Shown piece after piece: positions 1 through 64,000 of a stretch of 64,000 nucleotides of DNA; the stretch's first letter is position 1; every line of letters starts with the position of its first letter. The notes beneath the pieces are model-generated. The model saw only the letters and a program-made list of their open reading frames with translations. It was not told the origin of the DNA and did not search any database. The translations under genes were made by a program, and so were the position numbers. The stretch spans positions 1,859,500 through 1,923,499 of the forward strand of contig NZ_JBAJNO010000008.1 of the NCBI RefSeq assembly GCF_036880985.1. The letters run 5' to 3'. Source of the stretch: Limibacter armeniacum. GTDB lineage: Bacteria > Bacteroidota > Bacteroidia > Cytophagales > Flammeovirgaceae.

Positions 1-514
1 GTCAAGCTTCCGTGTGATCCCTAAGATACCTACAACAGATGCCTTTGTCTTGATCCTAGTTTCAGCACTTACAGTCGTATTTGACCTTGCCATTGCAGTG
101 TTTGCTGGTGTTATCGTATCAGCGTTGGTGTTTGCTTGGGAGAGTGCGAAAAGAATTCGTGCCAGAAAGCGTGTTAAAGAAGACGGTACAAAGGTTTATG
201 AAATCTGGGGACCTCTATTCTTTGGTTCTATCAGTGCTTTCAGCAGCAAGTTTGATGTAGCCAATGACCCTGAGAAAATCGAGATCGACTTTATTGAGTC
301 TAAGGTAACAGACCATTCAGGTGTTGAGGCAATCATTAGTATTGTAGAAAAGTATGAAAAGCTAGGTAAGCAAGTGAAGTTGACGCACTTAAGCAGTGAG
401 TGTAAGCAGTTACTTACCAAAGCTAACTATAGCTATAACTTGCATGCCGTGATTGAGGATACTGTAGAGGATCCACGTTACCATGTTGTAGCAGATCACA
501 ATGCGTTTGTATAA
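1..514 (+). CDS. SulP-family anion (sulfate) permease, C-terminal part with STAS domain; 5' end lies upstream of the window
   Basis: The frame is open from base 2. The last TM helix is followed by a STAS-like segment (YEIWGPLFFGS...IDF...VTDHSGVEAI...GKQVKLTHL). A stem-loop terminator follows. Confidence 0.6.
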   Translation, partial: SSFRVIPKIPTTDAFVLILVSALTVVFDLAIAVFAGVIVSALVFAWESAKRIRARKRVKEDGTKVYEIWGPLFFGSISAFSSKFDVANDPEKIEIDFIESKVTDHSGVEAIISIVEKYEKLGKQVKLTHLSSECKQLLTKANYSYNLHAVIEDTVEDPRYHVVADHNAFV

Positions 515-540
515 AAAATAGCATAGATAATCTCTAAATG

Positions 541-578
541 ACAGCGGAGTGGATCCGGTCCACTTCGCTGTTTTATTA
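541..578 (+). terminator. Rho-independent terminator downstream of the SulP gene
   Basis: Stem-loop ACAGCGGAGTGGA-TCCGG-TCCACTTCGCTGT followed by TTTTATT. Confidence 0.6.
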
Positions 579-807
579 GAACAGATAAACGTTATATTGG
601 AAAACCTTCGGTGCATTTGCTGCCGGAGGTTTTTTTGTTTTGATGGGACTTCTACTTTACTGTAATGATGAGTGGATTTGTTTAATTATATTAATAGTAA
701 GCCATAGTTTGTGGTCAAAACATTAAACAAAATAGAGAGAAAACCTTATAATTGAGTCTGTTTGAGATGTAACAATAGTTATTTTTTGGATTTAGAGTAA
801 GTGACTA

Positions 808-1341
808 TTGGACAATGATGATGTTGGTCGGTGGGGCAAAGTTTGTATAGACTACATTTTTCAGAAAAACCCAAAAAAGATGAAAGAAGACCTCTATTGT
901 ATTGTGTATGTGAGTGAGCAAAGCATTCCTTATGATATGAATATGTTAATTGACCTTGCTGATATATCTGCCATTAAAAATATCTCAATCGGCATAACGG
1001 GTTTTTTGTATTACGATAAAGGATACTTTTTCCAATACTTGGAGGGTGACAGGAAGTATGTAGAACAGTTAATGAGTAAAATAAAGTCAGATCCCACCCA
1101 TAGGTTTATTAACCTGAAAGAAGTGTTACCTTCAAAGGATGGGAAACGGCGTTTTCCTCATTGGTCAATGAGACTCATTAAAAAAGAGTTCATAACTTCT
1201 ATCACAATGGAAAATGTGATTATGGAGTATATGCTGTCTTTTAAGGAGGCAGGGCTAGAATTCAATGAGCATAGTAACATAACACTTGATACCATGTTGC
1301 TGAACATCTCAAAGTTTCAGTCCAAGTATTATATGTACTGA
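808..1341 (+). CDS. BLUF-domain blue-light photoreceptor (short, stand-alone). The start is more probably the ATG at 880 (MKEDLYCIVYVS...).
   Basis: BLUF motifs: LYCIVYVSEQS, NISIGITGFLYYDKGYFFQYLEGDRKYVEQLMSKI, DPTHRF, and the FPHWSM tryptophan region. Confidence 0.75.
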   Translation: MDNDDVGRWGKVCIDYIFQKNPKKMKEDLYCIVYVSEQSIPYDMNMLIDLADISAIKNISIGITGFLYYDKGYFFQYLEGDRKYVEQLMSKIKSDPTHRFINLKEVLPSKDGKRRFPHWSMRLIKKEFITSITMENVIMEYMLSFKEAGLEFNEHSNITLDTMLLNISKFQSKYYMY

Positions 1342-1447
1342 AGCTCGTGTTGTGATGGAATAGAAAAGTATTTTCAGGCTTAATGAAAATACCTTTTTAT
1401 ATGTAACGAACTATGCCTGCAAGATTCTCTTTTCTTATTTTTGCCTT

Positions 1448-3124
1448 ATGGCTGAAGATATAATAGAAAGGACCCCATTGCCCGAGGGGTACTATTTGCA
1501 TAATTTTTTAAAGTTGCTGGATTTCGTCAATGAGCGATATGATGATATGCTTATTGAAAACGAAAAGCAGTTTTACAAGACTTTTACAAAGCTTAGTGAG
1601 GGAGCGCAAAGGTTGTATGTCCGACTGGTTACCCGAAAAGGACCTTATTTTAGGTTGGACAAGGTTGCCTATGCTGAAATCCCTGAATTGGATCAGGCTG
1701 TAGATGAGTTGGAGTTAGCTGGTTTTTTTGCGGTTAATCCTCGTTTAGCCTTACCGCTTGCATTACATACCATTACAAAGCCCGAGCTAGTTGACTTCTT
1801 AAAGGATGTGCCCGAACTGAGTGAGTTTGTCAACCTTTCGGCAAGTAAACAACAGCTTGTGGCTGAAATAGCCTCATTGGAGGAAGCACAGGTTTGGGCA
1901 CTGCTGGAAAAGCGATTTACATTTTTACTACCCTTGTATCAGGAAACAGTAGAGATTTATAGGTTGCTGTTTTTTGGAAATCTGGAACAGGAGCTGTCCG
2001 AATTTATACTCGAAGATATTGGAGTACTCCGGTATGAGCCCTATGAGATCAGGGATGAGGATCGGTTTTTTCAGCAACGGCAAGTGGTGGAAGACTTACA
2101 TGCCTTTACATATGCCAATGCCGAATTGTGGGATGGTTTGCAGTCCAATCATTTGGAGAAGGTTATGGCTATCGGAAACTGGATGTTGGAACAGGACCCG
2201 CATGATAAGTTGAAAGGTAAGTACCGTAGAAGCTTTTGCCATATCGGGCGTTTTCTTGAAAAGTTTAAGCTTTGGGAAGAGGCATTGGGTTTTTACCAAC
2301 ACTCAGGACTACATCCTGCCAGAGAGCGAACAGTCAGGGTGTGGGAGAAAACAGGTAGGGAAGAGGCGTCACTGGTTTTATTGGCAGAGATATTGGAAAA
2401 TCCCTTTAATGAAGATGAGGCTGAGTTTGCAGCCATGTTTGCGGAAAAGGTAAAGAAGAAGGTAGGACAGCCATATCAGAAGCAAAAAAGGGAGACTTTC
2501 CCGACCGTTTCCAAGTCTTTAGAAAAGGAAGAAGGGTTAAACGTAGAAGCCATTGCACTGAACTCCTATCAGCAAGATGGATATGAAGGCTTCTATGCTG
2601 AAAACTTGTTATGGGGCGGGCTGTTTGGATTACTGTTTTGGGACATCATTTTTATGCCAATCCCAAATGTTTTCTTTAACCCGTTTCAGCGTGGACCAAA
2701 GGATTTGTTTTCTGAAAACTTTAGGGAAAAACGGACAGAACAGATTAAGAAACGTTTGGTTGAAGTAGCGTCAAATAATCAACTTTCAGTAACCATCAGG
2801 CAGTGCTATGAAGAGAAATTCAATACAGCCAATTACTTTGTAAGTTGGAAAAGGGCAGACTTGGAGCAGTTTGTCAAGATCGTAGAATGGGTGCCACGTG
2901 AACATTTGGTAGCCATCCTCTCCAGAATGGCTGATAACCTGCGGGAGTTTCGTTCAGGTTTTCCTGATCTGATGCTTTTTGGGAAGGAAAAAGGAGATTA
3001 CCTTTTGGCAGAAGTCAAAGGACCAGGCGACCAGTTAAGACCAAACCAAAAACGATGGTTCAGGTTCTTTCAAGAAATTGGGATTCCTTATAATGTGACT
3101 AAAGTAAGCTGGGCAGATGGTTAA
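1448..3124 (+). CDS. VRR-NUC domain nuclease, FAN1-like (bacterial Fanconi-associated nuclease 1 homologue)
   Basis: C-terminal PD-(D/E)xK VRR-NUC signature (PDLMLFGKEKGDYLLAEVKGPGDQLRPNQKRWFRFFQEIGIPYNV). Overall length of about 560 aa is typical of bacterial FAN1. Confidence 0.65.
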   Translation: MAEDIIERTPLPEGYYLHNFLKLLDFVNERYDDMLIENEKQFYKTFTKLSEGAQRLYVRLVTRKGPYFRLDKVAYAEIPELDQAVDELELAGFFAVNPRLALPLALHTITKPELVDFLKDVPELSEFVNLSASKQQLVAEIASLEEAQVWALLEKRFTFLLPLYQETVEIYRLLFFGNLEQELSEFILEDIGVLRYEPYEIRDEDRFFQQRQVVEDLHAFTYANAELWDGLQSNHLEKVMAIGNWMLEQDPHDKLKGKYRRSFCHIGRFLEKFKLWEEALGFYQHSGLHPARERTVRVWEKTGREEASLVLLAEILENPFNEDEAEFAAMFAEKVKKKVGQPYQKQKRETFPTVSKSLEKEEGLNVEAIALNSYQQDGYEGFYAENLLWGGLFGLLFWDIIFMPIPNVFFNPFQRGPKDLFSENFREKRTEQIKKRLVEVASNNQLSVTIRQCYEEKFNTANYFVSWKRADLEQFVKIVEWVPREHLVAILSRMADNLREFRSGFPDLMLFGKEKGDYLLAEVKGPGDQLRPNQKRWFRFFQEIGIPYNVTKVSWADG

Positions 3125-3146
3125 ACCTTTGTACAGCTATCAAAAA

Positions 3147-3185
3147 AGGCATAGAAGTAGTCATTCTTCTATGCCTTTTATTTTA
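3147..3185. terminator. Bidirectional stem-loop terminator between convergent genes
   Basis: AGGCATAGAAG-tagtcatt-CTTCTATGCCT flanked by A-run and T-run (TTTTATTTTA). Confidence 0.65.
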
Positions 3186-3203
3186 TCCAGTTACAGGAAG
3201 AGC

Positions 3204-4031
3204 TCAAACTTTAGATTCAGGAAGTTCCAGCACTTCTCTTCTGATTACTTCCAGTACACCATCATTGTCATTGCTTTTGGTAATAAACCTCGCTGCCTGT
3301 TTCAGCTCCTCATGTGCATTTTCCATAGCATAGCTGAAGTACGCACAAGACATCATTTCCAAGTCATTAAGGTAGTCACCAAATACCATTGTTTCTTCGG
3401 GAGAAATGTTATGCAGTTTTTGTAGTGTTTCTATCGCTTTGCCTTTATTGGCATCAGGAGCTGAAATGTCCAACCACATAGCGCCAGCCACCTTTACATT
3501 CATCTCATTTTTATACTGCTCAAAGTAAGGAAGCGTATATTTCTCCGCGCCATTCAAGTCACAGATAGTGAACTTTAAGATCTTGTCATCCACCTTTGAA
3601 AGGTCATCTACCACCTCAAACTTGTGATAGTACTTTTTTAGTTGAGCCATTAGTTCTGGGGCATCAGACTCTACATAGCATGATTTTCTGCCACAGAACA
3701 AAGTATAAGTGTTAGGGACTTTTCTTCCGATTTCCAACAGCTCCAGCACAGTGTCAAACGGGAGGTCGTTGATTTGTTGTTCTTCCTCCTTGTGCATTAG
3801 CAAGCTTCCGTTTTCAGCTGCGAAATAGATTTCATCTTTGATTGGAAGCATTTGCTCACGGAGGTTATAATATTGTCTGCCACTGGCTACACAAAATAGG
3901 ATGCCTTTCTGCTTTAGCATTTCAAAAACTGAGAAAAAGTCATCAGGAAGCTCGTGATTGGATTTCACTAGTGTGCCATCCATGTCAGTGACGATAAGCT
4001 TGATTTGATTGGAGTTCATATGATAGTTCAA
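3204..4031 (-). CDS. Cof-type HAD-IIB family hydrolase (sugar phosphatase-like)
   Basis: N-terminal DxD motif (LIVTDMDGTLV), Cof-like cap, and C-terminal GDxxND (FGDYLNDLEM). Confidence 0.8.
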   Translation of the reverse strand: MNYHMNSNQIKLIVTDMDGTLVKSNHELPDDFFSVFEMLKQKGILFCVASGRQYYNLREQMLPIKDEIYFAAENGSLLMHKEEEQQINDLPFDTVLELLEIGRKVPNTYTLFCGRKSCYVESDAPELMAQLKKYYHKFEVVDDLSKVDDKILKFTICDLNGAEKYTLPYFEQYKNEMNVKVAGAMWLDISAPDANKGKAIETLQKLHNISPEETMVFGDYLNDLEMMSCAYFSYAMENAHEELKQAARFITKSNDNDGVLEVIRREVLELPESKV

Positions 4032-4225
4032 TTAAAAATACATTCAGCGTTTTAAAAGGAACGAAGTTAAGGATTTAATGTTTAGAGCATATTGCGATCC
4101 TGTAAATATTCCTTATTAGTCAGTGAGAGAAGAATGAAATGCGGCTAACGAAATCCCTTCTTTAAAACCACATAAAAAAACGAGGAAAGTGAGTAAATTA
4201 TAGCTACGACAACCAACAAGCATAG

Positions 4226-5119
4226 ATGAAAGAACTTTTCGAATTTATATATAATTGGTTCCATAGCCTGACAGGAATTTCACCGAATGTCCAGCACCGC
4301 ATTGTCCTGACGCTACTTATCATCCTATTCTTTTTTATCCTTGACAAGATTACACTGAAAATCGTTTTCAAAAGAAACGAAGATCCAGCTTTAAGGTACA
4401 AGTGGCGTAAAGGCGTATTCTACCTTTCGTATTTTCTAGGCTTTCTATTGGTGGCAAGGGTTTGGTTATATCAGTTGCCTTCCTTGGTGACTTATTTTGG
4501 TTTGCTTTCAGCAGGTGTTGCCATTGCTCTGCGAGATCCACTGACAAGTTTTGTTGCCTGGATCTTTATCCTTTGGCGGAAGCCATTTGATGTCGGCGAC
4601 CGGATTGAAATAGATAAGGTCAAAGGAGATGTGATAGATGTAAGAATTTTTCAGCTGACCTTGATTGAAGTAGGTAATTGGGTAGATGCAGATCAGAGCA
4701 CAGGTCGGTTGATTCATGTGCCAAACCATAAGGTCTTTACAGGCTATGTGGCAAATTATACTGTGGCATTTCCTTACATATGGGAGGAAAAGGAGGTACT
4801 GATTACCTTTGAAAGTGACTGGAAGAAAGCCAAGGAAATTCTAAGGGAAGTAGCCGATAAACATACCAGTATTTATCAGGACGATGCCCGTAAATATGTG
4901 AAGGAAGCTTCCAAAAAGTTTTTGGTGTATTTCAATAAGCTTACCCCAATTGTTTACACTGATGTCAAAGAAAGTGGCGTGAGGCTAACGGTTCGCTATT
5001 TTTGCCCTGCAAGACGCCGAAGGGGAATTTCAACGGACATATGGGAGGATATCCTTGATAATTTTCAGAAGGAAAAAGGGATAAATCTGGCATATCCTAC
5101 CCAAAGATGGGTCAGGTAA
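4226..5119 (+). CDS. Mechanosensitive ion channel, MscS family
   Basis: TM helices followed by an MscS beta-domain (PFDVGDRIEIDKVKGDVIDVRIFQLTLIEVGNWVDADQSTGRLIHVPN). Confidence 0.8.
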   Translation: MKELFEFIYNWFHSLTGISPNVQHRIVLTLLIILFFFILDKITLKIVFKRNEDPALRYKWRKGVFYLSYFLGFLLVARVWLYQLPSLVTYFGLLSAGVAIALRDPLTSFVAWIFILWRKPFDVGDRIEIDKVKGDVIDVRIFQLTLIEVGNWVDADQSTGRLIHVPNHKVFTGYVANYTVAFPYIWEEKEVLITFESDWKKAKEILREVADKHTSIYQDDARKYVKEASKKFLVYFNKLTPIVYTDVKESGVRLTVRYFCPARRRRGISTDIWEDILDNFQKEKGINLAYPTQRWVR

Positions 5120-5237
5120 CCAAAATTTGGCTTTCTTCTATACTCTCTCAGCTTAAGTATAAGCTAATTTTATTAAGTTTGTAACTTGCATTTTGGCAAG
5201 AGAAATTATCGGTTAAAAATAAACCAAGCATAGATCA

Positions 5238-7148
5238 ATGGATTTAGAAAAGAAAGTTGTTCAAGGAATTGCTGAGGCGTTTAAAAACGTATATGATGCC
5301 GAGGTAGCAGAATCAGACATCAATTTGCAGCCTACTAAAAAGGACTTTGAGGGTGATCTGACTTTTGTGGTTTTTCCATTTCTGAGAGTGACAAAGGCAA
5401 AGCCTGAGCAAACGGCTGAGGCGATTGGGGCTTACCTGAAGGAGCATGTAAATGCTGTTTCAGATTATAATGTAGTGAACGGTTTCTTGAATCTTGTATT
5501 CAATAAGTCGGTTTGGGTAGATACATTGAAAAACCTGGCTGAAAATGATAGCCTAGGTGCAAATGCCCGAAGAGATGAGAAAGTAATGGTAGAGTACTCT
5601 TCTCCAAATACCAACAAGCCACTACACCTTGGTCATTTGAGGAATAACTTCTTGGGATATTCTGTTTCTAACATCCTTGAAGCTGACGGTTATGATGTAA
5701 CCAAAGTAAACTTGGTAAACGACCGTGGTATTCATATCTGTAAGTCAATGTTGGCTTACCAAAAGTTTGGTAACGGTGAGCAGCCTTCAGAGAGCTTGAA
5801 AGGAGACCACTTGGCAGGTAAATACTACGTAAAGTTTGACAAGGCTTACAAAGAGGAGATTGACCAGCTGTTAGCAGAAAAGCAAGCTGATTATCCTGCC
5901 TTGGCTGGAGTGGAAGACGTGAAATCGTTGAAAAAAGAGATCGAGTCAAAAGGCAAAAAAGAAGAGCTGACAGATACAGAAAAAGAGCAAATCAAGGCGC
6001 TGAAGGAGCTGTTTACTTATGCAGAGAAAAATGCGCCACTTTTGTTGGAGGCACAGGAAATGCTACGTAAATGGGAAGCTGGTGACGAGGATACTGTATC
6101 TCTGTGGAAGCAGATGAACGAGTGGGTGTACGAAGGTTTTGACAAGACGTACAAGCTGATGGGCGTTGAGTTTGACCACATGTACAAAGAGTCTGAGACT
6201 TACCTGCTGGGTAAAGATATTGTAGAGGAAGGTTTGGAAAAAGGAGTGTTCTTCAAGAAAGAAGACAATTCTGTATGGATTGACCTTTCTGATGAAGGAC
6301 TGGATGAGAAGCTGGTACTTCGTGGTGACGGTACGGCTGTATACATGACACAAGACATGGGTACAGCTGACCTGAAAGCGAATGACTACGGTATGAAGAA
6401 GTCGATCTACGTGGTAGGTAACGAGCAAGATTACCACTTCAAGGTGCTTCAGCTGATTATGAAAAAGCTGGGACGTGATTATGCAGATGGTATCTATCAC
6501 CTGTCATACGGTATGGTGGATTTGCCGACTGGTAAGATGAAGTCACGTGAAGGTACTGTGGTAGATGCGGACGATCTGATCCAGGAGATGATCGATACAG
6601 CAGAGGAAAGAACGAAGGAATCAGGTAAGATCGATAATTTTACGGAAGAGGAAGCGAAAGAGCTTTACCGCATGTTGGCATTGGGAGCACTGAAGTATTA
6701 CCTGCTGAAAGTAGACCCAAGAAAACGTATGCTTTTCAACCCTAAAGAGTCAATTGACTTCCAAGGTGATACAGGTGTTTATATTCAGTATAACCACGCC
6801 AAGATTCAAGCATTGTTGAGAAGAGCTGAAAAGGATGGAATTGATTATTCACCTGCTGCATTTGAAGGCCTAACAGCGCTTTCAGCTGTAGAGGCAGACC
6901 TTGTGGCACTACTGGCAAAAGTAGGTGACAAGATCAGTGAATCGGCAAGGGATTATGCTCCTTCTGTAATGGCAAGCTATGGCTTTGATGTAGCAAAGGC
7001 ATACAGTAAAGTATATGCTGAAATGCCAATCTTCAATGAGGAAGACAGCAAGAAAAAGGCATTCAGAATTGCTTTGTCAGAGCAGACTGCTCGAGTGATT
7101 AAGGTAGCCATGAACCTGATTGGTGTTGAGGTACCAAACAGAATGTAA
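5238..7148 (+). CDS. argS: Arginine--tRNA ligase
   Basis: Class-I HIGH variant (PLHLGHLRN), a KMKSREG (KMSKS-like) motif, and a C-terminal DALR anticodon-binding domain ending ...GVEVPNRM, as in ArgRS. Confidence 0.8.
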   Translation: MDLEKKVVQGIAEAFKNVYDAEVAESDINLQPTKKDFEGDLTFVVFPFLRVTKAKPEQTAEAIGAYLKEHVNAVSDYNVVNGFLNLVFNKSVWVDTLKNLAENDSLGANARRDEKVMVEYSSPNTNKPLHLGHLRNNFLGYSVSNILEADGYDVTKVNLVNDRGIHICKSMLAYQKFGNGEQPSESLKGDHLAGKYYVKFDKAYKEEIDQLLAEKQADYPALAGVEDVKSLKKEIESKGKKEELTDTEKEQIKALKELFTYAEKNAPLLLEAQEMLRKWEAGDEDTVSLWKQMNEWVYEGFDKTYKLMGVEFDHMYKESETYLLGKDIVEEGLEKGVFFKKEDNSVWIDLSDEGLDEKLVLRGDGTAVYMTQDMGTADLKANDYGMKKSIYVVGNEQDYHFKVLQLIMKKLGRDYADGIYHLSYGMVDLPTGKMKSREGTVVDADDLIQEMIDTAEERTKESGKIDNFTEEEAKELYRMLALGALKYYLLKVDPRKRMLFNPKESIDFQGDTGVYIQYNHAKIQALLRRAEKDGIDYSPAAFEGLTALSAVEADLVALLAKVGDKISESARDYAPSVMASYGFDVAKAYSKVYAEMPIFNEEDSKKKAFRIALSEQTARVIKVAMNLIGVEVPNRM

Positions 7149-7173
7149 TTGATAATAATATCATCGAAATTTA

Positions 7174-7216
7174 AAAAGCATGTCAACCCTAAGGTGGGTA
7201 GGCATGCTTTTTTTAT
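7174..7216 (+). terminator. Rho-independent terminator after argS
   Basis: AAAGCATG...CATGCTTTTTTTATTT stem-loop. Confidence 0.55.
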
Positions 7217-7313
7217 TTAATATTTGAACTGTGAAACTTCTTAGGTGTAAATTGTAGATTATTGCTATCGCTCATAGCTTATTGTTTTCCAAAAATAACT
7301 ATCAGACAATCTT

Positions 7314-7817
7314 ATGCCTACTACAATAATTTCACTCGAGGATATTCAAATCAGGACTTACCTTAAACCTGGAGATATAGGATATGTTACTTTTTTACAT
7401 GGGGATTTATATAGTAAAGAATTTGGGTATGGTGTTGATTTTGAATCTTATGTAGCAAAAGGGTTAGGGGAGTTTGCGGTCAATTTTGATTCAAAAAAAG
7501 AGAGGGTTTGGGTTTGTGAGTATAAAGAGCAAATCATTGGCTTCCTGTCACTGGTGAATAGTGATGGTGCTGCACAATTACGCTACTTTTTGATTTTACC
7601 TGAGTTTAGAGGAATCGGCTTAGGAGGGAAGTTAATGAACCTGTTTATGGAGTTTATGCAGGAAGCAGGTTACCACACTTCTTTTTTATTGACTACTCCT
7701 GCGTTGGAGACGGCTACTAAGTTGTATCAAAAATTTGGATATCAATTGGAAGAGGAATTGCCGTCATTAGTTTTTCAGGAACCAAAAACATTACTCAAGT
7801 ATACAATCGAACTGTAA
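7314..7817 (+). CDS. GNAT family N-acetyltransferase
   Basis: Acetyl-CoA binding motif (FRGIGLGGKLMNLFMEFMQEAGY). Confidence 0.75.
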   Translation: MPTTIISLEDIQIRTYLKPGDIGYVTFLHGDLYSKEFGYGVDFESYVAKGLGEFAVNFDSKKERVWVCEYKEQIIGFLSLVNSDGAAQLRYFLILPEFRGIGLGGKLMNLFMEFMQEAGYHTSFLLTTPALETATKLYQKFGYQLEEELPSLVFQEPKTLLKYTIEL

Positions 7818-7864
7818 GGAAATTGTCGACTTAGCCTAAAGTCAAGCTTACACTCATTTATAAG

Positions 7865-9814
7865 ATGAAAGATAAACATTACAACAGCCAGATCAGGTGG
7901 GTTGCCTATCTGATGATGGTAGCCGGTATATTGGTTATGTTTGGCTGGATAATAGATTTTAAGCCTCTTCTGAGTGTTGTTCCAGGTTTGCCGACCATGA
8001 AGTTCAATACAGCACTTTGCTTCTTCCTTTCAGGAGCTACCTTAGTTACCGTTTCAGATCAAGGGTTGTATCTTGATAGCCTTAACAGGTTTTTTTCCAC
8101 CTTGGTCTTTCTGATAGGAGGATTGACCCTGATAGAACATGCACTTGACCGTCAGTTTGGAATAGACGAAATTTTTGTAAAAGACCAGATTTCTATCGTC
8201 ACTAAGTATAGTGAGCCAGGCAGAATGTCCACTGCTACGTCTTTTTGCTTTGTGCTGTTTAGTTCAGCATTTATCCTTTTTAAGTTCAAGAGAGGGAAAA
8301 CCAACTTTTTTGGGCAGTTGTTGCTGCATCTGGTAACTATTATTTCAATGGTTTCCTTTATCAGCTATCTGTATGGTGTTCCGGTGTTAAGTAAGTTGTC
8401 CATTTTTACCTCCATGGCGATTCATACTTCGCTAATGTTTGTCTTGCTGTCGATAGCGGCTTCGTTAGTACACTATAGGCTGGGGGCTACTGCAAGGTTT
8501 ACAGGAAATGGGATTGGTAATGAACTGATCAGGAGAATGTTTCCAACGACCTTGACGATGGTTTTAATATTGGGATTATTACAGCTTCAGGCGATAGAGA
8601 AAGGATGGATTTCTGCTGAATTTGGTATTGCACTCTTTGTCATTTCTTACCTGTTAGCGCATTTGTTTTTGCTGTTTTCGATAGTTGATAAAGTCAATGT
8701 ACTGGATCGTGAAAGAAAGAAAGTACAAGAGCAGTTTAAGACCGTTGTAGAGTCAACACCAAATGCATTGCTGTTAATGAATCAGGATGGGTTTATTACG
8801 ATGGTTAATAGGGAAGCAGAGGAGCTTTTTGGTTATAATCGAGATGAATTGGTTGGGATTGAAATCGAGCAACTGATGCCTGAAGAGTTTCGTCAAGACC
8901 ATCCAGTGCTTCGAAATGATTTTTATAAAGACCCCAAAGCCCGCCCGATGGGAAAAGGCAGGGTATTGTTCGCTTTGCGCAAAAATAAAGAAAGGGTACC
9001 TGTTGAAATTGGCTTGAGTCCGATCGAAAATGATGGCAAAACTATGGTGTTGGCTTCCATTATTGATATTTCAGAAAGAATAATGGCTGAAGAAATCATT
9101 AAAAGACACTCAAAGGAACTAGAAGCCAAAAATAAGGAGCTGGAGCAGTTTGCCTATATCGCCTCACATGATTTGCAGGAGCCACTGAATACCGTTATTG
9201 GTTTTACCTCGATACTGGAAGAGCACTTCCAAGATGATGAATATGCTACAAAGCGTCTGATGCATATCAGTCGATCATCGAACAGGATGCTAGCTTTTAT
9301 AAGGGCTTTGCTGGACTATAGCAGGTTAGGTCGGAATGCGAAGTTAGAAGATGTTGACTGTAACCAGTTGTTGGAATCGTTAGTAGCTGATCTGAACAAC
9401 CTTATTTCCACTACAGAAACAAAGGTAACTATTGATAAGCTACCGGTTTTAAAGGCTTATAGCGGAGAGTTGAGAATGTTGTTCCAAAACCTGATAACCA
9501 ATGCTATCAAGTTTAGAAAACCTGAGGATACTGCTGAAATTGAGATCAGTGCAGAAAGAAATGGGAGAATGTGGCAGTTTTCAGTACAGGACAATGGTAT
9601 TGGTATTCCTGAGGAACATCAGGAGCATATATTTGAAATCTTTCAGCGATTGCACCGTAGGGATGAAATAGAGGGTACGGGTATAGGATTGGCACATTGT
9701 AAGAAGATCGTTGATTTGCATAATGGTAAAGTATGGGTAACGTCAGAAGTAGGGGTAGGTAGCACTTTTTATTTTACAATTGATGACTTGGGTAATACTA
9801 ATTTGGGGATATAA
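7865..9814 (+). CDS. Sensor histidine kinase with an N-terminal multi-TM sensor, a PAS domain, HisKA and HATPase_c; no cognate response regulator nearby
   Basis: About 8 predicted TM helices in the first 280 aa. PAS region (FITMVNREAEELFGY). H-box (FAYIASHDLQEPLNTV). N, G1 and G2 boxes (ITNAIKF, DNGIGIP, GTGIGL). Confidence 0.85.
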   Translation: MKDKHYNSQIRWVAYLMMVAGILVMFGWIIDFKPLLSVVPGLPTMKFNTALCFFLSGATLVTVSDQGLYLDSLNRFFSTLVFLIGGLTLIEHALDRQFGIDEIFVKDQISIVTKYSEPGRMSTATSFCFVLFSSAFILFKFKRGKTNFFGQLLLHLVTIISMVSFISYLYGVPVLSKLSIFTSMAIHTSLMFVLLSIAASLVHYRLGATARFTGNGIGNELIRRMFPTTLTMVLILGLLQLQAIEKGWISAEFGIALFVISYLLAHLFLLFSIVDKVNVLDRERKKVQEQFKTVVESTPNALLLMNQDGFITMVNREAEELFGYNRDELVGIEIEQLMPEEFRQDHPVLRNDFYKDPKARPMGKGRVLFALRKNKERVPVEIGLSPIENDGKTMVLASIIDISERIMAEEIIKRHSKELEAKNKELEQFAYIASHDLQEPLNTVIGFTSILEEHFQDDEYATKRLMHISRSSNRMLAFIRALLDYSRLGRNAKLEDVDCNQLLESLVADLNNLISTTETKVTIDKLPVLKAYSGELRMLFQNLITNAIKFRKPEDTAEIEISAERNGRMWQFSVQDNGIGIPEEHQEHIFEIFQRLHRRDEIEGTGIGLAHCKKIVDLHNGKVWVTSEVGVGSTFYFTIDDLGNTNLGI

Positions 9815-9949
9815 ATTTTTTTGAAACAAATGAACAACTATCTTTGCGCAACGTTGTAAATATGACACTTACTGTAGACCACTAATCAGCTGTTTTCTAT
9901 ATATTTAAGTATAGGGAACTAGTGGACCATACTAACACATATAACCATT

Positions 9950-10492
9950 ATGAACAAATTAAACGAAGTATCTCAATGGAAAGAGGTCGGTGATGGGGAG
10001 GCTTTTGTCTTGAACCTGAAAAAACAGTATCAAATACTCTTGGAAGCAGGTGATATGTCAAAAGCATTTGCCAAAATCGATGACCAATACTTTACACTCA
10101 GGAAATTGCAGTACCCTAAGACTACTTTTCTACTTGAAAGCGAGACTACAAAAATGTCTATCTCTATGGGAAGTAACTTTTGGGAAGACGCAGGTTTGGT
10201 GCTGCTAAGCAGTAGTGGGAGGCAGTTTACATGGCAGTACAGGAATATCCCTGTTTCTGACTTTACTTTCTTTGATGAGCAGGGTTTGGAAGTTATGAAA
10301 TTTCAGCCTGATTCATTGAAAGAGGGATTGCCTAAAGTAACTTTTAAAGAAAGTGAAGAGGCGGACTACCTGTTGTTGCTAGGGACGTTTTTCTTACTGA
10401 CCAATGCGGATGGCTATTGGTTGAACGGCAATATAGAGAGCACGCCTTTATTGGCTGAAGAAGGATTTCAGCGTTCTATGATGCTATCATAA
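9950..10492 (+). CDS. Hypothetical protein
   Basis: Intact 180-aa ORF with coding-like composition and no recognisable motif. Confidence 0.4.
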   Translation: MNKLNEVSQWKEVGDGEAFVLNLKKQYQILLEAGDMSKAFAKIDDQYFTLRKLQYPKTTFLLESETTKMSISMGSNFWEDAGLVLLSSSGRQFTWQYRNIPVSDFTFFDEQGLEVMKFQPDSLKEGLPKVTFKESEEADYLLLLGTFFLLTNADGYWLNGNIESTPLLAEEGFQRSMMLS

Positions 10493-10520
10493 AATTATAT
10501 TTATTTGATATTAAATATAA

Positions 10521-10547
10521 AAGTCAACTATCAAGGTTGGCTTTTTT
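10521..10547 (+). terminator. Weak stem-loop terminator
   Basis: AGTCAAC-tatcaag-GTTGGCT followed by TTTTTT; one mismatch in the stem. Confidence 0.35.
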
Positions 10548-10627
10548 AATGCAATTTAGGTTTAGCAAAACAATAGTCTACATCTGACTGTTACCTACAA
10601 TAATTCAAATTTGAAAACTGAATCAAA

Positions 10628-11218
10628 ATGAGAACTATTATTACATTTTTTGTAGCCCTGATGCTTTTTTCAGCTTGTTCTAAAGTACAAAAGTCCAGAC
10701 CTGAAGCTGTTGAGACTGCTAGCTCAGAAACCAAAGAAGCTTCACCATTCTATGACTTTACACTGAAGTCTTTGGATGGTTCACAGGATATTTCTTTTGA
10801 ACAATTTAAAGGTAAAAAGGTATTGCTAGTCAATGTGGCTTCAAAGTGTGGTTACACACCACAGTATAAAGACCTTCAAAAACTCCATGAGATGTATGGC
10901 AATGAGGTAGTCGTATTGGGCTTCCCTGCAAACAACTTTATGGGACAAGAGCCTGGCTCTAACGAAGAGATTGCCACTTTCTGTGAAAAGAACTATGGGG
11001 TTACTTTCCCAATGTTTGAGAAAATCTCAGTGAAAGGTGATGACCAGCACCAACTTTACCAATGGTTGTCAAGCAAGGAAAAGAATGGTTGGAATGATGA
11101 AGCACCTTCTTGGAACTTCTGCAAGTACCTTGTAAATGAAAATGGTGAGCTGGTTCACTTCTTTAATTCCAAAGTTGAACCAATGGGGGATGAAATCATT
11201 TCGGCAATCAAGAAATAA
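10628..11218 (+). CDS. Glutathione peroxidase (lipoprotein signal; Cys-type, not Sec)
   Basis: VLLVNVASKCGYTPQY...LGFPANNFMGQEPG...WNFCKYLV are GPx family motifs. Lipobox LFSAC. The active-site codon is TGT. Confidence 0.85.
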   Translation: MRTIITFFVALMLFSACSKVQKSRPEAVETASSETKEASPFYDFTLKSLDGSQDISFEQFKGKKVLLVNVASKCGYTPQYKDLQKLHEMYGNEVVVLGFPANNFMGQEPGSNEEIATFCEKNYGVTFPMFEKISVKGDDQHQLYQWLSSKEKNGWNDEAPSWNFCKYLVNENGELVHFFNSKVEPMGDEIISAIKK

Positions 11219-11244
11219 GCTTTCAATTGCCTACAAACATAAAA

Positions 11245-11290
11245 CCCCTGAATATGCTCTTGAGTCATATTCAGGGGTTTTATCTTTTTT
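11245..11290. terminator. Bidirectional terminator between convergent genes
   Basis: CCCCTGAATATG-ctcttgagt-CATATTCAGGGG followed by TTTTATCTTTTTT. Confidence 0.7.
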
Positions 11291-11304
11291 CTATATCAAA
11301 GATA

Positions 11305-12234
11305 CTACTTGTTTTCAGGCAGGTAAATCTCAGCCATCATACAGCGAGAACCACCACCTCCAATTTCCTCAATTACAGGAATAGGAGACATGACAATCCT
11401 ACAGCTTTTCTCAATGACCGCTTTTTGATCATCAGAGAATGCATCAAAGGCTCGCTTAGACATTGTCAAGAGCTTTTCTCCTTGCTTATTGGTTACTTCA
11501 AGCACGTTGCAACAAAGTGCTCTCATTTGCTCAAAAGTCACATCAATGATTTCTTTGCCTGTAGAGGATAGCTTATCCAATACCACTTTTTTCTCATTAG
11601 CATCAGGAATGGAAGCTCCACAAATGATCGCAAAGTCTGTCGCTACAGATAGCATAACATTGGTGTGGTAAATATCCTGTCCATTTTCATCTTTTGAGGT
11701 GAAGCTAACGATTTCATAACCGAGCTTACTGTTGATCTCACTGAGAAGTTGTGGCTCAGTACGTTGCGAAATACAAGCATAACAAATCTTGTTAACACGA
11801 TCGAAGATCATGCTGCCTGTACCTTCCAGGAATTTACCTTGTTGCTCAAATGCACTTACATTAATTGTATCCGCAATCTTGAATTCTTTAGAAAGGGCTG
11901 TCACAATATCCTCTCTTCTTTCAAGGCGACGGTTTTCTGCTTTCATAGGGTAAAGCACAACTTTACCGTCTTCATGAGTGGTAATCCAATTGTTAGGGAA
12001 GATGGCATCCGGCTTTACAGGTGTTGCTGTATCCTCAATAACGTGTACATAAACACCTGCTTCTCTAAGGCGAGAAACAAAGAAGTCGAATTCGGCTTGG
12101 GCACGTTGCTTGATACCTTCAGCGTCTTTTTGTGCCGCTTCCTTGTTCTGAAATGCATTGTCAATGGCAGTGGCTGTGTTGAATCCGAATGCAGCCGGGC
12201 GTACCATCATGATGTGTGATGTTGAATTGTTCAT
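11305..12234 (-). CDS. Amidinotransferase-superfamily hydrolase (arginine deiminase-related / CtlX-like citrulline-utilisation or DDAH-like)
   Basis: N-terminal MVRPAAFGFN motif and a C-terminal catalytic Cys in GGGGSRCMMAEI, typical of the arginine-deiminase/amidinotransferase fold. Confidence 0.6.
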   Translation of the reverse strand: MNNSTSHIMMVRPAAFGFNTATAIDNAFQNKEAAQKDAEGIKQRAQAEFDFFVSRLREAGVYVHVIEDTATPVKPDAIFPNNWITTHEDGKVVLYPMKAENRRLERREDIVTALSKEFKIADTINVSAFEQQGKFLEGTGSMIFDRVNKICYACISQRTEPQLLSEINSKLGYEIVSFTSKDENGQDIYHTNVMLSVATDFAIICGASIPDANEKKVVLDKLSSTGKEIIDVTFEQMRALCCNVLEVTNKQGEKLLTMSKRAFDAFSDDQKAVIEKSCRIVMSPIPVIEEIGGGGSRCMMAEIYLPENK

Positions 12235-12445
12235 AAATGCTCTTGGGACTTTTTTGTGTCCAGCAAATTATCCGGACGGTTTCTTTCTAAGCCTGAAAAG
12301 CGCAAAGGCTTTTTGATGTGTGCACAGGCTGATATAAAATTTTACCAATATAATCTCTTAGCAAAGATAATTAAACTGATGAATAATGTTGGTAAAACAC
12401 AAATTGTAAATAAGTAAATCTATCTTATGCTTAATACAAGAAAAA

Positions 12446-12474
12446 AGCCTGATGCTTTTTGAGCATCAGGCTTT
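12446..12474 (-). terminator. Terminator of mgsA (minus strand)
   Basis: AAGCCTGATGC-tttttga-GCATCAGGCTT; on the minus strand it is followed by TTTTTTCTTG. Confidence 0.6.
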
Positions 12475-12497
12475 ATCTGTATTGGGAAATATTCCGT

Positions 12498-12890
12498 TTA
12501 TGCAGGTCTTTCAAGTTCGTGCTGAATCCCAGCAATCAGCAAGTGCCCTCCTGAAAGGTTTGTTGCCAAAGGCACATCATACAGGTCACAAAGACGCATC
12601 AGCATTTGTACATCTGGTTCGTGTGGGTGCTTGCCCATTGGGTCACGGAAAAAGAATACTGCATCGATTTCTCCGTCTACGATCATGGCTGCAATCTGAG
12701 CATCACCACCTTTAGGACCTGAAGCTTTGCATTCTACATCAAGTCCTGCTTTCATTAGGTGGCTACCTGTTGTACCAGTTGCAACAATTTCCATTTGCTT
12801 AAGTACATCAATATGGTCTTTGAAAAAACCTACCATTTCTGCTTTTCTGCCGTCATGGGCAATCATGGCGATCTTTCTGAATTTTTTCAT
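12498..12890 (-). CDS. mgsA: Methylglyoxal synthase
   Basis: IAMIAHDGRKAEMV...VATGTTG...GGDAQIAAMIVDGEIDAVFFFRDP matches the MGS family throughout. Confidence 0.9.
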   Translation of the reverse strand: MKKFRKIAMIAHDGRKAEMVGFFKDHIDVLKQMEIVATGTTGSHLMKAGLDVECKASGPKGGDAQIAAMIVDGEIDAVFFFRDPMGKHPHEPDVQMLMRLCDLYDVPLATNLSGGHLLIAGIQHELERPA

Positions 12891-13193
12891 ATGTATTATT
12901 TTATTTAAAAAGTATTGATCAGTTTATAACATTGATGATTCCTTCTGAATCAAAGTCTGCTTGGGTAAATGTTTGTTTCCAAATCGAAGATTGGATTTTA
13001 CGAAGGTAAAAATAAGACTTATTGTAAAAATTAAAAGTGATTTTCGATTGCTGAAGGTTATTATCACAGGATTTATAAACCGAAATCCAATTGCCATATT
13101 TAGAAAAAGAAGTTATGTCATCAGCCTATGTGATATAATTCCTTAACTTTTAGGAGGCTTACCAATTTAAACCAAACCCAAATCTATTTTACT

Positions 13194-13739
13194 ATGGCAC
13201 AGTTTAATCCTTGGCATTCTGTATCTAAAGGTGAAAATGCCCCCAACGAAGTAAATGCAATCATTGAAATCCCTACCGGCTCACGTGCCAAGTATGAACT
13301 TGACAAGGCAAGTGGTATGCTGAAACTGGACAGGGTGCTGTATTCCTCAGTGTATTATCCGGCAAATTATGGTTTTATTCCCCAAACCTTGGGCGAAGAC
13401 CATGACCCACTGGATATAGTCGTGATATGCTCCATGGCAATTGAGCCACTTTGCCTGATTGAAGCAAAAGTGATTGGTGTAATGGAGATGATAGACGGAG
13501 GAGAGGCTGATGATAAAATTATAGCTGTGGCGAATAATGATATGAGTGTTAGTCATATCAATGACGTCAATGAGTTGCCACCTCACTTTTTGGTAGAATT
13601 GAAGAGTTTCTTTGAAGACTACAAGAAGCTTGAAAAAAAGGAAGTGAGGGTTGAAGACTTTTTGGGAAAGCCGGAAGCCATCAGGATTTTGAATAAGGCA
13701 ATCGCGGATTATCAGGAAGCGTTTAAGGATTTGAAATAA
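13194..13739 (+). CDS. ppa: Inorganic pyrophosphatase
   Basis: Family I PPase motifs ([34 protein letters not shown]). Confidence 0.9.
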
Positions 13740-13754
13740 ATGCTGATATAAAAA

Positions 13755-13790
13755 ATGTCCTCTCAACTGTTTGAGAGGACATTTTTTATT
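13755..13790. terminator. Bidirectional terminator between ppa and the convergent downstream gene
   Basis: ATGTCCTCTCA-actgtt-TGAGAGGACAT followed by TTTTTTATT. Confidence 0.7.
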
Positions 13791-13792
13791 GC

Positions 13793-15052
13793 TTAGGTTT
13801 TCTGCTTTTTCTTCTTGGCGGCAGGGAAAAGGATGTTGTTCAGTATCAATCTGTAACCTGGTGAATTTGGATGGAGGTTCAAATCTGTTGGTTCTTCTCC
13901 AACAAAATGTCTGTAATCTTCAGGATCGTGTCCTCCATAGAATGTCCATGTCCCATTGCCGAAAGTTCCGTGAATGTAACGGGCTTCATTTGCCTCTTTT
14001 GTTTCACCCATGATAATGACATCACTCTTGATTAGCGGTTTCTTGAATGCTGTGGTCTGTCCCATAAACCCTTTAATTATTCTAGTATGGTTTTGTGACA
14101 GCATGGTTGGAACGGGATCCCATTTTGCTGAGAAGGTGAATAGCTTGAAGAAGTCATTGCCTTCTCTCAATCCCCTTTCATAAGACTGGTTGTCAATATC
14201 TGAATACTCATACTGGTATGGATCCAGTTTGAGCTTAAAGTCCTTGAAAGCAAAAGTCTGTGTGAAGTCTACTTTCTGTTGTGCATTTGGGTCTGGTGGA
14301 TCTCCATCATACATATAGTCACAAATGTCTACGCCATCAGATGCCAGTGCAATGTCATAGGTATCTGTTGCGGAACACATGGCAAAGAGAAATCCGCCAC
14401 CTGCACAGAAATCACGGATTTTTTTAACGACTGCAGCTTTCAGTTCGGATACTTTCTGGAAGCCATGCCTTCTGGCAGAAGCTTCAAACTGTCGTTGTGC
14501 TTCCTTGTACCATTCTTCACGGCCGTATGTTGCATAGAATTTTCCATACTGACCTGTGAAGTCTTCATGGTGAAGGTGAAGCCAGTCATATTTAGGGAGC
14601 TTTTCGGTCATCACCTCATCATCGAAAATGACGTCATAAGGAATTTCAGCATAAGTAAGTACCAATGTTACGGCATCATCCCAAGGTTGTTTGGAAGGAG
14701 GGGAGTAGACGGCAATTTTTGGTGCAACTTCCAATTTCATGACATCCATATTTGCCTCAGGACTTGTGATTTCTTCCTTGATGCTGACTGCTTGTGCATC
14801 GGAAATGACCTCATAGCCGACGCCTCTAACGACAAGCTCATTTTCAAAATCCTGTGTATGTTTGAATAAAAAGCTGCCTCCTCTGTAATTAAGTAGCCAT
14901 TCTGCCTCAACTCCTTTCTCCAAGACCCAATAAGCAACACCATATGCTTTCAGGTGGTTGGTTTGCGTATTGTCCATGGGGACAAGGATATAAGTAGCTT
15001 GAAGCTGAAGCCAGCAGAGTAGCATGAAAAGTAGTAAGGATAATTGTTTCAT
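13793..15052 (-). CDS. Secreted hypothetical protein with a possible class-I glutamine-amidotransferase-like (DJ-1/PfpI-like) fold
   Basis: Signal peptide present. KIAVYSPP...DWLHLHHEDF...CAGGGFLFAMCSAT resembles a GATase1 nucleophile-elbow arrangement. The fold assignment is tentative. Confidence 0.4.
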   Translation of the reverse strand: MKQLSLLLFMLLCWLQLQATYILVPMDNTQTNHLKAYGVAYWVLEKGVEAEWLLNYRGGSFLFKHTQDFENELVVRGVGYEVISDAQAVSIKEEITSPEANMDVMKLEVAPKIAVYSPPSKQPWDDAVTLVLTYAEIPYDVIFDDEVMTEKLPKYDWLHLHHEDFTGQYGKFYATYGREEWYKEAQRQFEASARRHGFQKVSELKAAVVKKIRDFCAGGGFLFAMCSATDTYDIALASDGVDICDYMYDGDPPDPNAQQKVDFTQTFAFKDFKLKLDPYQYEYSDIDNQSYERGLREGNDFFKLFTFSAKWDPVPTMLSQNHTRIIKGFMGQTTAFKKPLIKSDVIIMGETKEANEARYIHGTFGNGTWTFYGGHDPEDYRHFVGEEPTDLNLHPNSPGYRLILNNILFPAAKKKKQKT

Positions 15053-15685
15053 AGTTGGCTATTTGATTTAAAGCACTTCAGTGGTTATAGGGTTCAGTAT
15101 TGGACAGGGATTTTGAATGTTACTTTGTCTGAATAGGATTTGTCTAAAAAATAGTATTTGGCATGTCTAGCAAATCTCCTGTAATACTTGATCCGCGAAA
15201 TCTGATTAATCTAGGTGTATATAATTCAACACAAACTGGATGGAAAGTGTGCGGTTAATTAATGTATTATAATGCAATTCGCATGATTAGGTACATTTTA
15301 CCTGCTTTGTGTCCAATGTGAGTATTGCTTGATGATATAGGTTTAATTGAGAGGTTTAGAACAGGTGACCTTGTATTCAATTTAGTTGATTTTGTGTAGG
15401 ATATGTATTTGCATCACAATATAGTTTTGCATTTTTTTTAGATTATCTCGTTAGCTGAAAGTTGAATTTGTATCATTTTAATATCAATCCATGACAGTTG
15501 GAGGTTTTGGCATTTTGAAACAAAATCAGGCTCGAGATAAGAATTTGATTAGAACTTGCGACATGTTTGCAATTACACTACATTTGTACTTATTGAAGCT
15601 CGCATTTCATTTAAATATTATTTTTAAAGGCTCTGCCTAAATTATTTATTCAGCTAAAATTGATTTGCTGATTGACTAGACGACA

Positions 15686-18040
15686 ATGCAGAAAGGTTTT
15701 ATACTCACTATTACACTAGCAGTTTTCACCTTATTTGCCATTCAGGCAAAAGCGCAGCAGAAGTACTTTACTGTATCAGGTAGGGTGTTGGATAAAACAA
15801 CACTTGAATCCTTGCCAGGAGCAGTCATAGTAATCAAGGGGAGTGAGTCGGTCAGTAGTACTGATCAGAACGGCTATTACTCTGTACGAGTGCCGGCAGG
15901 AGAAATAGTGCTTCATGTTCATTTGCTCGGGTATGAAGACAAGATTGATGGTTTTACGATCAATAAGAATTTGGTTAGAAATTACCAGATCGAACCAGTT
16001 AGTTTTCAGTTACAACAGGTAATTGTTGAGGATGAACACGAACATTCATTGGCAGAAGATGCCCTTATGGCAGAGCAGGTAAATGAACGTTTTATTGCCA
16101 GAAATATGGCTAACACCTTGGCTGGAACTTTGGAGAAAAAGGCAGGCATCAGTTCCATCAGTACAGGGGTAGGTATCAGTAAACCTGTAATCAGGGGGAT
16201 GAGTTTATCCCGAATCTTGGTGATTGACGGTGGCATTGTTCAGCAGGATCAACAATGGGGAACAGATCACGGTTTGGCTATTGACCAATTGGGTGTTGAA
16301 AGCATGGAAGTGGTGAAAGGTGCTGCGTCACTGATGTACGGCTCTGGAGGTATGGGTGGTGTAATTAGGGTAAAGGACCCTTCGCTACCTGAAAAAGAAG
16401 GTTTTGGAGCAAGTCTTACCTCATTTTATAGAAGTAACAATCAAGCAATTGGTACTTCATTGATGGGGGAGTATCGCACAGGTGATTGGTTTGCTAGAGT
16501 AAGAGGTACTTGGCAGCAATATGGAAATTATAAGGTGCCTTCCGCTGATTTTACTTATCTCGAAACGGTTCGGAAGTTGGATGATGGTGTATTAGTCAAT
16601 ACAGGAGGTGAAGAAAAGAACTTTAGTGGTACTGTTGGGGTAGAGAAAAAATGGGGTAAAGTAGCCGCTGAGATTAGTAATTTCAACCAGCTTGTAGGAT
16701 TGTTTCCAGGAGCTGTGGGAATCCCTTCCCAAAACTGGCTGGATAGTTTTGAGAATGACAGAAAGCCATCGGTGCCAAGCCAACATGTTAACCATTTTAA
16801 AGCAAGATTGCACGCCACTTTACCTTTTAGTCAAAATTCAGACCTTAATATAAATCTGGCATTTCAGGAAAATGACCGAAAAGAAGAGTCTGATCCTAGA
16901 ATGCATGGTAGGAAGCTGGATGAAAACGGCTTTACAGAGCATGGACTTATCTTGCAGACGATTACATCAGATGTTAGATATGCTTTCAATAAGGAAAAGA
17001 AGTGGCACCATACAGTTGGGGTGACGTTTGAGCACCAACAGCAGGATAGAAATGGGTTTGGTTTTTTACTTCCAAAATATGAACAGCTTACTGGAGGTAT
17101 ATTTTACTTTACGGGATATGATATTGCAGAAGACCTGAAACTGACAGGTGGTGTAAGGTATGACTTTGCCAATATTGAGGTAAAGGAGGATTATCTTGAA
17201 ACAGTGATTTTGGACAATGGTGAGCCTTGGTGGAGAGTACGTAAGTTTGATAGGGACTTTGGAGCATTTTCAGGTGCCTTGGGAGTCAACTGGAGTGTGT
17301 CGGACCATTGGGATGTGAAACTGAATGGGGCAAGAACCTTTAGAATACCAACTGTACCTGAGTTGAGTATTAATGGTGTGCATCATGGTACTTTCCGGCA
17401 TGAGAGAGGGGACATGAACCTGAGCCCTGAGAAAGGATACCAATTTGACCTGTCAGTCAATTATCAGGCACCTAAGTTGAATGTAATGGTAACACCATTT
17501 TTCAATTACTACGAGAACTATATTTACCTGAAACCGGGTCTTGAATTTTCCAACTTGCCAGATGCAGGTCAGGTTTACCAACATTCAGAGGCAGAAGGCA
17601 TGCATGCAGGGTTCGAAGCAGTTGTGACCTATAACATATTGCCTCAACTAAAATTCCATAACGCATCCGAGTATGTTTACAATTATAATATGGATACCAA
17701 ACTGCCGTTTCCATTTACCCCTCCATTCTCTAACTTGACAGAATTGGAGTACACATTTAGGGATGTTGCTTGGCTAAAGGCCCCATTCCTAAGTACTGAA
17801 TATAGGATTACAGCAGAGCAGAGCAGGGTAGATCTGAATGAAGCAAAGACTCCGGGCTACCAGTTGTTAAACCTGAGTGCAGGATTCAACTTTGAAGCAG
17901 GAAAATCAATGGGGTCACTTTTGTTTAGAGTGGATAACCTTGCAGACACTCAGTATATGAAGCACCTTAGTCGATACAGGATTTTGAATTTGCCTGAACA
18001 AGGAAGGAACTTTATTATCACATTCAAATATTGGTTGTGA
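15686..18040 (+). CDS. TonB-dependent outer-membrane receptor with an N-terminal carboxypeptidase-regulatory-like domain
   Basis: Signal peptide, CarbopepD_reg-like segment (FTVSGRVLDKTTLESLPGAVIVIKG...TDQNGYYSV), plug region (VIRGMS...VIDGG) and a C-terminal beta-barrel ending in an aromatic-rich strand. Confidence 0.8.
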   Translation: MQKGFILTITLAVFTLFAIQAKAQQKYFTVSGRVLDKTTLESLPGAVIVIKGSESVSSTDQNGYYSVRVPAGEIVLHVHLLGYEDKIDGFTINKNLVRNYQIEPVSFQLQQVIVEDEHEHSLAEDALMAEQVNERFIARNMANTLAGTLEKKAGISSISTGVGISKPVIRGMSLSRILVIDGGIVQQDQQWGTDHGLAIDQLGVESMEVVKGAASLMYGSGGMGGVIRVKDPSLPEKEGFGASLTSFYRSNNQAIGTSLMGEYRTGDWFARVRGTWQQYGNYKVPSADFTYLETVRKLDDGVLVNTGGEEKNFSGTVGVEKKWGKVAAEISNFNQLVGLFPGAVGIPSQNWLDSFENDRKPSVPSQHVNHFKARLHATLPFSQNSDLNINLAFQENDRKEESDPRMHGRKLDENGFTEHGLILQTITSDVRYAFNKEKKWHHTVGVTFEHQQQDRNGFGFLLPKYEQLTGGIFYFTGYDIAEDLKLTGGVRYDFANIEVKEDYLETVILDNGEPWWRVRKFDRDFGAFSGALGVNWSVSDHWDVKLNGARTFRIPTVPELSINGVHHGTFRHERGDMNLSPEKGYQFDLSVNYQAPKLNVMVTPFFNYYENYIYLKPGLEFSNLPDAGQVYQHSEAEGMHAGFEAVVTYNILPQLKFHNASEYVYNYNMDTKLPFPFTPPFSNLTELEYTFRDVAWLKAPFLSTEYRITAEQSRVDLNEAKTPGYQLLNLSAGFNFEAGKSMGSLLFRVDNLADTQYMKHLSRYRILNLPEQGRNFIITFKYWL

Positions 18041-18045
18041 TACGA

Positions 18046-18081
18046 AAAGAGGCTTACCAATTTGGTAAGCCTCTTTTTTTG
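18046..18081. terminator. Bidirectional terminator
   Basis: AAGAGGCTTACCAA-TTTGGTAAGCCTCTT followed by TTTTTTTG. Confidence 0.75.
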
Positions 18082-18112
18082 TATGGTAGGTTATCATGAT
18101 ATTCCAAAAGGG

Positions 18113-18427
18113 TCAATCCTGATCTTCATCCTCGTCTTCCTCTTCCATAAACTCATCTTCATCCTCCATTGAGAAATCATCGCGAAGGTTTCCATCCTCA
18201 TCATAATCATCGTCATCGTCGATGATCTGTTGAGCTTTTTCTTGCGTCATGCGAATCAAGTAGTATACTTCATCCGTCTCAAAGGGAAGCGCAGACACTT
18301 TTGTCCCCTCCTTAGAAGTATAGCTTATCAGATTCGTTGCAAATCCACTAGGATACTCTAGTTTCAGCCTCCCAATAATCTCGTCAGGAAGCATGTGATA
18401 ATCTTTAACGATTCTTTTCTTCTCCAT
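18113..18427 (-). CDS. Small hypothetical protein with a strongly acidic C-terminal tail
   Basis: 104-aa ORF. The last ~45 residues are mostly D/E (DDDDDYDEDG...EEEDEDEDQD). Confidence 0.45.
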   Translation of the reverse strand: MEKKRIVKDYHMLPDEIIGRLKLEYPSGFATNLISYTSKEGTKVSALPFETDEVYYLIRMTQEKAQQIIDDDDDYDEDGNLRDDFSMEDEDEFMEEEDEDEDQD

Positions 18428-18859
18428 TTTTAAAGTGTCAATTAGACTGATTGAAGGTGAAAAACTGAATATTGTCAGATAAATAAATAAGTAAATAAAG
18501 AATACTGAAATAACGGTTTAATGCAAAACTGTGTATAAGTTGTTCACTTTATTTAAATGCCAACACTGTCTTGCAAGTTCCCTTCGGAGATTAAATATAT
18601 ATAATTAGAATAATTATGAAACACATGATTGAAAATGTCCATAAATTTTTACGAAAAAAATTGTTTCAAGTGATTGATTCAGTCAATTGATATTTTTGAA
18701 TAACGGAGAAATGGTGACGTTAAAAAGAAAGTTTTTCTTAGGGAATGCTCTTTTTTTCTTTAATTTCTCGACTAAATAGTCCGTGTAATACGTAGACAAA
18801 CCTGAAGAGACTATATACAATTAATACAATTTCATGATTGATAGCTAAATTGGTTAGCC

Positions 18860-19114
18860 ATGAATAAAGAAGCCCATTACTTTGAAAAGTTGTCCCTGTC
18901 GAACAAGATCGAAGTGCTGAGGCATTTTGCAGACTATATTGCCCAGTTGGACATCAGCGGTATAAGACATTTTCTGTATTTCTACGACGATGCTTTTATA
19001 GAACTTAGACAACGTCTGGAAGAATCCCCTTTTTCATTAGGGTGTAACGTTTTGGAATCTGATGAACTGCTTAAATATTGTGATTTGGTTGACCTGGATC
19101 AATTGATGGGTTAA
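18860..19114 (+). CDS. Hypothetical small protein
   Basis: 84-aa ORF, convergent with and 6 bp from the next gene. Confidence 0.3.
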   Translation: MNKEAHYFEKLSLSNKIEVLRHFADYIAQLDISGIRHFLYFYDDAFIELRQRLEESPFSLGCNVLESDELLKYCDLVDLDQLMG

Positions 19115-19119
19115 AGGTA

Positions 19120-22100
19120 TCAGCACTTGAACCCAACAATTGTGATGTCATCTCTCTGTGGTATTTCTTTTTGATGATTGGATAGCTCCTGCTCTAATGT
19201 GTCTTTAAAAGATGCAGCGTTATTTTGGTGAAGTTGTGTGATCAGGTTTTCAAACCTTTTTCTTCCAAACTTCAAACTTTCCTTATTCTGTTGATCATAG
19301 AATCCGTCAGTTGACAGAATAAGCCAGTCACCTTTTTTGAGCTTGATTTCTTCCGCCTCAAACCTGTGTTTTTTATTCTGAAGTCCCCCAATCCGTTTTC
19401 TGCTGCCTTTATGGTAATGACATTTTCCTTCTGAAATGATATAAAGACCATTTTTAGCCCCAGAAAAGTGTAGTACTGAACCTTCGGGTGACATCTCTAT
19501 TTTACATATTGCAATATCCATCCCATCTGTGATGCTTGTCTCATGCCTAAACATATAGAGTATTTTACTGTTTAGCTCTTCCAGTATTGCATTAGGTGCA
19601 GTAATACCCCTTTTAACGATGGATTGAATTTCTGAACTGCCAATCATGGAAAGCATAGCACCGGGAACACCGTGACCTGTACAGTCCGCAACGGCTAAAT
19701 ATGCAACAGGCTGATGTGCTTCTTGCGTAGCATACATCCAATAAAAGTCACCCGAAACAATATCCTTTGGCTTGTAAAAGATAAAATGGTCTTCAAAGTA
19801 TTTTTTCATCAGGTCCGGTGTCACCATAATTGCTTTTTGCATGGTTTGGGCATATCGGATACTGTCCCTGATGTTCATATGCTGGTGGTTGATCGTCATT
19901 AGCGCATCGTCAAGCTCATTCTTTACCTTTTCAATTTCTTTCTTTTGTTTTTTGACATTACTGAGAAGCAACCAAAGAATAATGACTGTTAGCACAAGTC
20001 CAACCAAAAAACCGAGGTAGGTTTGAAGTTGCTTGATAAATACTGAGCGTTCTTTTTCTTTTTCCGCAACAACCTGTCGCATTTGGTACTCCCGATCGAT
20101 GATGCTTTTTTCAAGCTCTTCCACGATTCCCATCCAACTGTTGGTCGCATCTTTAGCTTCAGCCTGGCTGGATGCCAATAAACCTTTCAATATGGACAGC
20201 TCTGTTTTGGCTTCTTCAAGTTGTTTTTCGTCCCACAGCGTATTGTTGTTTTTAATTTTTTCCTTGAGTGAAAGAGCATGCTGTTCTAGTAACTCAAAGC
20301 TTGCCTGTCTTTTTTCTGCCAGTTCTTGAATAACCACAATTGACTCTTCATCTTCAGTATCATATTTTTTGATTGTCAGGTTAACCTGATTCCTGTAGGG
20401 ATCAAAATTGGAGAAGATAACTTTACTATTGTGGACTTCAATGGCGTACTCAGGATTAAAGTCCTTATCTACTTTTGCCTTGAAAGCACCATAATTATCA
20501 GTCTTGTAGTACTTTTCCTGTACCTTGACAAATGCATCATGTACAGGCCAACCATCCTCATTTCTGACAATGCCAGTTAGGTACTGATAGGTTTCTTTAG
20601 GAGTTGCAATGATATTGACAAATACCTCACTTTTATCTTTTTGGGTAAATGAAATATTCTCTAACAGGTAGCCGTCAATCAGTATTTTCAGATTGTTGTC
20701 AATACCAACTGCCTCATCAAACCCTATACTGAAGTTTCCATCCTTATCACTTACGGTTTCGTAGAAAACACCTTGCCTGTCTACAATCAAGACTTTGGTT
20801 AATGGAATAGGAGCGTTACCAAGATCTGCAATATGTCCTATAAGGTGTTGCAAGCTTTTGGGTCTAATACTGATTTGAAGCCTTTGGTCAATAATGGACC
20901 ATGTACTGACTGTAAGCTCTTTTTTGAGTAGTTGGATCTTTTGGGGTAATGCCTTTTTTACTTTAAACTTAAAATTGCCTTTCTCATCAGAGGTATAGGT
21001 TTGTCCATCTATCAGGAAACTTAAAGAAGGAATAGGGTAGCCATTGTCATTGAATACTAGTCCTTCAATCTCCGATATATTGTTTTGAAGTGATTTTGGT
21101 TTTGGAATACCCTGATGTTTGCCGAGTAAAGGGTTGTAGGCAGCATCATTCAATATATTGACATTGATGGGAGATTGGGGAGGAGCGGTTCTTCTAGAAG
21201 TGTCAAGGCCAATGGTGAAATCATTTTTCTGTTCTTCAGATGTGTTGCGTAGTGATAACTCAAGGTGTTGGTTCCCCTCTATGTAGATGTTGTCATCTTG
21301 AGCAACTGTCAAGTAATAATTCCCTTCAGCTGGAACGAGTAATTCAAACCTTCCATCATTATTGGTGTAAGATTCATAGAACTCCCCTAGGTGTGTCATT
21401 CGGACTTTGGTGTTGCTTTGTGGTTCCTGCTCCTTATTTACTACGACTCCTGATACTTTAACCTTGTCAAACAAGAAAACACGATAGATATCCAACATTC
21501 CTTTTCCACCCTTTCTAGAAGATGAGAAGTAGGCGATTTTACCATACGTACTGAAATAGATGTCGTCGGCAACAGAATTGATTGGGTACCCCAAATGTTG
21601 TGGCTTACTCCATTTGCCTGTTGATTTGTTGTAAACTGACTTAAAAATATCGTAACCACCAATTGCCCCATGACCTTCTGAACTGAAATAAAGGGTTCCG
21701 TCTTCAGCTATAAATGGTGCATCTTCATTTTTAGAAGTATTCAATTCAGAAAGAGGTGTAACAGGTCCCCATCGTTCGGTATATGGATCTTTCTTTATTT
21801 GAAAAAGGTTCATATCGCTTGTCTCCATTTTACCTTCCCCCATAAATCCTCTTGAGGAAAAAATGATGGTTCTTTCATCTTCAGAAACAAAGCAGTGAGC
21901 CTCTTGCTTTTTGGAGTTGATCTGTTTTAGTGGCGAGGGGGGTGTCCATTGCCCGTTGACTAATTCTGATGTGTAAAGGTCTCCTTCCAAGTAAACAATG
22001 GCTTTTGTATCATTAGCATAGAGTTGAACAGTGGCGGCATTTCCGGTCAGGTTCATTTTGTCTACTTTCGTTGGAGTAAGCCAATTGCCTTTATGGTTCA

Positions 22101-22701
22101 TCTTTGCCTTATAAATACACTCTTCCAAGTTAGATTGATTGTTAGGGAGTTGGCAAGTGAACATGATGGTTTGATGATCCTTTGTTAGGATAATACTGTG
22201 TTCGTTGTTGGGGGAGTTGATCTGCCCTAAATTCCTAACCATGACAGGTACGGGCATACGATAGGCCTCGATGCTTCTCTTAATCTTGCTTTCCAGTTCA
22301 TCGATGTTTTCATTCCCTTGTGGATAGACCTTACTTAAGGTCGTTAACTTCAGTGCCTTGTTGAATTTCTCTAACTGGTAATGAGCTTCTGCCAAGTAAA
22401 AATAGTAATCACGGTTTGCTGATTTTGGTGTGTTGTTCAGTTGGTCTAAAAGTGATAGGGCTTTTTCAGATCTGAATGTCTTCAGGTAACAGATCGCCAA
22501 ATAGAGTTGGATATCCAAATCGTTTGGAGTGTCTTTTAGCAAAAGCTCATAATCGTAGGCGGCTTGTGTGTAGTTTTTTTCTTCAAAACTCTCCCATGCA
22601 TGCTCATGGAGTTTACGGTTATCCTGTGCCTGTGCAATTGATAAGAGAATTAGTTGGGTGAATATGAAAAGAACTATTCTCTTTAAAAGGTAGCTTTGCA
22701 T
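19120..22701 (-). CDS. Transmembrane signalling protein: signal peptide, TPR repeats, TolB/PD40-like beta-propeller and carboxypeptidase-regulatory-like domains (periplasmic), one TM helix, and a cytoplasmic PP2C/SpoIIE-type Ser/Thr phosphatase. The ORF track starts it at 22872; the signal-peptide ATG at 22701 is the more likely start.
   Basis: MQSYLLKRIVLFIFTQLILLSIAQAQ signal peptide. TPR region. PD40-like repeats (YFSSEGHGAIGGYDIF, YFSSSRKGGKGMLDIY). TM helix (LGFLVGLVLTVIILWLLL). PP2C motifs (VSGDFYWM, AVADCTGHGVPGAMLS, DGMDIAICKIE, LSTDGFYDQ, DDITIVGFK). Confidence 0.8.
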   Translation of the reverse strand: MQSYLLKRIVLFIFTQLILLSIAQAQDNRKLHEHAWESFEEKNYTQAAYDYELLLKDTPNDLDIQLYLAICYLKTFRSEKALSLLDQLNNTPKSANRDYYFYLAEAHYQLEKFNKALKLTTLSKVYPQGNENIDELESKIKRSIEAYRMPVPVMVRNLGQINSPNNEHSIILTKDHQTIMFTCQLPNNQSNLEECIYKAKMNHKGNWLTPTKVDKMNLTGNAATVQLYANDTKAIVYLEGDLYTSELVNGQWTPPSPLKQINSKKQEAHCFVSEDERTIIFSSRGFMGEGKMETSDMNLFQIKKDPYTERWGPVTPLSELNTSKNEDAPFIAEDGTLYFSSEGHGAIGGYDIFKSVYNKSTGKWSKPQHLGYPINSVADDIYFSTYGKIAYFSSSRKGGKGMLDIYRVFLFDKVKVSGVVVNKEQEPQSNTKVRMTHLGEFYESYTNNDGRFELLVPAEGNYYLTVAQDDNIYIEGNQHLELSLRNTSEEQKNDFTIGLDTSRRTAPPQSPINVNILNDAAYNPLLGKHQGIPKPKSLQNNISEIEGLVFNDNGYPIPSLSFLIDGQTYTSDEKGNFKFKVKKALPQKIQLLKKELTVSTWSIIDQRLQISIRPKSLQHLIGHIADLGNAPIPLTKVLIVDRQGVFYETVSDKDGNFSIGFDEAVGIDNNLKILIDGYLLENISFTQKDKSEVFVNIIATPKETYQYLTGIVRNEDGWPVHDAFVKVQEKYYKTDNYGAFKAKVDKDFNPEYAIEVHNSKVIFSNFDPYRNQVNLTIKKYDTEDEESIVVIQELAEKRQASFELLEQHALSLKEKIKNNNTLWDEKQLEEAKTELSILKGLLASSQAEAKDATNSWMGIVEELEKSIIDREYQMRQVVAEKEKERSVFIKQLQTYLGFLVGLVLTVIILWLLLSNVKKQKKEIEKVKNELDDALMTINHQHMNIRDSIRYAQTMQKAIMVTPDLMKKYFEDHFIFYKPKDIVSGDFYWMYATQEAHQPVAYLAVADCTGHGVPGAMLSMIGSSEIQSIVKRGITAPNAILEELNSKILYMFRHETSITDGMDIAICKIEMSPEGSVLHFSGAKNGLYIISEGKCHYHKGSRKRIGGLQNKKHRFEAEEIKLKKGDWLILSTDGFYDQQNKESLKFGRKRFENLITQLHQNNAASFKDTLEQELSNHQKEIPQRDDITIVGFKC

Positions 22702-22905
22702 GGTGAAATGAGTCATCAAGGTAGAAGTAGTCATTACATCTGTCGACTTTATTATGATTGATTTTAGCTCGTATTGAAGGGGAGTGATGGTTCTTTTGAA
22801 ATTATTAATAAATGGGATAGGATTTAGACAGTTGTAATAAATGAGCCGGAAAAGTAGAAGAGAGAAGGTCAAGTAAAGTGTTAGGTATTGATTGAGTACA
22901 AAAAA

Positions 22906-22942
22906 AACTCACCAAAGAGATATCCTTTGGTGAGTTTTACAT
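22906..22942 (-). terminator. Terminator of the AzgA-like permease gene (minus strand)
   Basis: ACTCACCAAAG-agatatc-CTTTGGTGAGT; on the minus strand it is followed by TTTTTTTG. Confidence 0.7.
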
Positions 22943-23008
22943 TTGTCATCATGTGGATGACGTTATGATTATATTTTCTGACGGTGCAATAAAAGATTGC
23001 TAAATCAA

Positions 23009-24322
23009 TCAGGCACCACCTCCAGTAGCTGTAACATAAAGGTTTACGGCAGAAACCGCACCGATTATCCACATCATTGGGCTTACCTGTCGAATATTAC
23101 CTGTGGCTAACGAAAGGATCACATAAGATAAAAATCCGAAAGTCAGACCAGTACTGATACTGTATGTAAGTGGCATCAGAACGATAGTAAGAAATGCGGG
23201 AACACCTTCAACGAAGTTGTTGAATTCGATCATCTTGATGTTTTTGATCATATATACACCAACAATCACCAAGGCAGGTGCTGTAGCAAATGCAGGTACG
23301 ACACCAACCAGTGGAGAGAATAGCAGTGCTATGGCAAAAAGGGAGGCAGTTACCACAGATGCGAAACCTGTACGTGCTCCTTCTGCAATACCAGATGCTG
23401 ATTCAATATAAGTAGTAGTTGTACTTGTTCCCAGCAGTGATCCAATCAGGGTCGCGATAGAATCTGCTTCCAAGATTTTACCCACTTTCGGAATATTGCC
23501 TTGTCTGTCTGTCATCTTAGCCTCATGTGCACACGCCATAATAGTACCCAATGAGTCAAACAGGTCAACAAACATAAAGGAGAAAATAGGTGCCACAAAA
23601 GCAATATTCAAGGCACTCATAATGTCCAGTTTGAAGGCAATTGGCTCCATAGATGGAGGTGCTGAAATAAATGCTTCAGGCATTTGTACTTCACCCATTG
23701 CAATACCTGCTACCGTCATGGCAATGATACCAATTAGGATAGAGCCTGTAACGCGTTTGTATTCAAGAACAGCGATTAACGCTAATCCAGCCAATGCAAT
23801 AACCATTGGAGTGGTGATATGGCCCATACCTACCAAAGTGGCAGGGTTGTCCACGATCAGTCCCATGTTTTTGAACCCAATAAAGCTGATGAAAAGACCA
23901 ATACCCGCAGAGGTGGCAATTCTTAGTGAGACGGGAATTGCTTTTACGATTTTCTCACGGATTCCAATCAATGTCAACACGACAAATACAGCACCTGATA
24001 GGAATACGATACCCAAAGCAGTTTCCCACTTAATGTTCATTCCAATTACAAGTGTATAAGTAAAAAAGGCGTTCAGTCCCATACCGGGTGCCATGGCAAA
24101 AGGTACTCTAGGCCAAAGGGCAGCGATCATTGTTCCGACAAAAGATGCAACACAGGTTACTGTAAACAGGGCACCTTTGTCCATGCCTGCATCACCAAGA
24201 ATGGAAGGGTTTACAAAGATGATATAGGCCATCGTCAGGAAGGTTGTTAATCCTCCCATTACTTCCTTCTTAACAGTAATGTCTCTGCCGTTTATACCAA
24301 AAAACTTACTTAGTTTCTGCAT
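23009..24322 (-). CDS. NCS2-family purine permease, AzgA-like (adenine/guanine/hypoxanthine)
   Basis: Thirteen-TM NCS2 architecture with an AzgA-type N-terminus (FGINGRDITVKKEVMGGLTTFLTMAYIIFVNPSIL). Confidence 0.8.
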   Translation of the reverse strand: MQKLSKFFGINGRDITVKKEVMGGLTTFLTMAYIIFVNPSILGDAGMDKGALFTVTCVASFVGTMIAALWPRVPFAMAPGMGLNAFFTYTLVIGMNIKWETALGIVFLSGAVFVVLTLIGIREKIVKAIPVSLRIATSAGIGLFISFIGFKNMGLIVDNPATLVGMGHITTPMVIALAGLALIAVLEYKRVTGSILIGIIAMTVAGIAMGEVQMPEAFISAPPSMEPIAFKLDIMSALNIAFVAPIFSFMFVDLFDSLGTIMACAHEAKMTDRQGNIPKVGKILEADSIATLIGSLLGTSTTTTYIESASGIAEGARTGFASVVTASLFAIALLFSPLVGVVPAFATAPALVIVGVYMIKNIKMIEFNNFVEGVPAFLTIVLMPLTYSISTGLTFGFLSYVILSLATGNIRQVSPMMWIIGAVSAVNLYVTATGGGA

Positions 24323-24430
24323 TGAATATAAAGCTATCTGTATTTATGAAATGTTTGTCTTAAAATGAGAAAAAGTATCACTATTGGAAAACCAACTAGC
24401 AATACTTTTCATCTCAATGGTTATGATTTG

Positions 24431-25222
24431 TTACCAAGTCCAACGTACAGCAACCTGTGGTACACTTGTTTCTGTAATCTTGTTGAAGTGGTTGTACCAG
24501 TCAATTCCCAGTTCGAGTTTGTTTGCGTTGTCTTCTTTGAAGACAAAGTGACGCCCAATATCAACTAGCAGACGAGCTTGTGAAAGTACATCTGTACCAT
24601 AGTCCACTCCGAAATCACTTGTTTCCTGCGGAATCACATCAATGAATCCTTCAAATCTGATTCCTGCTCTTTTCCAGATTGGAATATCCCAAGCACCTGT
24701 AATCTGTGTAGTAGCCTCATAGAAGTTGTCGTTTCTATAATAGCCAATCAGTTTAAGGAATGTCCCCTGTGGCGCTTTGAATGTAAAACCAATACCGGCA
24801 AGACCTGCTCTGAAGTCATTACCGATGTTAAGGCTACCTTCCAATGACACATCAGCAACAGGACCAAAGCTTACTTCTTGTCCTAAAACTTTTGAAAGGC
24901 TTAGGTATGGAGACCATTCAGAGTATAGCCTATTTTTGTTTGAAGTTTCAACCAAGTTGCCTTCAGAATCAAAGCCCATAAATCCATTTGGCGCCATGTA
25001 GTAATTGATGAAGAAGAAGTTACCACCGTATTTCCACGAGCTGGCATGTTGTAACGTAACAGTCGTCATCTTTCCATCAACAGGATTGTTCAGGATCTTG
25101 TCATCATCATACTGAGTACCGTAGTAAGCTTGTACAAAAGTGGAATTCCAGTTCTGTGCAATTGATTTACTGCCGACAACCAACAGTACCATTAGAAAGA
25201 GAGTAGTTAAAACTTTTTTCAT
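24431..25222 (-). CDS. Outer-membrane beta-barrel protein, Tsx-like nucleoside channel family (DUF5020-like)
   Basis: Signal peptide, alternating aromatic/hydrophobic beta-strand pattern, terminal aromatic residue (W), and position between two nucleobase permeases. Confidence 0.5.
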   Translation of the reverse strand: MKKVLTTLFLMVLLVVGSKSIAQNWNSTFVQAYYGTQYDDDKILNNPVDGKMTTVTLQHASSWKYGGNFFFINYYMAPNGFMGFDSEGNLVETSNKNRLYSEWSPYLSLSKVLGQEVSFGPVADVSLEGSLNIGNDFRAGLAGIGFTFKAPQGTFLKLIGYYRNDNFYEATTQITGAWDIPIWKRAGIRFEGFIDVIPQETSDFGVDYGTDVLSQARLLVDIGRHFVFKEDNANKLELGIDWYNHFNKITETSVPQVAVRWTW

Positions 25223-25259
25223 AAGTTTTTAAAAGTGTGTTTGTGATCGCTTGTTAGAT

Positions 25260-26510
25260 TTATTGTGCAATGCCTTCTTCTTCGAGGGCATCAATTCTTT
25301 CCAGTTCTTCTTTTTCTGGTAGTGGTTCTGAGTCTTTCGGTAAAATCAGGTTGAGTAGGATACCTACCAATGAAGCCAACCCGATTCCTGACAGTGAGAA
25401 GTTGCCAAGACTGATGGCTGCTCCACCAATGCCAATAGTTAGGATTACAGAAATAATAACCTGATTACGAGTCTTGTTGAAGTCCGTGTGAGACTCTACC
25501 AATGTTTTGATACCTACACTGGTAATCATACCAAATAACAGGATCATAATTCCTCCCAAAACAGATGGGGGGATAGTTTTCAGTAAGCCACTTACTTTAC
25601 CAATCAATGAGAATAGAATGGCAACAATGGCTGAAATCCTAAGGATGCGAGGATTCGTGATTTTGGTAAGGGAGATGGCTCCCGTAACTTCTGAGTATGT
25701 CGTGTTAGGTGGTCCACCCAGTAGTCCAGCGAATGCTGTAGCAATTCCATCACCTAACATGGTACGATGAAGTCCTGGGTTTTTAACAAAGTCTTTTTTG
25801 GCCACGGCACTGATGGCATACATATCTCCGATATGCTCAATCAAGGGAGCAAATGCCACTGGGATCATATAAAGTATAGCATGGTAATTAAACTCAGGGG
25901 TTGCAAGAGCGGGAAAAGAAAACCACTGAGCATCCTTGAGGGGAGATAAGTCTACAATACCTAATGCGAATGCCGTTAGGTAACCAACAATAATACCGGT
26001 GAAAATAGGAATCAGTTTGAGCATCCCTTTGCCATAGATGACAGCTATAATCGCTGTAGCAAGTGATGCAATGGCAACTATCCAGTTGGATTTGGCCATG
26101 TCAATGGCAACGGGAGCCAGCGATAGGCCGATGACCATAATAACAGGTCCAACTACAACGGAAGGGAAGAATTTTTCTATGACCTTTTGTCCATAGCCCT
26201 TTACAATAGCTGAAGAAATGGTATAGACCAACCCGACAGCGATTAGCCCTGAAAGCGTTCCTCCATATCCATAAAGCTTGGTACACTCTACTATGGGCGT
26301 GATAAATGCAAAACTGCTACCGATGAAAACAGGTACTTTGCCTTTTGTGATCAGGTGAAATATTAATGTACCTACGCCAGCTGTGAACAGGGCTACAGCC
26401 GGATCAATACCTATCAGTAGAGGAACGAGTACCGTTGCGCCAAACGCTACAAACAAAAACTGGGTACCTAGAACGGTATCCTTTAAAAGATTGTTTTTAG
26501 TATTGGTCAA
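25260..26510 (-). CDS. NCS2-family uracil/xanthine permease
   Basis: NCS2 fold with uracil-xanthine permease motifs (LGTQFLFVAFGATVLVPLLIG, GLLGGPPNTTYSE). Confidence 0.8.
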   Translation of the reverse strand: MTNTKNNLLKDTVLGTQFLFVAFGATVLVPLLIGIDPAVALFTAGVGTLIFHLITKGKVPVFIGSSFAFITPIVECTKLYGYGGTLSGLIAVGLVYTISSAIVKGYGQKVIEKFFPSVVVGPVIMVIGLSLAPVAIDMAKSNWIVAIASLATAIIAVIYGKGMLKLIPIFTGIIVGYLTAFALGIVDLSPLKDAQWFSFPALATPEFNYHAILYMIPVAFAPLIEHIGDMYAISAVAKKDFVKNPGLHRTMLGDGIATAFAGLLGGPPNTTYSEVTGAISLTKITNPRILRISAIVAILFSLIGKVSGLLKTIPPSVLGGIMILLFGMITSVGIKTLVESHTDFNKTRNQVIISVILTIGIGGAAISLGNFSLSGIGLASLVGILLNLILPKDSEPLPEKEELERIDALEEEGIAQ

Positions 26511-26892
26511 TGTAATATGGATTTGTGTGGATGATGTTTCGGCTGCAAAAGTAGAAGGTCAATGTATTATTAAGAAATCTAGAACAAATGTGGTAACAAT
26601 TATTAAATTATATTAATAAATTAAGTGTTTGTTGTACTTTTTAAATATTGTGTATCAAGAATTAGTATTTAAAGCAATTTACATTTAGTTTTACCTTGTA
26701 ATAATGCAATTCATAATTGAATCGCTTATCACAGAAATTCGTTGTTATACCTTAAAATTGATACTAAGATGCTGAAGACAAATTTATATATCCGACTGAA
26801 TGGCTACGCTCTTTTTGAGCAGTGCCTGCCTGCTGTGCAGCGGTGGTGATATTGTTTGTCTGAACGCGTATAGAAATATACCTTTCAATGCA

Positions 26893-26935
26893 AAAAGCCC
26901 TCATCTGCTACAGGCAGGTGAGGGCTTTTTGTATT
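26893..26935 (+). promoter_or_regulatory. Strong stem-loop plus T-run in the rtcB leader, with no upstream plus-strand gene to terminate. Possible attenuator, or the 3' end of a small RNA.
   Basis: AAAAGCCCTCA-tctgctacaggcagg-TGAGGGCTTTT followed by TGTATTT. It lies inside the spurious N-terminal extension of the rtcB ORF. Confidence 0.4.
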
Positions 26936-27004
26936 TGCATGTTTGCGAAAGGCAATACAAGCAAAACCCATAAAAGAATTGAATTAGAACAACAAGCTAT
27001 ATAT

Positions 27005-28414
27005 ATGGCAACGAATAAACTAAGAGGAAAGGAGCTTGAGAAGCTTGGTTTCCCAAAAGGAAGAGTAAGTACAATCATACTTGAAATATTTCAATCTAAA
27101 AGATTTAAAAAACACGATAAAGAAGAGAAACTTTCCATGCTTCAAGCCCTGATAGATAATCGGGAAGATTTTAGATACGATCCTGACTTTAGAAGGGTAG
27201 TGGAGGCAATGGAAGGCAAAACAGACAAAGGAGTTGAGTACGAACTGGAGGATAGGGAATTGCCTTGTCACATATTCGGAAAGGAAAACATTCAGGATGG
27301 CGCACTTCGCCAAATGAATGCTGCCATGAAATTGCCTATCACCGCTGAAGGTGCCCTGATGCCCGATGCCCATCAGGGTTATGGATTGCCTATCGGTGGT
27401 GTATTGGCTACTGAAAATGCAGTAATTCCTTATGGCGTCGGAGTGGATATTGGATGCAGAATGTGCTTATCAGTATATCCGATGGACGCTTCAATTCTGG
27501 AAGGGCAAAGAGGCAAGCTGCGAAATATACTGCTAGAAAATACCCGTTTTGGTAAGTCTGAATTTGAGTTGCCACTTGACCATGAGGTTCTTGAGCGGAA
27601 AGAGTTTCAAGAAATAGGAATCGTTCGCTCACTGAAAGACAAGGCATATTGTCAAATTGGGTCTTCTGGCGGAGGAAATCACTTTGTGGAATTTGGCATT
27701 ACCGAGATCTTGGATCCCGAAAATGAATTTGGAGTACCAGTCGGTAAGTACTTGGCAGTTCTGTCCCATTCAGGCTCAAGAGGACTAGGTGCTTATATCG
27801 CACAGCATTATACCCGAATCGCAATGGATGCTTGCCATTTACCTGGTGAAGCAAAGCATTTGGCATGGCTTGACCTAAATACTGAAGCGGGTCAAGAATA
27901 CTGGTTGGCGATGAACCTGGCAGGGGATTATGCTTCAGCGTGTCACCATCAGATACATTACAGGATCGGGAAGAAGTTGGGTGAGAAGCCGCTTTTCAAA
28001 GTTGAAAACCATCACAACTTCGCTTGGAAAGAGCAACTGGCAGACGGCAGAGAAGTCATTGTACACCGTAAAGGAGCAACACCCGCCAAGAAAGGAGAAT
28101 TGGGCGTAATACCTGGATCTATGACGCAGGCAGGGTTTATTGTTAGGGGAAGAGGTAATGCAGCATCCTTGAATTCTGCATCTCATGGAGCAGGTAGGTT
28201 ACTTTCAAGAACCATGGCTAAAAATACCATCTCACAGTCTGAAGTTAACAAGTTGTTGGATGAGCATGGAATCACTTTGATTGGAAGTGGACTGGATGAA
28301 GCTCCTCAAGCCTATAAGGATATCCGAACGGTAATGAGGGCACAGACAGATCTTGTGGATGTGATAGGGACTTTCAAACCTAAAATCGTCCGAATGAGTG
28401 ACGATGATAGATAA
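27005..28414 (+). CDS. rtcB: RNA-splicing ligase RtcB (the ORF track begins at 26888; the ATG at 27005, MATNKLRG..., is the likely start)
   Basis: RtcB metal and GMP-binding motifs (DAHQGYGLPIGGV, GVDIGCRM, GGGNHFVEFG, HSGSRGLG, HHNFAW, SHGAGR). Confidence 0.9.
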   Translation: MATNKLRGKELEKLGFPKGRVSTIILEIFQSKRFKKHDKEEKLSMLQALIDNREDFRYDPDFRRVVEAMEGKTDKGVEYELEDRELPCHIFGKENIQDGALRQMNAAMKLPITAEGALMPDAHQGYGLPIGGVLATENAVIPYGVGVDIGCRMCLSVYPMDASILEGQRGKLRNILLENTRFGKSEFELPLDHEVLERKEFQEIGIVRSLKDKAYCQIGSSGGGNHFVEFGITEILDPENEFGVPVGKYLAVLSHSGSRGLGAYIAQHYTRIAMDACHLPGEAKHLAWLDLNTEAGQEYWLAMNLAGDYASACHHQIHYRIGKKLGEKPLFKVENHHNFAWKEQLADGREVIVHRKGATPAKKGELGVIPGSMTQAGFIVRGRGNAASLNSASHGAGRLLSRTMAKNTISQSEVNKLLDEHGITLIGSGLDEAPQAYKDIRTVMRAQTDLVDVIGTFKPKIVRMSDDDR

Positions 28415-28429
28415 GTAAAGTATCAAAAT

Positions 28430-28470
28430 CAGCAGGTAGGAGATATATCCTACCTGCTGTAATATCGAAT
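28430..28470 (+). terminator. Terminator after rtcB
   Basis: CAGCAGGTAGG-agatatat-CCTACCTGCTG followed by an A/T-rich tract. Confidence 0.5.
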
Positions 28471-28581
28471 TTGTTCAATTTGAATGATTTGTATAGGAGA
28501 ATATGGTGAAATCTTATTCAATAATTTTAAATTGCGCGCCGAATAACTTTTTGTTTAGCATTCAAACTCCATTTTCAATTC

Positions 28582-29409
28582 ATGGCTGAAAAAACGGTTT
28601 ATGGTCTTCCCCGCAAAAAGGAAGAAGTAATTTCTCTGTTACAGGAGGCATATGCATCCAACAATTTGGATGAAGCTGAATATGAAAAACGGCTTTCCAT
28701 GGCATATGAGTCCAAAAGTATTGAGGAGTTGAGAGAGGTCATTTACGATTTCCCTCAAAGGGATCGTTTTTTCCCTTTTCAGGAGCAATATGAACCAAAG
28801 CAGACCACATCTTATAGAGGTGTAAAGAGAAAGGAGGTAAACCTGTTTTCGGCACCGAATACACATTTCTCATTATTGGGTAATCAGTATGTGGATGGGC
28901 AGTCAATGGACGCAGGACCTTTGAATGTGATTACAGTACTTGGCGAGAACAACGTTAATTTGAAGAATGTAGCAGCTGAAAATAAACTGAAAGATGTTTA
29001 TATCTCATGCATTCTTGGAAACACTGTCATTGACCTTAGAAATTACAATTTTCAAGGTAGACTCATTGAGCTGGAATTAAAGTCTCTTATAGGGAATGTA
29101 ACGCTTCTGTTGCCTGAAGGTGTTAGGATTAAAAACAAAATGCTTCACCTAATCGGTAACATCAATCGGAGTGTAATAAAAAAGGGAATGAAATGGTTCA
29201 AGCGTCATCATGGAATGAAACTTCCCGTAAGCGATGAGGAAGCAACTGATAACCACTTTTATTGCGACTTTGAATTAAAGCTTAGAGGTTTTAGCCTGAT
29301 TGGGAATGTAGATATACTATATTTTGTAACAGGAGAGAATGCAGATCAAAATGGTCATGATTTTTTTGAAAATGACCCATTTAACCTACGGGATTTTAGA
29401 CGGAAATGA
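28582..29409 (+). CDS. DUF1707 N-terminal domain plus LiaF-like C-terminal beta-strand repeat domain (cell-envelope stress-associated family)
   Basis: N-terminal LLQEAYASNNLDEAEYEKRLSMAYESKSIEELREVIYDFP has the DUF1707 pattern. C-terminal repeats (VIDLRNYNFQG...LIGNVTLLLPEGVRI...LIGNI) resemble the LiaF C-domain. Confidence 0.5.
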   Translation: MAEKTVYGLPRKKEEVISLLQEAYASNNLDEAEYEKRLSMAYESKSIEELREVIYDFPQRDRFFPFQEQYEPKQTTSYRGVKRKEVNLFSAPNTHFSLLGNQYVDGQSMDAGPLNVITVLGENNVNLKNVAAENKLKDVYISCILGNTVIDLRNYNFQGRLIELELKSLIGNVTLLLPEGVRIKNKMLHLIGNINRSVIKKGMKWFKRHHGMKLPVSDEEATDNHFYCDFELKLRGFSLIGNVDILYFVTGENADQNGHDFFENDPFNLRDFRRK

Positions 29410-29413
29410 TCAT

Positions 29414-29773
29414 ATGGGGATGAATTTAACAGGTAGTTGGATCTACGAAGAAGACTTCGGATATGGAATGTCTCGAGGAGTGGCAGAACTAGTGCAGGTC
29501 GGCAATAAAATATCAGGCTCCATTCAGTTAAGAGAAGAAGTTGATGGGGAAGATCCTTTTACCGTTGTACAACAAATAGAAGGCTCTATACAAGATGATA
29601 GGGTAGTGATGGTTGGCGTCTCATATGAAGTAAAAGGTCAGCCTGAAAACTTTGAGTACTGTTTGGATAGCTGGGATGGTCAGTTAACGAATAAAGACCT
29701 GATTGTAGGGGAATCAGAGGATAGTGATGGTCTGATTGGAATATTTGTTTTTAAAAGACAAAAGCCAAAGTAA
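29414..29773 (+). CDS. Hypothetical protein. The ORF track starts it at 29339, overlapping the upstream gene; the ATG at 29414, 5 nt after the upstream stop, is the likely start.
   Basis: 119-aa ORF MGMNLTGSWIYEED... in the same frame as the 29339 ORF. The tight spacing suggests translational coupling. Confidence 0.3.
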   Translation: MGMNLTGSWIYEEDFGYGMSRGVAELVQVGNKISGSIQLREEVDGEDPFTVVQQIEGSIQDDRVVMVGVSYEVKGQPENFEYCLDSWDGQLTNKDLIVGESEDSDGLIGIFVFKRQKPK

Positions 29774-29932
29774 AATACTATCGTTTAGGTGATTACTGTA
29801 AATAATTGACTAAAGTCAATGAAAAAGTGAAACTTTAATTATTTTAACATCGTATTAAATATTATATCTCATTTAATTGTTGAGAATTATACAAACTGAA
29901 ACCAATTTTCGAAATACTAACATGCATATACT

Positions 29933-30553
29933 ATGGACTTTTTAATTGCAGCCCTTCAGCCTATAAATTTACCATATACCATCTTGATGGCGGTTGTTGC
30001 GCTATATTGGCTTAGTGTAATCATTGGCGTATTAGACTTTGATACCTTTGATATTGACCTAGATGCAGATGCAGATATTGAGGTGGATGGCGAAATAGGA
30101 GCGATGGCTCAAGTATTGCATTATTTCAATATCGGAGAATTGCCATTGATGATAATCTTCAGTTTTTGGTTCCTTTTTATGTGGGTAGGTTCAGTATTGA
30201 CAAATCACTATTTAGGAAATGATTCATGGTTAATAGCTGGAGCTATTTTGATTCCTAATGCCTTTGTTTCACTTATGCTTACCAAGTATGCAACAAAGCC
30301 ATTTCAGAAGGCTTTTTCACACTTGACAAAGGAAGAGGATACATCAGTAATTGGTAAAGAATGTAAATTGATTATACCTGCATCTTTAGATAAAAAAGGA
30401 CAGGCAGAAGTATATACATCAGGCTATCACCAAAGAGTATATGTGAAACCCTTGGATGACAAGAAATTGCAGAAAGGTGATACCGCTTTAATTATTGAAT
30501 TTGACGAGCAGCAGAAATGCTATCTGATAGAACCTTTAGCTACTTTAAACTAA
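29933..30553 (+). CDS. NfeD/YqiJ-like membrane protein (OB-fold partner of SPFH/flotillin proteins)
   Basis: Membrane N-terminal part with an acidic linker (DFDTFDIDLDADADIEVDGEIG), further TM helices and a C-terminal soluble beta-rich domain. It is encoded just upstream of a flotillin gene, as in yqiJ-yqiK and yuaF-floT. Confidence 0.55.
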   Translation: MDFLIAALQPINLPYTILMAVVALYWLSVIIGVLDFDTFDIDLDADADIEVDGEIGAMAQVLHYFNIGELPLMIIFSFWFLFMWVGSVLTNHYLGNDSWLIAGAILIPNAFVSLMLTKYATKPFQKAFSHLTKEEDTSVIGKECKLIIPASLDKKGQAEVYTSGYHQRVYVKPLDDKKLQKGDTALIIEFDEQQKCYLIEPLATLN

Positions 30554-30572
30554 CATTGATGACAGAAAGAAA

Positions 30573-30812
30573 ATGAAAGACCTTGTTTATATTACCAAAA
30601 GAATAAAATTAGAATTTGATAAAAATGACATTGCGATATCAAAAGTAGATATCGATGAAATGACAAAAGAGCTAGACGATGCTACTCGCTTAATCTTTAG
30701 GGAAAATGCAACGGTGAATGTTGAAGGTGGATATATTTATATTTCAATTCCTTATGAGGTGGCGGCAGATCTGAGTAGACTGAAAGACTTTTTCAAATTC
30801 GGAGCTAAATAA
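30573..30812 (+). CDS. Small hypothetical protein within the NfeD-flotillin operon
   Basis: 79-aa ORF, 20 nt after the NfeD stop and co-directional. Confidence 0.35.
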   Translation: MKDLVYITKRIKLEFDKNDIAISKVDIDEMTKELDDATRLIFRENATVNVEGGYIYISIPYEVAADLSRLKDFFKFGAK

Positions 30813-30919
30813 ATTTGTGACCGTTTTTTTAAATCACCATCAGTTAATACTGATACTTTTTTAAGAACACACTTTAACACTATAAGGATAAATCAATCTA
30901 AATCTTAAAATCAATTCTT

Positions 30920-33082
30920 ATGATCATTGAAGCAACAGCGATGATAGTGGGGGGTATTGCCCTCGTTTTGCTAGGCTTTTTGGCTATGATTGCCAAGTTC
31001 TACAAGAAGGTGCCGCAAGGTAAGGCTATTGTCAGAACAGGTATGGGTGGACTGAAAGTCTCATTCCAAGGAATTTTTGTAATTCCTGTTATTCACAAGT
31101 GTGAGATCATGGATATCTCACTGAAAAACATCGACATCAGTCGTGAAGGTAAGCAAGGGTTGATCTGTAAGGACAACATGCGTGCTGATATTCGTGTAGC
31201 CTTCTTCGTTAGGGTTAATAACGATCAAAAAGATGTGGCTGCAGTAGCACAAACGATTGGTTGTGAGCGTGCCTCTGAAATAGATCAGCTTAGAACACTG
31301 TTTGAAGCAAAGTTCTCAGAAGCTTTGAAGACAGCTGGTAAGCGTTTCGACTTTGTAGACCTTTACAGTGCAAGGGTAGAGTTCAAGCAAGAGGTGATTG
31401 ACATTATTGGTACTGACCTGAATGGTTATGTATTGGATGACTGTGCCATTGACTACTTGGAGCAAACAGACGTTGAGGAGCTTGATCCTGATAATATCTT
31501 GGATGCGGAAGGTATCAAGAAAATCACCGAGCTGACTGCTACTCAAAAAGTACAGGCAAACTTGGTGAAAAATGATGAAACCAAGCGTATCAAGAAACAG
31601 GACGTAGAAGGCCGTGAGGCTGTACTTGCTCTGGAAAGACAGCAGATTGAAGCAGAAGAAAAGCAGAAGCGTGAAATTGCAGAAGTAAGAGCACGTGAAG
31701 AGGCCTCTGCTGAGAAAATCAGACAAGAAGAAAGACTGAAGTCTGAGCAAGCGAAGATTCAGGTTGAAGAAGAGCTTGGTATTGCTGAAGAGAATAAGCG
31801 TCGCCAAGTATTGGTAGCGGAGAAAAGCAAGGAGAGAACGGAAGCGCTGGAAAACGAAAGAATCCACAAGGAACGTTCTTTGGCAGAAAACGAGCGTGAG
31901 CGCGTTGTAGAAATTGCTAGAATTGAGAAGGAAAGAGCAGTTGAGGAAGAGCGCAAGAACATTCAGGATGTAATCCGTGAGCGTGTATCAGTACAGAAAG
32001 CTGTAGTGATGGAAGAGGAGAAAATCAAGGATACACAGGCATTTGCTGAAGCTGAGCGTAAGAAAGCAGTTGCTATCAAGGAGGCGGAGCAGAAAGCTGA
32101 AGAGGCATTGGTAATGGAGCTGAAATCTGCTGAAGCAGCAAAAGAAGCAGCCAAGATGCAAGCGGAGAAACAACGTACCGAAGCTGCTGCTGAGTTTGAA
32201 ACAGCTAGCCAGAAAGCAGAGGCCTTGAAAATCATGGCTGAAGCGAAGTCTGCTGAAATTGCAGCACAAGGTATGGCTGAAGCACAAGTAACGGAAGCTA
32301 GAGCCTTGGCTAGAGAGAAAGAAGCATTTGCGGAGGCAAGAGCCATTGAGGCGGCTTCAGAAGCAGAAGCAAAAGGTATTGCGGCTAAATCTGAAGCACA
32401 GGCAGAAGGCAACAAGCTTCTGGGTGAAGCGGAAGCGGATGTGCTGAAGAAGAAAATGATCGCCGAAGCGGAAGGTATGGAAGTGAAAGCCAATGCCATC
32501 GAGATGGAAGGCAAGGCTGAAGCAGCTGTGCTGAAAGAGAAAGCCATGGTAGAGGCGCAGCGTATAGAGGCGGAAGCTGAGGCAATGAAGCACTTGGACG
32601 ACGAGACAAGAGCGCTGGAGCAGTTCAAGCTGAAGCTGAATATGGAAAAAGAAGTGGCGCTTGCAAGACTGGAAGTGCAGCGTGAAATGGCAAAAGCACA
32701 GGCTTCTGTGTTAGCTGAGGTTATGAAGTCTGCCAACATTGATATCGTAGGTGGTGAAGCGGCATTTATTGACCGTATCATGAACTCGATCACAATGGGT
32801 AAAAGTGTTGACCACTTCCTGAACAACAGTGAAACCCTGACTGAAGTGAAAGATAACCTGCTTTCAGGAGAGAACGGTAACCTGATTGAAAAAGTAAAGG
32901 GTTTTGTTCAGCAGTTCGGCCTGACTACTGAAGACATCAAAAACCTGAGCATAGCTTCCCTGTTGCACAAGCTGCAAGGTATGGCAGAGACTGCACAGCA
33001 AAAACAAACGCTGGAATCTGCGCATGAAAAAGCTAAAGCTATGGGACTGTCAGAAATGCTGATTTCCAACTGGATTAGATAG
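30920..33082 (+). CDS. Flotillin-family SPFH (band 7) protein with a long Ala/Glu/Lys-rich coiled-coil (EA-repeat) region; FloT/YqiK-like
   Basis: N-terminal TM hairpin, SPFH core (YKKVPQGKAIVRTGMGG...FVIPVIHKCEIMDISL...RADIRVAFFVRV), then ~450 aa of A/E/K/R coiled coil typical of flotillins. Confidence 0.85.
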   Translation: MIIEATAMIVGGIALVLLGFLAMIAKFYKKVPQGKAIVRTGMGGLKVSFQGIFVIPVIHKCEIMDISLKNIDISREGKQGLICKDNMRADIRVAFFVRVNNDQKDVAAVAQTIGCERASEIDQLRTLFEAKFSEALKTAGKRFDFVDLYSARVEFKQEVIDIIGTDLNGYVLDDCAIDYLEQTDVEELDPDNILDAEGIKKITELTATQKVQANLVKNDETKRIKKQDVEGREAVLALERQQIEAEEKQKREIAEVRAREEASAEKIRQEERLKSEQAKIQVEEELGIAEENKRRQVLVAEKSKERTEALENERIHKERSLAENERERVVEIARIEKERAVEEERKNIQDVIRERVSVQKAVVMEEEKIKDTQAFAEAERKKAVAIKEAEQKAEEALVMELKSAEAAKEAAKMQAEKQRTEAAAEFETASQKAEALKIMAEAKSAEIAAQGMAEAQVTEARALAREKEAFAEARAIEAASEAEAKGIAAKSEAQAEGNKLLGEAEADVLKKKMIAEAEGMEVKANAIEMEGKAEAAVLKEKAMVEAQRIEAEAEAMKHLDDETRALEQFKLKLNMEKEVALARLEVQREMAKAQASVLAEVMKSANIDIVGGEAAFIDRIMNSITMGKSVDHFLNNSETLTEVKDNLLSGENGNLIEKVKGFVQQFGLTTEDIKNLSIASLLHKLQGMAETAQQKQTLESAHEKAKAMGLSEMLISNWIR

Positions 33083-33094
33083 TAAAACAAAAAT

Positions 33095-33163
33095 GACTTC
33101 GGTGACTGAGCGAAGCCGAAGTCTTATTTCACCGCAGGTTGACCTGCCTGCGGTGATTTTTTT
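33095..33163 (+). terminator. Tandem stem-loops ending the flotillin operon; the second is a canonical rho-independent terminator
   Basis: GACTTCGG-...-CCGAAGTC, then CACCGCAGG-ttgacctg-CCTGCGGTG followed by ATTTTTTTAAC. Confidence 0.7.
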
Positions 33164-33192
33164 AACAAAATCTCAATCAAATAACCCTACCT

Positions 33193-33609
33193 ATGGAATC
33201 AATCTTACAACTTAAAAAAGGTGAAATCCATTTGAATGAAGAGGAAGTGGTGATTTTGGATAATGCCAAAAAGCTTAGAATCATGTCTTTGGTTAATTCT
33301 GTTTTGTTCATCATAATGTCTGTCTTGTTTTACCTAAAAGAACTGAAGGGAGAATCATATATGGTTTGGTTATGGGGAGTCATTGGTCTTGCCCATATTG
33401 GGATATTAGTGAACAAAATCTTTTTCATGACAACGGACAGTGTGTTATTCTTGAATGAGATTAATGCAGTGAAAAGACATCCAATAAGAGACGAAATACT
33501 CTATGTGTTCACTAAAGGCAGTCGAAAAAAAAGATGCATAAATGCAGAGCCTTCTATGATCGAAAACCTGAAAAACTACTTTAAGGAGAAAGGGATAAGC
33601 GTAAAATAA
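33193..33609 (+). CDS. Hypothetical two-TM membrane protein
   Basis: 138-aa ORF with two hydrophobic helices (IMSLVNSVLFIIMSVLFYL, VWLWGVIGLAHIGILV). Confidence 0.45.
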   Translation: MESILQLKKGEIHLNEEEVVILDNAKKLRIMSLVNSVLFIIMSVLFYLKELKGESYMVWLWGVIGLAHIGILVNKIFFMTTDSVLFLNEINAVKRHPIRDEILYVFTKGSRKKRCINAEPSMIENLKNYFKEKGISVK

Positions 33610-33620
33610 CCTAAAAGATA

Positions 33621-34040
33621 TGTACACCATACTACCCGTAAATCATGGAGAAATCCACTTGAATGAAGAGGAAGTGGTGATTTTGGATAATGCCAAAAGA
33701 TTAAAAACAATATCGCTCATAGGGTCTGCTATCTGGATCTTATTTTAAATTGGACTCTTGTTAAAAGGAGTGGAGACTTTTACAGAATATTCAACTTTCG
33801 TTGTCTGTACAAGCCCATTGCATGTAATGATGTTGACCTATAATCTTCTATTTGTGAGAAATGACAATGTATTGTTTTTGAGTGATATCAAAGAAGTGCG
33901 TAAACATCGGTTTAAATGAAAATTCATTGAGTGTCTTATTCAAGGCAAGCAGGAAGAGACGAAGGGTTAATGCAAATAAAGAAGAAGTGAATAAGTTAAA
34001 AGAATACTTTCAGCATAAAGGAACTAAGGTGAACTAATAG
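33621..34040 (+). pseudogene. Decayed tandem paralogue of the 33193-33609 gene, with multiple frameshifts and stops
   Basis: Bases 33650-33698 are near-identical to 33224-33272 (GAAATCCA(t/c)TTGAATGAAGAGGAAGTGGTGATTTTGGATAATGCCAAAA). Homologous peptide pieces are recovered only by switching frame three times (...ISLIGSAIWILF*, ...NDNVLFLSDIKEVRKHRFK*, ...NANKEEVNKLKEYFQHKGTKVN*). Confidence 0.55.
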
Positions 34041-34099
34041 CTTGATTACCTTAAACCAAGAATATCAAAAATCTAAATTCTAGTTGTATTGGTCAGTAA

Positions 34100-34210
34100 A
34101 CTTGTAGGATCACGCCTGCGGCGTGTTCTCACGAACCACAGGCACATGTTATGTGGTGTTTCGCAAGATCAGGGCGTAGCCGCGGACGGCTAGTTCTAAC
34201 CCTACATGTC
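34100..34210 (+). ncRNA. GC-rich multi-hairpin element, a candidate structured RNA (cis-regulatory leader or small RNA); no confident family assignment
   Basis: Closing pairing TGTAGG...CCTACA encloses three hairpins: CACGCC-tgc-GGCGTG, ACCACA-ggcacatgtta-TGTGGT and TAGCCG-cgga-CGGCTA. It is about 55% GC in an AT-rich intergenic region, directly upstream of the 1644-aa gene. Confidence 0.3.
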
Positions 34211-34256
34211 TGTTAACTATTACATCTAGTATCTAGCTTCTAAAAATAAATTACCT

Positions 34257-37200
34257 ATGTCAACAATAGATACGGCGGAAGAAACCAAAAAAGAAACACA
34301 ACTGGACAGCGGAACCTATGAGATTCTTCGCAAGCGATTAGGGTCGCAGGCAGAAGAGCTACAGTCCCGACTGAATAAGCTGAACAGCGCAAGAAAGGAG
34401 ATTTTCGGAGCCTTGGATGCACGTTTGCTGGCAACCGACCGTATCTCGACAGACAATAACTGCGTGCCGAGGGATATGGTACCTGTACTGGAAAACCTCT
34501 TTATCTTCGGTTACAACGTTCATATTGGACTTAAGAAGGAAGCTGCACTGAGTGATGTTTTCAGTGTTTACGCTTACAATAGCACAGATCATTCCTTTCA
34601 TCCTAAAGATTTGAATATCCTTCATGATAAGACATTTGAGAAGGAGTTCAAGGAATTGTATCAGTATTACCGTGATACAGTTTTTGTAAAGTTTTTTGTA
34701 AAGGACAATTTCCTGTACATGATCTTCCGTGTCGGCAAGAATGTAACCGACATCAAAGCCTTCAAATGGCTGATTGAAGAGAATGGGCTGAAATATATAG
34801 ATAATAGAAGTGACCATGAGGTACAGTATCCACGTCAGCATGAGTTTGAGTGGAAGCGTGCTTCAAGAGATGATCACCGCACAGGAGAACACCCGCATGT
34901 GTCCATTATGGATAGGGTATTTGTGGAAACGGTAGGTGGTGACCTGACTATTAAGATTGAGGATAATACTTCAACGGGAGAGGGAATCTATGCGGAAGAG
35001 GTGGAAATTGCTGATCAGACACTGGACGATGCAGAAATCTATTATGCTGATCTGGGTAATCTGATTCTTCTGAAAATGAGACCATTTCAGGAGAAAAAAT
35101 GGCGCTTTATCGTATTCAACGACAAGATAAAGGAAGCTCGCCGAATTGATGCCATTGAAGATTCATGCGTGTTGCTGCCTGATGATCAGGGCATCATTGT
35201 GTCCAATGGTTATTACCTTCAGACGGGTGAGTACAAGCATTTTGATAGCGAGCTTACTGGGTTAAAATTTGAACGTCGTATCCACTCTCCAAATGGGGAG
35301 GACACAATGTATGTGTTCTATCAGCGAGAGCTGGGCGAATATATTCTGCTTTCCTACAATGTGATCGAGAAGCAGGTGGAAAGCCCGATTGCCTGTCATG
35401 GTTATTCCTTCTTCAAAAGTGGTGAACTGGTTTACTTCAAGACTGATGATGAACCGAAGAAGATTCACGGCTTGCAGGTTTGGCAAACACCGTATGTGCA
35501 CCCTGATTTTGTGCAGGCACCTGCACATGCTGATTCCTTCCTGTATAAGGTGGGGAACAAGGACATTGTAAGGGCAATGTCAGATTGTTATGCAGTACTG
35601 AATCTTTGCCGAAAGGAAGATTCTTACGAAGGTTTGTATGCAGATTTGTCAAGGTCTGCGATGGCGGTAACGGACAATTACTACTGGGTAGGTAATGAGG
35701 AAGCATTTGAGCTTTCGGACACACTTAGTGAAATTCGCTTGACAGCTTCTACGGCAATCGAAGAGTTTGAGAAAGTGGCAAGACAGCGTAAGCATGCTGC
35801 CGAACAAACCAAGCTGATTTCAGAGAAAGCAGATGAGCTGCTGAAAGAAGTCGATCGTCGTATCTTCCAGCATGTGGACGAGTTTGTCCGTTTCCTAGCC
35901 GAACTGAGAACGGTAAGGGGAGAAGTGATTTCCCTGAAAGAAGTACGCTATGTGGACCTTTCACTGGTTGATCACTATGAAACGGCATTGGCTGAGAAAT
36001 CCGATAAGCTTTCTGCCAAGTGTGTAGAGTTCCTGCTTCGTGATGACGCCTTGCTACCTTATGTAGAAAAGGTGGAAGCTGTACAGGAAGAAGCAGAAGC
36101 AGTGGAGAAAGTGACGGTAGCCGATGAAGTGGCGGAAGGAATTGCCAAAATTGGCAGTGAGCTGGAGTTACTGATCGATATCGTCTCCAATCTGAAAATT
36201 GAGGATGCGACCCAGACAACACAAATTATTGACCTGATCTCTGATATTTATGCAAGGCTGAACAATGTGAAAGCCAAGCTAAAGGCAAGGAGAAAAGAAC
36301 TGTTGGGAGCGGAAGCCATTGCGGAGTTCAATGCACAGTTGAAACTGATCAATCAGGCAGTTGTCAACTATCTGGATGTTTCAGATACACCACAGAAATG
36401 TGAGGAATACCTGACTAAGCTGATGGTTCAGATGGAAGAGCTGGAAGGCAAGTTCTCGGACTTTGATGAGTTCTTGGGCGAACTGACAGCCAAGCGTGAT
36501 GAAATCTATTCTGCATTTGAAACCCGCAAGACGCAACTTCAGGAGGAGCGAAACAAGCGTGCCATGTCGGTTCAGTCGGCAGCGGAGCGTATCCTGAAAG
36601 GAATCCGCAACAAGCTGAAATCCATCAAGGAGATCAACGAGATCAATTCCTACTTTGCTTCTGACCTAATGGTGGACAAGGTGCGTGACATGATCAAGAA
36701 GCTCCATGAGATTGAGGATGCGCCTAAGGCAGAAGACCTGCAAAGTCAGCTCAAGACCCTGAAGGAAGATGCTGTACGTCAGTTAAAAGACCGTCAGGAT
36801 CTGTTTGTAGGAGGTGACAATGTCATCAAGATGGGACGTCACCATTTTGCGGTCAATACACAGGAATTGGATGCTTCATTGGTATTGAAGGATGATGGAT
36901 TCTTTTACCATTTGGCAGGAACTCAGTTCTATGAGAAAGTGATCAATGAGCAACTGGAGCAAACCCGTGAGGTGTGGCAACAGTCTGTGATTTCAGAAAA
37001 TAAAACGGTTTACCGTGGCGAGTATTTGGCTTATCAGCTATTCAGGGCAATTGAAAACGGTGCTGCCAATACTACATTTAATGAGTTTCAGGAAAAGGAT
37101 GATACTGAAAGGCTCGAAGTGGTACAAGCATTTATGGCATCCCGTTACCATGAAGGTTATACCAAAGGGGTGCACGACAAGGATGCCTTGCTGATACTGG

Positions 37201-39191
37201 AGGCCTTGGTGCTGATGCGCATGAATATTGGCTTGCTCCGTTACAGCCCAGATGCAAGGGCTACAGCAGCCCTGTTTTGGTCAGAAGGCATGGAAAAGGC
37301 AGATAAGCAGCAGCTTGAAAACCGCATCAAGGGCATGTCCCTGATCTTGCAGGTATTCCCTGATTCCAAAGAATACCAATCACTGATTGAGGATTTGGAA
37401 GAGGATATGACCGTCTTTGCCAAAAGCTTGACTTCAGCCCTTCAGTCAACAGCAAAGGAAGCAGCGGCTTATCTGTTCCACGAATTGGCAACCGATACAG
37501 ATTTTATCGCAAGTAAGGAAGCCACACAACTGTGCAAGCAGTTCCTGCAGCATATCGAGATGAAACGGGTACAGCGAGACTATGAGGAAACAAAAAGAAA
37601 ACTGAAAGAAACCGACCTTTTGCACCGACTGGAATGGGAATTGGGTTGGCTGAATGCTTTTGCTTCCACCTTGCCTGAAGAAGAGCAAACGGTTTACGCC
37701 GATTACCTGTCAGAAGCCGCCGTGATTTTGTTGCTTGATGACCTGAACAGCCGAAAGGTTTCCCAATTGTCCGTCAAGCAGGAACTGAAAGGGCTGGCAG
37801 GAGATCATGCAGTCATTACGCAAAGCCAATATCAGTTTGATTACAATGCCTTGATGGAAAAGCTTCAGTCATTCGAAGCCATTCAGGTGCCGAAGTTTGA
37901 GGCATTTATCAATCTGAAGAAAGAAATTGCAGCAGACTTCAAAGCCAAGGTCAAGCTGGACAGCTTTAAGCCGAGAGTGCTTTCCTCCTTTGTCCGCAAC
38001 AAGCTGATCGATGATGTGTACCTGCCATTGGTCGGGGATAACCTTGCCAAGCAGATGGGTACCGTCGGGGAAAACAAACGTACCGACCTGATGGGCTTGC
38101 TTTTGCTGGTTTCGCCTCCGGGTTATGGTAAAACCACCCTGATGGAATATATCGCCAGCCGATTGGGACTGATCTTTATGAAAATCAACGGTCCTGCCAT
38201 CGGGCATCAGGTTACTTCGCTGGATCCTTCGGAAGCACCGAATGCGACCGCAAGGGAAGAATTAGAGAAACTGAACCTCTCCTTCGAGATGGGCGACAAT
38301 GTCATGATCTACCTGGATGATATTCAGCACTGCCACCCTGAACTGCTGCAGAAGTTTATCTCACTTTGTGACGGTCAGCGTAAGATCGAAGGGGTGTACA
38401 AGGGCGTAACCAAAACCTACGATTTCCGAGGAAAGAAAGTCTGTGTCGTGATGGCAGGTAACCCGTACACCGAAAGCGGTGATAAATTCCAGATTCCGGA
38501 CATGCTGGCAAACAGGGCAGATACCTACAACCTCGGTGAGATTATCGGTGATTCGGCTGAGGCATTCAAGCTGAGTTATATTGAAAACTCCCTGACCTCA
38601 AACCCTGTCCTGAACAAGCTGACAAGTAAAAGCAAAAAGGATATCTATACGCTGATCAATATCGCCAAGACAGGCAACAGGGAAGGAGCTGAGTTTGAAT
38701 CCAATATCTCAGGAGAGGAAGTCAATGAGTTTGTGTCGGTGCTTGAAAAGATGCTGAAAGTGCAGGAAGTGGTGCTGCAGGTCAATCAGCAATACGTGCG
38801 TTCGGCAGCGCAGGAAGACGCTTACCGTACAGAACCGCCATTCAAGATGCAAGGATCTTACCGTAACATGAATAAGCTGGCAGAGAAGATTGTCCCAATC
38901 ATGAATACACAGGAACTGGATACACTGATCCTTTCCCATTATGAAGGAGAATCACAGACCTTGACCACAGGAGCTGAAGCCAATATGCTGAAGTTTAAGT
39001 CACTTGTAGGTTGGCAGTCAAATGAGGAAAACCAACGTTGGGATGTTATCTGTCAGACATTCAAGAAGAACAACCAGCTGAAAGGTTTTGGTGACAATAA
39101 CCAGATGGCACAGGTACTGGCACAGATGTCTGCATTTACGGATGGGCTGGAAGCGATTAAGAAAGCATTGGAAAACGGATTAAAAAACTAA
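34257..39191 (+). CDS. Giant 1644-aa protein with a dynein-related AAA+ ATPase domain (AAA_5/MoxR-like) near the C-terminus; N-terminal 1250 aa are uncharacterised beta-rich and long helical/coiled-coil regions
   Basis: Walker A (LLLVSPPGYGKTTLMEY), Walker B (VMIYLDDIQHCHPE), the AAA_5-type motif (VCVVMAGNPYTESGDKFQIPDMLANRAD), and long heptad-like helical stretches between residues ~480 and 1250. Confidence 0.7.
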   Translation: MSTIDTAEETKKETQLDSGTYEILRKRLGSQAEELQSRLNKLNSARKEIFGALDARLLATDRISTDNNCVPRDMVPVLENLFIFGYNVHIGLKKEAALSDVFSVYAYNSTDHSFHPKDLNILHDKTFEKEFKELYQYYRDTVFVKFFVKDNFLYMIFRVGKNVTDIKAFKWLIEENGLKYIDNRSDHEVQYPRQHEFEWKRASRDDHRTGEHPHVSIMDRVFVETVGGDLTIKIEDNTSTGEGIYAEEVEIADQTLDDAEIYYADLGNLILLKMRPFQEKKWRFIVFNDKIKEARRIDAIEDSCVLLPDDQGIIVSNGYYLQTGEYKHFDSELTGLKFERRIHSPNGEDTMYVFYQRELGEYILLSYNVIEKQVESPIACHGYSFFKSGELVYFKTDDEPKKIHGLQVWQTPYVHPDFVQAPAHADSFLYKVGNKDIVRAMSDCYAVLNLCRKEDSYEGLYADLSRSAMAVTDNYYWVGNEEAFELSDTLSEIRLTASTAIEEFEKVARQRKHAAEQTKLISEKADELLKEVDRRIFQHVDEFVRFLAELRTVRGEVISLKEVRYVDLSLVDHYETALAEKSDKLSAKCVEFLLRDDALLPYVEKVEAVQEEAEAVEKVTVADEVAEGIAKIGSELELLIDIVSNLKIEDATQTTQIIDLISDIYARLNNVKAKLKARRKELLGAEAIAEFNAQLKLINQAVVNYLDVSDTPQKCEEYLTKLMVQMEELEGKFSDFDEFLGELTAKRDEIYSAFETRKTQLQEERNKRAMSVQSAAERILKGIRNKLKSIKEINEINSYFASDLMVDKVRDMIKKLHEIEDAPKAEDLQSQLKTLKEDAVRQLKDRQDLFVGGDNVIKMGRHHFAVNTQELDASLVLKDDGFFYHLAGTQFYEKVINEQLEQTREVWQQSVISENKTVYRGEYLAYQLFRAIENGAANTTFNEFQEKDDTERLEVVQAFMASRYHEGYTKGVHDKDALLILEALVLMRMNIGLLRYSPDARATAALFWSEGMEKADKQQLENRIKGMSLILQVFPDSKEYQSLIEDLEEDMTVFAKSLTSALQSTAKEAAAYLFHELATDTDFIASKEATQLCKQFLQHIEMKRVQRDYEETKRKLKETDLLHRLEWELGWLNAFASTLPEEEQTVYADYLSEAAVILLLDDLNSRKVSQLSVKQELKGLAGDHAVITQSQYQFDYNALMEKLQSFEAIQVPKFEAFINLKKEIAADFKAKVKLDSFKPRVLSSFVRNKLIDDVYLPLVGDNLAKQMGTVGENKRTDLMGLLLLVSPPGYGKTTLMEYIASRLGLIFMKINGPAIGHQVTSLDPSEAPNATAREELEKLNLSFEMGDNVMIYLDDIQHCHPELLQKFISLCDGQRKIEGVYKGVTKTYDFRGKKVCVVMAGNPYTESGDKFQIPDMLANRADTYNLGEIIGDSAEAFKLSYIENSLTSNPVLNKLTSKSKKDIYTLINIAKTGNREGAEFESNISGEEVNEFVSVLEKMLKVQEVVLQVNQQYVRSAAQEDAYRTEPPFKMQGSYRNMNKLAEKIVPIMNTQELDTLILSHYEGESQTLTTGAEANMLKFKSLVGWQSNEENQRWDVICQTFKKNNQLKGFGDNNQMAQVLAQMSAFTDGLEAIKKALENGLKN

Positions 39192-39247
39192 TCAGACATT
39201 GTTCTGATAGCAGGAAATATATTATCAATCATTAAAACTAAATAGAA

Positions 39248-39622
39248 ATGGACAAGGAAAGGTTATATGACGCATTCGGAGAGCTGTTGTATGCAGTAGC
39301 TTTGGCTGATGGAATGATCCAACCAGAAGAAATCAATAAAATTGAGCAAGTGTTGGCTAATCATTCTTGGGGTAGGGAAATCGAGTGGTCATTCAACTAT
39401 GAAAAAAACAAGAACAATGACCCAAAGCAAGTGTATGAAAAAGCACTTGACACATTGAAACAACATGGGCCTGATCCTGAGTATACATTCCTGATTGAGA
39501 TTTTGGAAGAAGTAGCAAGAGCAAGTGACGGAATTGACGAATCAGAAGACAAGGTGATTTCAGATATGCAGTCATCACTCAAAATGCACTTTATTCAGCA
39601 GGTAGAAGATATGAAGCTGTAA
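39248..39622 (+). CDS. TerB-family (tellurite-resistance TerB-like) small protein
   Basis: LYDAFGELLYAVALADGMIQPEEINKIEQVL is the TerB N-terminal helix-pair signature. It lies 57 nt after the giant ATPase gene and shares its terminator. Confidence 0.65.
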   Translation: MDKERLYDAFGELLYAVALADGMIQPEEINKIEQVLANHSWGREIEWSFNYEKNKNNDPKQVYEKALDTLKQHGPDPEYTFLIEILEEVARASDGIDESEDKVISDMQSSLKMHFIQQVEDMKL

Positions 39623-39642
39623 TTATTCTCTTTGGTAAGAAA

Positions 39643-39674
39643 AATGGGTACCTTCAAAAGGTACCCATTTTTTA
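39643..39674. terminator. Bidirectional terminator
   Basis: AATGGGTACC-ttcaaaa-GGTACCCATT followed by TTTTTATT. Confidence 0.75.
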
Positions 39675-39677
39675 TTA

Positions 39678-41318
39678 CTAATTGATGTCACTATACGTTA
39701 TGTTTAAAGCATTCAGAATTTCATCGGCTGGAATAATAAAAGTAATTCCTTCTACGCCTTGCCCCACAACTTTGGCATCAATGACACCAATAACTTTACC
39801 ATTATAGATTAATGGACCACCGCTATTCCCAGGGCTTATACTTACATCGGATTGCAAGAATGTTTTTTCCTCAATAGTACGTTTTCCACTGATCATACCT
39901 TTTGAAAGTGTCTGACCTAACGTGATATCAGCAGGAGTGCCAATTGCGATCACAGAAGTTCCTAATTTTACATCATCAGTAGAAATAGGAAGAGGTTTGA
40001 TTACATGATCTATTTTTAAAAGAGCTAAATCTCTTTGTGCATTATAATTAATCAATTTAGCTTCTAGTTTTTGGTCGTTGGAAAGGATGACTTCTAGAGA
40101 ATCCACATCTTCAATTACATGGTAATTAGTGATGATATAACCATCTTCACTGATAGCGAAACCACTACCATGACCTGCTTCTGTATTGACTGTGACAACA
40201 GAATTTACTAAGTCTTCAAACTCTTCTGATATAGGAATGTTTTTTTGTATAGTAATTTTCTGCTCTAAGCTTGTTTCAACACTTTTGTTAGTTAATTCAT
40301 AAAGCTCTGAAGATGTATTTAAAAATTCATGAAAGTTTTGGCTGAATACATTCTCAAAAACACTTCTGATATCTGTAGAAATATTAAACCCTTTGGTACT
40401 AATTTTTTTCTCCATTAGAGTGTTATTAGTTCTTCTCAGTTTTACTTTCCAAATAACTTCAATATTGGATTGAATTGGATATATATCAGCATTGGCATAT
40501 TTTGTAGTTACACTATTGAAGAATTTAGTTACTTCTGCAGTAATGATATACCTTGGTAGCTTTAATGGAGTGAGTGTATTTTTTGATTCAAAATCCGGTA
40601 CTTGAAAGTTTAAATCTTCTAATGACTCATTCACTGCTTTCTCTAATTCAAAATCCTTGAATTGTATGTCTTTTTCCCAATCAATAGTTCTACTATAGCT
40701 GTTATAAGTGATTTTACCAGCTTTTTCCCCCTCTTTCAAATTAATATTGACTTCACTGCAGAATATCAAATCTGTTACATCTTCAACCTTTTTATTTTTT
40801 TTGTAAATCGGTAATGTTAATTCTGAAGACAGATAATCATAAGCCTTTTTATTCGAAGTGATTATATCAATAACGAATGGAAGAGAGAAGCCTATGGCGT
40901 AACTAGAAAGTGCCATTGTAGGGTTTTCATCGTCAATATTGAGTGCTAAGCCTAAACCACCTGGTCCGGTGAGTACGCTCCCTAACCAGGTATTTCCCAA
41001 AGTTGAAGTTGCACGGGTTCTATGTGTAGGAACTTCTATAGTAGTTGTCTCATAACCTTCTTTTGCTAAGGATATATGTAATGGGGCTTCATGCCTTTCA
41101 ACTTTTACCTTCAGTGGCGTTTCACCTACATATTCATGATCAATATAGACCTTAGCGTTAGGTTCATTAGATTTAACTTGTATTTTCTGTTTATGCCCTA
41201 ACATAATTGTATGGCATCCAGTTAAAAAAAGTAGAGGAATCAATAAAAAAGTTATAAATCTCATTTTTTGAATTTTAATTGAATGATAAAAAGGCTTCGT
41301 CAACATGAAGAGCCTCAT
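39678..41318 (-). CDS. Lipoprotein with a PEGA-like domain and a C-terminal trypsin-like (S1) serine peptidase domain; no PDZ domain
   Basis: Lipobox (LFLTGC), PEGA-like KVYIDHEYVGETPLKVKV, catalytic triad contexts (TNYHVIED; DLALLKID; GNSGGPLI). Confidence 0.75.
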   Translation of the reverse strand: MRLFMLTKPFYHSIKIQKMRFITFLLIPLLFLTGCHTIMLGHKQKIQVKSNEPNAKVYIDHEYVGETPLKVKVERHEAPLHISLAKEGYETTTIEVPTHRTRATSTLGNTWLGSVLTGPGGLGLALNIDDENPTMALSSYAIGFSLPFVIDIITSNKKAYDYLSSELTLPIYKKNKKVEDVTDLIFCSEVNINLKEGEKAGKITYNSYSRTIDWEKDIQFKDFELEKAVNESLEDLNFQVPDFESKNTLTPLKLPRYIITAEVTKFFNSVTTKYANADIYPIQSNIEVIWKVKLRRTNNTLMEKKISTKGFNISTDIRSVFENVFSQNFHEFLNTSSELYELTNKSVETSLEQKITIQKNIPISEEFEDLVNSVVTVNTEAGHGSGFAISEDGYIITNYHVIEDVDSLEVILSNDQKLEAKLINYNAQRDLALLKIDHVIKPLPISTDDVKLGTSVIAIGTPADITLGQTLSKGMISGKRTIEEKTFLQSDVSISPGNSGGPLIYNGKVIGVIDAKVVGQGVEGITFIIPADEILNALNITYSDIN

Positions 41319-41325
41319 TTTTAAA

Positions 41326-42933
41326 TTAGTTGATACTGCTATATTTAATATTTAAACCTCTAAATATTTCATTGATAGGTATGATAAATGTAATGCCTTC
41401 AATCCCATTACCCACCATTTTTGCATCGACAATCCCGATTACTTTTCCTTCATAGAGCAGGGGACCACCACTATTTCCTGGGCTTATACTGACATCTGAT
41501 TGTAGGTATTGTTTTTCATCAATCTTACGTTTGCCACTGATCATACCTTTTGATAGGGTTTGACCTAATGCAATATCAGCAGGTGTACCTATGGCAATTA
41601 CTGAGGCTCCAAGTTTAACTGATTCTTTTGAAAGCGGTAAAGGTTTTATAGTATGGTCTATTTTCAGAAGTGCCAAATCTCTCTCTGAGTTGAAGTTTAT
41701 TAGTTTTGCTTCATATTTTTCATTATTAGAAAGAATTACTTCCAATGTGTCGACATCTGCTACAACATGAAAGTTTGTGATAATATAACCATCCTCACTG
41801 ATAGCAAAGCCACTTCCATGACCTGTATTGGTATTGACAGTTACAGCTGATTGTATCCAATCTTCTGCTTCATTAGATACGGGAATACCATCAGGAATTG
41901 AAACTGAAGTTGTCAGTCTCTGACTTTTCTTTTTTACAACTAATTCATAGAACTCGGGAGTAATATTAAGGAACTGGTAAAAGCTATATTCAAAAGTTTT
42001 CTTAAAGGCATCTCTTACTTCTTTGGATGGTGTGTAGTTTTGAACCTTTACAGCTTTTTCAATCAAAACTTCTTCAGTCTTTCTTTTCAGAACCTTCCAT
42101 GTTACTTCAAGGTCAGTTGTCAATGCATAATGTTCAGCGTTTCTTTCTCTAGCGACAGATCTTTGCCCAATGTTGAAAGTAACATGATTGTAGACTTTAG
42201 TTACTTCAGCCTTCAGTATATACCTTGGTAAAAGAATCGGTTGTAATGCTCCTTTTACTTCAAAGTCAGGGACTTTAAATCCATATTTGTCTAATTCCGT
42301 ATTTACGGTTTTTTCTAACTCAAAATCTTGAAAAGTAATATCTTCTTGCCAATCTATTTCTTTAGAGATATTTCCATATTTTACTTTTCCTGCTTCTTCT
42401 CCTTCTTTTAAATCTACTGATACAGAAGTACAGAATATCAAATCTGTTTCTACTTTAATTGTGTCAGGTTTTTTATAGATTGGTAAATTAAGTTCAGAGT
42501 TTAGATATTGGTATTTAGCTCCGGAGTATTTGTCTATTAAAAAAGCTGCAGTAATACCTGTTGCTTGAATGCCTAAATTTAATCCAAAAGTTTCTTCAGA
42601 GTTAGTTGCTCCTACCATACTTGAACCTAAAGCACCTACGATACCACCTAATATTACATTTCCGACAATAGCGTTTCCTTGTAGCCTTTTATAGGATGGA
42701 ATTACATAAGTCGCAGAGTCATAACCATCTTTTGATAAAGTAATGTTGAGGGGTTTTTCTTGTCTTTTAATTCTTTTTTTAAAAGGAGTGACTCCAACAT
42801 ATTCATTATCTATATAGATTTCGGCTTTTTCTATGTTAGAGTCAATACTGATTTTTTGTTTTGTGCCATGAATAATAGTTTGGCAGCTAGATAATAGAGT
42901 TAATACTGATAGTAGAATTGTAGAAAGTTTCAT
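41326..42933 (-). CDS. Tandem paralogue of the preceding PEGA-trypsin lipoprotein
   Basis: Same architecture (lipobox LLSSC; EIYIDNEYVGVTPFKKRI; TNFHVVAD; DLALLKID; GNSGGPLL). About 60% identity to its neighbour across the protease domain. Confidence 0.75.
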   Translation of the reverse strand: MKLSTILLSVLTLLSSCQTIIHGTKQKISIDSNIEKAEIYIDNEYVGVTPFKKRIKRQEKPLNITLSKDGYDSATYVIPSYKRLQGNAIVGNVILGGIVGALGSSMVGATNSEETFGLNLGIQATGITAAFLIDKYSGAKYQYLNSELNLPIYKKPDTIKVETDLIFCTSVSVDLKEGEEAGKVKYGNISKEIDWQEDITFQDFELEKTVNTELDKYGFKVPDFEVKGALQPILLPRYILKAEVTKVYNHVTFNIGQRSVARERNAEHYALTTDLEVTWKVLKRKTEEVLIEKAVKVQNYTPSKEVRDAFKKTFEYSFYQFLNITPEFYELVVKKKSQRLTTSVSIPDGIPVSNEAEDWIQSAVTVNTNTGHGSGFAISEDGYIITNFHVVADVDTLEVILSNNEKYEAKLINFNSERDLALLKIDHTIKPLPLSKESVKLGASVIAIGTPADIALGQTLSKGMISGKRKIDEKQYLQSDVSISPGNSGGPLLYEGKVIGIVDAKMVGNGIEGITFIIPINEIFRGLNIKYSSIN

Positions 42934-43040
42934 CTTGCATGTGGTTAATTAGTGGAATGCAAAAATATTCATATTTTACTAATAAATGTAAATTATTGAA
43001 ATAGTTGTTGATAAAATAATGTGACTTATGGATTAACTCT

Positions 43041-43064
43041 CTTTCAGGGCTTATGCCCTGAAAG
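43041..43064. promoter_or_regulatory. Perfect 10-bp-stem hairpin between the SusC-like gene and the protease genes, with no T-run. Possible processing or regulatory site.
   Basis: CTTTCAGGGC-ttat-GCCCTGAAAG. Confidence 0.3.
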
Positions 43065-43099
43065 GAGGATATGTTTAAATGGTTAATATTCAGTCACAT

Positions 43100-45955
43100 T
43101 TATAGAGTATGTTTCAACTGCACTTTTATACTAAATCCATAAGTTTTGGTTGGCAATAAGGCAGCTTCTTCAATAGCACCACTCCAAGGAGAAGAAGAAG
43201 TGACAGCACTTTCAGGGTCTACATGCTGGTTGTCTAATCCCAAAATCAGTAGGTTTCTGCCAAATGCACTGAAGCGAATCTTGTCAATAAATTTGATACC
43301 CAATTTGTCTCCAGTCAGGTTATAACCTATTGATAAATCCCTCAGCTTAATATAGGAAGCGTCAAATACATTCAACTCATCAACAGAATTGAACATTTTA
43401 CCATATTCCTCAGCACTGATGCGTGTCATGTTTGTAGAGCCATCACGGTTTTTGCCTTCCAGTACAATGCCATCTTCCCGAATATTGTTGGCTGTAGTCT
43501 CTATTAAGGTACCTGCATACATACCATACCTATTGGTGTAAGATATATAATGACCTCCTTTTTGAATATCAAACAGGAAACTCAGGTCAAGGTCTTTAAA
43601 ACGGAATGTGTTGCGAATGCCCATATTGTAGTCAGGCATTACTTTACCCAAGTCTTGGTTGGTTATGGTAGCATACTGTCCATCACTGTTTAGAATGGCA
43701 TTACCTTGTGTATTATCTCTTTCAATTGCAGTACCCATGAGAACAAGGTTGCCAGCATCCTGTACTTGAACTTTTACTCCTCTGTACTCTTCAGCACTTA
43801 GCGATGTGAACTCAGGAATAAAGTTCATTTCAAAGTTATTGGTGTAGAAGTTACCATCTACCTTCCAGTTAAAGTCTTTGAACTTAAGAATGTCTGCACT
43901 AAGGTTTAGTTGAATGCCTTTATTGGTTAAGGAACCTATATTTATTAGCCGATTGCTGTATCCTGTACCACTGTTTACAGTGATTGGGAAAATAGCATCA
44001 TTGGTTTTGTTGGCATAATATGTAAAGTCAACAGTTAGCCTGTTCTTGAAAAAAACTAATGAGGTCCCTAATTCAAGATCAGCAACTGTTTCAGCTGACA
44101 AGTCAGAAGTAAGGTAGTTAGCAGTTGAAAAAATAGACTGTCTTACTCCATGATGAATTAGTCCTCTGACAGTACCATAACTAAATAAGCTGTTAGGTAA
44201 AGGTTTCCTGAAAACATAGGCTGCGGAAACCCCGAAGTCTGAATTATTTTCTGATTGTCCTTCTGGACTGTCAATAATACCTGAAACTTCTGTGAAAATA
44301 GTCTCTTTCCAATTGGCTGTGACTGAGGCTTTATAGTAAGTGTTTTTTAAATTCAACCCAATGGTTTGAATAGAAGCAGGTTGATTAGAGTTGTAAAGCG
44401 CATATATACCTGCAACACTTAAACCTCCATTTGTGGATGCGTTTTTATAAGTGCTTTTTTGGTTTTGTACTCCTCCAGTAAGTGAGCCAATCAAATTCCA
44501 GTCACCATACTGTCTCTTCATATTAACTAATAACTCAAAGTTTTCGGTATCCTCTGTTTGAGCATTGGTACTGAATTGACTTTGTTGAACAGAGCCAATT
44601 GCAATTCTTTCTTCAGAATTGAAAGAATAACTTTCTCCAAAATAGCGGGTAGTCAAATCGAGCCAATCAGTTGCGGCAAAACTAGCTTGTGCATTCCAAC
44701 TATTATGGGTACGGTTGTCGTTTTGGAAATTATAGTATCGTGTCCAGTAAGGGTTGTTATGAGATAGCGGAAGGCTGTTGTCAATTGCCCTTCTGTTCCA
44801 AGCAGCTTGGTGACCTCCCTGATAGATAAAGTTTTGCAGATGATCATAGTCCAATTGGGTTTGTGTCCATTGGATCATGGAAGTATTGATATTTAAGTTA
44901 TTAGTGCCAACTGCAGGTCTGCCCATTACTTTTTGCTTCAAGTAATTAGCACTTAAGCTGAAAGTTATTTTTTCTATTGGTTTAAGGGCTATGTAACCCT
45001 TTAACCTGTCATGATTGTAATCCGAATTGGGCGTATATCCATCATTGTTAGTCCTTGAATAGGTAAATCTAGAGTTGACTAATGGTGTTGTGATCCAGGC
45101 CGTAACATGGTGAGCTCCCGTATGTCCTCTATCATAAAAATCCTCATAAGTAATATTGGGAGCTACCCAAGGAGAGGTACCGTAGATAGTGCCTTCTTGG
45201 TCTAGGTTATACCAATGTACTACTTCTGTACCGTCAAGTTTAGGACCCCAGCTTTCATCTACCATATAATCAACAGTATTGTATATATTTTCGTCAGATC
45301 CTTGTACCTGTTGGAAGCTTGAGCTGTTACCCCCTCCATATTCATACTGTAGTTTGGGTAGTGCAATTACCTTTTCAGAGATAGAAGTGTATTCATAATC
45401 AACTCCCACATATTTGTCATCACTGAAATGGCTATTTGTATTGATAATGATTGCTCCATTGCTGGCGGCAGAACCATATAACATACTGGCTGAGGCACCT
45501 GAAATTACCTTTACTTCTTTAATCTCTTGAACAGGTATGTCTTGCAAGACACTGCCGTAATCATAATCTCCATTGGTTGACAAAAGGTCTGAGGAAAGTA
45601 AAGGAACTCCATCCAAGACGATCAGTGGTTTGCTGTTTCCTGACAAGTTATTGATACCTCTTGACTGTACAGAAACAGAACCGAACTGATTGCCAGATGC
45701 ACTAGCAATTTTGAATCCTGATACATTTCCTGAAAGTGCCTCTAAAAGGTTTGTGGAGTGGCTGTTTTTAAGGTTAGCGCTGTTAAGTTCTTGAATATGA
45801 TGCAGCTGTTTATAGTTATGGGTATTTGGGTATAACTCTACAACTGTACTATCCTGAATAATGTCTTGAGAGAAGGCTTCTCCTGCCACAGAGGTGAAAA
45901 ATACTAAATGGGATAAAAGTATTTTACACAGTTTGTTTTGAAAAAAGTTTAACAT
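43100..45955 (-). CDS. TonB-linked outer-membrane protein, SusC/RagA-like (TonB-dependent receptor); no SusD-like gene downstream
   Basis: Signal peptide, plug motifs (NVSGFKI...SVQSRGINNLSGNSKPLIVLDGVPL) and a ~900-aa barrel. Confidence 0.7.
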   Translation of the reverse strand: MLNFFQNKLCKILLSHLVFFTSVAGEAFSQDIIQDSTVVELYPNTHNYKQLHHIQELNSANLKNSHSTNLLEALSGNVSGFKIASASGNQFGSVSVQSRGINNLSGNSKPLIVLDGVPLLSSDLLSTNGDYDYGSVLQDIPVQEIKEVKVISGASASMLYGSAASNGAIIINTNSHFSDDKYVGVDYEYTSISEKVIALPKLQYEYGGGNSSSFQQVQGSDENIYNTVDYMVDESWGPKLDGTEVVHWYNLDQEGTIYGTSPWVAPNITYEDFYDRGHTGAHHVTAWITTPLVNSRFTYSRTNNDGYTPNSDYNHDRLKGYIALKPIEKITFSLSANYLKQKVMGRPAVGTNNLNINTSMIQWTQTQLDYDHLQNFIYQGGHQAAWNRRAIDNSLPLSHNNPYWTRYYNFQNDNRTHNSWNAQASFAATDWLDLTTRYFGESYSFNSEERIAIGSVQQSQFSTNAQTEDTENFELLVNMKRQYGDWNLIGSLTGGVQNQKSTYKNASTNGGLSVAGIYALYNSNQPASIQTIGLNLKNTYYKASVTANWKETIFTEVSGIIDSPEGQSENNSDFGVSAAYVFRKPLPNSLFSYGTVRGLIHHGVRQSIFSTANYLTSDLSAETVADLELGTSLVFFKNRLTVDFTYYANKTNDAIFPITVNSGTGYSNRLINIGSLTNKGIQLNLSADILKFKDFNWKVDGNFYTNNFEMNFIPEFTSLSAEEYRGVKVQVQDAGNLVLMGTAIERDNTQGNAILNSDGQYATITNQDLGKVMPDYNMGIRNTFRFKDLDLSFLFDIQKGGHYISYTNRYGMYAGTLIETTANNIREDGIVLEGKNRDGSTNMTRISAEEYGKMFNSVDELNVFDASYIKLRDLSIGYNLTGDKLGIKFIDKIRFSAFGRNLLILGLDNQHVDPESAVTSSSPWSGAIEEAALLPTKTYGFSIKVQLKHTL

Positions 45956-46148
45956 CGAGAAAGTGTAGTCAAATTTAAAAAATAATTATCACGCAAATAA
46001 ATGGATTTATTGATAGTTGAACAATGAATTAAAAATAAACCTGAAGTTGAATTCTTAGAATAGTACAGTTGAATAGGTTTTTGAACTGAAAGAAATCATC
46101 ATGTTAAGTGTAGAGTGTGTGAGATGAATTTTAAATACATATGAAATA

Positions 46149-46174
46149 CCTCTATTCTACATGTAGAATAGAGG
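46149..46174. promoter_or_regulatory. Perfect 26-bp palindrome in the divergent promoter region; candidate operator for a dimeric regulator
   Basis: CCTCTATTCTACATGTAGAATAGAGG is identical to its reverse complement. It lies between the SusC-like gene (minus) and the DUF3857/transglutaminase gene (plus). Confidence 0.4.
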
Positions 46175-46339
46175 GTGGTGTTGTAATGAATTGGTATTCA
46201 GTTATTTTAAATGTTTGCACTTTGATTAAGTTTATTTCTCTTAAAGTTATTGTATTACAAAATGTGAAAGAATCTTAATTTTTTCATAAAAAAGTGATAT
46301 AATGCGAGTTGTTAAGAATTTGTTCAAACTTATTTTTTT

Positions 46340-48274
46340 ATGAAACTGAAATTTTTACTGCTATCGATACCTATTTTATTACTATTTCAATTAACCTATG
46401 CAAAAGACCCTAAATATCCTTTAAGGTCAATTCCGGATTCATTACAAAAAGGTGCAGATGCAGTGATTCGGGAGCTTCAAATGGAAGTGGAACTTACTGA
46501 AAAAGGGAAGTATATTTTAAGGGAGAAAAAGGTTATTACCATCTTCAATTCTAAGATGGCTGACATGGCAGCTGATGCCTTTTACTATGATGATGATATT
46601 AAAATTCTCTCACTGGAAGCGGCAACCTATGATGCTTCCGGCAAAGAGGTAAAACGTCTTAAAAAAAGGGATATCAGGGATATCGCATATTTTGATTCAT
46701 ATACTTTGTTTCAGGATAGCCGATTACAAGTAGCCGATCTGAGTTGGGGGTATTACCCTTATACGGTTGAGTTTATTTGTGAGTCAGAAGTAGATGGCTA
46801 TTTAACTTTTCCTAGATGGGTTGGTGCCTCATCAGAGGAAAAAGTGTCAACACAAAAAGCTTCCTACCATGTGACTGTACCTACTGGAACTGAGTTGAAA
46901 TACAAATCATCGGCCGTAACACCAGAGGTAGAGATCTCAGAGAAAGGATTAACTACAGAGTACAAGTGGGAAGTCAATGGCTGGAAAGCAATCAAGAAAT
47001 TTGAGGATTATGTTTCTGTAACGGAGCAAATTCCATTTGTAACTGTTGTGCCAACAGAGTTTATATATGGTGGTTATGAAGGAAAGACAGATAGTTGGAG
47101 CGCTATTGGGGAATGGTCTTACAACCTGAATAAAGGGACAGATGTCTTGCCGGAAGAAGCAATTGCTGAAATCAAAAAGTTGACAGAAGGCATTGAAAAC
47201 CCTAGACAAGTAGCTAAAAAGGTTTACGAGTATGTTCAGGGACGTACAAGATATGTCAGTGTTCAGTTAGGTATTGGGGGGCATAAACCCATCGATGCTA
47301 ACAAGGTACATACTACGGGATATGGTGACTGTAAGGCATTGAGTAATTACACATATTCATTGTTAAAGGAAGTGGGAATAAAATCACATTATGCCATAAT
47401 CAGGGGAGGACGAAATGAACCATCAATTGACCCTGATTTCCCTGCTGATATGTTTAACCATGTTATTCTGTGTGTGCCATTTGAACAGGATACTGTTTGG
47501 TTGGAGTGTACTAGCCAGACCAATCCTTTTGGTTATATAGGCAATTTCACTGATGACAGACATGCTTTGCTTGTAACGGATGAAGGTGGGAAATTGGTTA
47601 AAACACGTGCTTATGCAGCAGAGGAAAACAAGCAAACATATGTTGCAGATTTTCATGTAAATGCAGATGGAAAAGGAGAGGCTGTTTTACATTACAAATC
47701 AGCTGGGGAGCAATATGATAAGTTTGAAGCACTTCAACGTCAAAAAGAAAAGGAACAAAAAGAGTTCTTCCAATCGTATCTGGATTTGCCAAGTATGCTG
47801 ATTACAGATATGAAGTATAATGATCAGCCATCAGAGTTACCTGTGATTGAAGGTGAAGTAAGGTTTACTTCAAATAACCTAGCAAAGAAAAGTACAAATA
47901 GACTGTTTATTACACCTAATCAGTTAAACAGAAGCTCAGGGAAATATAGAAATGTCAAACGTCGAAAATTTGACTTTGAAATAGGTACTTCCTTTGTCGA
48001 TTATGACTCTGTTACATGGAATTTGCCTGAGGGTTATGAGTTGGAAGAGCCACATGTAGATATTGAGTATAAATGTGAAATGGGAAGCTATAAAGCTTCA
48101 TTTAAGGTTGAAAAAAATCAACTGACTTACACTCGAACGTTTCAAATAAACAAGGGACGTTACAGTGCAGAACTTTTTAATAATTACATGACATTTAGAA
48201 GAACAGTTATAGGGTTTGATAAAAGTGAATTAGTTTTTGTCAAGCGTGAGGGCCAATCGACTGAAGATTTATAA
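46340..48274 (+). CDS. DUF3857 domain plus transglutaminase-like cysteine-protease-fold domain protein
   Basis: Signal peptide, N-terminal DUF3857-like region, transglutaminase core (GYGDCKALSNYTYSLLKEVGIKSHYAIIRGG) with downstream His/Asp. Confidence 0.7.
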   Translation: MKLKFLLLSIPILLLFQLTYAKDPKYPLRSIPDSLQKGADAVIRELQMEVELTEKGKYILREKKVITIFNSKMADMAADAFYYDDDIKILSLEAATYDASGKEVKRLKKRDIRDIAYFDSYTLFQDSRLQVADLSWGYYPYTVEFICESEVDGYLTFPRWVGASSEEKVSTQKASYHVTVPTGTELKYKSSAVTPEVEISEKGLTTEYKWEVNGWKAIKKFEDYVSVTEQIPFVTVVPTEFIYGGYEGKTDSWSAIGEWSYNLNKGTDVLPEEAIAEIKKLTEGIENPRQVAKKVYEYVQGRTRYVSVQLGIGGHKPIDANKVHTTGYGDCKALSNYTYSLLKEVGIKSHYAIIRGGRNEPSIDPDFPADMFNHVILCVPFEQDTVWLECTSQTNPFGYIGNFTDDRHALLVTDEGGKLVKTRAYAAEENKQTYVADFHVNADGKGEAVLHYKSAGEQYDKFEALQRQKEKEQKEFFQSYLDLPSMLITDMKYNDQPSELPVIEGEVRFTSNNLAKKSTNRLFITPNQLNRSSGKYRNVKRRKFDFEIGTSFVDYDSVTWNLPEGYELEEPHVDIEYKCEMGSYKASFKVEKNQLTYTRTFQINKGRYSAELFNNYMTFRRTVIGFDKSELVFVKREGQSTEDL

Positions 48275-48303
48275 TCAAAACCTAGATTTATAATTTATCA
48301 ATA

Positions 48304-50220
48304 ATGAAAAAATTACTAACAGCATTACTCCTGCTGATGACTATCGTGCCTGTAATGGCAAAAAACAAGGTGAAATGGGGGAAGGTTTCTCAAGAAGAGT
48401 GGCAAATGACCCAATGTGAATACGAGCCTGAGGCTAAGGCTGTCGTTCTTTCAAAAATTGGAAAAATGTCTCTAAGAGGAGGGAAGGTATATTATGACAT
48501 TCACGTAAGGACTAAAATCCTATCAGATGATGCGACTGATTTAGGAAATGTCAACATCCCTTTCTACAGTGGTAACAATACTGAAAAAGTATCAAGCGTA
48601 AAGGCTCATACTTTAATCATGGAAAATGGTAAGGAGCAGGAGTTTGAGGTGGATGACCGTGATATGTATAAAAATGAAGTGTCAAAAAACCGTTCAGAAG
48701 TCCGTTTTGCATTTACCAATGTAAAGAAAGGAGCAATTCTGGAGTATAAGTACACCCTTTCTTCTGAGAGTCTTTTTATCTTGGATGATTGGAGGTTTCA
48801 GAATGATATCCCCACATTGTTTAGCAGTATTGATGTCCTGATCCCAACAGATGTATTCAAGTATAAAATTCTTTACCAAGGATATCGTTTGGCATTGAAG
48901 TACATGAATGACCAACAGAGTGTTCATTGGGAGCTTGAGAACCTACCTTCTATTAAGGATATACCATCCCTTTATTGTATGGAAGATTATGTAGAGAAAC
49001 TGAAATTTCAGCTTTTAGGATACTACCAGAGAGATGCTATGGGAGCTGTGATTTATAAAGAACTTCTGAGTACATGGGATGCCACCGCGGCAGAGTTTCG
49101 TACTGACAGCGATATTGAACGCTATATGGGAAGAAAGGGTATCTATAAAGACATCATTGCTCAAGTAATTAAAGATGGTGACTCTGACTTGATCAAGGCT
49201 GTAAAACTGCACGAGTGGGTAGTCAGAAATTTGAAATGGAATAAGTATTGGGGAATTGTTCCTTCTAAAAGCCCTGCAGAACTATATGAGTCAGGACTTG
49301 GTAACTCGGCAGAGTTGAATGCTTTCCTTACAGGATTATTCAAAACGGCAGAGTTGAAAGCCGAACCTGCTCTTTCCAGTACACGTTCCAATGGCGTAAT
49401 TGCAACCGCAACCCCAATGTTGACAGAGTTCAATACCTTAGGGTGTCTGATCAATATAGAGGGGAAAAGCATGTTGGTAGATGCCACGGATAGAATGCTT
49501 CCAATTACATTGCTTCCTGCACAGCTTTTGAATACGCAGGTATTTGCTTACGATCGTGAACGCATTTCGTGGCTATTTAGTGAAACCAGTGAGAAAACAG
49601 GTGTGATGACGAATGTGATCATCGACTTGACAGGAGAAAAGCCTTCTGGGGAGATGCATATGAGATTTACTGGTTATGAAGCCAAAGATATGCGTGAAAA
49701 GCTTTTGAGTGAAGATGAGGAGATGGAATCGTTTGTTTTGGCGCCTGAATATATGCAAGTGGCTGAAGAAGAGTGGAAAAATCAGGAAAATGTATATGAG
49801 CCACTTGAGTATACTGTAAAGATGGAGGGTGTTAAGTCCCTTACAGAAAATACAGACCGTATCTATATGCCTTCTTTGTTTAAGGCATTGCTTCAGGAAA
49901 ACCCTTTCAAGGATGAGGAGAGATTGTTCCCTGTTCAGTTTAGAAGTGAATACCAGGAACGTTATATGATGCAAGTGAAATTGCCAGAAGGTTATAGAGT
50001 TGAGGAGTTACCAGAAGGTAAAAAAGTAAACTTGCCTGGAAATGCTGGAAGTTTTGTATCTCAAATGCAACAAATGGGGCAAGTACTAATGGTGCGCTTT
50101 ACTTTTAAGCTTAATAAGACATTTTTGCCAGCAGATCATTATTTGGCGATGAAGCACTTTTTTGATTTGATGATGGAGCACGGAGATCAAAAAATTGTAT
50201 TGGTCAAAAATGAAGGTTAA
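48304..50220 (+). CDS. DUF3857/DUF3858-like protein, the usual partner of the transglutaminase-like gene
   Basis: Signal peptide, similar N-terminal organisation to the upstream gene, only 30 nt downstream. Confidence 0.55.
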   Translation: MKKLLTALLLLMTIVPVMAKNKVKWGKVSQEEWQMTQCEYEPEAKAVVLSKIGKMSLRGGKVYYDIHVRTKILSDDATDLGNVNIPFYSGNNTEKVSSVKAHTLIMENGKEQEFEVDDRDMYKNEVSKNRSEVRFAFTNVKKGAILEYKYTLSSESLFILDDWRFQNDIPTLFSSIDVLIPTDVFKYKILYQGYRLALKYMNDQQSVHWELENLPSIKDIPSLYCMEDYVEKLKFQLLGYYQRDAMGAVIYKELLSTWDATAAEFRTDSDIERYMGRKGIYKDIIAQVIKDGDSDLIKAVKLHEWVVRNLKWNKYWGIVPSKSPAELYESGLGNSAELNAFLTGLFKTAELKAEPALSSTRSNGVIATATPMLTEFNTLGCLINIEGKSMLVDATDRMLPITLLPAQLLNTQVFAYDRERISWLFSETSEKTGVMTNVIIDLTGEKPSGEMHMRFTGYEAKDMREKLLSEDEEMESFVLAPEYMQVAEEEWKNQENVYEPLEYTVKMEGVKSLTENTDRIYMPSLFKALLQENPFKDEERLFPVQFRSEYQERYMMQVKLPEGYRVEELPEGKKVNLPGNAGSFVSQMQQMGQVLMVRFTFKLNKTFLPADHYLAMKHFFDLMMEHGDQKIVLVKNEG

Positions 50221-50331
50221 GCTGTAAGCTATTCATTTTGAAATGCATAAAGTTTTTCTCAAATTCAAATGTCAATTCCTCGAAAGATGTTTTGATGTGA
50301 AATAAAAAGTGAGAACTGTATTTACATTTTT

Positions 50332-50370
50332 AGCCTCATAAGATAATAGGGTCTTATGGGGCTTTTTTTG
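50332..50370 (+). terminator. Terminator after the DUF3857 pair
   Basis: AGCCTCATAAGA-taataggg-TCTTATGGGGCT followed by TTTTTTTG. Confidence 0.6.
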
Positions 50371-50688
50371 TGCCTATCCATGATTACTACATAGTATAAC
50401 ACTGTATAGTTTAAAATAATATTAGAATAGTTATATGTTATAACATTATTTGTAAATATTTTTTAATTAAAATATTATAATTACTTACTTTAAGGCATGC
50501 ACGTTGAAAATAGTGCATAAAGAGGGTTTCAAGGGAGGTTATGAAAGTTTTTTTGTGATCTAACAATTAAAATTTTTTCTACTTAACCCAAGTTGTTGCA
50601 TCGACAAAGCATTACTTAACACCTTGAAAACTTCAAAAACTACAAATGATGATTTAGCTAAAAACTTTACTAAAACAGCTTACAGGCT

Positions 50689-53600
50689 ATGTACAGGATG
50701 AGACCTGCGACTATCTTTTTTGTATTGCTACACTTATTCACGTTGCTTTCCCAAGCAAATGCTGCATTTGTGTCTGGTTTTGACAAAATGCCACACACTG
50801 TTGTGCCATTTATGGAAGTGGCTGAACCAGCGACTGTTGCTTCATTTGCCTGTGAACCTTGGTCTATTTCAAAAAATGCAGGCGTGTTTCAGGAAGAGGT
50901 ATGTGACCTTTCTGTTCCATATGTTTGGGACTATGAAGGTACACTGGCTTTTGACCTGATAGGAGATGATGAGGTTGACAAGCTTTACTGTGATAGAAGT
51001 GTTTATACATTTACCCAAAGCCCTGCGGAAGGTTATGAGGTTACAGTTGGGGAGACATTGGAAGGTGGTACAGTCGACCGTGTTAATGCCAGTCTTATTA
51101 GGGTGCCTGTCGTGATCAAGATAATGGAGGGGAGCGTAGAGGTAGATTCAGAAACAATCATGTATTATGCTTACTCTCCAGCCACCAATCTACCCACTAT
51201 GTCAGGAGTGCCTTCTGATCAAACCCAGTATGTATATAACTTAGGCTGTTTTTACCTGATGTTGTCTGATTATACATCCGGAATTACGGCAACAGATGCT
51301 TGTGGAAATATTTTGGATGTTTCTCAGTCTATTCCGCCATTGACCTCATTAGGAAAAGGAGATCATGAGATAGAATTTACGGCAACCGATAAGTTAGGTA
51401 GAACAATAACAAATTCGTTTACATTATCAATTCTAGACAATACTAAGCCTGTAATAGGAACATTTGCAGACAAGTCTTATACACTTATTTCATCAACCTG
51501 TAACTATGCATTTCCTGACTTGGACAGTGAGGTACGGAGTATTTCATATGATAACTGTACTGGTGATGCTGACTTGGGTATTACATATAAACTCGACGGT
51601 TCTGTAGTAGTAGCAGGTGATAGTATTGAGGCTGGTTCATATACATTGGAGGTAACAGTAACAGATGAGAGTGGTAATTTTAGAACAAAGACCTGCAATT
51701 TTGAAATCTTGGATGTGACAGCTCCTGTTATAACCTCTGCACCAGTATCCTATACAGGTTATACTGCATCAGGGACTTGTAACTACGCTTTACCTGATAT
51801 GAGAGGAAGTATAGTTGTGGATGAAAGCTGTTCATATACCATTACTCAATCTCCTGCAGGAGGAACATCTCTCACTGTGGGTACTCACACAATCCAGTTT
51901 ACGGTTACAGATGATTCAGGAAATTCCGATCTGGAAGCAATTACGGTTACAGTTGTCGACAATGAATATCCGATTATAGATACATCCGACATAACAGTAA
52001 ACAGGTCAGGGAACTGTACCTATCTGGTGCCTGATCTGGAGCCTTTGGTTGGACATTCTGACAATTGTGGCATATCCAGTTTTACACAGGACTTGACCAT
52101 TGGAGATGCAATCACTTCAAATACGGCTGTCGTAGTCAAGGTGAAGGATTTGAGTGGCAATGAAACAGTTGAGACAATAAACCTGATCCTTGGGGATGAT
52201 GTAACAGCTCCAGTAATCAGTTTTACAAATACTGAGATAACAGTCAGTGCAGGTGATAGCTGTTTAGGAACTATTCCAGACTTGGTTAAAGGGTTGGACT
52301 TTACTGTTACAGATAACTGTACTGCAGAGGCTGCTATACTGATAGAGCATGACTTGCAGGAAGGGCAGGAAGTGACTGCTGGAAATTACACCTTAACCAT
52401 CAAGGCTACTGATGAAAAAGGGAATGTTGGTTCGAGTGATATTCTGGTTAAGGTAGTAGAGGACAAGGACCCGACAATTGGTTATACAGGGGGGACTTAT
52501 ACAATAAATACGGAGCCAGGTGAGTGTAAAGGGGTAGTTCCTGATTATACAAAATTGACAGGCTTCACTTTTGATGATAACTGTAGTTTACCAGCAGACC
52601 CTATTTCATATTCTATTGATCCAGATTCAAAACTAGATATAGGCTCGTATAGCCAAACCATAACTGTTACGGATGCTTCAGGCAATACGAGCTCAGTAGT
52701 AGTGCCTTTAGTCGTTAGGGACAATGAAAAACCTTTTAGTGTTACCCTGCCTGATACATTAAGGCTAACGCTTGATGCAAGTGCTTGTATAGCTACTGTT
52801 CCTGATTTTTTAAGTATAGCTCCTTACAGTACCGAAATCGAATTTGGAGATAACTGTTCGTCCTCATTGACGATTGTTCCTTCTATTTCTGTAGGAAGTA
52901 CCTTGGGTGTAGGAGTGACTACAGTGATCTATACGGTTACAGATGAAGCTTCAAACGTTGAGACTTTTGATTTACCATTGAAAGTGACAGATGACCAATC
53001 TCCTACAGCAACTTTCCCTTCAGATATGACCATAGCCGCAGAAGTTGGGGAATGCTTTGCCTATGCGCCTGATCTAGTGAGTTTGATTACGGACGAGGCA
53101 GACAATTGTGGAACGCCTACTGTAACGCAGGATAAGTTGGCAGGAACAGATCAAATACCTGTTGGATCAACAATGCCAATACAGGTAACCGTAACAGATA
53201 ACAATGGCAATAGTATCTCCCATACAGTCAATGTAACTGCTGAGGATAAAGAGAAACCAACTATAAGTTACAAAGTTGGCATTCAGCCCATAGAATGGAA
53301 TGCATTGGCAGGGGTTTGCAATGCCAAAGTGGTAGATGTAAAGCAATACCTGAATATATCTGATAACTGTACAGCCGTCTCTGACTTGACATTCAGCCAA
53401 TCACCTGTAGCAGATAATATCAATACCTTGAATGTTGGTGTTCATTCAATTACAGCCACTGTAACCGATGAAGCTGGTAATGTAGAGACTTTTAGTGTGG
53501 AGGTAGAGGTACTGGACTCGGAAGCGCCTACAATTACCAAATGCGTATCACCTATTGTTTATGAAATCACGGATGATTCTCCAAAGTATCCGATAGAAGA

Positions 53601-56600
53601 CCTTACAAGTTTAGTGGAGGCTTGGGATAACTGTACTGCTTTGACTGTCTCACAGTCTGTGGCAGCAGGCGATTCATTAGATATAGGAACACATGCCATC
53701 ACCTTTACAGTAACGGACGACGCAGGAAATAATACAACCTGTACAACACAAGTGACCGTGGTGGATTTATATGCTCCTGAAATCAGGGACTGCTTGCCAT
53801 CGGGATTAAGCCTTTCCCAATTACCTGATCAGTGTGTGGGTGAAATGCCAGACTTGGAGAGTTATATTGATATCCATGAGAATGACCCTAAAGGCTATAC
53901 TTTTACACAAAGTCCGGTTAAGGGAACCTACCATTTGGTGGGAGATGTATCAGTAACCATTACAGTGGCAGACCCTTCAGGAAATACGGCAACTTGCAGT
54001 ACGACCGTCACATTTATTGACGATACAGCGCCTGTGATTTTACAGTGCCCTTCGAGTAGAACTGTAAGTAGTGATGCCAGCTGTAAAGGGATTGTACCAG
54101 ACTTTACTTCCTCATTGATTGCTACAGACAATTGCCCAGGTACATTGGAAGTGGAACAAAGTCTGAAAGCAGATTCCTTGGTAGATGTTGGCGTATATAC
54201 CATTACGCTTACAGTAAAAGATGCTTCTGGAAATACAGATTCATGCGATGTCCAGCTTACAGTAGAGGACCAGCAAGCGCCAGTATTGGTGGTTACAACT
54301 GATACAGTAGAAGTTAAAATAGGAAATGCATGCAGTGTCGCTGTTGTAGGTTTGCCAAATTTATCTGCTTATTACAGTGCAACAGATAATTGTACAGCGG
54401 TAAACGATATTATATATGAATTGCAATCAGCTTCAGGGTTGGACCTTGAGGTAGGGGTACAAGACTTGATTGTAAAGGCAACGGATGAAGAAGGGAATTT
54501 TACGGAAGAAACCCTGACTGTGATGGTGATGGATGAGGAAGCGCCAACGCTTGTTCAAAATGCATCGGTACTGGTTGAGACAGAAGCAGATGCTTGCGAA
54601 GGGATAGTGCCGGACCTGTCTGCCTATGTCACGGCGACGGATGCTTGTGGAACCACTGTAACACTCTCACAATCTGTAGCGGCGGGAAGCAATATCCCAT
54701 TAGGCAATTCTGTAGTCAGCGTGATGGCTACCGACATTTTTGGTAATAAAGACACACTTGATATTGATATAACGGTTTCAGACAATCAGCAACCGGTTAT
54801 TTCAAAATGCCCAAGTGATACGGTTTACGCTGTTACTACAAATGTTTGTTCAGTTCTTTTAGATGACCTGACAGGTATTTTGGAAGCTTCCGATAATTGT
54901 CCTGATGCGTTAACTGTCGTACAATCGCCGGTGGCGGGGACCGTATTAGGTTTTGGGACACATGAAATTACATTTACAGTAACAGATAAAAGCGGAAATA
55001 ATAGTATCTGTACAAGTACTGTAACGGTAGAAGATAAATTTGCGCCATCAGTTATCAGTTGTGCAGAAGGGGTAGAAGTGGATGCTGTTTCTGGTCAGTG
55101 TTTTGGTATTATGCCTAACCTGACAACCCTAGTGAGTTATGAGGAAAACTGCTCAGGAACTGCGTCTATTATCCAAACACCAGTGGCAGGTAGTTTCCAT
55201 GATGTGGGTATTGTGGAAGTGACGCTGACGCTGACTGACGAAGCAGGTAATACGGATTCGTGTAAGACAACCATTACCATCAATGATGTTACTGCTCCTG
55301 AAATTACAAGATGTCCAGAAGACCTTGCAGTTTCAGCAGAAGCGAGTCTATGTGAAGGAATTATTCCTGACTTCACTTCCGGATTGACCTATATGGAAAA
55401 CTGTACAGGAGCAACCGTTTCACAAGTACCAGTAGCGGGCGGAACACTTCCTGTAGGAACACATGATATCAAACTGTTGGTGACCGATGCGGCAGGATTA
55501 ATGGATTCTTGTCTTGTATCACTAACCATAGAAGATCAAGAAAAACCTTCATTGCTGGTAACGACAGGTACGGTAGACATTAAGATTGGCAATGAATGTA
55601 GCATCGCTATCGCAGACCTTCCAGATTTATCAACTCATTATAGTGCCACAGACAATTGTACAGCTACAGGTGAAATTACTTTTTCATATGCTTCTGCCAG
55701 CGGTTCAATCTTGAATGTAGGAATGCAAGACTTGGTAGTCAGGGCGACAGATAAAGCAGGCAACTTTGCTGAAGGGGTTCTGAAAGTAAAGATAATGGAT
55801 GAAGAGGCGCCAATACTTACACAGAATAAACCTGTACAGGTATTTACAGAAGAAGGAACTTGTGAAGGTGTATTGCCTGATCTTTCTGAATATGTTACGG
55901 CAACTGATGCTTGTACTACAATAATAACCATCACCCAATCAATGGCTGAAGGAAGTTTGATTCCTTTATCCACTACAACTGTGGAAGTGACAGCTACTGA
56001 TGCATTCGGAAACAGCAGTGCTATTTCTGTAGATGTAGAAGTCTCTGACAATGAAAAACCAAATGTCCTGACTTGTCCAAGTGATACAACCTATCAGATC
56101 ACTACAGTTGACTGTACGGTTCTGTTGGATGATTTGACGAGTAGGGTATTGGCAACAGACAATTGTGATACTTCATTAACTGTAGAGCAGTCACCAGCAG
56201 CAGGTACTGCTTTAGGGTTTGGAACGCATGAAATAACGTTCACCGTAACAGATGATAGTGGTAATGCAGTAATCTGTAAATCAGCTGTTTCAGTGGAAGA
56301 TAAGTTTGCCCCATCTGTCATCAGTTGTGCCGAAGGGGTAGAGGTTGATGCTGTTGCAGACCAATGTTTTGGGGTAATGCCTGATTTGACTGGGTTGGTA
56401 AGTTATGAGGAGAATTGCTCAGGAACGGTAAATGTGGTTCAGGTTCCAGTAGCAGGAAGTTTTCATAATGTAGGTACAGTATCCGTAACACTTACCTTGA
56501 CAGATGTTTCGGGTAACAGCAATACATGTGAAACCAGTATAGAGGTAAAAGATATAACGAGCCCTGTCATTACCTTATGTCCAAATACTAGAACAATAAC

Positions 56601-58956
56601 AGCCGAGGCAGGTACGTGCCAAGGAGTAGTGCCTGATTTTACTTCAGGTGTTACCTATGATGAAAATTGTACAGGAGTTACAGTTACACAGTCACCGAGT
56701 GCTGGTAGTTACTTGGCTGTAGGAAGCCATGCGATTACTTTGACTGTTGAGGATGCAGCAGGTCTGACAGATGCATGTACTACAACATTGACTATTGAGG
56801 ATAGGGATGCTCCAATCATCGTTTCTTGTCCCGAAAATAATACAGTTGAGTTGACCTCTGAAGGTAATTGGATAGCGCCAGATCTGACAGGAGGAATTGT
56901 CGCAACGGATAATTGTACTGATGCTTCAGCATTGGAGATAACTCAGGTTCCAGCTTCAGGCGAATTGATAGAGGTAGCCCCAACCGAAGAACCAATGGTT
57001 CAACTGACAGTGAAAGATGCTTACGGAAATGAAGCTTTTTGTACAGTATCAATTGAATTGGTGGATGTGACAGCACCTGTACTGACCGTTCTGAATGGGC
57101 AAGTAACGTTGGAGACTGCAAGCGGATGTACAGCCCAGCTTCCTGATTTATTTGAGAATATTTCAGCCGTTGATAACCTAACTTTAACTGAAAACCTGAA
57201 TTGGAGTCAGTCTCCAGTGTCGGGAACGGCTTTACCTGTAGGAACTCATGATGTGAGGGTTTCAGTATCAGATGAAGCAGGCAATACAGCAACCGAGTCC
57301 TTGACAGTGATTGTAGAGGATAGGCAAAGTCCAATATTGACAGGTTGTGACAACATTGTATCAATTGACTTGACAAGTGGTAGCATGGTGCAAGTGCCTG
57401 ACTTATCTGTCCTGTTGACTTATTCGGACAATTGTAGTGATGTAACAGATCTTGTATTTACCCAGTCACCGACAGTCAATGATTCTTTGGGAATAGGCAG
57501 CCATGATATTGCAGTAACAGTATCGGATGCAGAAGGAAATATGGTAGGCTGTACAGTCAATGTGGTGGTTGTGGATAAGGTAGCGCCAGTAGTGTTGGCT
57601 TGTCCGCAAGATAGAACACTCTTGGCTGATAGTGGATGTGAAATTATCCTTCCCAACTTTACAGGTCAATTGGAAGTGTTTGATAATTACACCCTTTCTG
57701 AGAACATCGTATACAGTCAGCAGCCACAACCGGGTACAGCCTTGACAGTTGGCAATCATACTGTGGAAGTAACAGCCATAGATGAAGGCGGAAATCAGGT
57801 GAGTTGTAATGTTCAGGTAGATGTGGTGGATGTGACAGCTCCTAGCTTTATCTATTGTCCATCAGACATACAGATGAGTGTGTCATTTGGCACTTCAGAA
57901 ATAGCAGTGGAATGGAATCAGCCAGAAGCCGTTGACAATTGCTCAAGACAGTTGACCTATTCCTCAACGCATACATCAGGAGAGTTGTTTGCCTTGGGAA
58001 AAACAACTGTATCAACAAAGGTGACTGATGAAGCAGGTAATAGTGCTGCTTGTACATTTACGGTGACTGTTAAAGAAGAAAACTTACCGCCAGTGGCAGA
58101 GGATGTCTTATTGGTGATGGATGAAGATGGTGAATTGAGAGGAAACCTTTTTGAGTATATCATTGATCCTGAAAATAATTCGATGTTGGTGGATGAGTTT
58201 CCTATTGCACTTCCTGACAACGGAAGTGTTGAACTTAGTGCAGATGGTCAATTCATCTATAAACCAAAAGCGAACTACTACGGTACAGACTACTTTACCT
58301 ATATCGTTCGGGAAGACCGTCCGAATAATGCACTTGCAGATACAGCAACAGTCTCTATTACAGTGAAACCTGTCAATGACAAGCCTGTGGCAGAAGACAG
58401 TTACGTGGAAGCTGTTGAGCAGGAGCCAGTAGAAATCTGTTTGGCAGTGGATGATATTGATGAGGATATACTTCAAATAAGGCAAATCTTGGAAGGCCCA
58501 CAATATGGAAGCGAAGTCACAATTGATCAGGAATCACTTTGCATTACTTACACACCTAATGCCAACTATTTTGGTGAAGATTATATCATAGTCCAAGTTT
58601 GTGACAGGCTTGAAGGAGGAGCGTGTGTAGAAGTTCAGGTATATGTAGATGTCAGCCTTAATGACGAGGTGATTGTATATGGAGGTTTTTCACCCAACTG
58701 GGATGGCATCAATGACCAATGGTTGATCAAAGGTATTGAACAATACACCTACAGTAAGGTGAGGGTTTTCAACAGGTTCGGTACAGTGGTTTTTGAAACA
58801 GAAAACTATGACAACGCCAAGAACTTCTGGAATGGTCATTACCTGAATAATACAAGTAAGGAGTCTCCACAAGGTACTTACTATTATGTGATTACATTGA
58901 AAGATGAGAATGGCAGGATAGAAGACCTGAAAGGTACTGTAGAAGTCAAAAGATGA
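50689..58956 (+). CDS. Giant (2755 aa) cell-surface adhesin with about 25 HYR (hyalin-repeat) domains, cadherin-like repeats and a type-IX-secretion type-B C-terminal sorting domain (gliding-motility-associated CTD, CHU_C)
   Basis: Signal peptide. Repeated about 85-aa units containing ...DNC...TQSP.AG...G.H.IT.TVTD..GN. C-terminal FSPNWDGINDQW...VRVFNRFGTVVFETENY...GTYYYVITL matches the TIGR04131-type CTD. Confidence 0.85.
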   Translation: MYRMRPATIFFVLLHLFTLLSQANAAFVSGFDKMPHTVVPFMEVAEPATVASFACEPWSISKNAGVFQEEVCDLSVPYVWDYEGTLAFDLIGDDEVDKLYCDRSVYTFTQSPAEGYEVTVGETLEGGTVDRVNASLIRVPVVIKIMEGSVEVDSETIMYYAYSPATNLPTMSGVPSDQTQYVYNLGCFYLMLSDYTSGITATDACGNILDVSQSIPPLTSLGKGDHEIEFTATDKLGRTITNSFTLSILDNTKPVIGTFADKSYTLISSTCNYAFPDLDSEVRSISYDNCTGDADLGITYKLDGSVVVAGDSIEAGSYTLEVTVTDESGNFRTKTCNFEILDVTAPVITSAPVSYTGYTASGTCNYALPDMRGSIVVDESCSYTITQSPAGGTSLTVGTHTIQFTVTDDSGNSDLEAITVTVVDNEYPIIDTSDITVNRSGNCTYLVPDLEPLVGHSDNCGISSFTQDLTIGDAITSNTAVVVKVKDLSGNETVETINLILGDDVTAPVISFTNTEITVSAGDSCLGTIPDLVKGLDFTVTDNCTAEAAILIEHDLQEGQEVTAGNYTLTIKATDEKGNVGSSDILVKVVEDKDPTIGYTGGTYTINTEPGECKGVVPDYTKLTGFTFDDNCSLPADPISYSIDPDSKLDIGSYSQTITVTDASGNTSSVVVPLVVRDNEKPFSVTLPDTLRLTLDASACIATVPDFLSIAPYSTEIEFGDNCSSSLTIVPSISVGSTLGVGVTTVIYTVTDEASNVETFDLPLKVTDDQSPTATFPSDMTIAAEVGECFAYAPDLVSLITDEADNCGTPTVTQDKLAGTDQIPVGSTMPIQVTVTDNNGNSISHTVNVTAEDKEKPTISYKVGIQPIEWNALAGVCNAKVVDVKQYLNISDNCTAVSDLTFSQSPVADNINTLNVGVHSITATVTDEAGNVETFSVEVEVLDSEAPTITKCVSPIVYEITDDSPKYPIEDLTSLVEAWDNCTALTVSQSVAAGDSLDIGTHAITFTVTDDAGNNTTCTTQVTVVDLYAPEIRDCLPSGLSLSQLPDQCVGEMPDLESYIDIHENDPKGYTFTQSPVKGTYHLVGDVSVTITVADPSGNTATCSTTVTFIDDTAPVILQCPSSRTVSSDASCKGIVPDFTSSLIATDNCPGTLEVEQSLKADSLVDVGVYTITLTVKDASGNTDSCDVQLTVEDQQAPVLVVTTDTVEVKIGNACSVAVVGLPNLSAYYSATDNCTAVNDIIYELQSASGLDLEVGVQDLIVKATDEEGNFTEETLTVMVMDEEAPTLVQNASVLVETEADACEGIVPDLSAYVTATDACGTTVTLSQSVAAGSNIPLGNSVVSVMATDIFGNKDTLDIDITVSDNQQPVISKCPSDTVYAVTTNVCSVLLDDLTGILEASDNCPDALTVVQSPVAGTVLGFGTHEITFTVTDKSGNNSICTSTVTVEDKFAPSVISCAEGVEVDAVSGQCFGIMPNLTTLVSYEENCSGTASIIQTPVAGSFHDVGIVEVTLTLTDEAGNTDSCKTTITINDVTAPEITRCPEDLAVSAEASLCEGIIPDFTSGLTYMENCTGATVSQVPVAGGTLPVGTHDIKLLVTDAAGLMDSCLVSLTIEDQEKPSLLVTTGTVDIKIGNECSIAIADLPDLSTHYSATDNCTATGEITFSYASASGSILNVGMQDLVVRATDKAGNFAEGVLKVKIMDEEAPILTQNKPVQVFTEEGTCEGVLPDLSEYVTATDACTTIITITQSMAEGSLIPLSTTTVEVTATDAFGNSSAISVDVEVSDNEKPNVLTCPSDTTYQITTVDCTVLLDDLTSRVLATDNCDTSLTVEQSPAAGTALGFGTHEITFTVTDDSGNAVICKSAVSVEDKFAPSVISCAEGVEVDAVADQCFGVMPDLTGLVSYEENCSGTVNVVQVPVAGSFHNVGTVSVTLTLTDVSGNSNTCETSIEVKDITSPVITLCPNTRTITAEAGTCQGVVPDFTSGVTYDENCTGVTVTQSPSAGSYLAVGSHAITLTVEDAAGLTDACTTTLTIEDRDAPIIVSCPENNTVELTSEGNWIAPDLTGGIVATDNCTDASALEITQVPASGELIEVAPTEEPMVQLTVKDAYGNEAFCTVSIELVDVTAPVLTVLNGQVTLETASGCTAQLPDLFENISAVDNLTLTENLNWSQSPVSGTALPVGTHDVRVSVSDEAGNTATESLTVIVEDRQSPILTGCDNIVSIDLTSGSMVQVPDLSVLLTYSDNCSDVTDLVFTQSPTVNDSLGIGSHDIAVTVSDAEGNMVGCTVNVVVVDKVAPVVLACPQDRTLLADSGCEIILPNFTGQLEVFDNYTLSENIVYSQQPQPGTALTVGNHTVEVTAIDEGGNQVSCNVQVDVVDVTAPSFIYCPSDIQMSVSFGTSEIAVEWNQPEAVDNCSRQLTYSSTHTSGELFALGKTTVSTKVTDEAGNSAACTFTVTVKEENLPPVAEDVLLVMDEDGELRGNLFEYIIDPENNSMLVDEFPIALPDNGSVELSADGQFIYKPKANYYGTDYFTYIVREDRPNNALADTATVSITVKPVNDKPVAEDSYVEAVEQEPVEICLAVDDIDEDILQIRQILEGPQYGSEVTIDQESLCITYTPNANYFGEDYIIVQVCDRLEGGACVEVQVYVDVSLNDEVIVYGGFSPNWDGINDQWLIKGIEQYTYSKVRVFNRFGTVVFETENYDNAKNFWNGHYLNNTSKESPQGTYYYVITLKDENGRIEDLKGTVEVKR
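54265..56796 (+). repeat. In-frame tandem duplication inside the adhesin gene: two 1266-bp units (54265-55530 and 55531-56796), each encoding about five HYR domains
   Basis: Both units start with EDQ(Q/E)(A/K)P and end with ...C(L/T)(V/T)(S/T)LTI. They are collinear at about 65-70% aa identity by eye, with near-identical cores (EDKFAPSVISCAEGVEVDAV). Confidence 0.7.
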
Positions 58957-59016
58957 TGCTGTTTAGATATTCTTTAGGTTCACCGCTAAGGTGAGAAGCG
59001 AGTAAATGAGTTCTCT

Positions 59017-59928
59017 ATGAAGAAGTTATACACCGTTGCTTTTTTTATGTTCATGCTATGCAGCGTAGAGGTAGCCGCACAGATTGATGTGCCGAAGAGT
59101 CAGTATGTATTCAACAATCTGGTCATCAACCCCGCTTATGCAGGAAGTAGGGAAGTTTTGAATTTTACTTCTTTTACAAGGATGCAGTGGGTAGGTGTGG
59201 AAGGAGCACCTGTTACCATGCAACTGATTGGGGATATAGGCTTTCCATCCAAAAGGATTGGGGTAGGTATTAACTTGGCATATGACCAGACAGGTGTGCA
59301 TTCAGATTACTTGGCAAGTGGTAGTTTTTCATACAAAATACCTATTGGAAAGGATTGGTCATTATCGGCAGGCTTGAATATTGGAGCAAGGTATTTTCAG
59401 TCGGATTATGACGATGTTCTGTTGCCCGTAAATGATCCAGCTTTTAATACAGGAACGGTTTCCGTCATAAAACCTGTGGTTGGAGCAGGACTCTTCTTGC
59501 AAGGTAAAAGCGCTTTTGCAGGGTTCTCATTGCCAAAGTTGCAGGATGTTGTAGTTAGCGATGTCTATGGTGTCACGGCTTACAGACCGGTAGTGTATAT
59601 CCAAGGAGGATATCAATTTGACTTGAGACCTTGGTTTAGCATTGTGCCAAGTGCCTTGATTCGTGTTTCAGATACAGACCCAATGGTGGTCGACCTTAAC
59701 CTGATAGGTGTATACAATAATGTCATTTGGATGGGGGTATCCTATCAATATGACCAGACGTTGGGAGTGCTGACGCAGCTACAGCTATCCAAACAGTTAC
59801 GATTAGGGTATGCTTATGAGACGCAAATGGGAAGTGATATCAACTTGAGAAGCAATACACATGAGATTGTCCTGAACCTTTCCATGAATTTCTCCAAGCA
59901 TAAGGAAGTTTCACCACGCTATTTTTAG
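59017..59928 (+). CDS. PorP/SprF-family type IX secretion system membrane protein (outer-membrane partner of type-B CTD cargo)
   Basis: Signal peptide followed by QIDVPKSQYVFNNLVINPAYAGS...RMQWVGVEGAPVT, the PorP/SprF N-terminal signature. It lies 60 nt after the adhesin. Confidence 0.85.
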   Translation: MKKLYTVAFFMFMLCSVEVAAQIDVPKSQYVFNNLVINPAYAGSREVLNFTSFTRMQWVGVEGAPVTMQLIGDIGFPSKRIGVGINLAYDQTGVHSDYLASGSFSYKIPIGKDWSLSAGLNIGARYFQSDYDDVLLPVNDPAFNTGTVSVIKPVVGAGLFLQGKSAFAGFSLPKLQDVVVSDVYGVTAYRPVVYIQGGYQFDLRPWFSIVPSALIRVSDTDPMVVDLNLIGVYNNVIWMGVSYQYDQTLGVLTQLQLSKQLRLGYAYETQMGSDINLRSNTHEIVLNLSMNFSKHKEVSPRYF

Positions 59929-59933
59929 ACAAG

Positions 59934-62900
59934 ATGAATGTAAAGGGATACAGAAATAGCGCTATCAAGATATTGGCAGGAGTAATACTCTGCTTATTGC
60001 ATTTGCCTGTTGCTCTGGCGCAGACATCAGTACTAGATGTATTCTCTTCAGCAAAGGAAAGAGGTGACAAGTTATACAAGGCAGGCGCTTATGTTGAAGC
60101 ATTGGAAGCGTATCAGGCTTCTTACGCAAAAGACAGTTCTGACTTTAAGGTGTGGCAAGGAATACTTAAGTGTGAGTCAAAACTGAGCCATAAGTTCAAG
60201 GTCTTGCATTGGTGTGAGAAGTTAGCAGCAGCGGGACAAATCTTATCCAGAGAGCAGCACTTGGCTTATGCAGATGCACAAAGGGCTTGCTGGGAATTGG
60301 AAAAGGCAGCAGACAATTACCTTCGACTGCTGCAGGAAGGAACTTCCGAAAAAGCATTGTTGCAAAGCCGAATGGCAGGGTTGGACAGTTTACCTGCTTA
60401 TACATCACCATATGCTACGTTTGAGCTGACTCCTTTAGCAAAACTAAATTCCCCTTTTGATGAGGTTATGCCAGTCTATTCAGAGGACGGACTGGTTTTT
60501 CTGAGTAACAAGCCTAGTACACTGGGTGTAAAAGAAACCATGAAAGGAGGGTTGATCAGTCATTTTTATTACAGCAAGGCATTTGTTGGAGAGTCTCAGC
60601 AGCTTGAAATCCTTGATAACAAACCCCAAACAGGCTATAGCTATTTTGCAGGTAGGGACAAGGCGATAGTTGGCAGAAAAGTAAGAGGAAAAGATGGGTT
60701 GGAGACCAGTAAGCTCTTTTTGGCAGAGAAAGTCAAAGGGACATGGAGACTTGAGCAACTTCCTTTCTGTGCTGCAGGAGCAAACTATATTCACCCTGTG
60801 CTAAGTCAGGATAACACTTACCTGTTTTTTGCCTCAGATATAGGAGGCGGGTACGGAAAGATGGATGTTTACTATATCCGTTACTTGGAAGGGAAATGGA
60901 CTGAGCCAGTCAATTTGGGAGCAAAAGTCAATACTGAAGGTGATGAGCTGTTTCCGTTTATTGCAGCGGATTATACCTTGTATTTTTCATCTGATGGATT
61001 ACCTGGAATTGGAGGTTTTGACCTTTTTAAGGCTGATTTTGAAAAGGACAGAGTTCTCAATGTTCAAAATATGGGTGCTCCAGTCAATTCTATCGATGAC
61101 GATAAGGCATTGGTGTGGGATTCGCATAACCAGTTAGGTTTTCTGTCCTCGAATAGAAACTATGGAAATGGGTTCGACTTATTTAAACTGGAAGTTGGCA
61201 GGCAAATGACCTATACACTAAATGGTCGAGCCATCTTTCATCAGGGAAAGGAATACTTTCCAGTGTTTATGGATACAGTCTCAGTTGAATTGACGGATGT
61301 TCGTAACCATTCATTGGTCTGTAAAACAAAAACGGATGGCAGGGGCTATTTTTCAATAGTGGCACCATACACTGGCAGATTTCAGCTTACGCTTACCTAT
61401 CAAGGCGAAAAGCATAAAAAACTCATCGACTTTCCGGTTAGGGCTTCTTCCGACAAGCAGTTTTATGTTGTCTATTATCCCTTTGGTAAACAGCTTCAGC
61501 ATACCGATTTCTTTTTGGACAAGAAGGAAAACATTGGTAGTGTTCGGTTTTGGGAGAAGTTTCATAAAAAGAAACATAACCCATGCGAGCATAATGCATT
61601 GCTGCTGTCACAGGGAATTATTGACCTAAGTATTTTTGAAAGAGAACAAGGCACGCTCGATAGGGCAGAAAAGTTTTATAGTAAAAGTGCATATGAAAAA
61701 GCTTTGGCAATCAGCCTGAATATGGTGGATGAATTTCCTTCCGTAAATGAAGCCAAGCTGCTGAGTGCTAAGAGCCTGTTTAGGTTGAACAGACCTTATG
61801 AGGCAGTATACCTTTTCAATGAGGTGATTTGCCGTGATGGAATCCTAAAGCCGGATGATTATAAACTGACCGCAGAGGCGCTGGTGCAGACAGGTTCGTT
61901 TGATGCAGCCATTTTCTATTATCAGAAATACCTTGATGAGATCAAGCAGGATGAGATGGTTCAAAAAGTGGTGGCAGGGTTGGAACAAATGTCTTTTTAT
62001 TTGAAAGATTCAATCCGTTATACGGTGAAGCCAGTTTCTGTCAATTCCAAGGAGGGGGAATATGCCTCTTACAAATTGGATGAAGAACTGTATTTTATTT
62101 CTGACCGCAAGCCTGTAGCAGGAACAGGAGAGAAAGTGATGAAGTCAGGGGTGTATAAGGCAAATGCCGTTGCCATAACAGATTCTCTTCAGTTTGTAAA
62201 TGTCAGGAATATCGGAGCTGAGGGATTTGAACAAATGGGACCATTCACGTTTACAGCGGACAAACAAAATGTATTTGCAACTGTGGTGGCAGCAGGCAAG
62301 AAAGGAAAAAAAGTACTTCAGATACATGAGTTTAAAGTCAGCAAGAAAAACTGGAAACATACAACAGGAGTCAATCTCAACAGTGATGTTTACTCAATCG
62401 GACATCCTGCCCTGACCCACAAAGCGGACAAGATGTATTTTGTGTCTGATATGCCCGGAGGGTTTGGGGGATCGGACTTATACGTTAGCCGCAAATTGGA
62501 AAGCGGATGGAGCCAACCTGAAAACTTGGGAGCTGAAATCAATACCGCAGGTGATGAGATGTTTCCCTATATCAAAGGGGATTCGATACTTTACTTTGCA
62601 TCGGATGGGCATGGTGGAATGGGTGGTTTGGATATCTATAGCGCAGAGATTGTAAATGGAAGGTACCGAAACCTGATTAATTTGGGCTTCCCTGTCAATA
62701 GCCCTCGAGACGACTTTGCCTATACGGTGGACAATACAGGCTTGTCCGCTTACCTTTCGTCCAATAGAAAGCCAGAAGGAGATGACGATCTCTATCACGT
62801 AACCATTCACAAGGTGTATTCCTATATTCTGTCAGGGAGTGTGCTGTTGCATGAGCAAATTTCTGAAACAGAAGATCCGGAAAGGGTAAAAGGAGTAAAC

Positions 62901-64000
62901 CTTTCTTTGGTGGACATGCTTACGCAAGATACTGTAGCAAGAGCGAATACGGATTGGGAAGGGAAATTCTGGCTTCGGGCACCTTATGCAGGACAGTTTA
63001 ATCTGGTGGCACACAGCAGTAGACTAGGAGAGTACCCGACCGAGGTGGAAATTCCGATGTACCGAGATTATTATGAAGATTATTATATCGTCTTTTTCAA
63101 CAGTAACAATGAGTATTTCCGAAAGGACTTTCTGTTAAGCAAGGACGAGCGTATCAATAAGGCATACCTGAGAAGAGCGCTTTACAAGAGCAAGGAACTG
63201 CCTTGCTTTACCTATACAGGTTATGTGGCTGATACACTTTATCAACCATTGGATGCCAACATATATGTGTATGATGTAGATCGGGACATGATGTATGTGG
63301 AAGCATCAGATGCGGAAACCGGAGCCTATTCTTTTTGTCTTGACCCTGGAACGGAATACGTTTTCAAGGTGATGAAAAAAGGCTACCTGTCTACTTGCTT
63401 CAAGGTACAGACAGGAAATCTCACAAGTGAGATCATAGGAGATAAAGTGGTCTTGGAAAAGATTCCTGAGATGGGGAAAGTCATGATGACGGAGTCTTTA
63501 TACTATGAAGTAAACGGCTCTGACATTTCTCCCGAGATTGCGATTGATCTCGATAAGCTGGTCAAGTTTATGAAAGACAACCCTACGCTGAAAGTGGAGT
63601 TGAGTTCGCATACTGATTCAAGGGGAAGTGCTGAATACAACCGGAAGCTATCCGAATTGAGAGCCAAAAAGGCTGTAGAATATATTGTGGCAAATGGTGT
63701 ACATGTAGACAGAATCTCAGCCATTGGTTATGGTGAGGAGCAGATCTTAAACCAATGTGTGGATGGCATCCAATGTTCGGAGGAAGACCATAGCAAGAAT
63801 AGGCGTACCGAAGTGAAGATTATGGGAGAAATACCGCTGGAGGCTTCAGGCTTTAAGCACAGCGATATTTTCAACCCTGAAATTGACAGAACAGAATGCA
63901 TGCCTGTCGAAAAGCAATTGTCAGAAGCTGTAACGGTATATATAGGCAGTGTGGAAGATGCCGCAGGCTTTACCATCTCAGAAGCAAAAGTCCATGTTTA
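59934..64000 (+). CDS. OmpA-family protein with TPR repeats and two sets of TolB/PD40-like beta-propeller repeats (more than 1355 aa; 3' end beyond the window)
   Basis: The frame stays open to the window end. TPR region, PD40-like repeats (YFSSDGLPGIGGFDLF, YFASDGHGGMGGLDIY), and an OmpA peptidoglycan-binding motif (LSSHTDSRGSAEYNRKLSELRAKKAVEYI). Confidence 0.8.
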   Translation, partial: MNVKGYRNSAIKILAGVILCLLHLPVALAQTSVLDVFSSAKERGDKLYKAGAYVEALEAYQASYAKDSSDFKVWQGILKCESKLSHKFKVLHWCEKLAAAGQILSREQHLAYADAQRACWELEKAADNYLRLLQEGTSEKALLQSRMAGLDSLPAYTSPYATFELTPLAKLNSPFDEVMPVYSEDGLVFLSNKPSTLGVKETMKGGLISHFYYSKAFVGESQQLEILDNKPQTGYSYFAGRDKAIVGRKVRGKDGLETSKLFLAEKVKGTWRLEQLPFCAAGANYIHPVLSQDNTYLFFASDIGGGYGKMDVYYIRYLEGKWTEPVNLGAKVNTEGDELFPFIAADYTLYFSSDGLPGIGGFDLFKADFEKDRVLNVQNMGAPVNSIDDDKALVWDSHNQLGFLSSNRNYGNGFDLFKLEVGRQMTYTLNGRAIFHQGKEYFPVFMDTVSVELTDVRNHSLVCKTKTDGRGYFSIVAPYTGRFQLTLTYQGEKHKKLIDFPVRASSDKQFYVVYYPFGKQLQHTDFFLDKKENIGSVRFWEKFHKKKHNPCEHNALLLSQGIIDLSIFEREQGTLDRAEKFYSKSAYEKALAISLNMVDEFPSVNEAKLLSAKSLFRLNRPYEAVYLFNEVICRDGILKPDDYKLTAEALVQTGSFDAAIFYYQKYLDEIKQDEMVQKVVAGLEQMSFYLKDSIRYTVKPVSVNSKEGEYASYKLDEELYFISDRKPVAGTGEKVMKSGVYKANAVAITDSLQFVNVRNIGAEGFEQMGPFTFTADKQNVFATVVAAGKKGKKVLQIHEFKVSKKNWKHTTGVNLNSDVYSIGHPALTHKADKMYFVSDMPGGFGGSDLYVSRKLESGWSQPENLGAEINTAGDEMFPYIKGDSILYFASDGHGGMGGLDIYSAEIVNGRYRNLINLGFPVNSPRDDFAYTVDNTGLSAYLSSNRKPEGDDDLYHVTIHKVYSYILSGSVLLHEQISETEDPERVKGVNLSLVDMLTQDTVARANTDWEGKFWLRAPYAGQFNLVAHSSRLGEYPTEVEIPMYRDYYEDYYIVFFNSNNEYFRKDFLLSKDERINKAYLRRALYKSKELPCFTYTGYVADTLYQPLDANIYVYDVDRDMMYVEASDAETGAYSFCLDPGTEYVFKVMKKGYLSTCFKVQTGNLTSEIIGDKVVLEKIPEMGKVMMTESLYYEVNGSDISPEIAIDLDKLVKFMKDNPTLKVELSSHTDSRGSAEYNRKLSELRAKKAVEYIVANGVHVDRISAIGYGEEQILNQCVDGIQCSEEDHSKNRRTEVKIMGEIPLEASGFKHSDIFNPEIDRTECMPVEKQLSEAVTVYIGSVEDAAGFTISEAKVHV

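What the first reader, a model, noticed from the sequence alone, without database searches (positions are those of the whole stretch)
19120..22701. Periplasmic TPR/beta-propeller sensor fused through one TM helix to a PP2C phosphatase
The N-terminal 850 aa (TPR, PD40/TolB-like propeller, carboxypeptidase-regulatory-like beta-sandwiches) have the same build as the OmpA-family protein at 59934. Here, instead of an OmpA domain, the protein crosses the membrane once and ends in a SpoIIE/PP2C phosphatase.

This looks like a domain swap that turns an envelope-structural architecture into a transmembrane signalling phosphatase. It could be the input of a partner-switching pathway, although no anti-sigma or anti-anti-sigma gene is adjacent. 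The ORF track's 57-aa N-terminal extension (start 22872) has no signal peptide; the internal ATG at 22701 gives a clean signal peptide.
Basis: partly seen in the sequence, partly recalled or inferred. Interest (0 to 1): 0.55.

Follow-up and report, generated by a model that had tools for sequence, protein, structure and literature searches.

The report
PorE-like sensor fused to PP2C phosphatase
This gene encodes a single-pass inner-membrane protein whose large periplasmic part copies the head of PorE/CHU_0125-type outer-membrane tethers and whose cytoplasmic end is an intact PP2C serine/threonine phosphatase. The combination was found in only about five related marine Cytophagales genomes, and it may relay an envelope signal into the cell.

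Summary
The ORF at 19120-22701 (-) is real. The ATG at 22701 is the start NCBI uses (Limibacter armeniacum, "SpoIIE family protein phosphatase", 1193 aa).

The protein has a signal peptide, a PorE/CHU_0125-like head (TPR, about five-bladed PD40 propeller, CRD sandwich; aa 26-530) and three more CRD-like sandwiches. A roughly 105-aa helical stalk, one TM helix (aa 895-914, positive-inside) and a helical linker follow. It ends in a PP2C domain with all metal-binding aspartates, closest to the solved SiaA PP2C domain.

Similarity to the OmpA paralogue at 59934 covers only about 500 aa at 23% identity, not 850 aa. The rest (aa 544-1192) matches a separate family of about 710 aa: CRD, stalk, TM, PP2C. 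So a PorE-like head was added to an existing phosphatase chassis.

An exhaustive search of 1.84 billion representatives found four full-length clusters: Limibacter, Flammeovirga, Sediminitomix (two tandem copies) and one metagenome contig. No STAS or kinase partner lies in the window or beside any member.

The propeller is the best-conserved periplasmic domain. Ligand and substrate remain inferred. This is a new variant of a known kind, of moderate interest.

The parts
19120..22701 (-). Whole gene (1193 codons plus stop at 19120-19122): PorE-like-head transmembrane PP2C phosphatase
   Evidence: ORF listing. Identical 1193-aa NCBI protein. Four full-length homologue clusters.
22627..22701 (-). 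Signal peptide, aa 1-25 (MQSYLLKRIVLFIFTQLILLSIAQA|QD)
   Evidence: Hydrophobic segment aa 4-24. All six family members have an N-terminal hydrophobic segment followed by Q.
22252..22626 (-). TPR-like helical domain, aa 26-150
   Evidence: Pfam TPR_19/ANAPC3. Seven helices at pLDDT above 90 in model m4bd3359686b1.
21472..22251 (-). PD40/TolB-type beta-propeller (about 5 blades), aa 151-410; the most conserved periplasmic domain
   Evidence: Pfam PD40 and NCBIfam PorE/CHU_0125 models. Model pLDDT above 90. Foldseek matches to TolB 2ojh and five-bladed propellers, TM about 0.5 on target length. 46-55% identity within the family.
21202..21471 (-). CRD1, carboxypeptidase-regulatory-like beta-sandwich, aa 411-500; last domain of the PorE-like head
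   Evidence: Pfam CarboxypepD_reg 4.8e-16. PorE model reaches position 504. Structure model.
21082..21201 (-). Linker with the conserved INxN...NPLLG motif, aa 501-540
   Evidence: Columns invariant between P0001 and P0002. Short strand and helix in the model.
20347..21081 (-). Three further CRD-like beta-sandwiches (CRD2-4), aa 541-785
   Evidence: Internal repeats, E 5e-6 to 5e-4. Pfam CooC_C/TTR-52 weak hits. Beta-sandwiches in the model. Homologous to the N-terminus of the ~710-aa family.
20023..20346 (-). Periplasmic helical stalk, aa 786-893; proline-free, 42% charged or Gln
   Evidence: Composition. Helices 785-817 and 825-958 in the full-length model.
19957..20022 (-). Single transmembrane helix, aa 894-915, followed by KKQKKEIEKVK
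   Evidence: Kyte-Doolittle peak 2.7; 6 K/R in the 15 residues after it. Conserved in all six members.
19807..19956 (-). Cytoplasmic helical linker, aa 916-965, continuous with the TM helix
   Evidence: Helix 825-958 at pLDDT 88-96. 34-52% identity in the family. Aligns to the solved SiaA construct 6k4e from aa 924.
19123..19806 (-). PP2C/SpoIIE phosphatase domain, aa 966-1193, with GDFY, DCTGHG, TDGxxDQ and RDD motifs
   Evidence: Pfam SpoIIE 5e-23. PDB 6k4e (SiaA PP2C) E 9.4e-33. pLDDT above 90. Motifs invariant in six members.
22904..22938 (-). Intrinsic-terminator-like hairpin of the upstream permease gene; argues against the TTG 22872 start
   Evidence: Terminator scan and sequence.
18860..19114 (+). 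84-aa acidic ORF convergent with the phosphatase gene (stop codons 5 bp apart); possible accessory gene, linkage weak
   Evidence: Only neighbour shared with the closest homologue's locus (40% identity, E 8e-17). Absent from the Flammeovirga and Sediminitomix loci. No family hit.

Best explanation
The gene encodes a type-I (N-out, C-in) inner-membrane sensor phosphatase of the RsbU/SpoIIE (PPM) class.

After signal-peptide cleavage, about 870 residues lie in the periplasm. They form a PorE/CHU_0125-like head (TPR, PD40 propeller, CRD), held on three CRD-like spacer domains and a helical stalk of about 105 residues. The stalk runs as one helix through the membrane into a cytoplasmic linker and a catalytically intact PP2C domain.

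Proposed mechanism: the head, chiefly the propeller, binds an envelope partner near the outer membrane or peptidoglycan. By analogy with PorE, this partner would be a PorP/SprF-type barrel or another outer-membrane component. Occupancy or displacement changes the packing of the stalk, TM and linker helices in a dimer. That switches the PP2C domain on or off, as in other RsbU-type phosphatases. The phosphatase then dephosphorylates a phospho-Ser/Thr protein encoded elsewhere (STAS-type or SiaC-type).

Shown here: domain composition, predicted topology, intact catalytic motifs, conservation pattern, rarity, and chimeric origin (PorE-like head plus a CRD-stalk-TM-PP2C chassis).

Inferred: the ligand, dimerisation, the direction of regulation and the substrate.
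For: Architecture:
- Pfam and NCBIfam hits.
- Confident model of the periplasmic part, pLDDT 83, pTM 0.71: TPR helices, propeller, four sandwiches.
- PP2C and linker at pLDDT above 90, with a continuous helix 825-958 through the membrane.

Topology:
- Two hydrophobic segments only.
- K/R-rich C-flank of the TM.
- Same layout in all six members.

Catalysis:
- 6k4e (SiaA PP2C) at E 9.4e-33.
- GDFY, DCTGHG, TDGxxDQ and RDD motifs conserved.

Constraint on the sensor:
- Propeller 46-55% identical within the family, against 14-43% for the other periplasmic domains and 34-46% for PP2C.
- The head keeps the nearly invariant residues of PorE/CHU_0125-like heads.
- It is 36-38% identical to OmpA-type heads, against 38-48% among fusion heads.

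Real gene family, not an artefact:
- Limibacter, Flammeovirga aprica and sp. SJP92, Sediminitomix flava (two tandem copies) and one metagenome contig.

Chassis:
- The ~710-aa family aligns to aa 544-1192 in one stretch.

Literature:
- The PorE WD40 domain is implicated in binding PorP (PMC12773672).
- PorE, PorP and a type-B cargo form a complex (PMC9143113).
- Linker-mediated dimerisation controls RsbU-type PPM phosphatases that carry exchangeable sensor domains (PMC12143880).
- Chlamydia RsbU is described as the sensor phosphatase of a partner-switching mechanism (abstract of PMC11619594); that it is transmembrane with a periplasmic sensor domain is from my own knowledge.
Against: - No substrate or kinase gene (STAS, DUF1987/SiaC, HATPase_c_2) was found in the 64-kb window or within 10 kb of any family member. 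The output pathway is unknown.
- No porP/sprF gene is adjacent to any member. The closest OmpA-type relatives are stand-alone genes, not porP-linked. The PorP-partner idea therefore rests on analogy only.
- The PorE model score (129 bits) is far below NCBI's cutoff of 600.
- Flammeovirga pacifica carries a 378-aa head-less version at the orthologous locus. The phosphatase can evidently exist without the head.
- Topology comes from hydropathy and charge rules, not a dedicated predictor.
- Dimerisation was not modelled.
Confidence: 0.62

Rival explanations
1. Envelope-integrity sensor. The head does not dock on a T9SS PorP-like barrel. Like CHU_0125-type proteins, it monitors general outer-membrane or peptidoglycan organisation, and the phosphatase reports envelope damage or changes in periplasm width.
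For: - The closest head relatives are stand-alone ~680-710-aa OmpA proteins not linked to porP.
- The NCBIfam CHU_0125 'outer membrane integrity' model hits at 7e-33.
- Loss of CHU_0125 causes outer-membrane defects and vesiculation (PMC5891637).
- No member has a porP neighbour.
Against: - The peptidoglycan-binding OmpA_C domain that defines those proteins is absent.
- What CHU_0125-type heads bind is itself unknown.
- The PorE model scores slightly better than the CHU_0125 model (129 against 114 bits).
Confidence: 0.25
2. Mainly a structural inner-membrane-to-outer-membrane tether. The PP2C domain would be a vestigial or purely scaffolding cytoplasmic anchor with no signalling role.
For: - The head family is otherwise always joined to wall-binding domains (OmpA or SPOR) in the top hits.
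- The estimated length of spacers plus stalk could span the periplasm (inference).
Against: - All metal-binding and catalytic motifs are invariant in six members that are only 33-42% identical overall.
- The PP2C domain and cytoplasmic linker are among the best-conserved parts.
- The same chassis occurs without the head.
Confidence: 0.06
3. Annotation or assembly artefact: two genes (a PorE-like protein and a PP2C phosphatase) joined by a frameshift, misassembly or read-through.
For: No positive evidence. Raised only because the architecture is very rare, with 4 clusters among 1.84 billion representatives.
Against: - There is an uninterrupted 1193-codon frame.
- The same co-linear architecture appears in five independent assemblies from three genera, with tandem paralogues in one.
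- Homology is continuous across the junctions.
Confidence: 0.02

Closest known systems
[quoted passage not shown]
   Same: Same order of TPR, beta-propeller and CRD in the first ~500 residues. The NCBIfam PorE model is covered from position 5 to 504 of 648 at E 1.8e-37. The head lies in the periplasm. The propeller is the conserved element, and in PorE it is implicated in PorP binding (PMC12773672).
   Different: - No OmpA_C peptidoglycan-binding domain, which is essential for PorE function and conserved in almost all PorE homologues (PMC12773672).
- No lipoprotein signal.
- Anchored in the inner membrane by a TM helix, and ends in a phosphatase.
- No porP neighbour.
- Score far below the family cutoff.
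CHU_0125-family OmpA-like outer-membrane integrity proteins (Cytophaga hutchinsonii) and their stand-alone relatives in Flexithrix, Chondrinema and Reichenbachiella
   Same: These are the closest sequence relatives of the head: 36-40% identity over aa ~10-500. They are stand-alone genes without a porP neighbour.
   Different: They end in OmpA (or SPOR) wall-binding domains at about 680-760 aa. They have no TM helix, stalk or phosphatase.
SiaA of Pseudomonas aeruginosa (SiaABCD biofilm pathway; PDB 6k4e)
   Same: Best solved relative of the C-terminal 270 residues (E 9.4e-33) and best NCBIfam hit (3.4e-54). Membrane-bound PP2C with the same metal-binding residues, including the third-metal TDGxxDQ site described in PMC7647112.
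   Different: SiaA has two membrane-spanning regions and a HAMP domain, and no large periplasmic module. It is encoded with its kinase SiaB, substrate SiaC and cyclase SiaD. None of these is present here. Score 184 against a cutoff of 700.
RsbU-type sensor phosphatases (B. subtilis RsbU/RsbP; Chlamydia trachomatis RsbU, which from my own knowledge has a periplasmic sensor domain)
   Same: Modular build of N-terminal sensor, helical linker and PPM domain. The linker-dimerisation switch is proposed as general (PMC12143880). Chlamydia RsbU is a sensor phosphatase of a partner-switching mechanism (PMC11619594).
   Different: The sensor module here (PorE-like head plus four Ig-like sandwiches plus a long stalk) is not among the described sensor types (PAS, GAF, REC, HAMP, RsbT-binding). 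No RsbV or RsbW genes are nearby.
Uncharacterised ~710-aa Bacteroidota phosphatases (P0280, P0291, P0305, P0322, P0327 and others)
   Same: Signal peptide, three CRD-like sandwiches, helical stalk, one TM and PP2C. They align to aa 544-1192 of this protein in a single stretch.
   Different: They lack the TPR-propeller-CRD head. They are only about 29-33% identical, so they share the chassis but are not the immediate parent.

Membership tests
SpoIIE/PP2C (PPM) phosphatases, Pfam PF07228 | Domain score above the curated cutoff | tested here: met
   82.5 bits against a cutoff of 25, aa 1002-1190. PDB 6k4e at E 9.4e-33.
SpoIIE/PP2C (PPM) phosphatases, Pfam PF07228 | Conserved metal-coordinating aspartates (GDFY, DxxGHG, TDG, DD motifs) | tested here: met
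   D985, D1006, D1132/D1136 and D1184/D1185 are present and invariant in six family members.
SpoIIE/PP2C (PPM) phosphatases, Pfam PF07228 | Metal-dependent phospho-Ser/Thr phosphatase activity | not testable with these tools
   Needs an enzyme assay.
PorE family T9SS protein (NCBIfam NF052230) | Full-length score above the curated cutoff | tested here: not met
   129 bits against a cutoff of 600. Only model positions 5-504 of 648 are matched.
PorE family T9SS protein (NCBIfam NF052230) | TPR, beta-propeller and CRD domain order | tested here: met
PorE family T9SS protein (NCBIfam NF052230) | [quoted passage not shown] | tested here: not met
   No OmpA hit. The C-terminus is TM plus PP2C.
PorE family T9SS protein (NCBIfam NF052230) | Binding to a PorP/SprF barrel; porP-like gene often adjacent | tested here: not met
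   Adjacency is absent in the window and in L001, L006 and L007. Physical binding cannot be tested here.
CHU_0125 family OmpA-like protein (NCBIfam NF053607) | Score above cutoff and an OmpA domain | tested here: not met
   114 bits against a cutoff of 620. Model positions 8-484 of 639 only; no OmpA domain.
SiaA (NCBIfam NF038263) | Equivalog score; two TM segments plus HAMP plus PP2C; siaBCD operon | tested here: not met
   184.5 bits against a cutoff of 700. Only model positions 388-656 matched. One TM after a signal peptide and no HAMP. No SiaB, SiaC or SiaD-like neighbours.
Partner-switching module (RsbU-RsbV-RsbW type) | STAS-type phosphoprotein substrate and RsbW-type kinase in the genome, usually nearby | tested here: inconclusive
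   None in the 64-kb window or within 10 kb of the four other loci. Close PP2C relatives are also orphans. The rest of the genome could not be searched.
Type-I single-pass membrane sensor (N-out, C-in) | Cleavable signal peptide plus one TM helix with a positive-inside flank | tested here: met
   Hydropathy and charge analysis. Conserved in six members, each with Q after the predicted cleavage site. No dedicated topology predictor was available.

The most novel reading that the evidence does not exclude
The protein is a trans-envelope reporter of the type IX secretion and gliding surface machinery. Its PorE-like propeller docks on a PorP/SprF-type outer-membrane barrel that carries a type-B CTD adhesin. 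Adhesin load or surface contact is then transmitted mechanically down the Ig-like spacers and stalk to switch a cytoplasmic PP2C. This would give Bacteroidota an outer-membrane-to-cytoplasm signalling route that uses neither a two-component system nor an ECF sigma/anti-sigma pair.
Probability: 0.12. Interest if true: 0.8.

Novelty: new variant of a known kind. Interest (0 to 1): 0.45.

Why it matters
Sensor-PP2C phosphatases are a known class. What their extracytoplasmic sensors detect is rarely known. No T9SS-type module has been reported as such a sensor: a library search for papers mentioning both 'type IX secretion' and PP2C returned only two PorX/PorY papers.

PorE-like heads are otherwise joined to peptidoglycan-binding domains and act as passive tethers. 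Finding one wired to a phosphatase suggests the head recognises a specific, conserved envelope partner that can serve as a signal.

The small family offers natural comparison material: full-length, tandem-duplicated, head-less and chassis-only variants. These could be used to identify what PorE/CHU_0125-type propellers bind.

The limits are narrow taxonomic spread (a few Flammeovirgaceae-like Cytophagales) and an unknown substrate.

Tried and rejected
1. A full-length AlphaFold run on a mixed alignment (A2) modelled the N-terminus badly (pLDDT 60). PP2C-only rows had been aligned into the propeller columns. A re-run on aa 26-800 with head-only and chassis rows gave a good model.

2. The STAS hit at 14-514 looked like a possible partner. 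It is the C-terminal STAS of a SulP/DauA-type transporter cut by the window edge, so it was rejected.

3. The 84-aa convergent ORF was tested as a conserved partner. It is conserved only in the closest homologue's locus. It is absent from the Flammeovirga and Sediminitomix loci, and no homologues were found by word search. It is kept only as a side observation.

4. A Bacteroidota -7 promoter motif (TAnnTTTG) was sought upstream of 22701 on the minus strand. There was no hit, and the motif is not enriched in the window.

5. The in-window OmpA paralogue was tested as donor of the head. It was rejected: 23% identity, against 36-40% to stand-alone relatives in other genera.

6. The contexts of the closest head relatives and closest PP2C relatives were checked for porP, STAS or kinase genes. 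None was found.

7. The AFDB Foldseek library was unavailable. The PDB Foldseek search gave only generic propeller and Ig-tandem matches.

8. One literature search ('PorE-like') was wasted on 'pore-like' hits.


Full report
**1. What is in the sequence**

The minus-strand ORF 19120..22872 is real. Its first in-frame start, TTG 22872, lies 23 nt after a strong terminator-like hairpin (22938-22904, 15-bp stem, T-run). That hairpin closes the upstream xanthine/uracil-permease gene. The 57 codons that follow have no hydrophobic segment.

The ATG at 22701 opens with MQSYLLKRIVLFIFTQLILLSIAQA|QD. It yields a 1193-aa protein identical in sequence and length to the NCBI entry 'SpoIIE family protein phosphatase [Limibacter armeniacum]'.

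**2. Domain anatomy**

Pfam finds these domains:
- TPR, aa 39-145.
- PD40, aa 320-353.
- CarboxypepD_reg, aa 416-468, plus weaker sandwich hits at about 630-760.
- SpoIIE, aa 1002-1190.

NCBIfam is more specific:
- Aa 15-496 cover positions 5-504 of the 648-position PorE-family T9SS model (1.8e-37).
- The same region covers positions 8-484 of the CHU_0125 OmpA-like model (7e-33).
- Aa 921-1192 cover positions 388-656 of the 658-position SiaA model (3.4e-54).
- All three scores lie far below the curated full-length cutoffs.

Internal comparison shows four related CRD-like sandwiches at about aa 414-500, 545-612, 620-700 and 708-780. A proline-free, highly charged segment of about 105 residues follows.

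A structure prediction of aa 26-800 on a clean alignment was confident (mean pLDDT 83, pTM 0.71). It shows seven TPR-type helices, a propeller of about five blades and four beta-sandwiches. Foldseek against the PDB returns TolB and five-bladed propellers for the propeller (TM about 0.5 on target length), and Ig-tandem pilins for the sandwiches. No solved structure shares the whole build.

The full-length model is poor in the N-terminus because of an alignment artefact. It gives pLDDT above 90 for the linker and PP2C domain, and a single helix from aa 825 to 958 that passes through the membrane segment.

**3. Topology**

Only two segments exceed a 19-residue Kyte-Doolittle mean of 1.4. They are aa 4-24 and aa 895-914 (peak 2.7). 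The next best segment anywhere scores 1.1. The 15 residues after the second segment hold six Lys/Arg (KKQKKEIEKVK).

With a cleaved signal peptide, aa 26-893 lie in the periplasm and aa 916-1193 in the cytoplasm. All six family members share this layout. Each has Gln right after the predicted cleavage site. From my own knowledge, this fits the Bacteroidota preference for Gln at +1 of signal peptidase I substrates.

The caveat is that no dedicated predictor was available.

**4. The phosphatase looks active**

The best solved relative is the PP2C domain of P. aeruginosa SiaA (6k4e, E 9.4e-33, aa 924-1192). The alignment conserves GDFY, DC(T/A)GHGVPGA, STDGFxDQ and QRDDIT. According to the SiaA structure paper (PMC7647112), the metals are held by conserved aspartates, and D600, D604 and D534 hold a third metal. 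All four motifs are invariant in six family members that are otherwise only 33-42% identical.

**5. Relation to the OmpA protein at 59934, and origin of the fusion**

The protein starting at 59934 carries two tandem PorE-like units followed by OmpA, and it has no stop before the window ends. It follows a PorP/SprF gene (59017-59928) and a 2755-aa adhesin with a T9SS type-B sorting domain. This is the cargo-PorP-PorE-like arrangement described for gliding Bacteroidota (PMC9143113).

It aligns to the phosphatase protein only over aa ~8-500, at 23% identity (E 3e-20). Much closer heads (36-40% identical) belong to stand-alone ~680-760-aa OmpA proteins. These come from Flexithrix, Chondrinema, Reichenbachiella and others, and their genes are not next to porP. 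Some relatives carry SPOR instead of OmpA.

The remaining 650 residues (aa 544-1192) align in one stretch to an independent family of about 710 aa. That family consists of a signal peptide, three CRD-like sandwiches, a stalk, one TM and PP2C. The gene is therefore best read as a PorE/CHU_0125-like head placed in front of a pre-existing CRD-stalk-TM-PP2C phosphatase. It is not the in-window OmpA gene with its last domain swapped.

**6. Distribution**

A word-indexed search of 5.8 billion proteins found one other full-length relative. An exhaustive HMMER pass over 1.84 billion 50%-identity representatives found four full-length clusters:
- L. armeniacum.
- A metagenome contig (P0002, 42% identity).
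- Flammeovirga aprica and F. sp. SJP92 (36%).
- Sediminitomix flava (33%).

S. flava has two tandem copies. The called start of P0002 is too short; an upstream ATG restores a signal peptide.

Flammeovirga pacifica carries a 378-aa version at the same DUF4625-FUSC-[gene]-ABC locus as F. aprica. It consists of a signal peptide, about 45 residues, a TM and PP2C. Head-less variants therefore exist naturally.

Within the family the propeller is the most conserved periplasmic domain (46-55% identity). The other periplasmic domains are 14-43% identical. The cytoplasmic linker (34-52%) and PP2C domain (34-46%) are also well conserved. Fusion heads are each other's nearest relatives (38-48%), but barely more so than OmpA-type heads (36-38%). 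They keep the nearly invariant residues of that head family.

**7. Partners**

No STAS antagonist, SiaC-like protein or RsbW/SiaB-type kinase was found among the main ORFs of the 64-kb window. The one STAS hit is the tail of a SulP transporter. None lies within 10 kb of the other four loci. The closest PP2C relatives are likewise orphans.

The only neighbour shared with the nearest homologue is an 84-aa acidic ORF. It is convergent with the phosphatase gene, and the two stop codons are 5 bp apart (40% identity, E 8e-17). It is absent from the Flammeovirga and Sediminitomix loci and has no family hit. Any functional link is weak.

**8. Mechanism proposed**

Shown: an N-out, C-in sensor phosphatase with an intact active site and a constrained propeller head.

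Inferred:
- The head binds an envelope component near the outer membrane. By analogy with PorE, whose WD40 domain is implicated in PorP binding (PMC12773672), the partner could be a PorP/SprF-type barrel. Alternatively it could be whatever CHU_0125-type heads recognise when they maintain outer-membrane integrity (PMC5891637).
- Four Ig-like sandwiches plus a stalk of about 105 residues could plausibly bridge much of the periplasm. This is a rough estimate from domain counts and was not measured.
- The continuous stalk-TM-linker helix is the kind of element through which RsbU-type PPM phosphatases are switched by linker-mediated dimerisation, with exchangeable sensors (PMC12143880).
- The substrate would be a phospho-Ser/Thr regulator encoded elsewhere.

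I put about 0.6 on this signalling reading as a whole. Within it, the split between a PorP-type and a general envelope partner is roughly even.

**9. Comparison with what is known, and novelty**

Transmembrane sensor-PP2C phosphatases are known. Examples are membrane-bound SiaA, which has two membrane-spanning regions and a HAMP domain (PMC7647112), and Chlamydia RsbU (PMC11619594). Many Bacteroidota relatives carry TPR, GAF, PAS, REC or 7TMR-DISM sensors.

PorE-like heads are also known. Their OmpA_C domain is described as essential and almost universally conserved (PMC12773672).

The combination was not found in the searchable literature. It fails the membership tests for PorE, CHU_0125 and SiaA, and passes that for PPM phosphatases. 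It is a new variant of a known kind.

It is already in databases under a generic name. It is taxonomically narrow and of moderate interest. Its main value is as a lead to what PorE/CHU_0125-type propellers recognise.

Noticed in passing
window 18860-19114 (+): 84-aa acidic ORF convergent with the phosphatase gene, with stop codons 5 bp apart. It is the only neighbour conserved at the closest homologue's locus (L001 8533-8781, 40% identity). It has no family hit and is absent from the Flammeovirga and Sediminitomix loci.
   Followed up: partly
window 50689-64000 (+): A complete T9SS type-B cargo set: a 2755-aa adhesin with a type-B sorting domain (TIGR04131), a PorP/SprF gene (59017-59928), and an OmpA protein with two tandem PorE-like units (59934 onward) that has no stop before the window ends.
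   Followed up: partly
L007 10001-13666 and 13814-17476 (Sediminitomix flava): Two tandem paralogues of the PorE-like-head PP2C gene (1221 and 1220 aa). Their heads are 57% identical.
   Followed up: partly
L004 8001-9137 (Flammeovirga pacifica) compared with L006 3333-6968 (F. aprica): At the same DUF4625-FUSC-[gene]-ABC locus, F. pacifica has a 378-aa head-less phosphatase (signal peptide, ~45 aa, TM, PP2C). F. aprica has the full 1211-aa form.
   Followed up: partly
window 1-514 and 808-1341 (+): The window starts inside a SulP/DauA-type transporter, so only its C-terminal STAS domain is present. A BLUF blue-light sensor protein follows.
   Followed up: partly
window 18113-18427 (-): 104-aa protein ending in a long Asp/Glu-rich tail. 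No family hit in Pfam or NCBIfam.
   Followed up: no
window 39678-42933 (-) and 34257-39622 (+): Two tandem PEGA plus trypsin-like peptidase paralogues lie in a 33-35% GC stretch. Next to them, a 43-46% GC stretch encodes a 1644-aa DUF3686/DUF7902/AAA ATPase and a TerB protein. This is a sharp compositional step.
   Followed up: no
window 46340-50220 (+): Tandem pair of DUF3857 proteins. The first also has a transglutaminase-like core domain and the second a weak DUF3858 hit.
   Followed up: no
L001 4826-4906: The called start of homologue P0002 is too far downstream. An upstream in-frame ATG adds a signal peptide (MNFLAFVLYSCFISISVFSPSYG|QG).
   Followed up: yes

Follow-up and report, generated by a model that had tools for sequence, protein, structure and literature searches.

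Which genes of a co-directional 11-kb block in Limibacter armeniacum belong together, and does the giant ATPase encoded there act with the flotillin encoded upstream of it? We know of no agreed mechanism for bacterial flotillins and of no established ATP-consuming partner. An initial annotation of the window, that is the whole 64-kb stretch of DNA analysed here, had read the block as a candidate system in which an NfeD-flotillin pair is extended by a giant ATPase and a TerB-family protein, and had suggested a role in envelope stress or phage defence.

Results

Organization of the locus

The features of the block, in window coordinates, are as follows.

28430-28459, no strand assigned: hairpin at the left border of the block, a perfect 12-bp palindrome past the RtcB stop codon
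28582-29409, + strand: DUF1707 and LiaF_C (Toastrack) protein, 275 aa, soluble (Pfam; no TM segment)
29414-29773, + strand: hypothetical protein, 119 aa (NCBI model V6R21_13815), starting 4 nt past the preceding stop codon
29933-30553, + strand: YqiJ/YuaF-type NfeD-like membrane protein, core component 1 (YqiJ_N; 3 TM segments)
30573-30812, + strand: hypothetical protein, 79 aa, an ORF between the YqiJ-like and flotillin genes
30920-33082, + strand: flotillin-like protein, 720 aa, core component 2 (Band_7; N-terminal TM segment)
33095-33156, + strand: tandem pair of GC-rich hairpins; the second one, at 33129-33156, is followed by T7, intrinsic-terminator-like
33193-33609, + strand: 2-TM protein, 138 aa, in the variable slot between flotillin and ATPase genes (TM prediction)
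33645-34040, + strand: decayed tandem copy of the 2-TM gene (alignment)
34085-34215, + strand: GC-rich leader 5' of the ATPase gene, structure unsupported (fold z = -1.4)
34257-39191, + strand: giant ATPase, 1644 aa, soluble, core component 3 (DUF3686, DUF7902, AAA+)
39248-39622, + strand: TerB-family protein, 124 aa, soluble (Pfam TerB), 56 nt past the ATPase stop codon
39640-39676, no strand assigned: bidirectional terminator hairpin, A5-GGGTACC ... GGTACCC-T6, between the TerB gene and a convergent gene at 39678-41318

All + strand ORFs of the block lie where the initial annotation had placed them and are identical to the NCBI models V6R21_13810 to 13845 of Limibacter armeniacum. The block had further been described as delimited by convergent terminators. 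Both border hairpins are real (left, -22.9 kcal/mol, z = -7.9; right, -26.1 kcal/mol, z = -8.0), but they are not convergent, because the left one sits 3' of the RtcB gene, which is co-directional with the block; its T-run is weak on the + strand. RtcB itself was ruled out as a member of the block, being found near only 1 of 80 related loci.

Directly 3' of the flotillin stop codon, the hairpin at 33129-33156 carries a T7 tail and folds at -35.9 kcal/mol (z = -6.9). Given this strong internal structure, which splits the initially proposed block, the 11 kb are probably not a single transcript. More specifically, the locus probably comprises several transcription units: the LiaF-like gene with the 119-aa ORF; the YqiJ-like gene with the 79-aa ORF and the flotillin gene, closed by a terminator; the 2-TM gene on its own; and the ATPase and TerB genes, co-transcribed up to the terminator at their end. 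The Bacteroidota-type promoter pattern TTTG-N17-21-TAnnTTTG had 0 matches in the block, and a sigma-70 scan of the block gave matches at chance level. The multi-hairpin element that had been proposed in the GC-rich stretch at 34085-34215 was rejected, since it folds no better than shuffled sequences (z = -1.4, with 19 of 200 shuffles as good), matches nothing in Rfam and occurs only once in the window.

Three genes form a conserved core

Gene neighbourhoods were compared at related loci, 80 in the main set and 89 in all tested (~90 sampled). The conserved unit consists of only three genes, which encode a YqiJ/NfeD-like 3-TM protein, a flotillin with TM, SPFH and coiled-coil regions, and the 1644-aa ATPase. 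Among loci from Bacteroidota, Planctomycetota and Myxococcota, the ATPase gene is directly preceded by the flotillin gene in 60 of the 63 with enough upstream DNA, and a YqiJ-like gene lies upstream of the flotillin gene in 56 of 59; an ATPase gene without upstream flotillin was found at three loci (L001, L039 and L044). Flotillin is likewise upstream of the ATPase in 9/9 additional loci (Pseudomonas, Proteus, Vibrio, Halomonas, Streptomyces, Nonomuraea, Deinococcus, Algivirga and Sediminitomix), which represent Pseudomonadota, Actinomycetota, Deinococcota and the two closest relatives. With the Streptomyces ATPase as query, 120 of the 120 matches listed came from Streptomyces, which gave alignment depth and no new contexts.

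Overall, the order and orientation of the flotillin and ATPase genes are held in 69 of 72 loci, plasmids included, and the trio occurs in at least the six phyla named above. Between phyla the core proteins share 52-67% identity. The surrounding genes are wholly different from locus to locus. Where gene order is kept over such distances amid differing surroundings, functional coupling is normally expected; synteny is no proof of physical interaction. The extension of the NfeD-flotillin pair by a giant ATPase, as seen in the initial annotation, is thus a recurrent arrangement: the linkage to flotillin and the YqiJ-like gene holds across phyla, but a linkage to TerB does not.

In 24 of 58 loci a PspA gene (5.5e-41) lies directly upstream of the YqiJ-like gene, and most of these loci have in addition a CesT_Tir_1/YbjN gene (4e-54), together with a divergent HTH regulator; the order in pQBR103 is YjfI-PspA-...-SPFH-ATPase. 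A tblastn search with the PspA, CesT and HTH proteins of related loci found no homologue within the 64-kb window.

The combination, which had initially been mapped to no named system, has in its core been described before. In one paragraph of a comparative-genomics study, Ravi et al. (2024; mSystems, PMC11237479) computationally linked YqiJ/YuaF and Band-7/flotillin proteins to a 'beta-propeller + coiled-coil + AAA-ATPase', with a CesT/Tir-PspA pair as an optional part, so that the link between ATPase and flotillin had already been noted. Abbreviated operons lacking PspA are widespread according to the same study, which gives Dokdonia donghaensis ANH61663.1 as the exemplar. The window trio is such an 'abbreviated' PSP-associated operon: its three core genes stand in identical order, its ATPase has a matching architecture and, as in the Dokdonia exemplar, a Toastrack protein is encoded upstream. 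Unlike the full operon, the window has neither the CesT/Tir-PspA pair nor the HTH regulator, and it adds two small ORFs (119 and 79 aa), the 2-TM gene and TerB, a name that occurs 0 times in PMC11237479. The trio therefore adds to a previously described membrane-stress module, one described computationally.

Architecture of the core proteins

The first core protein has three predicted TM segments and matches the Pfam model YqiJ_N at 9.1e-5, barely at the cut-off; 19 of 34 members of its family match the model, the best at 3.6e-8. Its annotation as NfeD/YqiJ-like holds for the YqiJ part. The Pfam model for NfeD (C-terminal OB-fold) is matched by 0 of the 34 members at E ≤ 0.01, so that the 'NfeD-like' label comes only from the YqiJ relationship. 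Searched against the PDB, the family profile found no relative.

The 720-aa protein, named 'flotillin family protein' by NCBI, is a flotillin as first proposed. Residues 1-240 match Band_7/SPFH in Pfam at 7.1e-15 (aa 30-189; 55.9 bits against a cut-off of 23.6), and the protein consists of a TM segment at 7-25, the SPFH/Band_7 domain, a long coiled coil rich in E and A and, at the C-terminus, a conserved domain. It is 50-60% identical to its counterparts in 28 aligned loci. The full-length sequence matched nothing in Pfam even at E ≤ 10, which we suspect is due to the EA-rich coiled coil, and sequence searches of the PDB, with the protein by itself and as a 29-sequence profile, found no relative.

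For the giant ATPase, an AAA_5 domain of dynein type had been considered the only recognisable part. The AAA+ module was confirmed and is of MoxR/dynein type in structure, its closest folds being the MoxR chaperone-like ATPases CbbQ and NorQ, but it is not the only part to be recognised: Pfam also matches DUF3686 (4e-194, aa 34-476) and DUF7902 (5e-28, aa 597-681), and AAA (PF00004) scores slightly above AAA_5. The protein starts with a helix, after which a beta-propeller (~aa 56-410) falls within DUF3686; helical bundles, DUF7902 among them, then span some 800 aa before the MoxR-type AAA+ module (~aa 1270-1470) and a helical C-terminus. The propeller and helical-arm architecture gave Foldseek matches to clathrin heavy chain and IFT-A with low TM-scores. 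Members of the family are 1600-1900 aa long, and its N-terminal region falls into 967 clusters (50% identity, E ≤ 0.001). The Walker A motif (SPPGYGKT) is conserved, and the Walker A, sensor-1 and arginine motifs are invariant. Because the Walker B motif (LDDIQH) has D-D instead of D-E in 24 of 24 sequences, ATP hydrolysis may be slow or switch-like.

The remaining genes are local additions

The TerB-family assignment was confirmed (Pfam TerB, 1.1e-7); the inclusion of TerB in the system was not. Its family comprises only 28 proteins and is absent from the 80 related loci and from the two closest relatives (89 related loci in the overall tally). Seven contexts of TerB homologues were examined, and in 6/6 with readable upstream DNA the adjacent genes bear no relation to the ATPase or flotillin; in the seventh, the sequence ends 71 nt upstream of the gene. 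TerB is therefore a local addition outside the conserved system. Another, unrelated TerB-like family is encoded 3' of the ATPase gene in four loci (L034, L047, L052 and L058).

The LiaF-like gene, both small ORFs (119 and 79 aa) and the 2-TM gene, all present as first annotated, are local additions for which the 89 related loci tested contain no homologue; the first three are specific to the lineage. Like TerB, neither the small ORFs nor the 2-TM gene are system components. The LiaF-like protein matches DUF1707 (6.8e-8) and LiaF-like_C (1.3e-8) in Pfam, and neither the 80 related loci nor the closest relatives encode a homologue of it; among 29 upstream genes, LiaF_C is matched by this protein alone. 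Neither small ORF has a Pfam match. An overlapping 144-aa reading of the 119-aa ORF gave no tblastn match in the 80 related loci, and the 79-aa ORF has no homologue there. The 2-TM protein has no Pfam match above threshold and no homologue in the same 80 loci. Its decayed tandem copy, also recognised initially, has an exact ~50-nt block in common with the gene and is broken by stops and a frameshift, leaving ORF fragments at 33758-33919 and 33882-34037.

Discussion

The best explanation of these data, to which we assign a probability of roughly 60%, is a conserved YqiJ-flotillin-giant ATPase membrane-stress module accompanied by local passengers, in which the ATPase would remodel the flotillin scaffold. 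By analogy with solved SPFH complexes, the flotillin, held by its N-terminal TM anchor, and its YqiJ-like partner would form a large cage- or dome-shaped SPFH assembly at the inner membrane, on its cytoplasmic side. The soluble ATPase would oligomerise via its MoxR-type AAA+ module, and its propeller and long helical arms would contact the cage or its clients. Under envelope stress, ATP might then drive the assembly, remodelling or disassembly of the flotillin scaffold, of PspA polymers or of proteins held by them, with Vps4 on ESCRT-III, FtsH inside HflK/C and CbbQ/NorQ on their partner complexes as models for this step. Cage formation, contact between ATPase and flotillin, and the remodelling activity are what we infer. 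A more far-reaching proposal, which we consider rather unlikely, would make the trio a widespread ATP-driven membrane-scaffold machine whose motor builds, reshapes or strips flotillin cages, and PspA where it occurs, at damaged membrane sites, the TerB-like and Toastrack/SHOCT proteins being lineage-specific adaptors. In a weaker variant, conflict-type genes found between flotillin and ATPase at related loci (for example DUF559, DMP19, Imm33, zeta toxin and IS200) would point to a role in inter-genomic conflict.

Known systems resemble parts of this module. The order of a 3-TM YqiJ_N-type protein and then a flotillin, itself composed of N-terminal TM segment, SPFH domain and coiled coil, is shared with the operons E. 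coli yqiJ-yqiK and B. subtilis yuaF-floT. Those operons end after the flotillin gene, whereas here the giant ATPase comes next in 69 of the 72 loci. A proposed functional analogy is HflK/HflC-FtsH, in which an SPFH scaffold and an inner-membrane AAA+ ATPase are paired; FtsH, however, is a membrane-anchored classical-clade AAA protease, while the giant ATPase is soluble, of MoxR type, without a protease domain and three times larger. ATPases of the MoxR family (CbbQ, NorQ, RavA) have ~270-500 aa and a VWA-domain partner. In contrast, the module of the giant ATPase ends a 1250-aa propeller and helical arm and has the Walker B D-D, and no VWA gene was matched among the block proteins or scanned neighbours. 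The genomic coupling to PspA, a member of the ESCRT-III superfamily, in 24 of 58 loci is reminiscent of Vps4 with ESCRT-III, which PMC11237479 put forward as a working analogy. Vps4 differs in being a classical-clade AAA protein with a MIT domain, whereas no MIT domain was found in the giant ATPase and the window has no PspA.

Flotillin and ATPase could also be neighbours by inheritance only, the ATPase acting elsewhere, for example, like CbbQ and NorQ, on a complex in the cytoplasm. Since the two genes are parted by a terminator in the window and by unrelated genes in 35 of 60 loci (gaps of 400-3100 bp), their co-transcription is not obligatory; moreover, three loci have no flotillin, and there are E. 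coli-type yqiJK operons without the giant ATPase. The wording 'in some cases' in PMC11237479 points the same way. We nevertheless regard this explanation as unlikely given that order and orientation are kept in 69 of 72 loci, across six phyla and on plasmids, amid completely different surroundings. The database names, 'DNA repair ATPase' at NCBI and 'ATPase involved in DNA repair' for Pfam DUF3686, suggest instead a repair enzyme whose adjacency to flotillin is incidental, and a RuvB_N match would agree with them. This match is weak (4.6e-4) and confined to the P-loop, though; RuvB and p97 matches span only ~40 residues around Walker A, the closest folds are CbbQ and NorQ, and the protein showed no nuclease, helicase or DNA-binding domain. 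Its conserved neighbours are membrane proteins and PspA, and a literature search on DUF3686/PF12458, on a flotillin-linked 'DNA repair ATPase' and on flotillin with MoxR returned nothing relevant and no support for the name, which leaves a repair function very improbable.

The initial suggestion of phage defence would take the whole 11-kb block, TerB and LiaF-like protein included, as a flotillin-microdomain-associated NTPase machine for defence or conflict. TerB-domain genes of two unrelated families do lie directly 3' of the ATPase gene (in the four loci named above as well as in the window), the conflict-type genes gather in the slot between flotillin and ATPase, and a PLD-family gene is linked in some related loci. 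Against this, PADLOC-DB v2 gave no defence-system match for the 8 proteins, a marginal TerB-Cmr5 match (E 0.0056) being treated as noise, and the N-terminal 700 aa of the ATPase have no phage homologue. Identities of 52-67% across phyla, and presence in many species of whole genera, fit a housekeeping or stress function rather than a patchy defence island. The TerB family of the window is missing from related loci and has homologues in unrelated contexts; the LiaF-like gene, small ORFs and 2-TM gene are unique to the locus, and the internal terminator splits the block. Taken together, these observations make a defence machine improbable, and for the window it follows that only three genes belong together and that the TerB and defence idea should be dropped.

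A giant ATPase of 1600-1900 aa is tied to the flotillin/YqiJ pair in at least six phyla. Were this motor shown to work on assemblies of flotillin or PspA, it would provide a concrete handle on the turnover of SPFH scaffolds, and the widespread 'DNA repair ATPase' annotation would be corrected.

Among the local genes, the Toastrack/SHOCT protein may be a local stress-sensing adaptor. It shares a C-terminal LiaF_C/Toastrack domain with LiaF of B. subtilis, a cell-envelope stress regulator, but differs from it in having a DUF1707/SHOCT-like N-terminus instead of N-terminal TM helices and in scoring below the cut-off of the NCBIfam model LiaF_C_term (31.7 bits against 57). At the locus it occupies the slot that PspA-type partners hold elsewhere.

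Gene content and transcription signals

All eight plus-strand open reading frames (ORFs) of the block are identical to NCBI gene models (V6R21_13810 to 13845). The ORF layout of the initial annotation stands, as does its decayed second copy of the gene with two transmembrane (TM) segments.

Features of the block (window coordinates, strand, description; E-values from Pfam)
28430-28459, hairpin, z = -7.9
28582-29409, +, LiaF-like protein: DUF1707 (SHOCT-like, 6.8e-8) and LiaF-like_C (Toastrack, 1.3e-8)
29414-29773, +, 119-aa ORF, no match in family search
29933-30553, +, 3-TM protein (TM prediction), borderline YqiJ_N (9.1e-5)
30573-30812, +, 79-aa ORF, no match in family search
30920-33082, +, flotillin: N-terminal TM helix, SPFH/Band_7, long EA-rich helical region, conserved C-terminal domain
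33129-33156, hairpin with T7 tail, directly after the flotillin stop, z = -6.9
33193-33609, +, 2-TM protein
33645-34040, +, decayed tandem copy of the 2-TM gene
34257-39191, +, 1644-aa ATPase
39248-39622, +, TerB-family protein, soluble (TerB, 1.1e-7)
39640-39676, hairpin, z = -8.0

The LiaF-like protein has no predicted TM segment and scores under the NCBIfam LiaF cut-off. The 3-TM protein was originally read as NfeD/YqiJ-like; of 34 relatives, 19 likewise match YqiJ_N and none matches an NfeD model. Full-length flotillin returned no match in Pfam or PDB, probably because of its coiled coil, and the first 240 aa scanned alone match Band_7/SPFH at 7.1e-15. Two antisense ORFs (minus strand, 183 and 287 aa) lie inside the flotillin gene at 31316-32826, in the EA-rich coiled-coil region with its strong GC and AT skew, and are most likely codon-composition artefacts rather than genes.

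All three hairpins are strong. The one after the flotillin stop argues that flotillin and ATPase are on separate transcripts in the window. The TerB gene, 56 nt past the ATPase stop and ahead of the last hairpin, probably shares a transcript with the ATPase gene. A promoter search of the block yielded none that could be assigned. The GC-rich stretch at 34085-34215, previously described as a multi-hairpin element, does not fold significantly (z = -1.4); Rfam gave no match for it, nor is it repeated.

A conserved YqiJ-like, flotillin and ATPase core

To ask whether the block is one system, every window protein was compared with 80 loci from Bacteroidota, Planctomycetota, Myxococcota and one alphaproteobacterial MAG that encode ATPase relatives (51-61% identity, best aligned segment), and all neighbouring ORFs were clustered. 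The total sample comprises about 90 loci, among which relatives of 35% identity or more are over-represented. Of the 63 loci whose upstream DNA extends for 2.5 kb or more, 60 have a flotillin gene upstream of the ATPase gene and in the same orientation; a YqiJ-like gene is placed likewise in 56 of the 59 that extend for 6 kb or more. Loci L001, L039 and L044 are the exceptions. Flotillin is also directly upstream in all seven of the more distant relatives from a plasmid collection (38-42% identity; Pseudomonas fluorescens pQBR103, Proteus, Vibrio, Halomonas, Streptomyces, Nonomuraea and Deinococcus). Closest of all are Algivirga pacifica (67%) and Sediminitomix flava (63%); there the YqiJ-like, flotillin and ATPase genes are consecutive and none of the other block genes is found. 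On the link between ATPase and flotillin the initial interpretation was correct.

A PspA gene (5.5e-41) lies ahead of the YqiJ-like gene in 24 of 58 loci, usually accompanied by CesT_Tir_1/YbjN (4e-54) and a divergently oriented HTH regulator, and the order on pQBR103 is YjfI-PspA-...-SPFH-ATPase. A PLD/HKD-family gene directly follows the ATPase gene in Vibrio campbellii (L099:13858-14517) and, in several loci of Bacteroidota, is found close to the HTH regulator (for example L006:3277-3969, minus strand), a placement that agrees with a remark on some Proteobacteria in PMC11237479.

Local genes, the cargo slot and TerB

The remaining genes of the block are local to this locus. A phmmer search of the 80 loci with the LiaF-like, 79-aa, 2-TM and TerB proteins found no homologue at a cut-off as loose as E<=10; tblastn of the 144-aa reading of the 119-aa ORF gave no match there; and among 29 upstream genes scanned, LiaF_C is absent from all but the window's own. 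The initial view of the 11 kb as one unit was wrong.

The distance between flotillin and ATPase genes ranges from 88 to 3136 bp, and in 35 of 60 loci this slot holds 400-3100 bp of unrelated plus-strand genes: DUF559 (six times), DMP19 (three), IS200 transposase (two), Imm33, zeta toxin, an AAA_21/ABC ATPase and others (for example L066:9536-9955, L043:3590-4784 and L036:7029-9890). In the window (33157-34256) the cargo of this slot is the 2-TM gene together with its dead copy. Many of the genes found in the slot are conflict or mobile-element genes.

TerB had been counted as a part of the system. Its family is small (28 proteins) and the family profile has no match in the 80 loci. Seven contexts of homologues (45-60% identity) were examined, one of which ends 71 nt upstream of the gene; in all six with readable upstream DNA the neighbours are unrelated genes: endonuclease V, ornithine cyclodeaminase, a MurF-Alr fusion with fumarase, acetyl-CoA carboxylase and a glycosyltransferase. 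The initial interpretation was wrong on this point. A second TerB-like family (~135 aa; partial Pfam TerB, 5e-6 to 6e-7), unrelated in sequence to the window TerB, lies immediately downstream of the ATPase in four Bacteroidota loci (L047:10773-11180; L058:14904-15311; L052:15318-15725; and two genes in L034, 15022-15417 and 15440-15901). TerB-domain genes accompany the ATPase in a minority of loci (5 of 72, window included), and a loose, recurrent tie between the two is possible.

The giant ATPase

The 1644-aa protein has a 100% identical counterpart from Limibacter armeniacum at NCBI, under the name 'DNA repair ATPase'. An AAA_5 domain was initially held to be its only recognisable part; Pfam also assigns DUF3686 (4e-194, aa 34-476), DUF7902 (5e-28, aa 597-681) and, at aa 1282-1405, AAA (5.5e-7) alongside AAA_5 (6e-5). 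Its N-terminal 700 aa define 967 clusters (50% identity level) at E<=0.001 and 301 at E<=1e-30.

AlphaFold2 models were built from a 24-sequence alignment in two overlapping pieces, aa 1-850 (mean pLDDT 83.4) and aa 800-1644 (80.8). In them the chain opens with a helix, followed by a strand-rich domain (aa 56-410) and then by some 800 residues of helical bundles; the alpha/beta ATPase module comes last and ends in a helical C-terminus. In Foldseek the modelled strand-rich domain groups with WD40 and other beta-propellers (best 9e-7) and also matches propeller-plus-helical proteins, IFT-A and clathrin heavy chain among them, at low TM-scores.

From Bacteroidota to Streptomyces, the motifs SPPGYGKT, LDDIQH and AGNPYTESG..F.IPDMLANRAD show little or no variation. 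Walker B reads L-D-D-I-Q-H (aa 1280-1285; window 38094-38111), with D-D against the usual D-E, and the column is kept in 23 homologues; judged from the motif, ATP hydrolysis may be slow or switch-like. Sequence matches to p97 and RuvB are confined to the P-loop.

The NCBI name 'DNA repair ATPase' and the Pfam description of DUF3686 are both unsupported by domain content, fold, neighbours or literature, and a literature search found no mention of DUF3686 or PF12458. The name looks like a mis-annotation propagated across the whole family.

Relation to described systems and possible function

The initial annotation was largely correct in what it observed. It knew no precedent for the combination; an operon class of this kind has been described computationally (Ravi et al., 2024; PMC11237479), in which CesT/Tir-PspA is joined with three further genes, one encoding a YqiJ/YuaF 3-TM protein, the others a Band-7/flotillin protein and an ATPase with beta-propeller, coiled-coil and AAA+ parts. 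Because its gene content fits that description, the window locus is another member of this unnamed class. The PspA pair is missing here, and a soluble SHOCT-Toastrack protein is encoded upstream. According to the same paper, abbreviated operons without PspA are widespread and the Dokdonia exemplar also carries Toastrack proteins just upstream; TerB is nowhere mentioned.

A role in phage defence had also been suggested. PADLOC gave no real match for the block proteins, and no phage homologue of the ATPase N-terminal 700 aa was found. The high conservation across phyla, and over many species within genera, is likewise unlike a defence island, and we consider this reading unlikely.

What is shown for the core trio is its synteny and domain architecture; contact, oligomerisation and activity are inferred. 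By analogy with solved SPFH complexes, which are cages on the membrane (as cited in PMC13086221), flotillin and the YqiJ-like protein may form a membrane scaffold. Oligomers of the soluble ATPase would be held together by its MoxR-type module; under envelope stress, its propeller and arms would attach to the scaffold, to polymers of PspA or to clients of these, and remodel them. The core trio matters as an apparently mis-annotated putative machine, so far described computationally.

Directly upstream of the block, on the same strand, is an RtcB RNA ligase gene (26888-28414, +; 508 aa, with ~140 extra N-terminal residues). In P. aeruginosa an SPFH gene is reported to be embedded in the rtc locus (PMC13086221); RtcB is nearby in only one of the 80 related loci (L055). 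Further downstream lies a 2755-aa ORF (50689-58956, +).

What the first reader, a model, noticed from the sequence alone, without database searches (positions are those of the whole stretch)
34257..39191. 1644-aa protein with a C-terminal dynein-type AAA+ domain and about 1250 aa of unknown N-terminal architecture
Recognisable motifs sit only between residues ~1270 and 1450: Walker A GYGKTT, Walker B DDIQH, and the AAA_5-specific 'MAGNP...IPDMLANRAD' box. Upstream are a beta-rich region (repeated GYYLQTGEYKHF, YVFYQRELGEYILLSYNV, GELVYFKTDDEP strands) and about 700 aa of helical, coiled-coil-like sequence.

A single AAA_5 module at the C-terminus of a protein this size is atypical for MoxR, whose domain is N-terminal. 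It is more reminiscent of midasin/dynein-like mechano-enzymes or of large defence ATPases. Antisense ORFs inside it (35437-36222) are Pro/Leu-rich artefacts.
Basis: seen in the sequence. Interest (0 to 1): 0.7.

Follow-up and report, generated by a model that had tools for sequence, protein, structure and literature searches.

The report
Giant AAA+ ATPase partnered with flotillin
This 1644-residue protein is a real member of a very widespread but experimentally untouched bacterial family of giant ATPases that almost always sits directly after a flotillin membrane-scaffold gene pair, so it is most likely the motor that remodels that scaffold rather than a DNA-repair, dynein-like or phage-defence enzyme.

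Summary
The N-terminal part is catalogued, though its function is untested. Pfam DUF3686 covers residues 34-476 (E 4e-194) and DUF7902 covers 597-681. The protein is identical to an NCBI entry named 'DNA repair ATPase' from Limibacter armeniacum.

AlphaFold models (pLDDT 86 and 90) show, in order:
- a diverged beta-propeller
- about 420 aa of spectrin-like helical repeats
- an unassigned beta-plus-helical domain
- one deeply diverged C-terminal AAA+ module

The decisive result is gene context. In 65 of 67 related loci from at least six phyla, a YqiK-type flotillin lies directly upstream on the same strand. A YqiJ/NfeD-like membrane protein precedes it in 61 of 67. About a third of loci also carry CesT/Tir-PspA.

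Ravi et al. [quoted passage not shown]

TerB linkage is unique to this genome (0 of 84 other loci). There is no phage or defence signal.

Best reading: a cytosolic ATP-driven remodeller of the flotillin (and possibly PspA) membrane scaffold. It is a member of a known, uncharacterised kind.

The parts
29933..30553 (+). YqiJ/NfeD2-like membrane protein (206 aa). First gene of the conserved triad.
   Evidence: Pfam YqiJ_N E 9.1e-5. 27% identity, E 1e-8, to E. coli YqiJ. A homologue lies upstream of the flotillin gene in 61 of 67 related loci.
30920..33082 (+). YqiK-type flotillin (SPFH2), 720 aa: TM segment, SPFH domain, long Ala/Glu-rich coiled coil and a family-specific C-terminal tail (residues 596-720, DNA 32705-33079). 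Second gene of the triad.
   Evidence: 31% identity over 432 aa, E 5e-42, to E. coli YqiK. 48% identity to the planctomycete orthologue. Orthologues in distant loci carry Pfam Band_7. Found upstream on the same strand in 65 of 67 loci. The C-tail is conserved in 78 loci but not detectable in E. coli YqiK.
33129..33156 (+). Terminator-like hairpin plus T-run just after the flotillin stop codon.
   Evidence: 11-bp stem with 7 GC pairs, followed by TTTTTTT. A consensus match only; function not shown.
33193..34037 (+). Lineage-specific insertion between the flotillin and ATPase genes: a 138-aa hydrophobic small ORF (33193-33609) and its decayed tandem duplicate (33620-34037).
   Evidence: ORF list and fragment peptides. 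The DNA alignment shows about 50 nt that are nearly identical (one mismatch) and an internal stop in the second copy. Absent from all 84 other loci.
34257..39191 (+). The 1644-aa ATPase (DUF3686-DUF7902-AAA+ family; NCBI name 'DNA repair ATPase'). Third and last gene of the triad.
   Evidence: 100% identical to the Limibacter armeniacum entry. More than 4700 homologues. 1421 representatives of 50%-identity clusters.
34422..35486 (+). Diverged beta-propeller, residues 56-410, about 28 strands, preceded by helix 20-50. It lies within Pfam DUF3686 (residues 34-476).
   Evidence: AlphaFold model with pLDDT mostly 85-95. Foldseek matches Sec12, Elp1, the clathrin terminal domain, CyRPA, PON1 and prolyl-oligopeptidase propellers at E 1e-5 to 1e-3, with low TM of about 0.3.
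35538..36803 (+). Helical arm, residues 428-849: 13 helices resembling tandem spectrin-type three-helix bundles. Contains DUF7902 (residues 597-681).
36822..37946 (+). Middle domain, residues 856-1230: a small five-strand beta unit followed by a helical domain, with invariant E914, R920, G971, H973, D976 and R1001. Fold family not assigned.
   Evidence: Model pLDDT about 90. Invariant columns. No Pfam match.
37968..39188 (+). AAA+ module with lid and C-terminal helices, residues 1238-1644. Walker A 38121-38138, Walker B 38316-38330, sensor-1/arginine box 38451-38522. A beta-hairpin at residues 1376-1389 sits before the sensor-1 strand.
   Evidence: Foldseek best matches are CbbQ2, NorQ, MCM, RuvB, Lon and ClpA, all at E about 1e-5 and 11-16% identity.
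39248..39622 (+). TerB-domain protein (124 aa), 56 nt downstream. An adjacent gene that is not part of the conserved module.
   Evidence: Pfam TerB E 1.1e-7. No homologue next to the ATPase in 84 other loci. No conserved downstream gene in 72 loci. Absent in Algivirga, the closest relative.

Best explanation
The gene encodes the soluble ATPase subunit of a three-gene membrane-scaffold module, yqiJ-like, then flotillin, then the giant AAA+ ATPase. This module belongs to the wider phage-shock-protein (PSP) envelope-stress repertoire.

Shown here:
- family membership
- domain order: N-terminal helix, diverged beta-propeller, spectrin-like helical arm, unassigned middle domain, one AAA+ module
- conservation of all nucleotide-handling residues
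- near-obligate operon linkage with a YqiK-type flotillin and its YqiJ/NfeD partner
- frequent linkage with CesT/Tir-PspA

Inferred mechanism:
1. The AAA+ modules assemble into a ring in the cytosol.
2. The propellers, held out on the helical arms, dock on the cytoplasm-facing flotillin assembly. A candidate docking site is the roughly 125-residue C-terminal tail found only in ATPase-linked flotillins.
3. ATP binding and hydrolysis drive assembly, disassembly or client release from the flotillin (and possibly PspA) scaffold during membrane stress.

This would be a role analogous to Vps4 on ESCRT-III, NSF on SNAREs, or FtsH with HflK/C.

In this genome the module is the 'abbreviated' form without PspA. 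The ATPase is separated from the flotillin gene by a lineage-specific insertion and is followed by a lineage-specific TerB gene.
For: Family:
- PF12458 645.6 bits, PF25472 97.6 bits and PF00004 30.5 bits.
- 100% identical NCBI entry and more than 4700 homologues.
- Full-length architecture is kept down to 27-30% identity.

Context:
- Flotillin orthologue upstream on the same strand in 65 of 67 loci with more than 3.5 kb of upstream sequence, YqiJ-like in 61 of 67, median gap 249 nt and minimum 2 nt.
- The same triad, with Pfam Band_7, occurs in Actinomycetota-clade members at 27-29% identity.
- Also seen in planctomycete, Pontibacter, Sediminitomix and Algivirga loci and on plasmid pQBR103.
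- The window proteins are homologous to E. coli YqiK (E 5e-42) and YqiJ (E 1e-8).
- CesT/Tir-PspA sits just upstream of yqiJ in 23-24 of the loci. PspA is also adjacent in L087 and on pQBR103.
- No conserved downstream or intervening gene, so the ATPase closes the module.
- Identities of the ATPase and the flotillin to the window proteins co-vary across 64 loci, r = 0.62.
- The flotillin C-tail is conserved in 78 loci, including distant ones, and is absent from the ATPase-less E. coli YqiK.

Catalytic competence:
- K1292, D1354, D1355, N1402, R1420, R1524 and R1536 are invariant.
- The same DDIQ Walker B occurs in E. coli DnaA, which I know from the literature to be a genuine ATPase (alignment).

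Structure.

Literature: Ravi et al. 2024 (PMC11237479, section 19) describe the same operon and infer a chaperone-like role in assembling membrane-linked complexes.
Against: No experiment exists for any member: the library holds no paper mentioning DUF3686, PF12458, or 'DNA repair ATPase' together with flotillin.

Physical contact between the ATPase and flotillin, ring formation and ATP hydrolysis were not tested and cannot be tested with these tools.

Walker B is DD rather than DE. This may mean slow, switch-like hydrolysis rather than processive remodelling.

No canonical aromatic pore loop was identified.

In this window a terminator-like hairpin and a 1.2-kb insertion separate the flotillin gene from the ATPase gene, so co-transcription here is uncertain.

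Two of 67 loci (L022, L024) lack an upstream flotillin.

The many invariant polar residues in the propeller and the middle domain hint at a ligand-binding or enzymatic function that this model does not explain.
Confidence: 0.55

Rival explanations
1. The ATPase works mainly on PspA (bacterial ESCRT-III) polymers, as a functional analogue of Vps4. Flotillin and YqiJ serve only to recruit PspA to the membrane.
For: CesT/Tir-PspA lies directly upstream of the triad in about 24 loci. PspA is adjacent in L004, L087 and pQBR103. Ravi et al. 2024 draw the Vps4/ESCRT-III parallel for other PspA-linked AAA+ ATPases, and suggest abbreviated operons may work with PspA encoded elsewhere. An SPFH protein recruits PspA in B. 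subtilis (Scholz et al. 2021, as cited in PMC10936438).
Against: PspA is linked in only about a third of loci, against 97% for flotillin. No PspA or CesT homologue was found anywhere in this 64-kb window. There is no MIT-like domain, and no Pfam hit of that kind.
Confidence: 0.2
2. It is a slow nucleotide-dependent switch or structural scaffold. A coat-like protein made of a propeller plus helical repeats organises flotillin microdomains, with ATP acting as an assembly signal rather than an energy source for unfolding.
For: Invariant DD Walker B identical to DnaA's DDIQ. The architecture of a beta-propeller followed by helical repeats resembles the clathrin terminal domain plus linker and other coat proteins. 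Spectrin-like repeats are typical of membrane skeletons.
Against: Sensor-1 Asn, the candidate arginine finger and the sensor-2 arginines are all invariant, as expected of a hydrolysing AAA+ ring. The fold matches are weak (TM about 0.2-0.35, 6-12% identity).
Confidence: 0.15
3. It is an anti-phage defence or conflict ATPase.
For: Large multidomain ATPases and TerB domains both occur in conflict systems (from my own knowledge). A PLD/HKD-family gene lies next to the triad in some loci. There are a few plasmid-borne copies.
Against: The best PADLOC hit is 13 bits, E 0.012. No nuclease, peptidase or other effector domain was found. There is no match in 50,697 phage records. Only 13 of 72,556 plasmid records match, and most are megaplasmids, chromids or chromosome-sized records. 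The neighbours are membrane-stress genes, not defence genes. TerB is next to the ATPase in 0 of 84 other loci. The very high cross-phylum conservation (46-57% identity) is unlike fast-evolving defence genes.
Confidence: 0.07
4. It is a DNA-repair ATPase, as named in NCBI and Pfam.
For: Only the database name, plus weak sub-threshold similarity of about 45 P-loop residues to RuvB (20 bits against thresholds of 282 and 299).
Against: There is no DNA-binding, nuclease or SMC/ABC-type head domain. The ATPase is AAA+, not the ABC type of SbcC, RecN or SMC. No repair genes are conserved nearby; the conserved partners are membrane proteins. No paper supports the name. From my own knowledge, 'ATPase involved in DNA repair' is the old COG label for SbcC-like coiled-coil proteins, and was probably transferred through coiled-coil similarity.
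Confidence: 0.03

Closest known systems
[quoted passage not shown] 2024, mSystems, PMC11237479). Equivalent to the Pfam DUF3686 + DUF7902 + AAA architecture and to NCBI's 'DNA repair ATPase'.
   Same: The same family and the same operon partners. This window carries the 'abbreviated' YqiJ-flotillin-ATPase form that the paper mentions.
   Different: Nothing at family level. Additions made here:
- quantified linkage (65 of 67 loci)
- structural models showing spectrin-like repeats and an extra middle domain
- a flotillin C-tail specific to ATPase-linked flotillins
- lineage-specific extras in this genome: TerB, a small-ORF insertion, and a SHOCT/Toastrack gene upstream
HflK/C-FtsH and prohibitin-m-AAA protease (an SPFH scaffold paired with an AAA+ machine)
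   Same: An SPFH-family membrane scaffold functionally paired with an AAA+ ATPase. The pairing is cited in PMC2636767 and PMC1468410.
   Different: FtsH is a membrane-anchored classical AAA protease. This ATPase is predicted to be soluble, has no protease domain, belongs to a different AAA+ lineage and pairs with a cytoplasm-facing flotillin (SPFH2) rather than HflK/C.
Vps4 with ESCRT-III (Snf7/PspA superfamily)
   Same: A proposed role as the ATP-driven remodeller of a membrane-bound polymer. There is also genomic linkage to PspA in about a third of loci.
   Different: No MIT domain and no detectable specific sequence relationship. It is roughly four times larger, and its primary conserved partner is flotillin, not PspA.
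MoxR-class AAA+ (CbbQ, NorQ; Pfam AAA_5)
   Same: Nominally the best structural matches for the AAA+ core, with a beta-hairpin before the sensor-1 strand. AAA_5 scores just above its threshold.
   Different: MoxR proteins are about 300 aa and pair with VWA-domain partners; no VWA gene is found here. The matches are no better than those to MCM, RuvB and Lon. No beta-hairpin is modelled within helix 2.
Clathrin heavy-chain terminal domain plus linker, and spectrin repeats
   Same: The N-terminal architecture of a beta-propeller followed by helical repeats.
   Different: An architectural resemblance only: 6-12% identity, TM about 0.2-0.35. There is no evidence of homology or of coat formation.

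Membership tests
DUF3686-DUF7902-AAA+ family ('DNA repair ATPase' in NCBI; flotillin-operon AAA+ of Ravi et al. 2024) | Pfam PF12458 (DUF3686) match above the gathering score | tested here: met
   645.6 bits against a cut-off of 25, covering residues 34-476 and the whole 448-position profile.
DUF3686-DUF7902-AAA+ family ('DNA repair ATPase' in NCBI; flotillin-operon AAA+ of Ravi et al. 2024) | Pfam PF25472 (DUF7902) in the helical region and a single C-terminal AAA+ P-loop module | tested here: met
   DUF7902 scores 97.6 bits against 26. PF00004 scores 30.5 bits against 21.2 at residues 1282-1402. Homologues have the same precomputed architecture.
DUF3686-DUF7902-AAA+ family ('DNA repair ATPase' in NCBI; flotillin-operon AAA+ of Ravi et al. 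2024) | Encoded directly after a band-7/flotillin gene and a YqiJ/YuaF-type membrane protein gene | tested here: met
   In the window, yqiJ-like is at 29933-30553 and flotillin at 30920-33082, both on the same strand. In relatives the figures are 65 of 67 and 61 of 67.
MoxR / AAA_5 (dynein-related) AAA+ | Pfam PF07728 match above threshold and better than other AAA models | tested here: inconclusive
   23.5 bits against a cut-off of 22, but PF00004 scores higher at 30.5 bits. Among homologues the precomputed AAA_5 hit is present in some and absent in others.
MoxR / AAA_5 (dynein-related) AAA+ | Compact protein of about 300 aa that works with a VWA-domain partner encoded nearby | tested here: not met
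   The protein is 1644 aa with the AAA+ module at its C-terminus. No VWA domain occurs in the neighbouring genes of the window or in the conserved module.
MoxR / AAA_5 (dynein-related) AAA+ | Helix-2 beta-hairpin insert plus a pre-sensor-1 beta-hairpin | tested here: inconclusive
   The model shows a hairpin at 1376-1389 before the sensor-1 strand. Between strands beta2 and beta3 it shows only a loop and helices. This rests on a predicted structure.
Midasin / dynein-type mechano-enzymes | Several (six) concatenated AAA+ modules in one polypeptide | tested here: not met
   There is one Walker A/B pair and one AAA hit at 1282-1405. The rest of the protein is a propeller and helical domains.
Known anti-phage defence ATPases (PADLOC models) | Significant match to a defence-system protein model, or a defence-island or mobile-element context | tested here: not met
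   The best hit is mad8 at 13.1 bits, E 0.012. There is no phage match, and plasmid copies are rare and mostly on very large replicons.
SMC / SbcC / RecN-type 'ATPases involved in DNA repair' | ABC-type head split by a coiled coil (N-terminal Walker A; C-terminal signature motif and Walker B) | tested here: not met
   Walker A and Walker B lie 60 residues apart in a C-terminal AAA+ fold. There are no SMC_N or ABC Pfam hits.
TerB-linked (Ter-type) stress systems | Conserved genomic linkage of the ATPase with a TerB-domain gene | tested here: not met
   TerB is adjacent only in this window. It is found in 0 of 84 other loci by tblastn. Downstream genes of 72 loci form no cluster larger than 2. 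No TerB Pfam hit appears in the annotated loci inspected.

The most novel reading that the evidence does not exclude
The protein is the long-missing energy-consuming partner of bacterial flotillins. It would be a six-armed, coat-like AAA+ machine (propeller tips on spectrin-like arms) that docks on the C-terminal tails of the flotillin vault and uses ATP to open, disassemble or recycle it during membrane repair. That would make flotillin microdomains an active, ATP-driven system. The invariant polar pockets in the propeller and the middle domain might add a ligand-sensing or enzymatic step.
Probability: 0.3. Interest if true: 0.8.

Novelty: new member of a known kind. Interest (0 to 1): 0.45.

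Why it matters
What bacterial flotillins actually do, and how their large assemblies are built and taken apart, is still unsettled.

A giant ATPase that is encoded next to a flotillin in 97% of the loci examined gives a concrete handle on that question. It is 46-57% identical across Bacteroidota, Planctomycetota, Verrucomicrobiota, Desulfobacterota, Clostridia and Fibrobacterota. It also occurs in Actinomycetota and Gammaproteobacteria.

The result also shows that the name 'DNA repair ATPase', propagated through thousands of genome annotations, has no support. A name pointing to membrane-scaffold or envelope-stress biology would fit better.

The idea itself is not new. The operon was described computationally in 2020/2024, and this window adds one more member with lineage-specific decorations.

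Tried and rejected
- **Literature.** Searches for DUF3686, PF12458, TerB + flotillin + AAA+, and 'DNA repair ATPase' + flotillin found nothing. The Ter-system paper of Anantharaman et al. 2012 could not be retrieved. Hinderhofer et al. 2009 describe SPFH2-NfeD operons but do not mention the ATPase. The SO1377 knockout paper concerns a flotillin without this ATPase.
- **TerB linkage.** Rejected.
- **Defence role.** Rejected as the primary reading.
- **DNA repair.** Rejected.
- **Solved relatives.** Sequence and profile searches of the PDB found none. The flotillin also has no significant PDB sequence match and no Pfam hit of its own. Its identity had to be shown through E. coli YqiK and through Band_7 hits in orthologues.
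- **Middle and C-terminal regions.** Pfam scans of residues 850-1240 and 1440-1644 gave only noise.
- **DnaA.** Only the shared DDIQ Walker B was seen; there is no overall similarity.
- **RNA.** No Rfam family in 26-41 kb.
- **Promoter and terminator scan.** Counts were not above shuffled expectation.
Full report
**1. Observation**

The window holds one uninterrupted ORF at 34257..39191 (+), ATG start, 1644 aa.
- Walker A GYGKTT at residues 1289-1294
- Walker B DDIQH at 1354-1358
- MAGNP at 1399-1403
- IPDMLANRAD at 1413-1422

In alignments of 19 and 54 homologues reaching down to about 27-30% identity, K1292, D1354, D1355, N1402 and R1420 are invariant. So are two downstream arginines, R1524 and R1536.

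The antisense ORFs at 35437-36222 exist. In homologous loci they give only weak matches (E >= 0.01), and the longer ones are broken by stops, so they are artefacts of the sense frame.

**2. What the protein is**

The N-terminal part is not unrecognisable.
- Pfam DUF3686 (PF12458, labelled 'ATPase involved in DNA repair') matches residues 34-476 over its whole length at E 4.4e-194.
- DUF7902 matches residues 597-681 at E 5e-28.
- The P-loop region matches generic AAA (PF00004, 30.5 bits) better than AAA_5 (23.5 bits, cut-off 22).
- NCBIfam gives only sub-threshold RuvB P-loop similarity. PADLOC gives nothing meaningful.

The protein is 100% identical to 'DNA repair ATPase [Limibacter armeniacum]'.

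The family is large and its members keep their length. More than 4700 homologues were found by word search. There are 1421 representatives of 50%-identity clusters, most of the full-length ones being 1600-1900 aa.

These span Bacteroidota, Planctomycetota, Verrucomicrobiota, Desulfobacterota, Clostridia and Fibrobacterota, at 46-57% identity over the full length. A more distant clade (27-39% identity) lies in Actinomycetota (Ilumatobacter, Streptomyces, Actinoplanes), Myxococcota, Acidobacteriota and Gammaproteobacteria. Copies are also found in Proteus, Vibrio, Photobacterium, Halomonas and Deinococcus, and on plasmid pQBR103.

**3. Structure**

Two AlphaFold2 models were built on 54-sequence alignments. 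The model of residues 1-900 has mean pLDDT 86. The model of residues 840-1644 has pLDDT 90 and pTM 0.77. In order they show:
- A helix at residues 20-50.
- About 28 beta strands at residues 56-410.
- Thirteen helices at residues 428-849.
- A five-strand beta unit followed by a helical domain, residues 856 to about 1230.
- An AAA+ core (beta1 at 1282-1285, beta3 ending at Walker B, a beta-hairpin at 1376-1389 before the sensor-1 strand at 1395-1401), followed by a lid and long C-terminal helices.

Foldseek against the PDB assigns the beta region to beta-propellers. Matches include Sec12, Elp1, the clathrin heavy-chain terminal domain plus linker, CyRPA, PON1 and prolyl-oligopeptidase propellers. 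E-values run from 1e-5 to 1e-3, but TM is only about 0.3 and identity 6-10%, so the propeller is diverged.

The AAA+ core matches CbbQ2 and NorQ (MoxR class), MCM, RuvB, Lon and ClpA. All these matches are at E about 1e-5 and 11-16% identity. A family profile finds only about 35 P-loop residues in any solved structure.

The module is therefore a deeply diverged AAA+ lineage with a pre-sensor-1 hairpin. Assignment to the dynein/MoxR AAA_5 clade is at best marginal.

The Walker B motif DDIQ is the same variant as in E. coli DnaA.

Residues 850-1240 and 1440-1644 have no Pfam family.

**4. Context, the decisive evidence**

Upstream on the same strand lie two genes.
- A 206-aa protein with a YqiJ_N match and E 1e-8 to E. 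coli YqiJ.
- A 720-aa protein that has no Pfam hit of its own but is 31% identical over 432 aa to the E. coli flotillin YqiK, E 5e-42.

I fetched 80 related genomic loci plus loci for individual homologues and searched them with the window's proteins.
- Of 67 loci with more than 3.5 kb of upstream sequence, 65 have the flotillin orthologue (35-65% identity) directly upstream on the same strand.
- 61 of the 67 also have a detectable YqiJ-like gene.
- The gap between the flotillin and ATPase genes has a median of 249 nt and a minimum of 2 nt.
- The triad holds in members only 27-29% identical, where the middle gene carries Pfam Band_7.
- Nothing is conserved downstream of the ATPase or between the flotillin and the ATPase.
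- About 24 loci carry CesT/Tir-PspA immediately upstream of yqiJ.
- On pQBR103 the triad is appended to a PspA-polyamine operon.
- Planctomycete loci carry a PLD-family gene just upstream of the triad; a related gene lies nearby, in other positions, in four further loci.
- Identities of the ATPase and the flotillin to the window proteins co-vary across loci, r = 0.62, n = 64.
- The C-terminal 125 residues or so of the partner flotillin are conserved in 78 loci, including the distant ones. They have no counterpart in E. coli YqiK, which has no such ATPase downstream.

**5. Prior description**

Ravi et al. 2024 (mSystems; preprint 2020; PMC11237479, section 19) describe exactly this operon. It combines:
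- CesT/Tir-PspA
[quoted passage not shown] - a YqiJ/YuaF-type 3TM protein
- sometimes a PLD hydrolase

They add that abbreviated operons without PspA are widespread. They infer a chaperone-like role in assembling membrane-linked complexes. I found no experimental work on any member.

**6. Specifics of this window**

This is the abbreviated form. No PspA or CesT homologue occurs anywhere in the 64 kb.

The flotillin stop is followed by a terminator-like hairpin at 33129-33156. Next come a 138-aa hydrophobic small ORF and a frame-broken duplicate of it at 33620-34037. Then comes the ATPase. None of this insertion is seen elsewhere.

The TerB gene 56 nt downstream is also unique to this genome. 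It is absent from 84 other loci, and the downstream genes of 72 loci form no family. The closest relative, Algivirga pacifica (67% identity), has an unrelated downstream gene.

The gene upstream of yqiJ (28582-29409) combines a SHOCT-like DUF1707 with a LiaF C-terminal (Toastrack) domain. Ravi et al. list both as PSP-system partners, but it is not conserved next to the triad.

**7. Mechanism**

Shown:
- family membership
- domain order
- invariant nucleotide-handling residues
- near-obligate linkage to flotillin and YqiJ, and frequent linkage to PspA

Inferred:
- The protein is cytosolic, since no membrane-anchoring domain was detected among its Pfam matches or in the models.
- The AAA+ modules form a ring.
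- The propellers on spectrin-like arms dock on the cytoplasm-facing flotillin assembly, possibly through the family-specific flotillin tail.
- ATP turnover drives assembly, disassembly or client release of the scaffold during envelope stress.

This is a role like Vps4 on ESCRT-III, or like FtsH with HflK/C. I give it about 0.55 overall. The partnership itself is well above 0.9; the remodelling mechanism is about 0.4-0.5.

Rivals:

| Rival | Probability |
|---|---|
| PspA is the true substrate | 0.2 |
| A slow switch or coat-like scaffold, given the DD Walker B and the coat-like N-terminal architecture | 0.15 |
| Defence ATPase | 0.07 |
| DNA repair | 0.03 |

The database name 'DNA repair ATPase' has no support. 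The protein has no DNA-related domain, it is AAA+ rather than ABC/SMC type, and its conserved neighbours are membrane proteins.

**8. Unexplained**

Both the propeller (T65, Q254, E279, N346-G-E-D349, N368, H404) and the middle domain (E914, R920, G971, H973, D976, R1001) hold clusters of invariant polar residues. These look more like ligand-binding or catalytic sites than plain docking surfaces. The middle domain has no assigned fold family.

**9. Verdict**

It is wrong on the leads it proposed (dynein/midasin type, defence, TerB).

This is a member of a known but only computationally described kind. It is interesting as an experimental target, but it is not a new discovery.

Noticed in passing
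window 33193-34037 (+): A 138-aa hydrophobic small ORF (33193-33609) is followed by a decayed tandem duplicate (33620-34037). The copy keeps about 50 nt nearly identical to the first (one mismatch) but is broken by a stop and frame shifts. The pair is inserted between the flotillin and ATPase genes only in this genome.
   Followed up: partly
window 33129-33156 (+): A strong terminator-like hairpin (11-bp stem, 7 GC pairs, T7 tail) lies 47 nt after the flotillin stop. In this species the ATPase may therefore be transcribed separately, whereas in relatives the two genes are often only 2-250 nt apart.
   Followed up: no
window 28582-29409 (+), overlapping ORF 29339-29773: The gene just upstream of yqiJ combines a SHOCT-like DUF1707 with a LiaF C-terminal (Toastrack) domain. 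Both are described in the literature as PSP envelope-stress partners. It is not conserved next to the triad in other loci.
   Followed up: partly
window 32705-33079 (flotillin residues 596-720): The partner flotillin carries a C-terminal tail of about 125 residues that is conserved in 78 related loci, including Actinomycetota-clade ones. It is undetectable in E. coli YqiK, which has no ATPase partner. This tail is a candidate docking site for the ATPase.
   Followed up: partly
window 34257-39191; residues 65, 254, 279, 346-349, 368, 404 and 914, 920, 971-976, 1001: Clusters of invariant polar residues lie in the propeller (including an N-G-E-D motif) and in the unassigned middle domain (including G-V-H-D-x-D). 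They suggest a ligand-binding or catalytic site that the remodeller model does not explain.
   Followed up: no
window 30920-33082 and 34257-39191: The flotillin and ATPase genes are both about 45.8-45.9% GC, against about 40% for the window and 33-39% for most of the other nearby genes examined (RtcB, at 43.7%, is the exception). This may reflect Ala/Glu-rich composition or past transfer; it was not resolved.
   Followed up: no
window 39678-41318 and 41326-42933 (-): Two tandem paralogous genes (546 and 535 aa) each combine an N-terminal PEGA domain with a C-terminal trypsin-like peptidase domain. They are convergent with the TerB gene.
   Followed up: no
window 26888-28414 (+); L076 16661-18037, L080 17967-19343: An RtcB RNA ligase gene lies 1.5 kb upstream of the module here. 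RtcB homologues also occur within 10 kb of the ATPase in L076 and L080, with a partial one at the edge of L019. Three of 84 loci is probably coincidence.
   Followed up: no
L092 (P. fluorescens SBW25 plasmid pQBR103, 85452-104356): On this 425-kb plasmid the YqiJ-like, SPFH and ATPase genes are appended to a PspA / rhomboid / DUF2491 / DUF350 / DUF1190 / glutathionylspermidine-synthase cluster. Two PSP-associated operon types are thus joined in a genetically tractable host.
   Followed up: partly
L022 and L024: These two loci (a Desulfobacteraceae MAG and a Bacteroidia MAG) have full-length ATPase genes but no flotillin within 7-10 kb upstream. They are exceptions whose context was not examined further.
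   Followed up: partly
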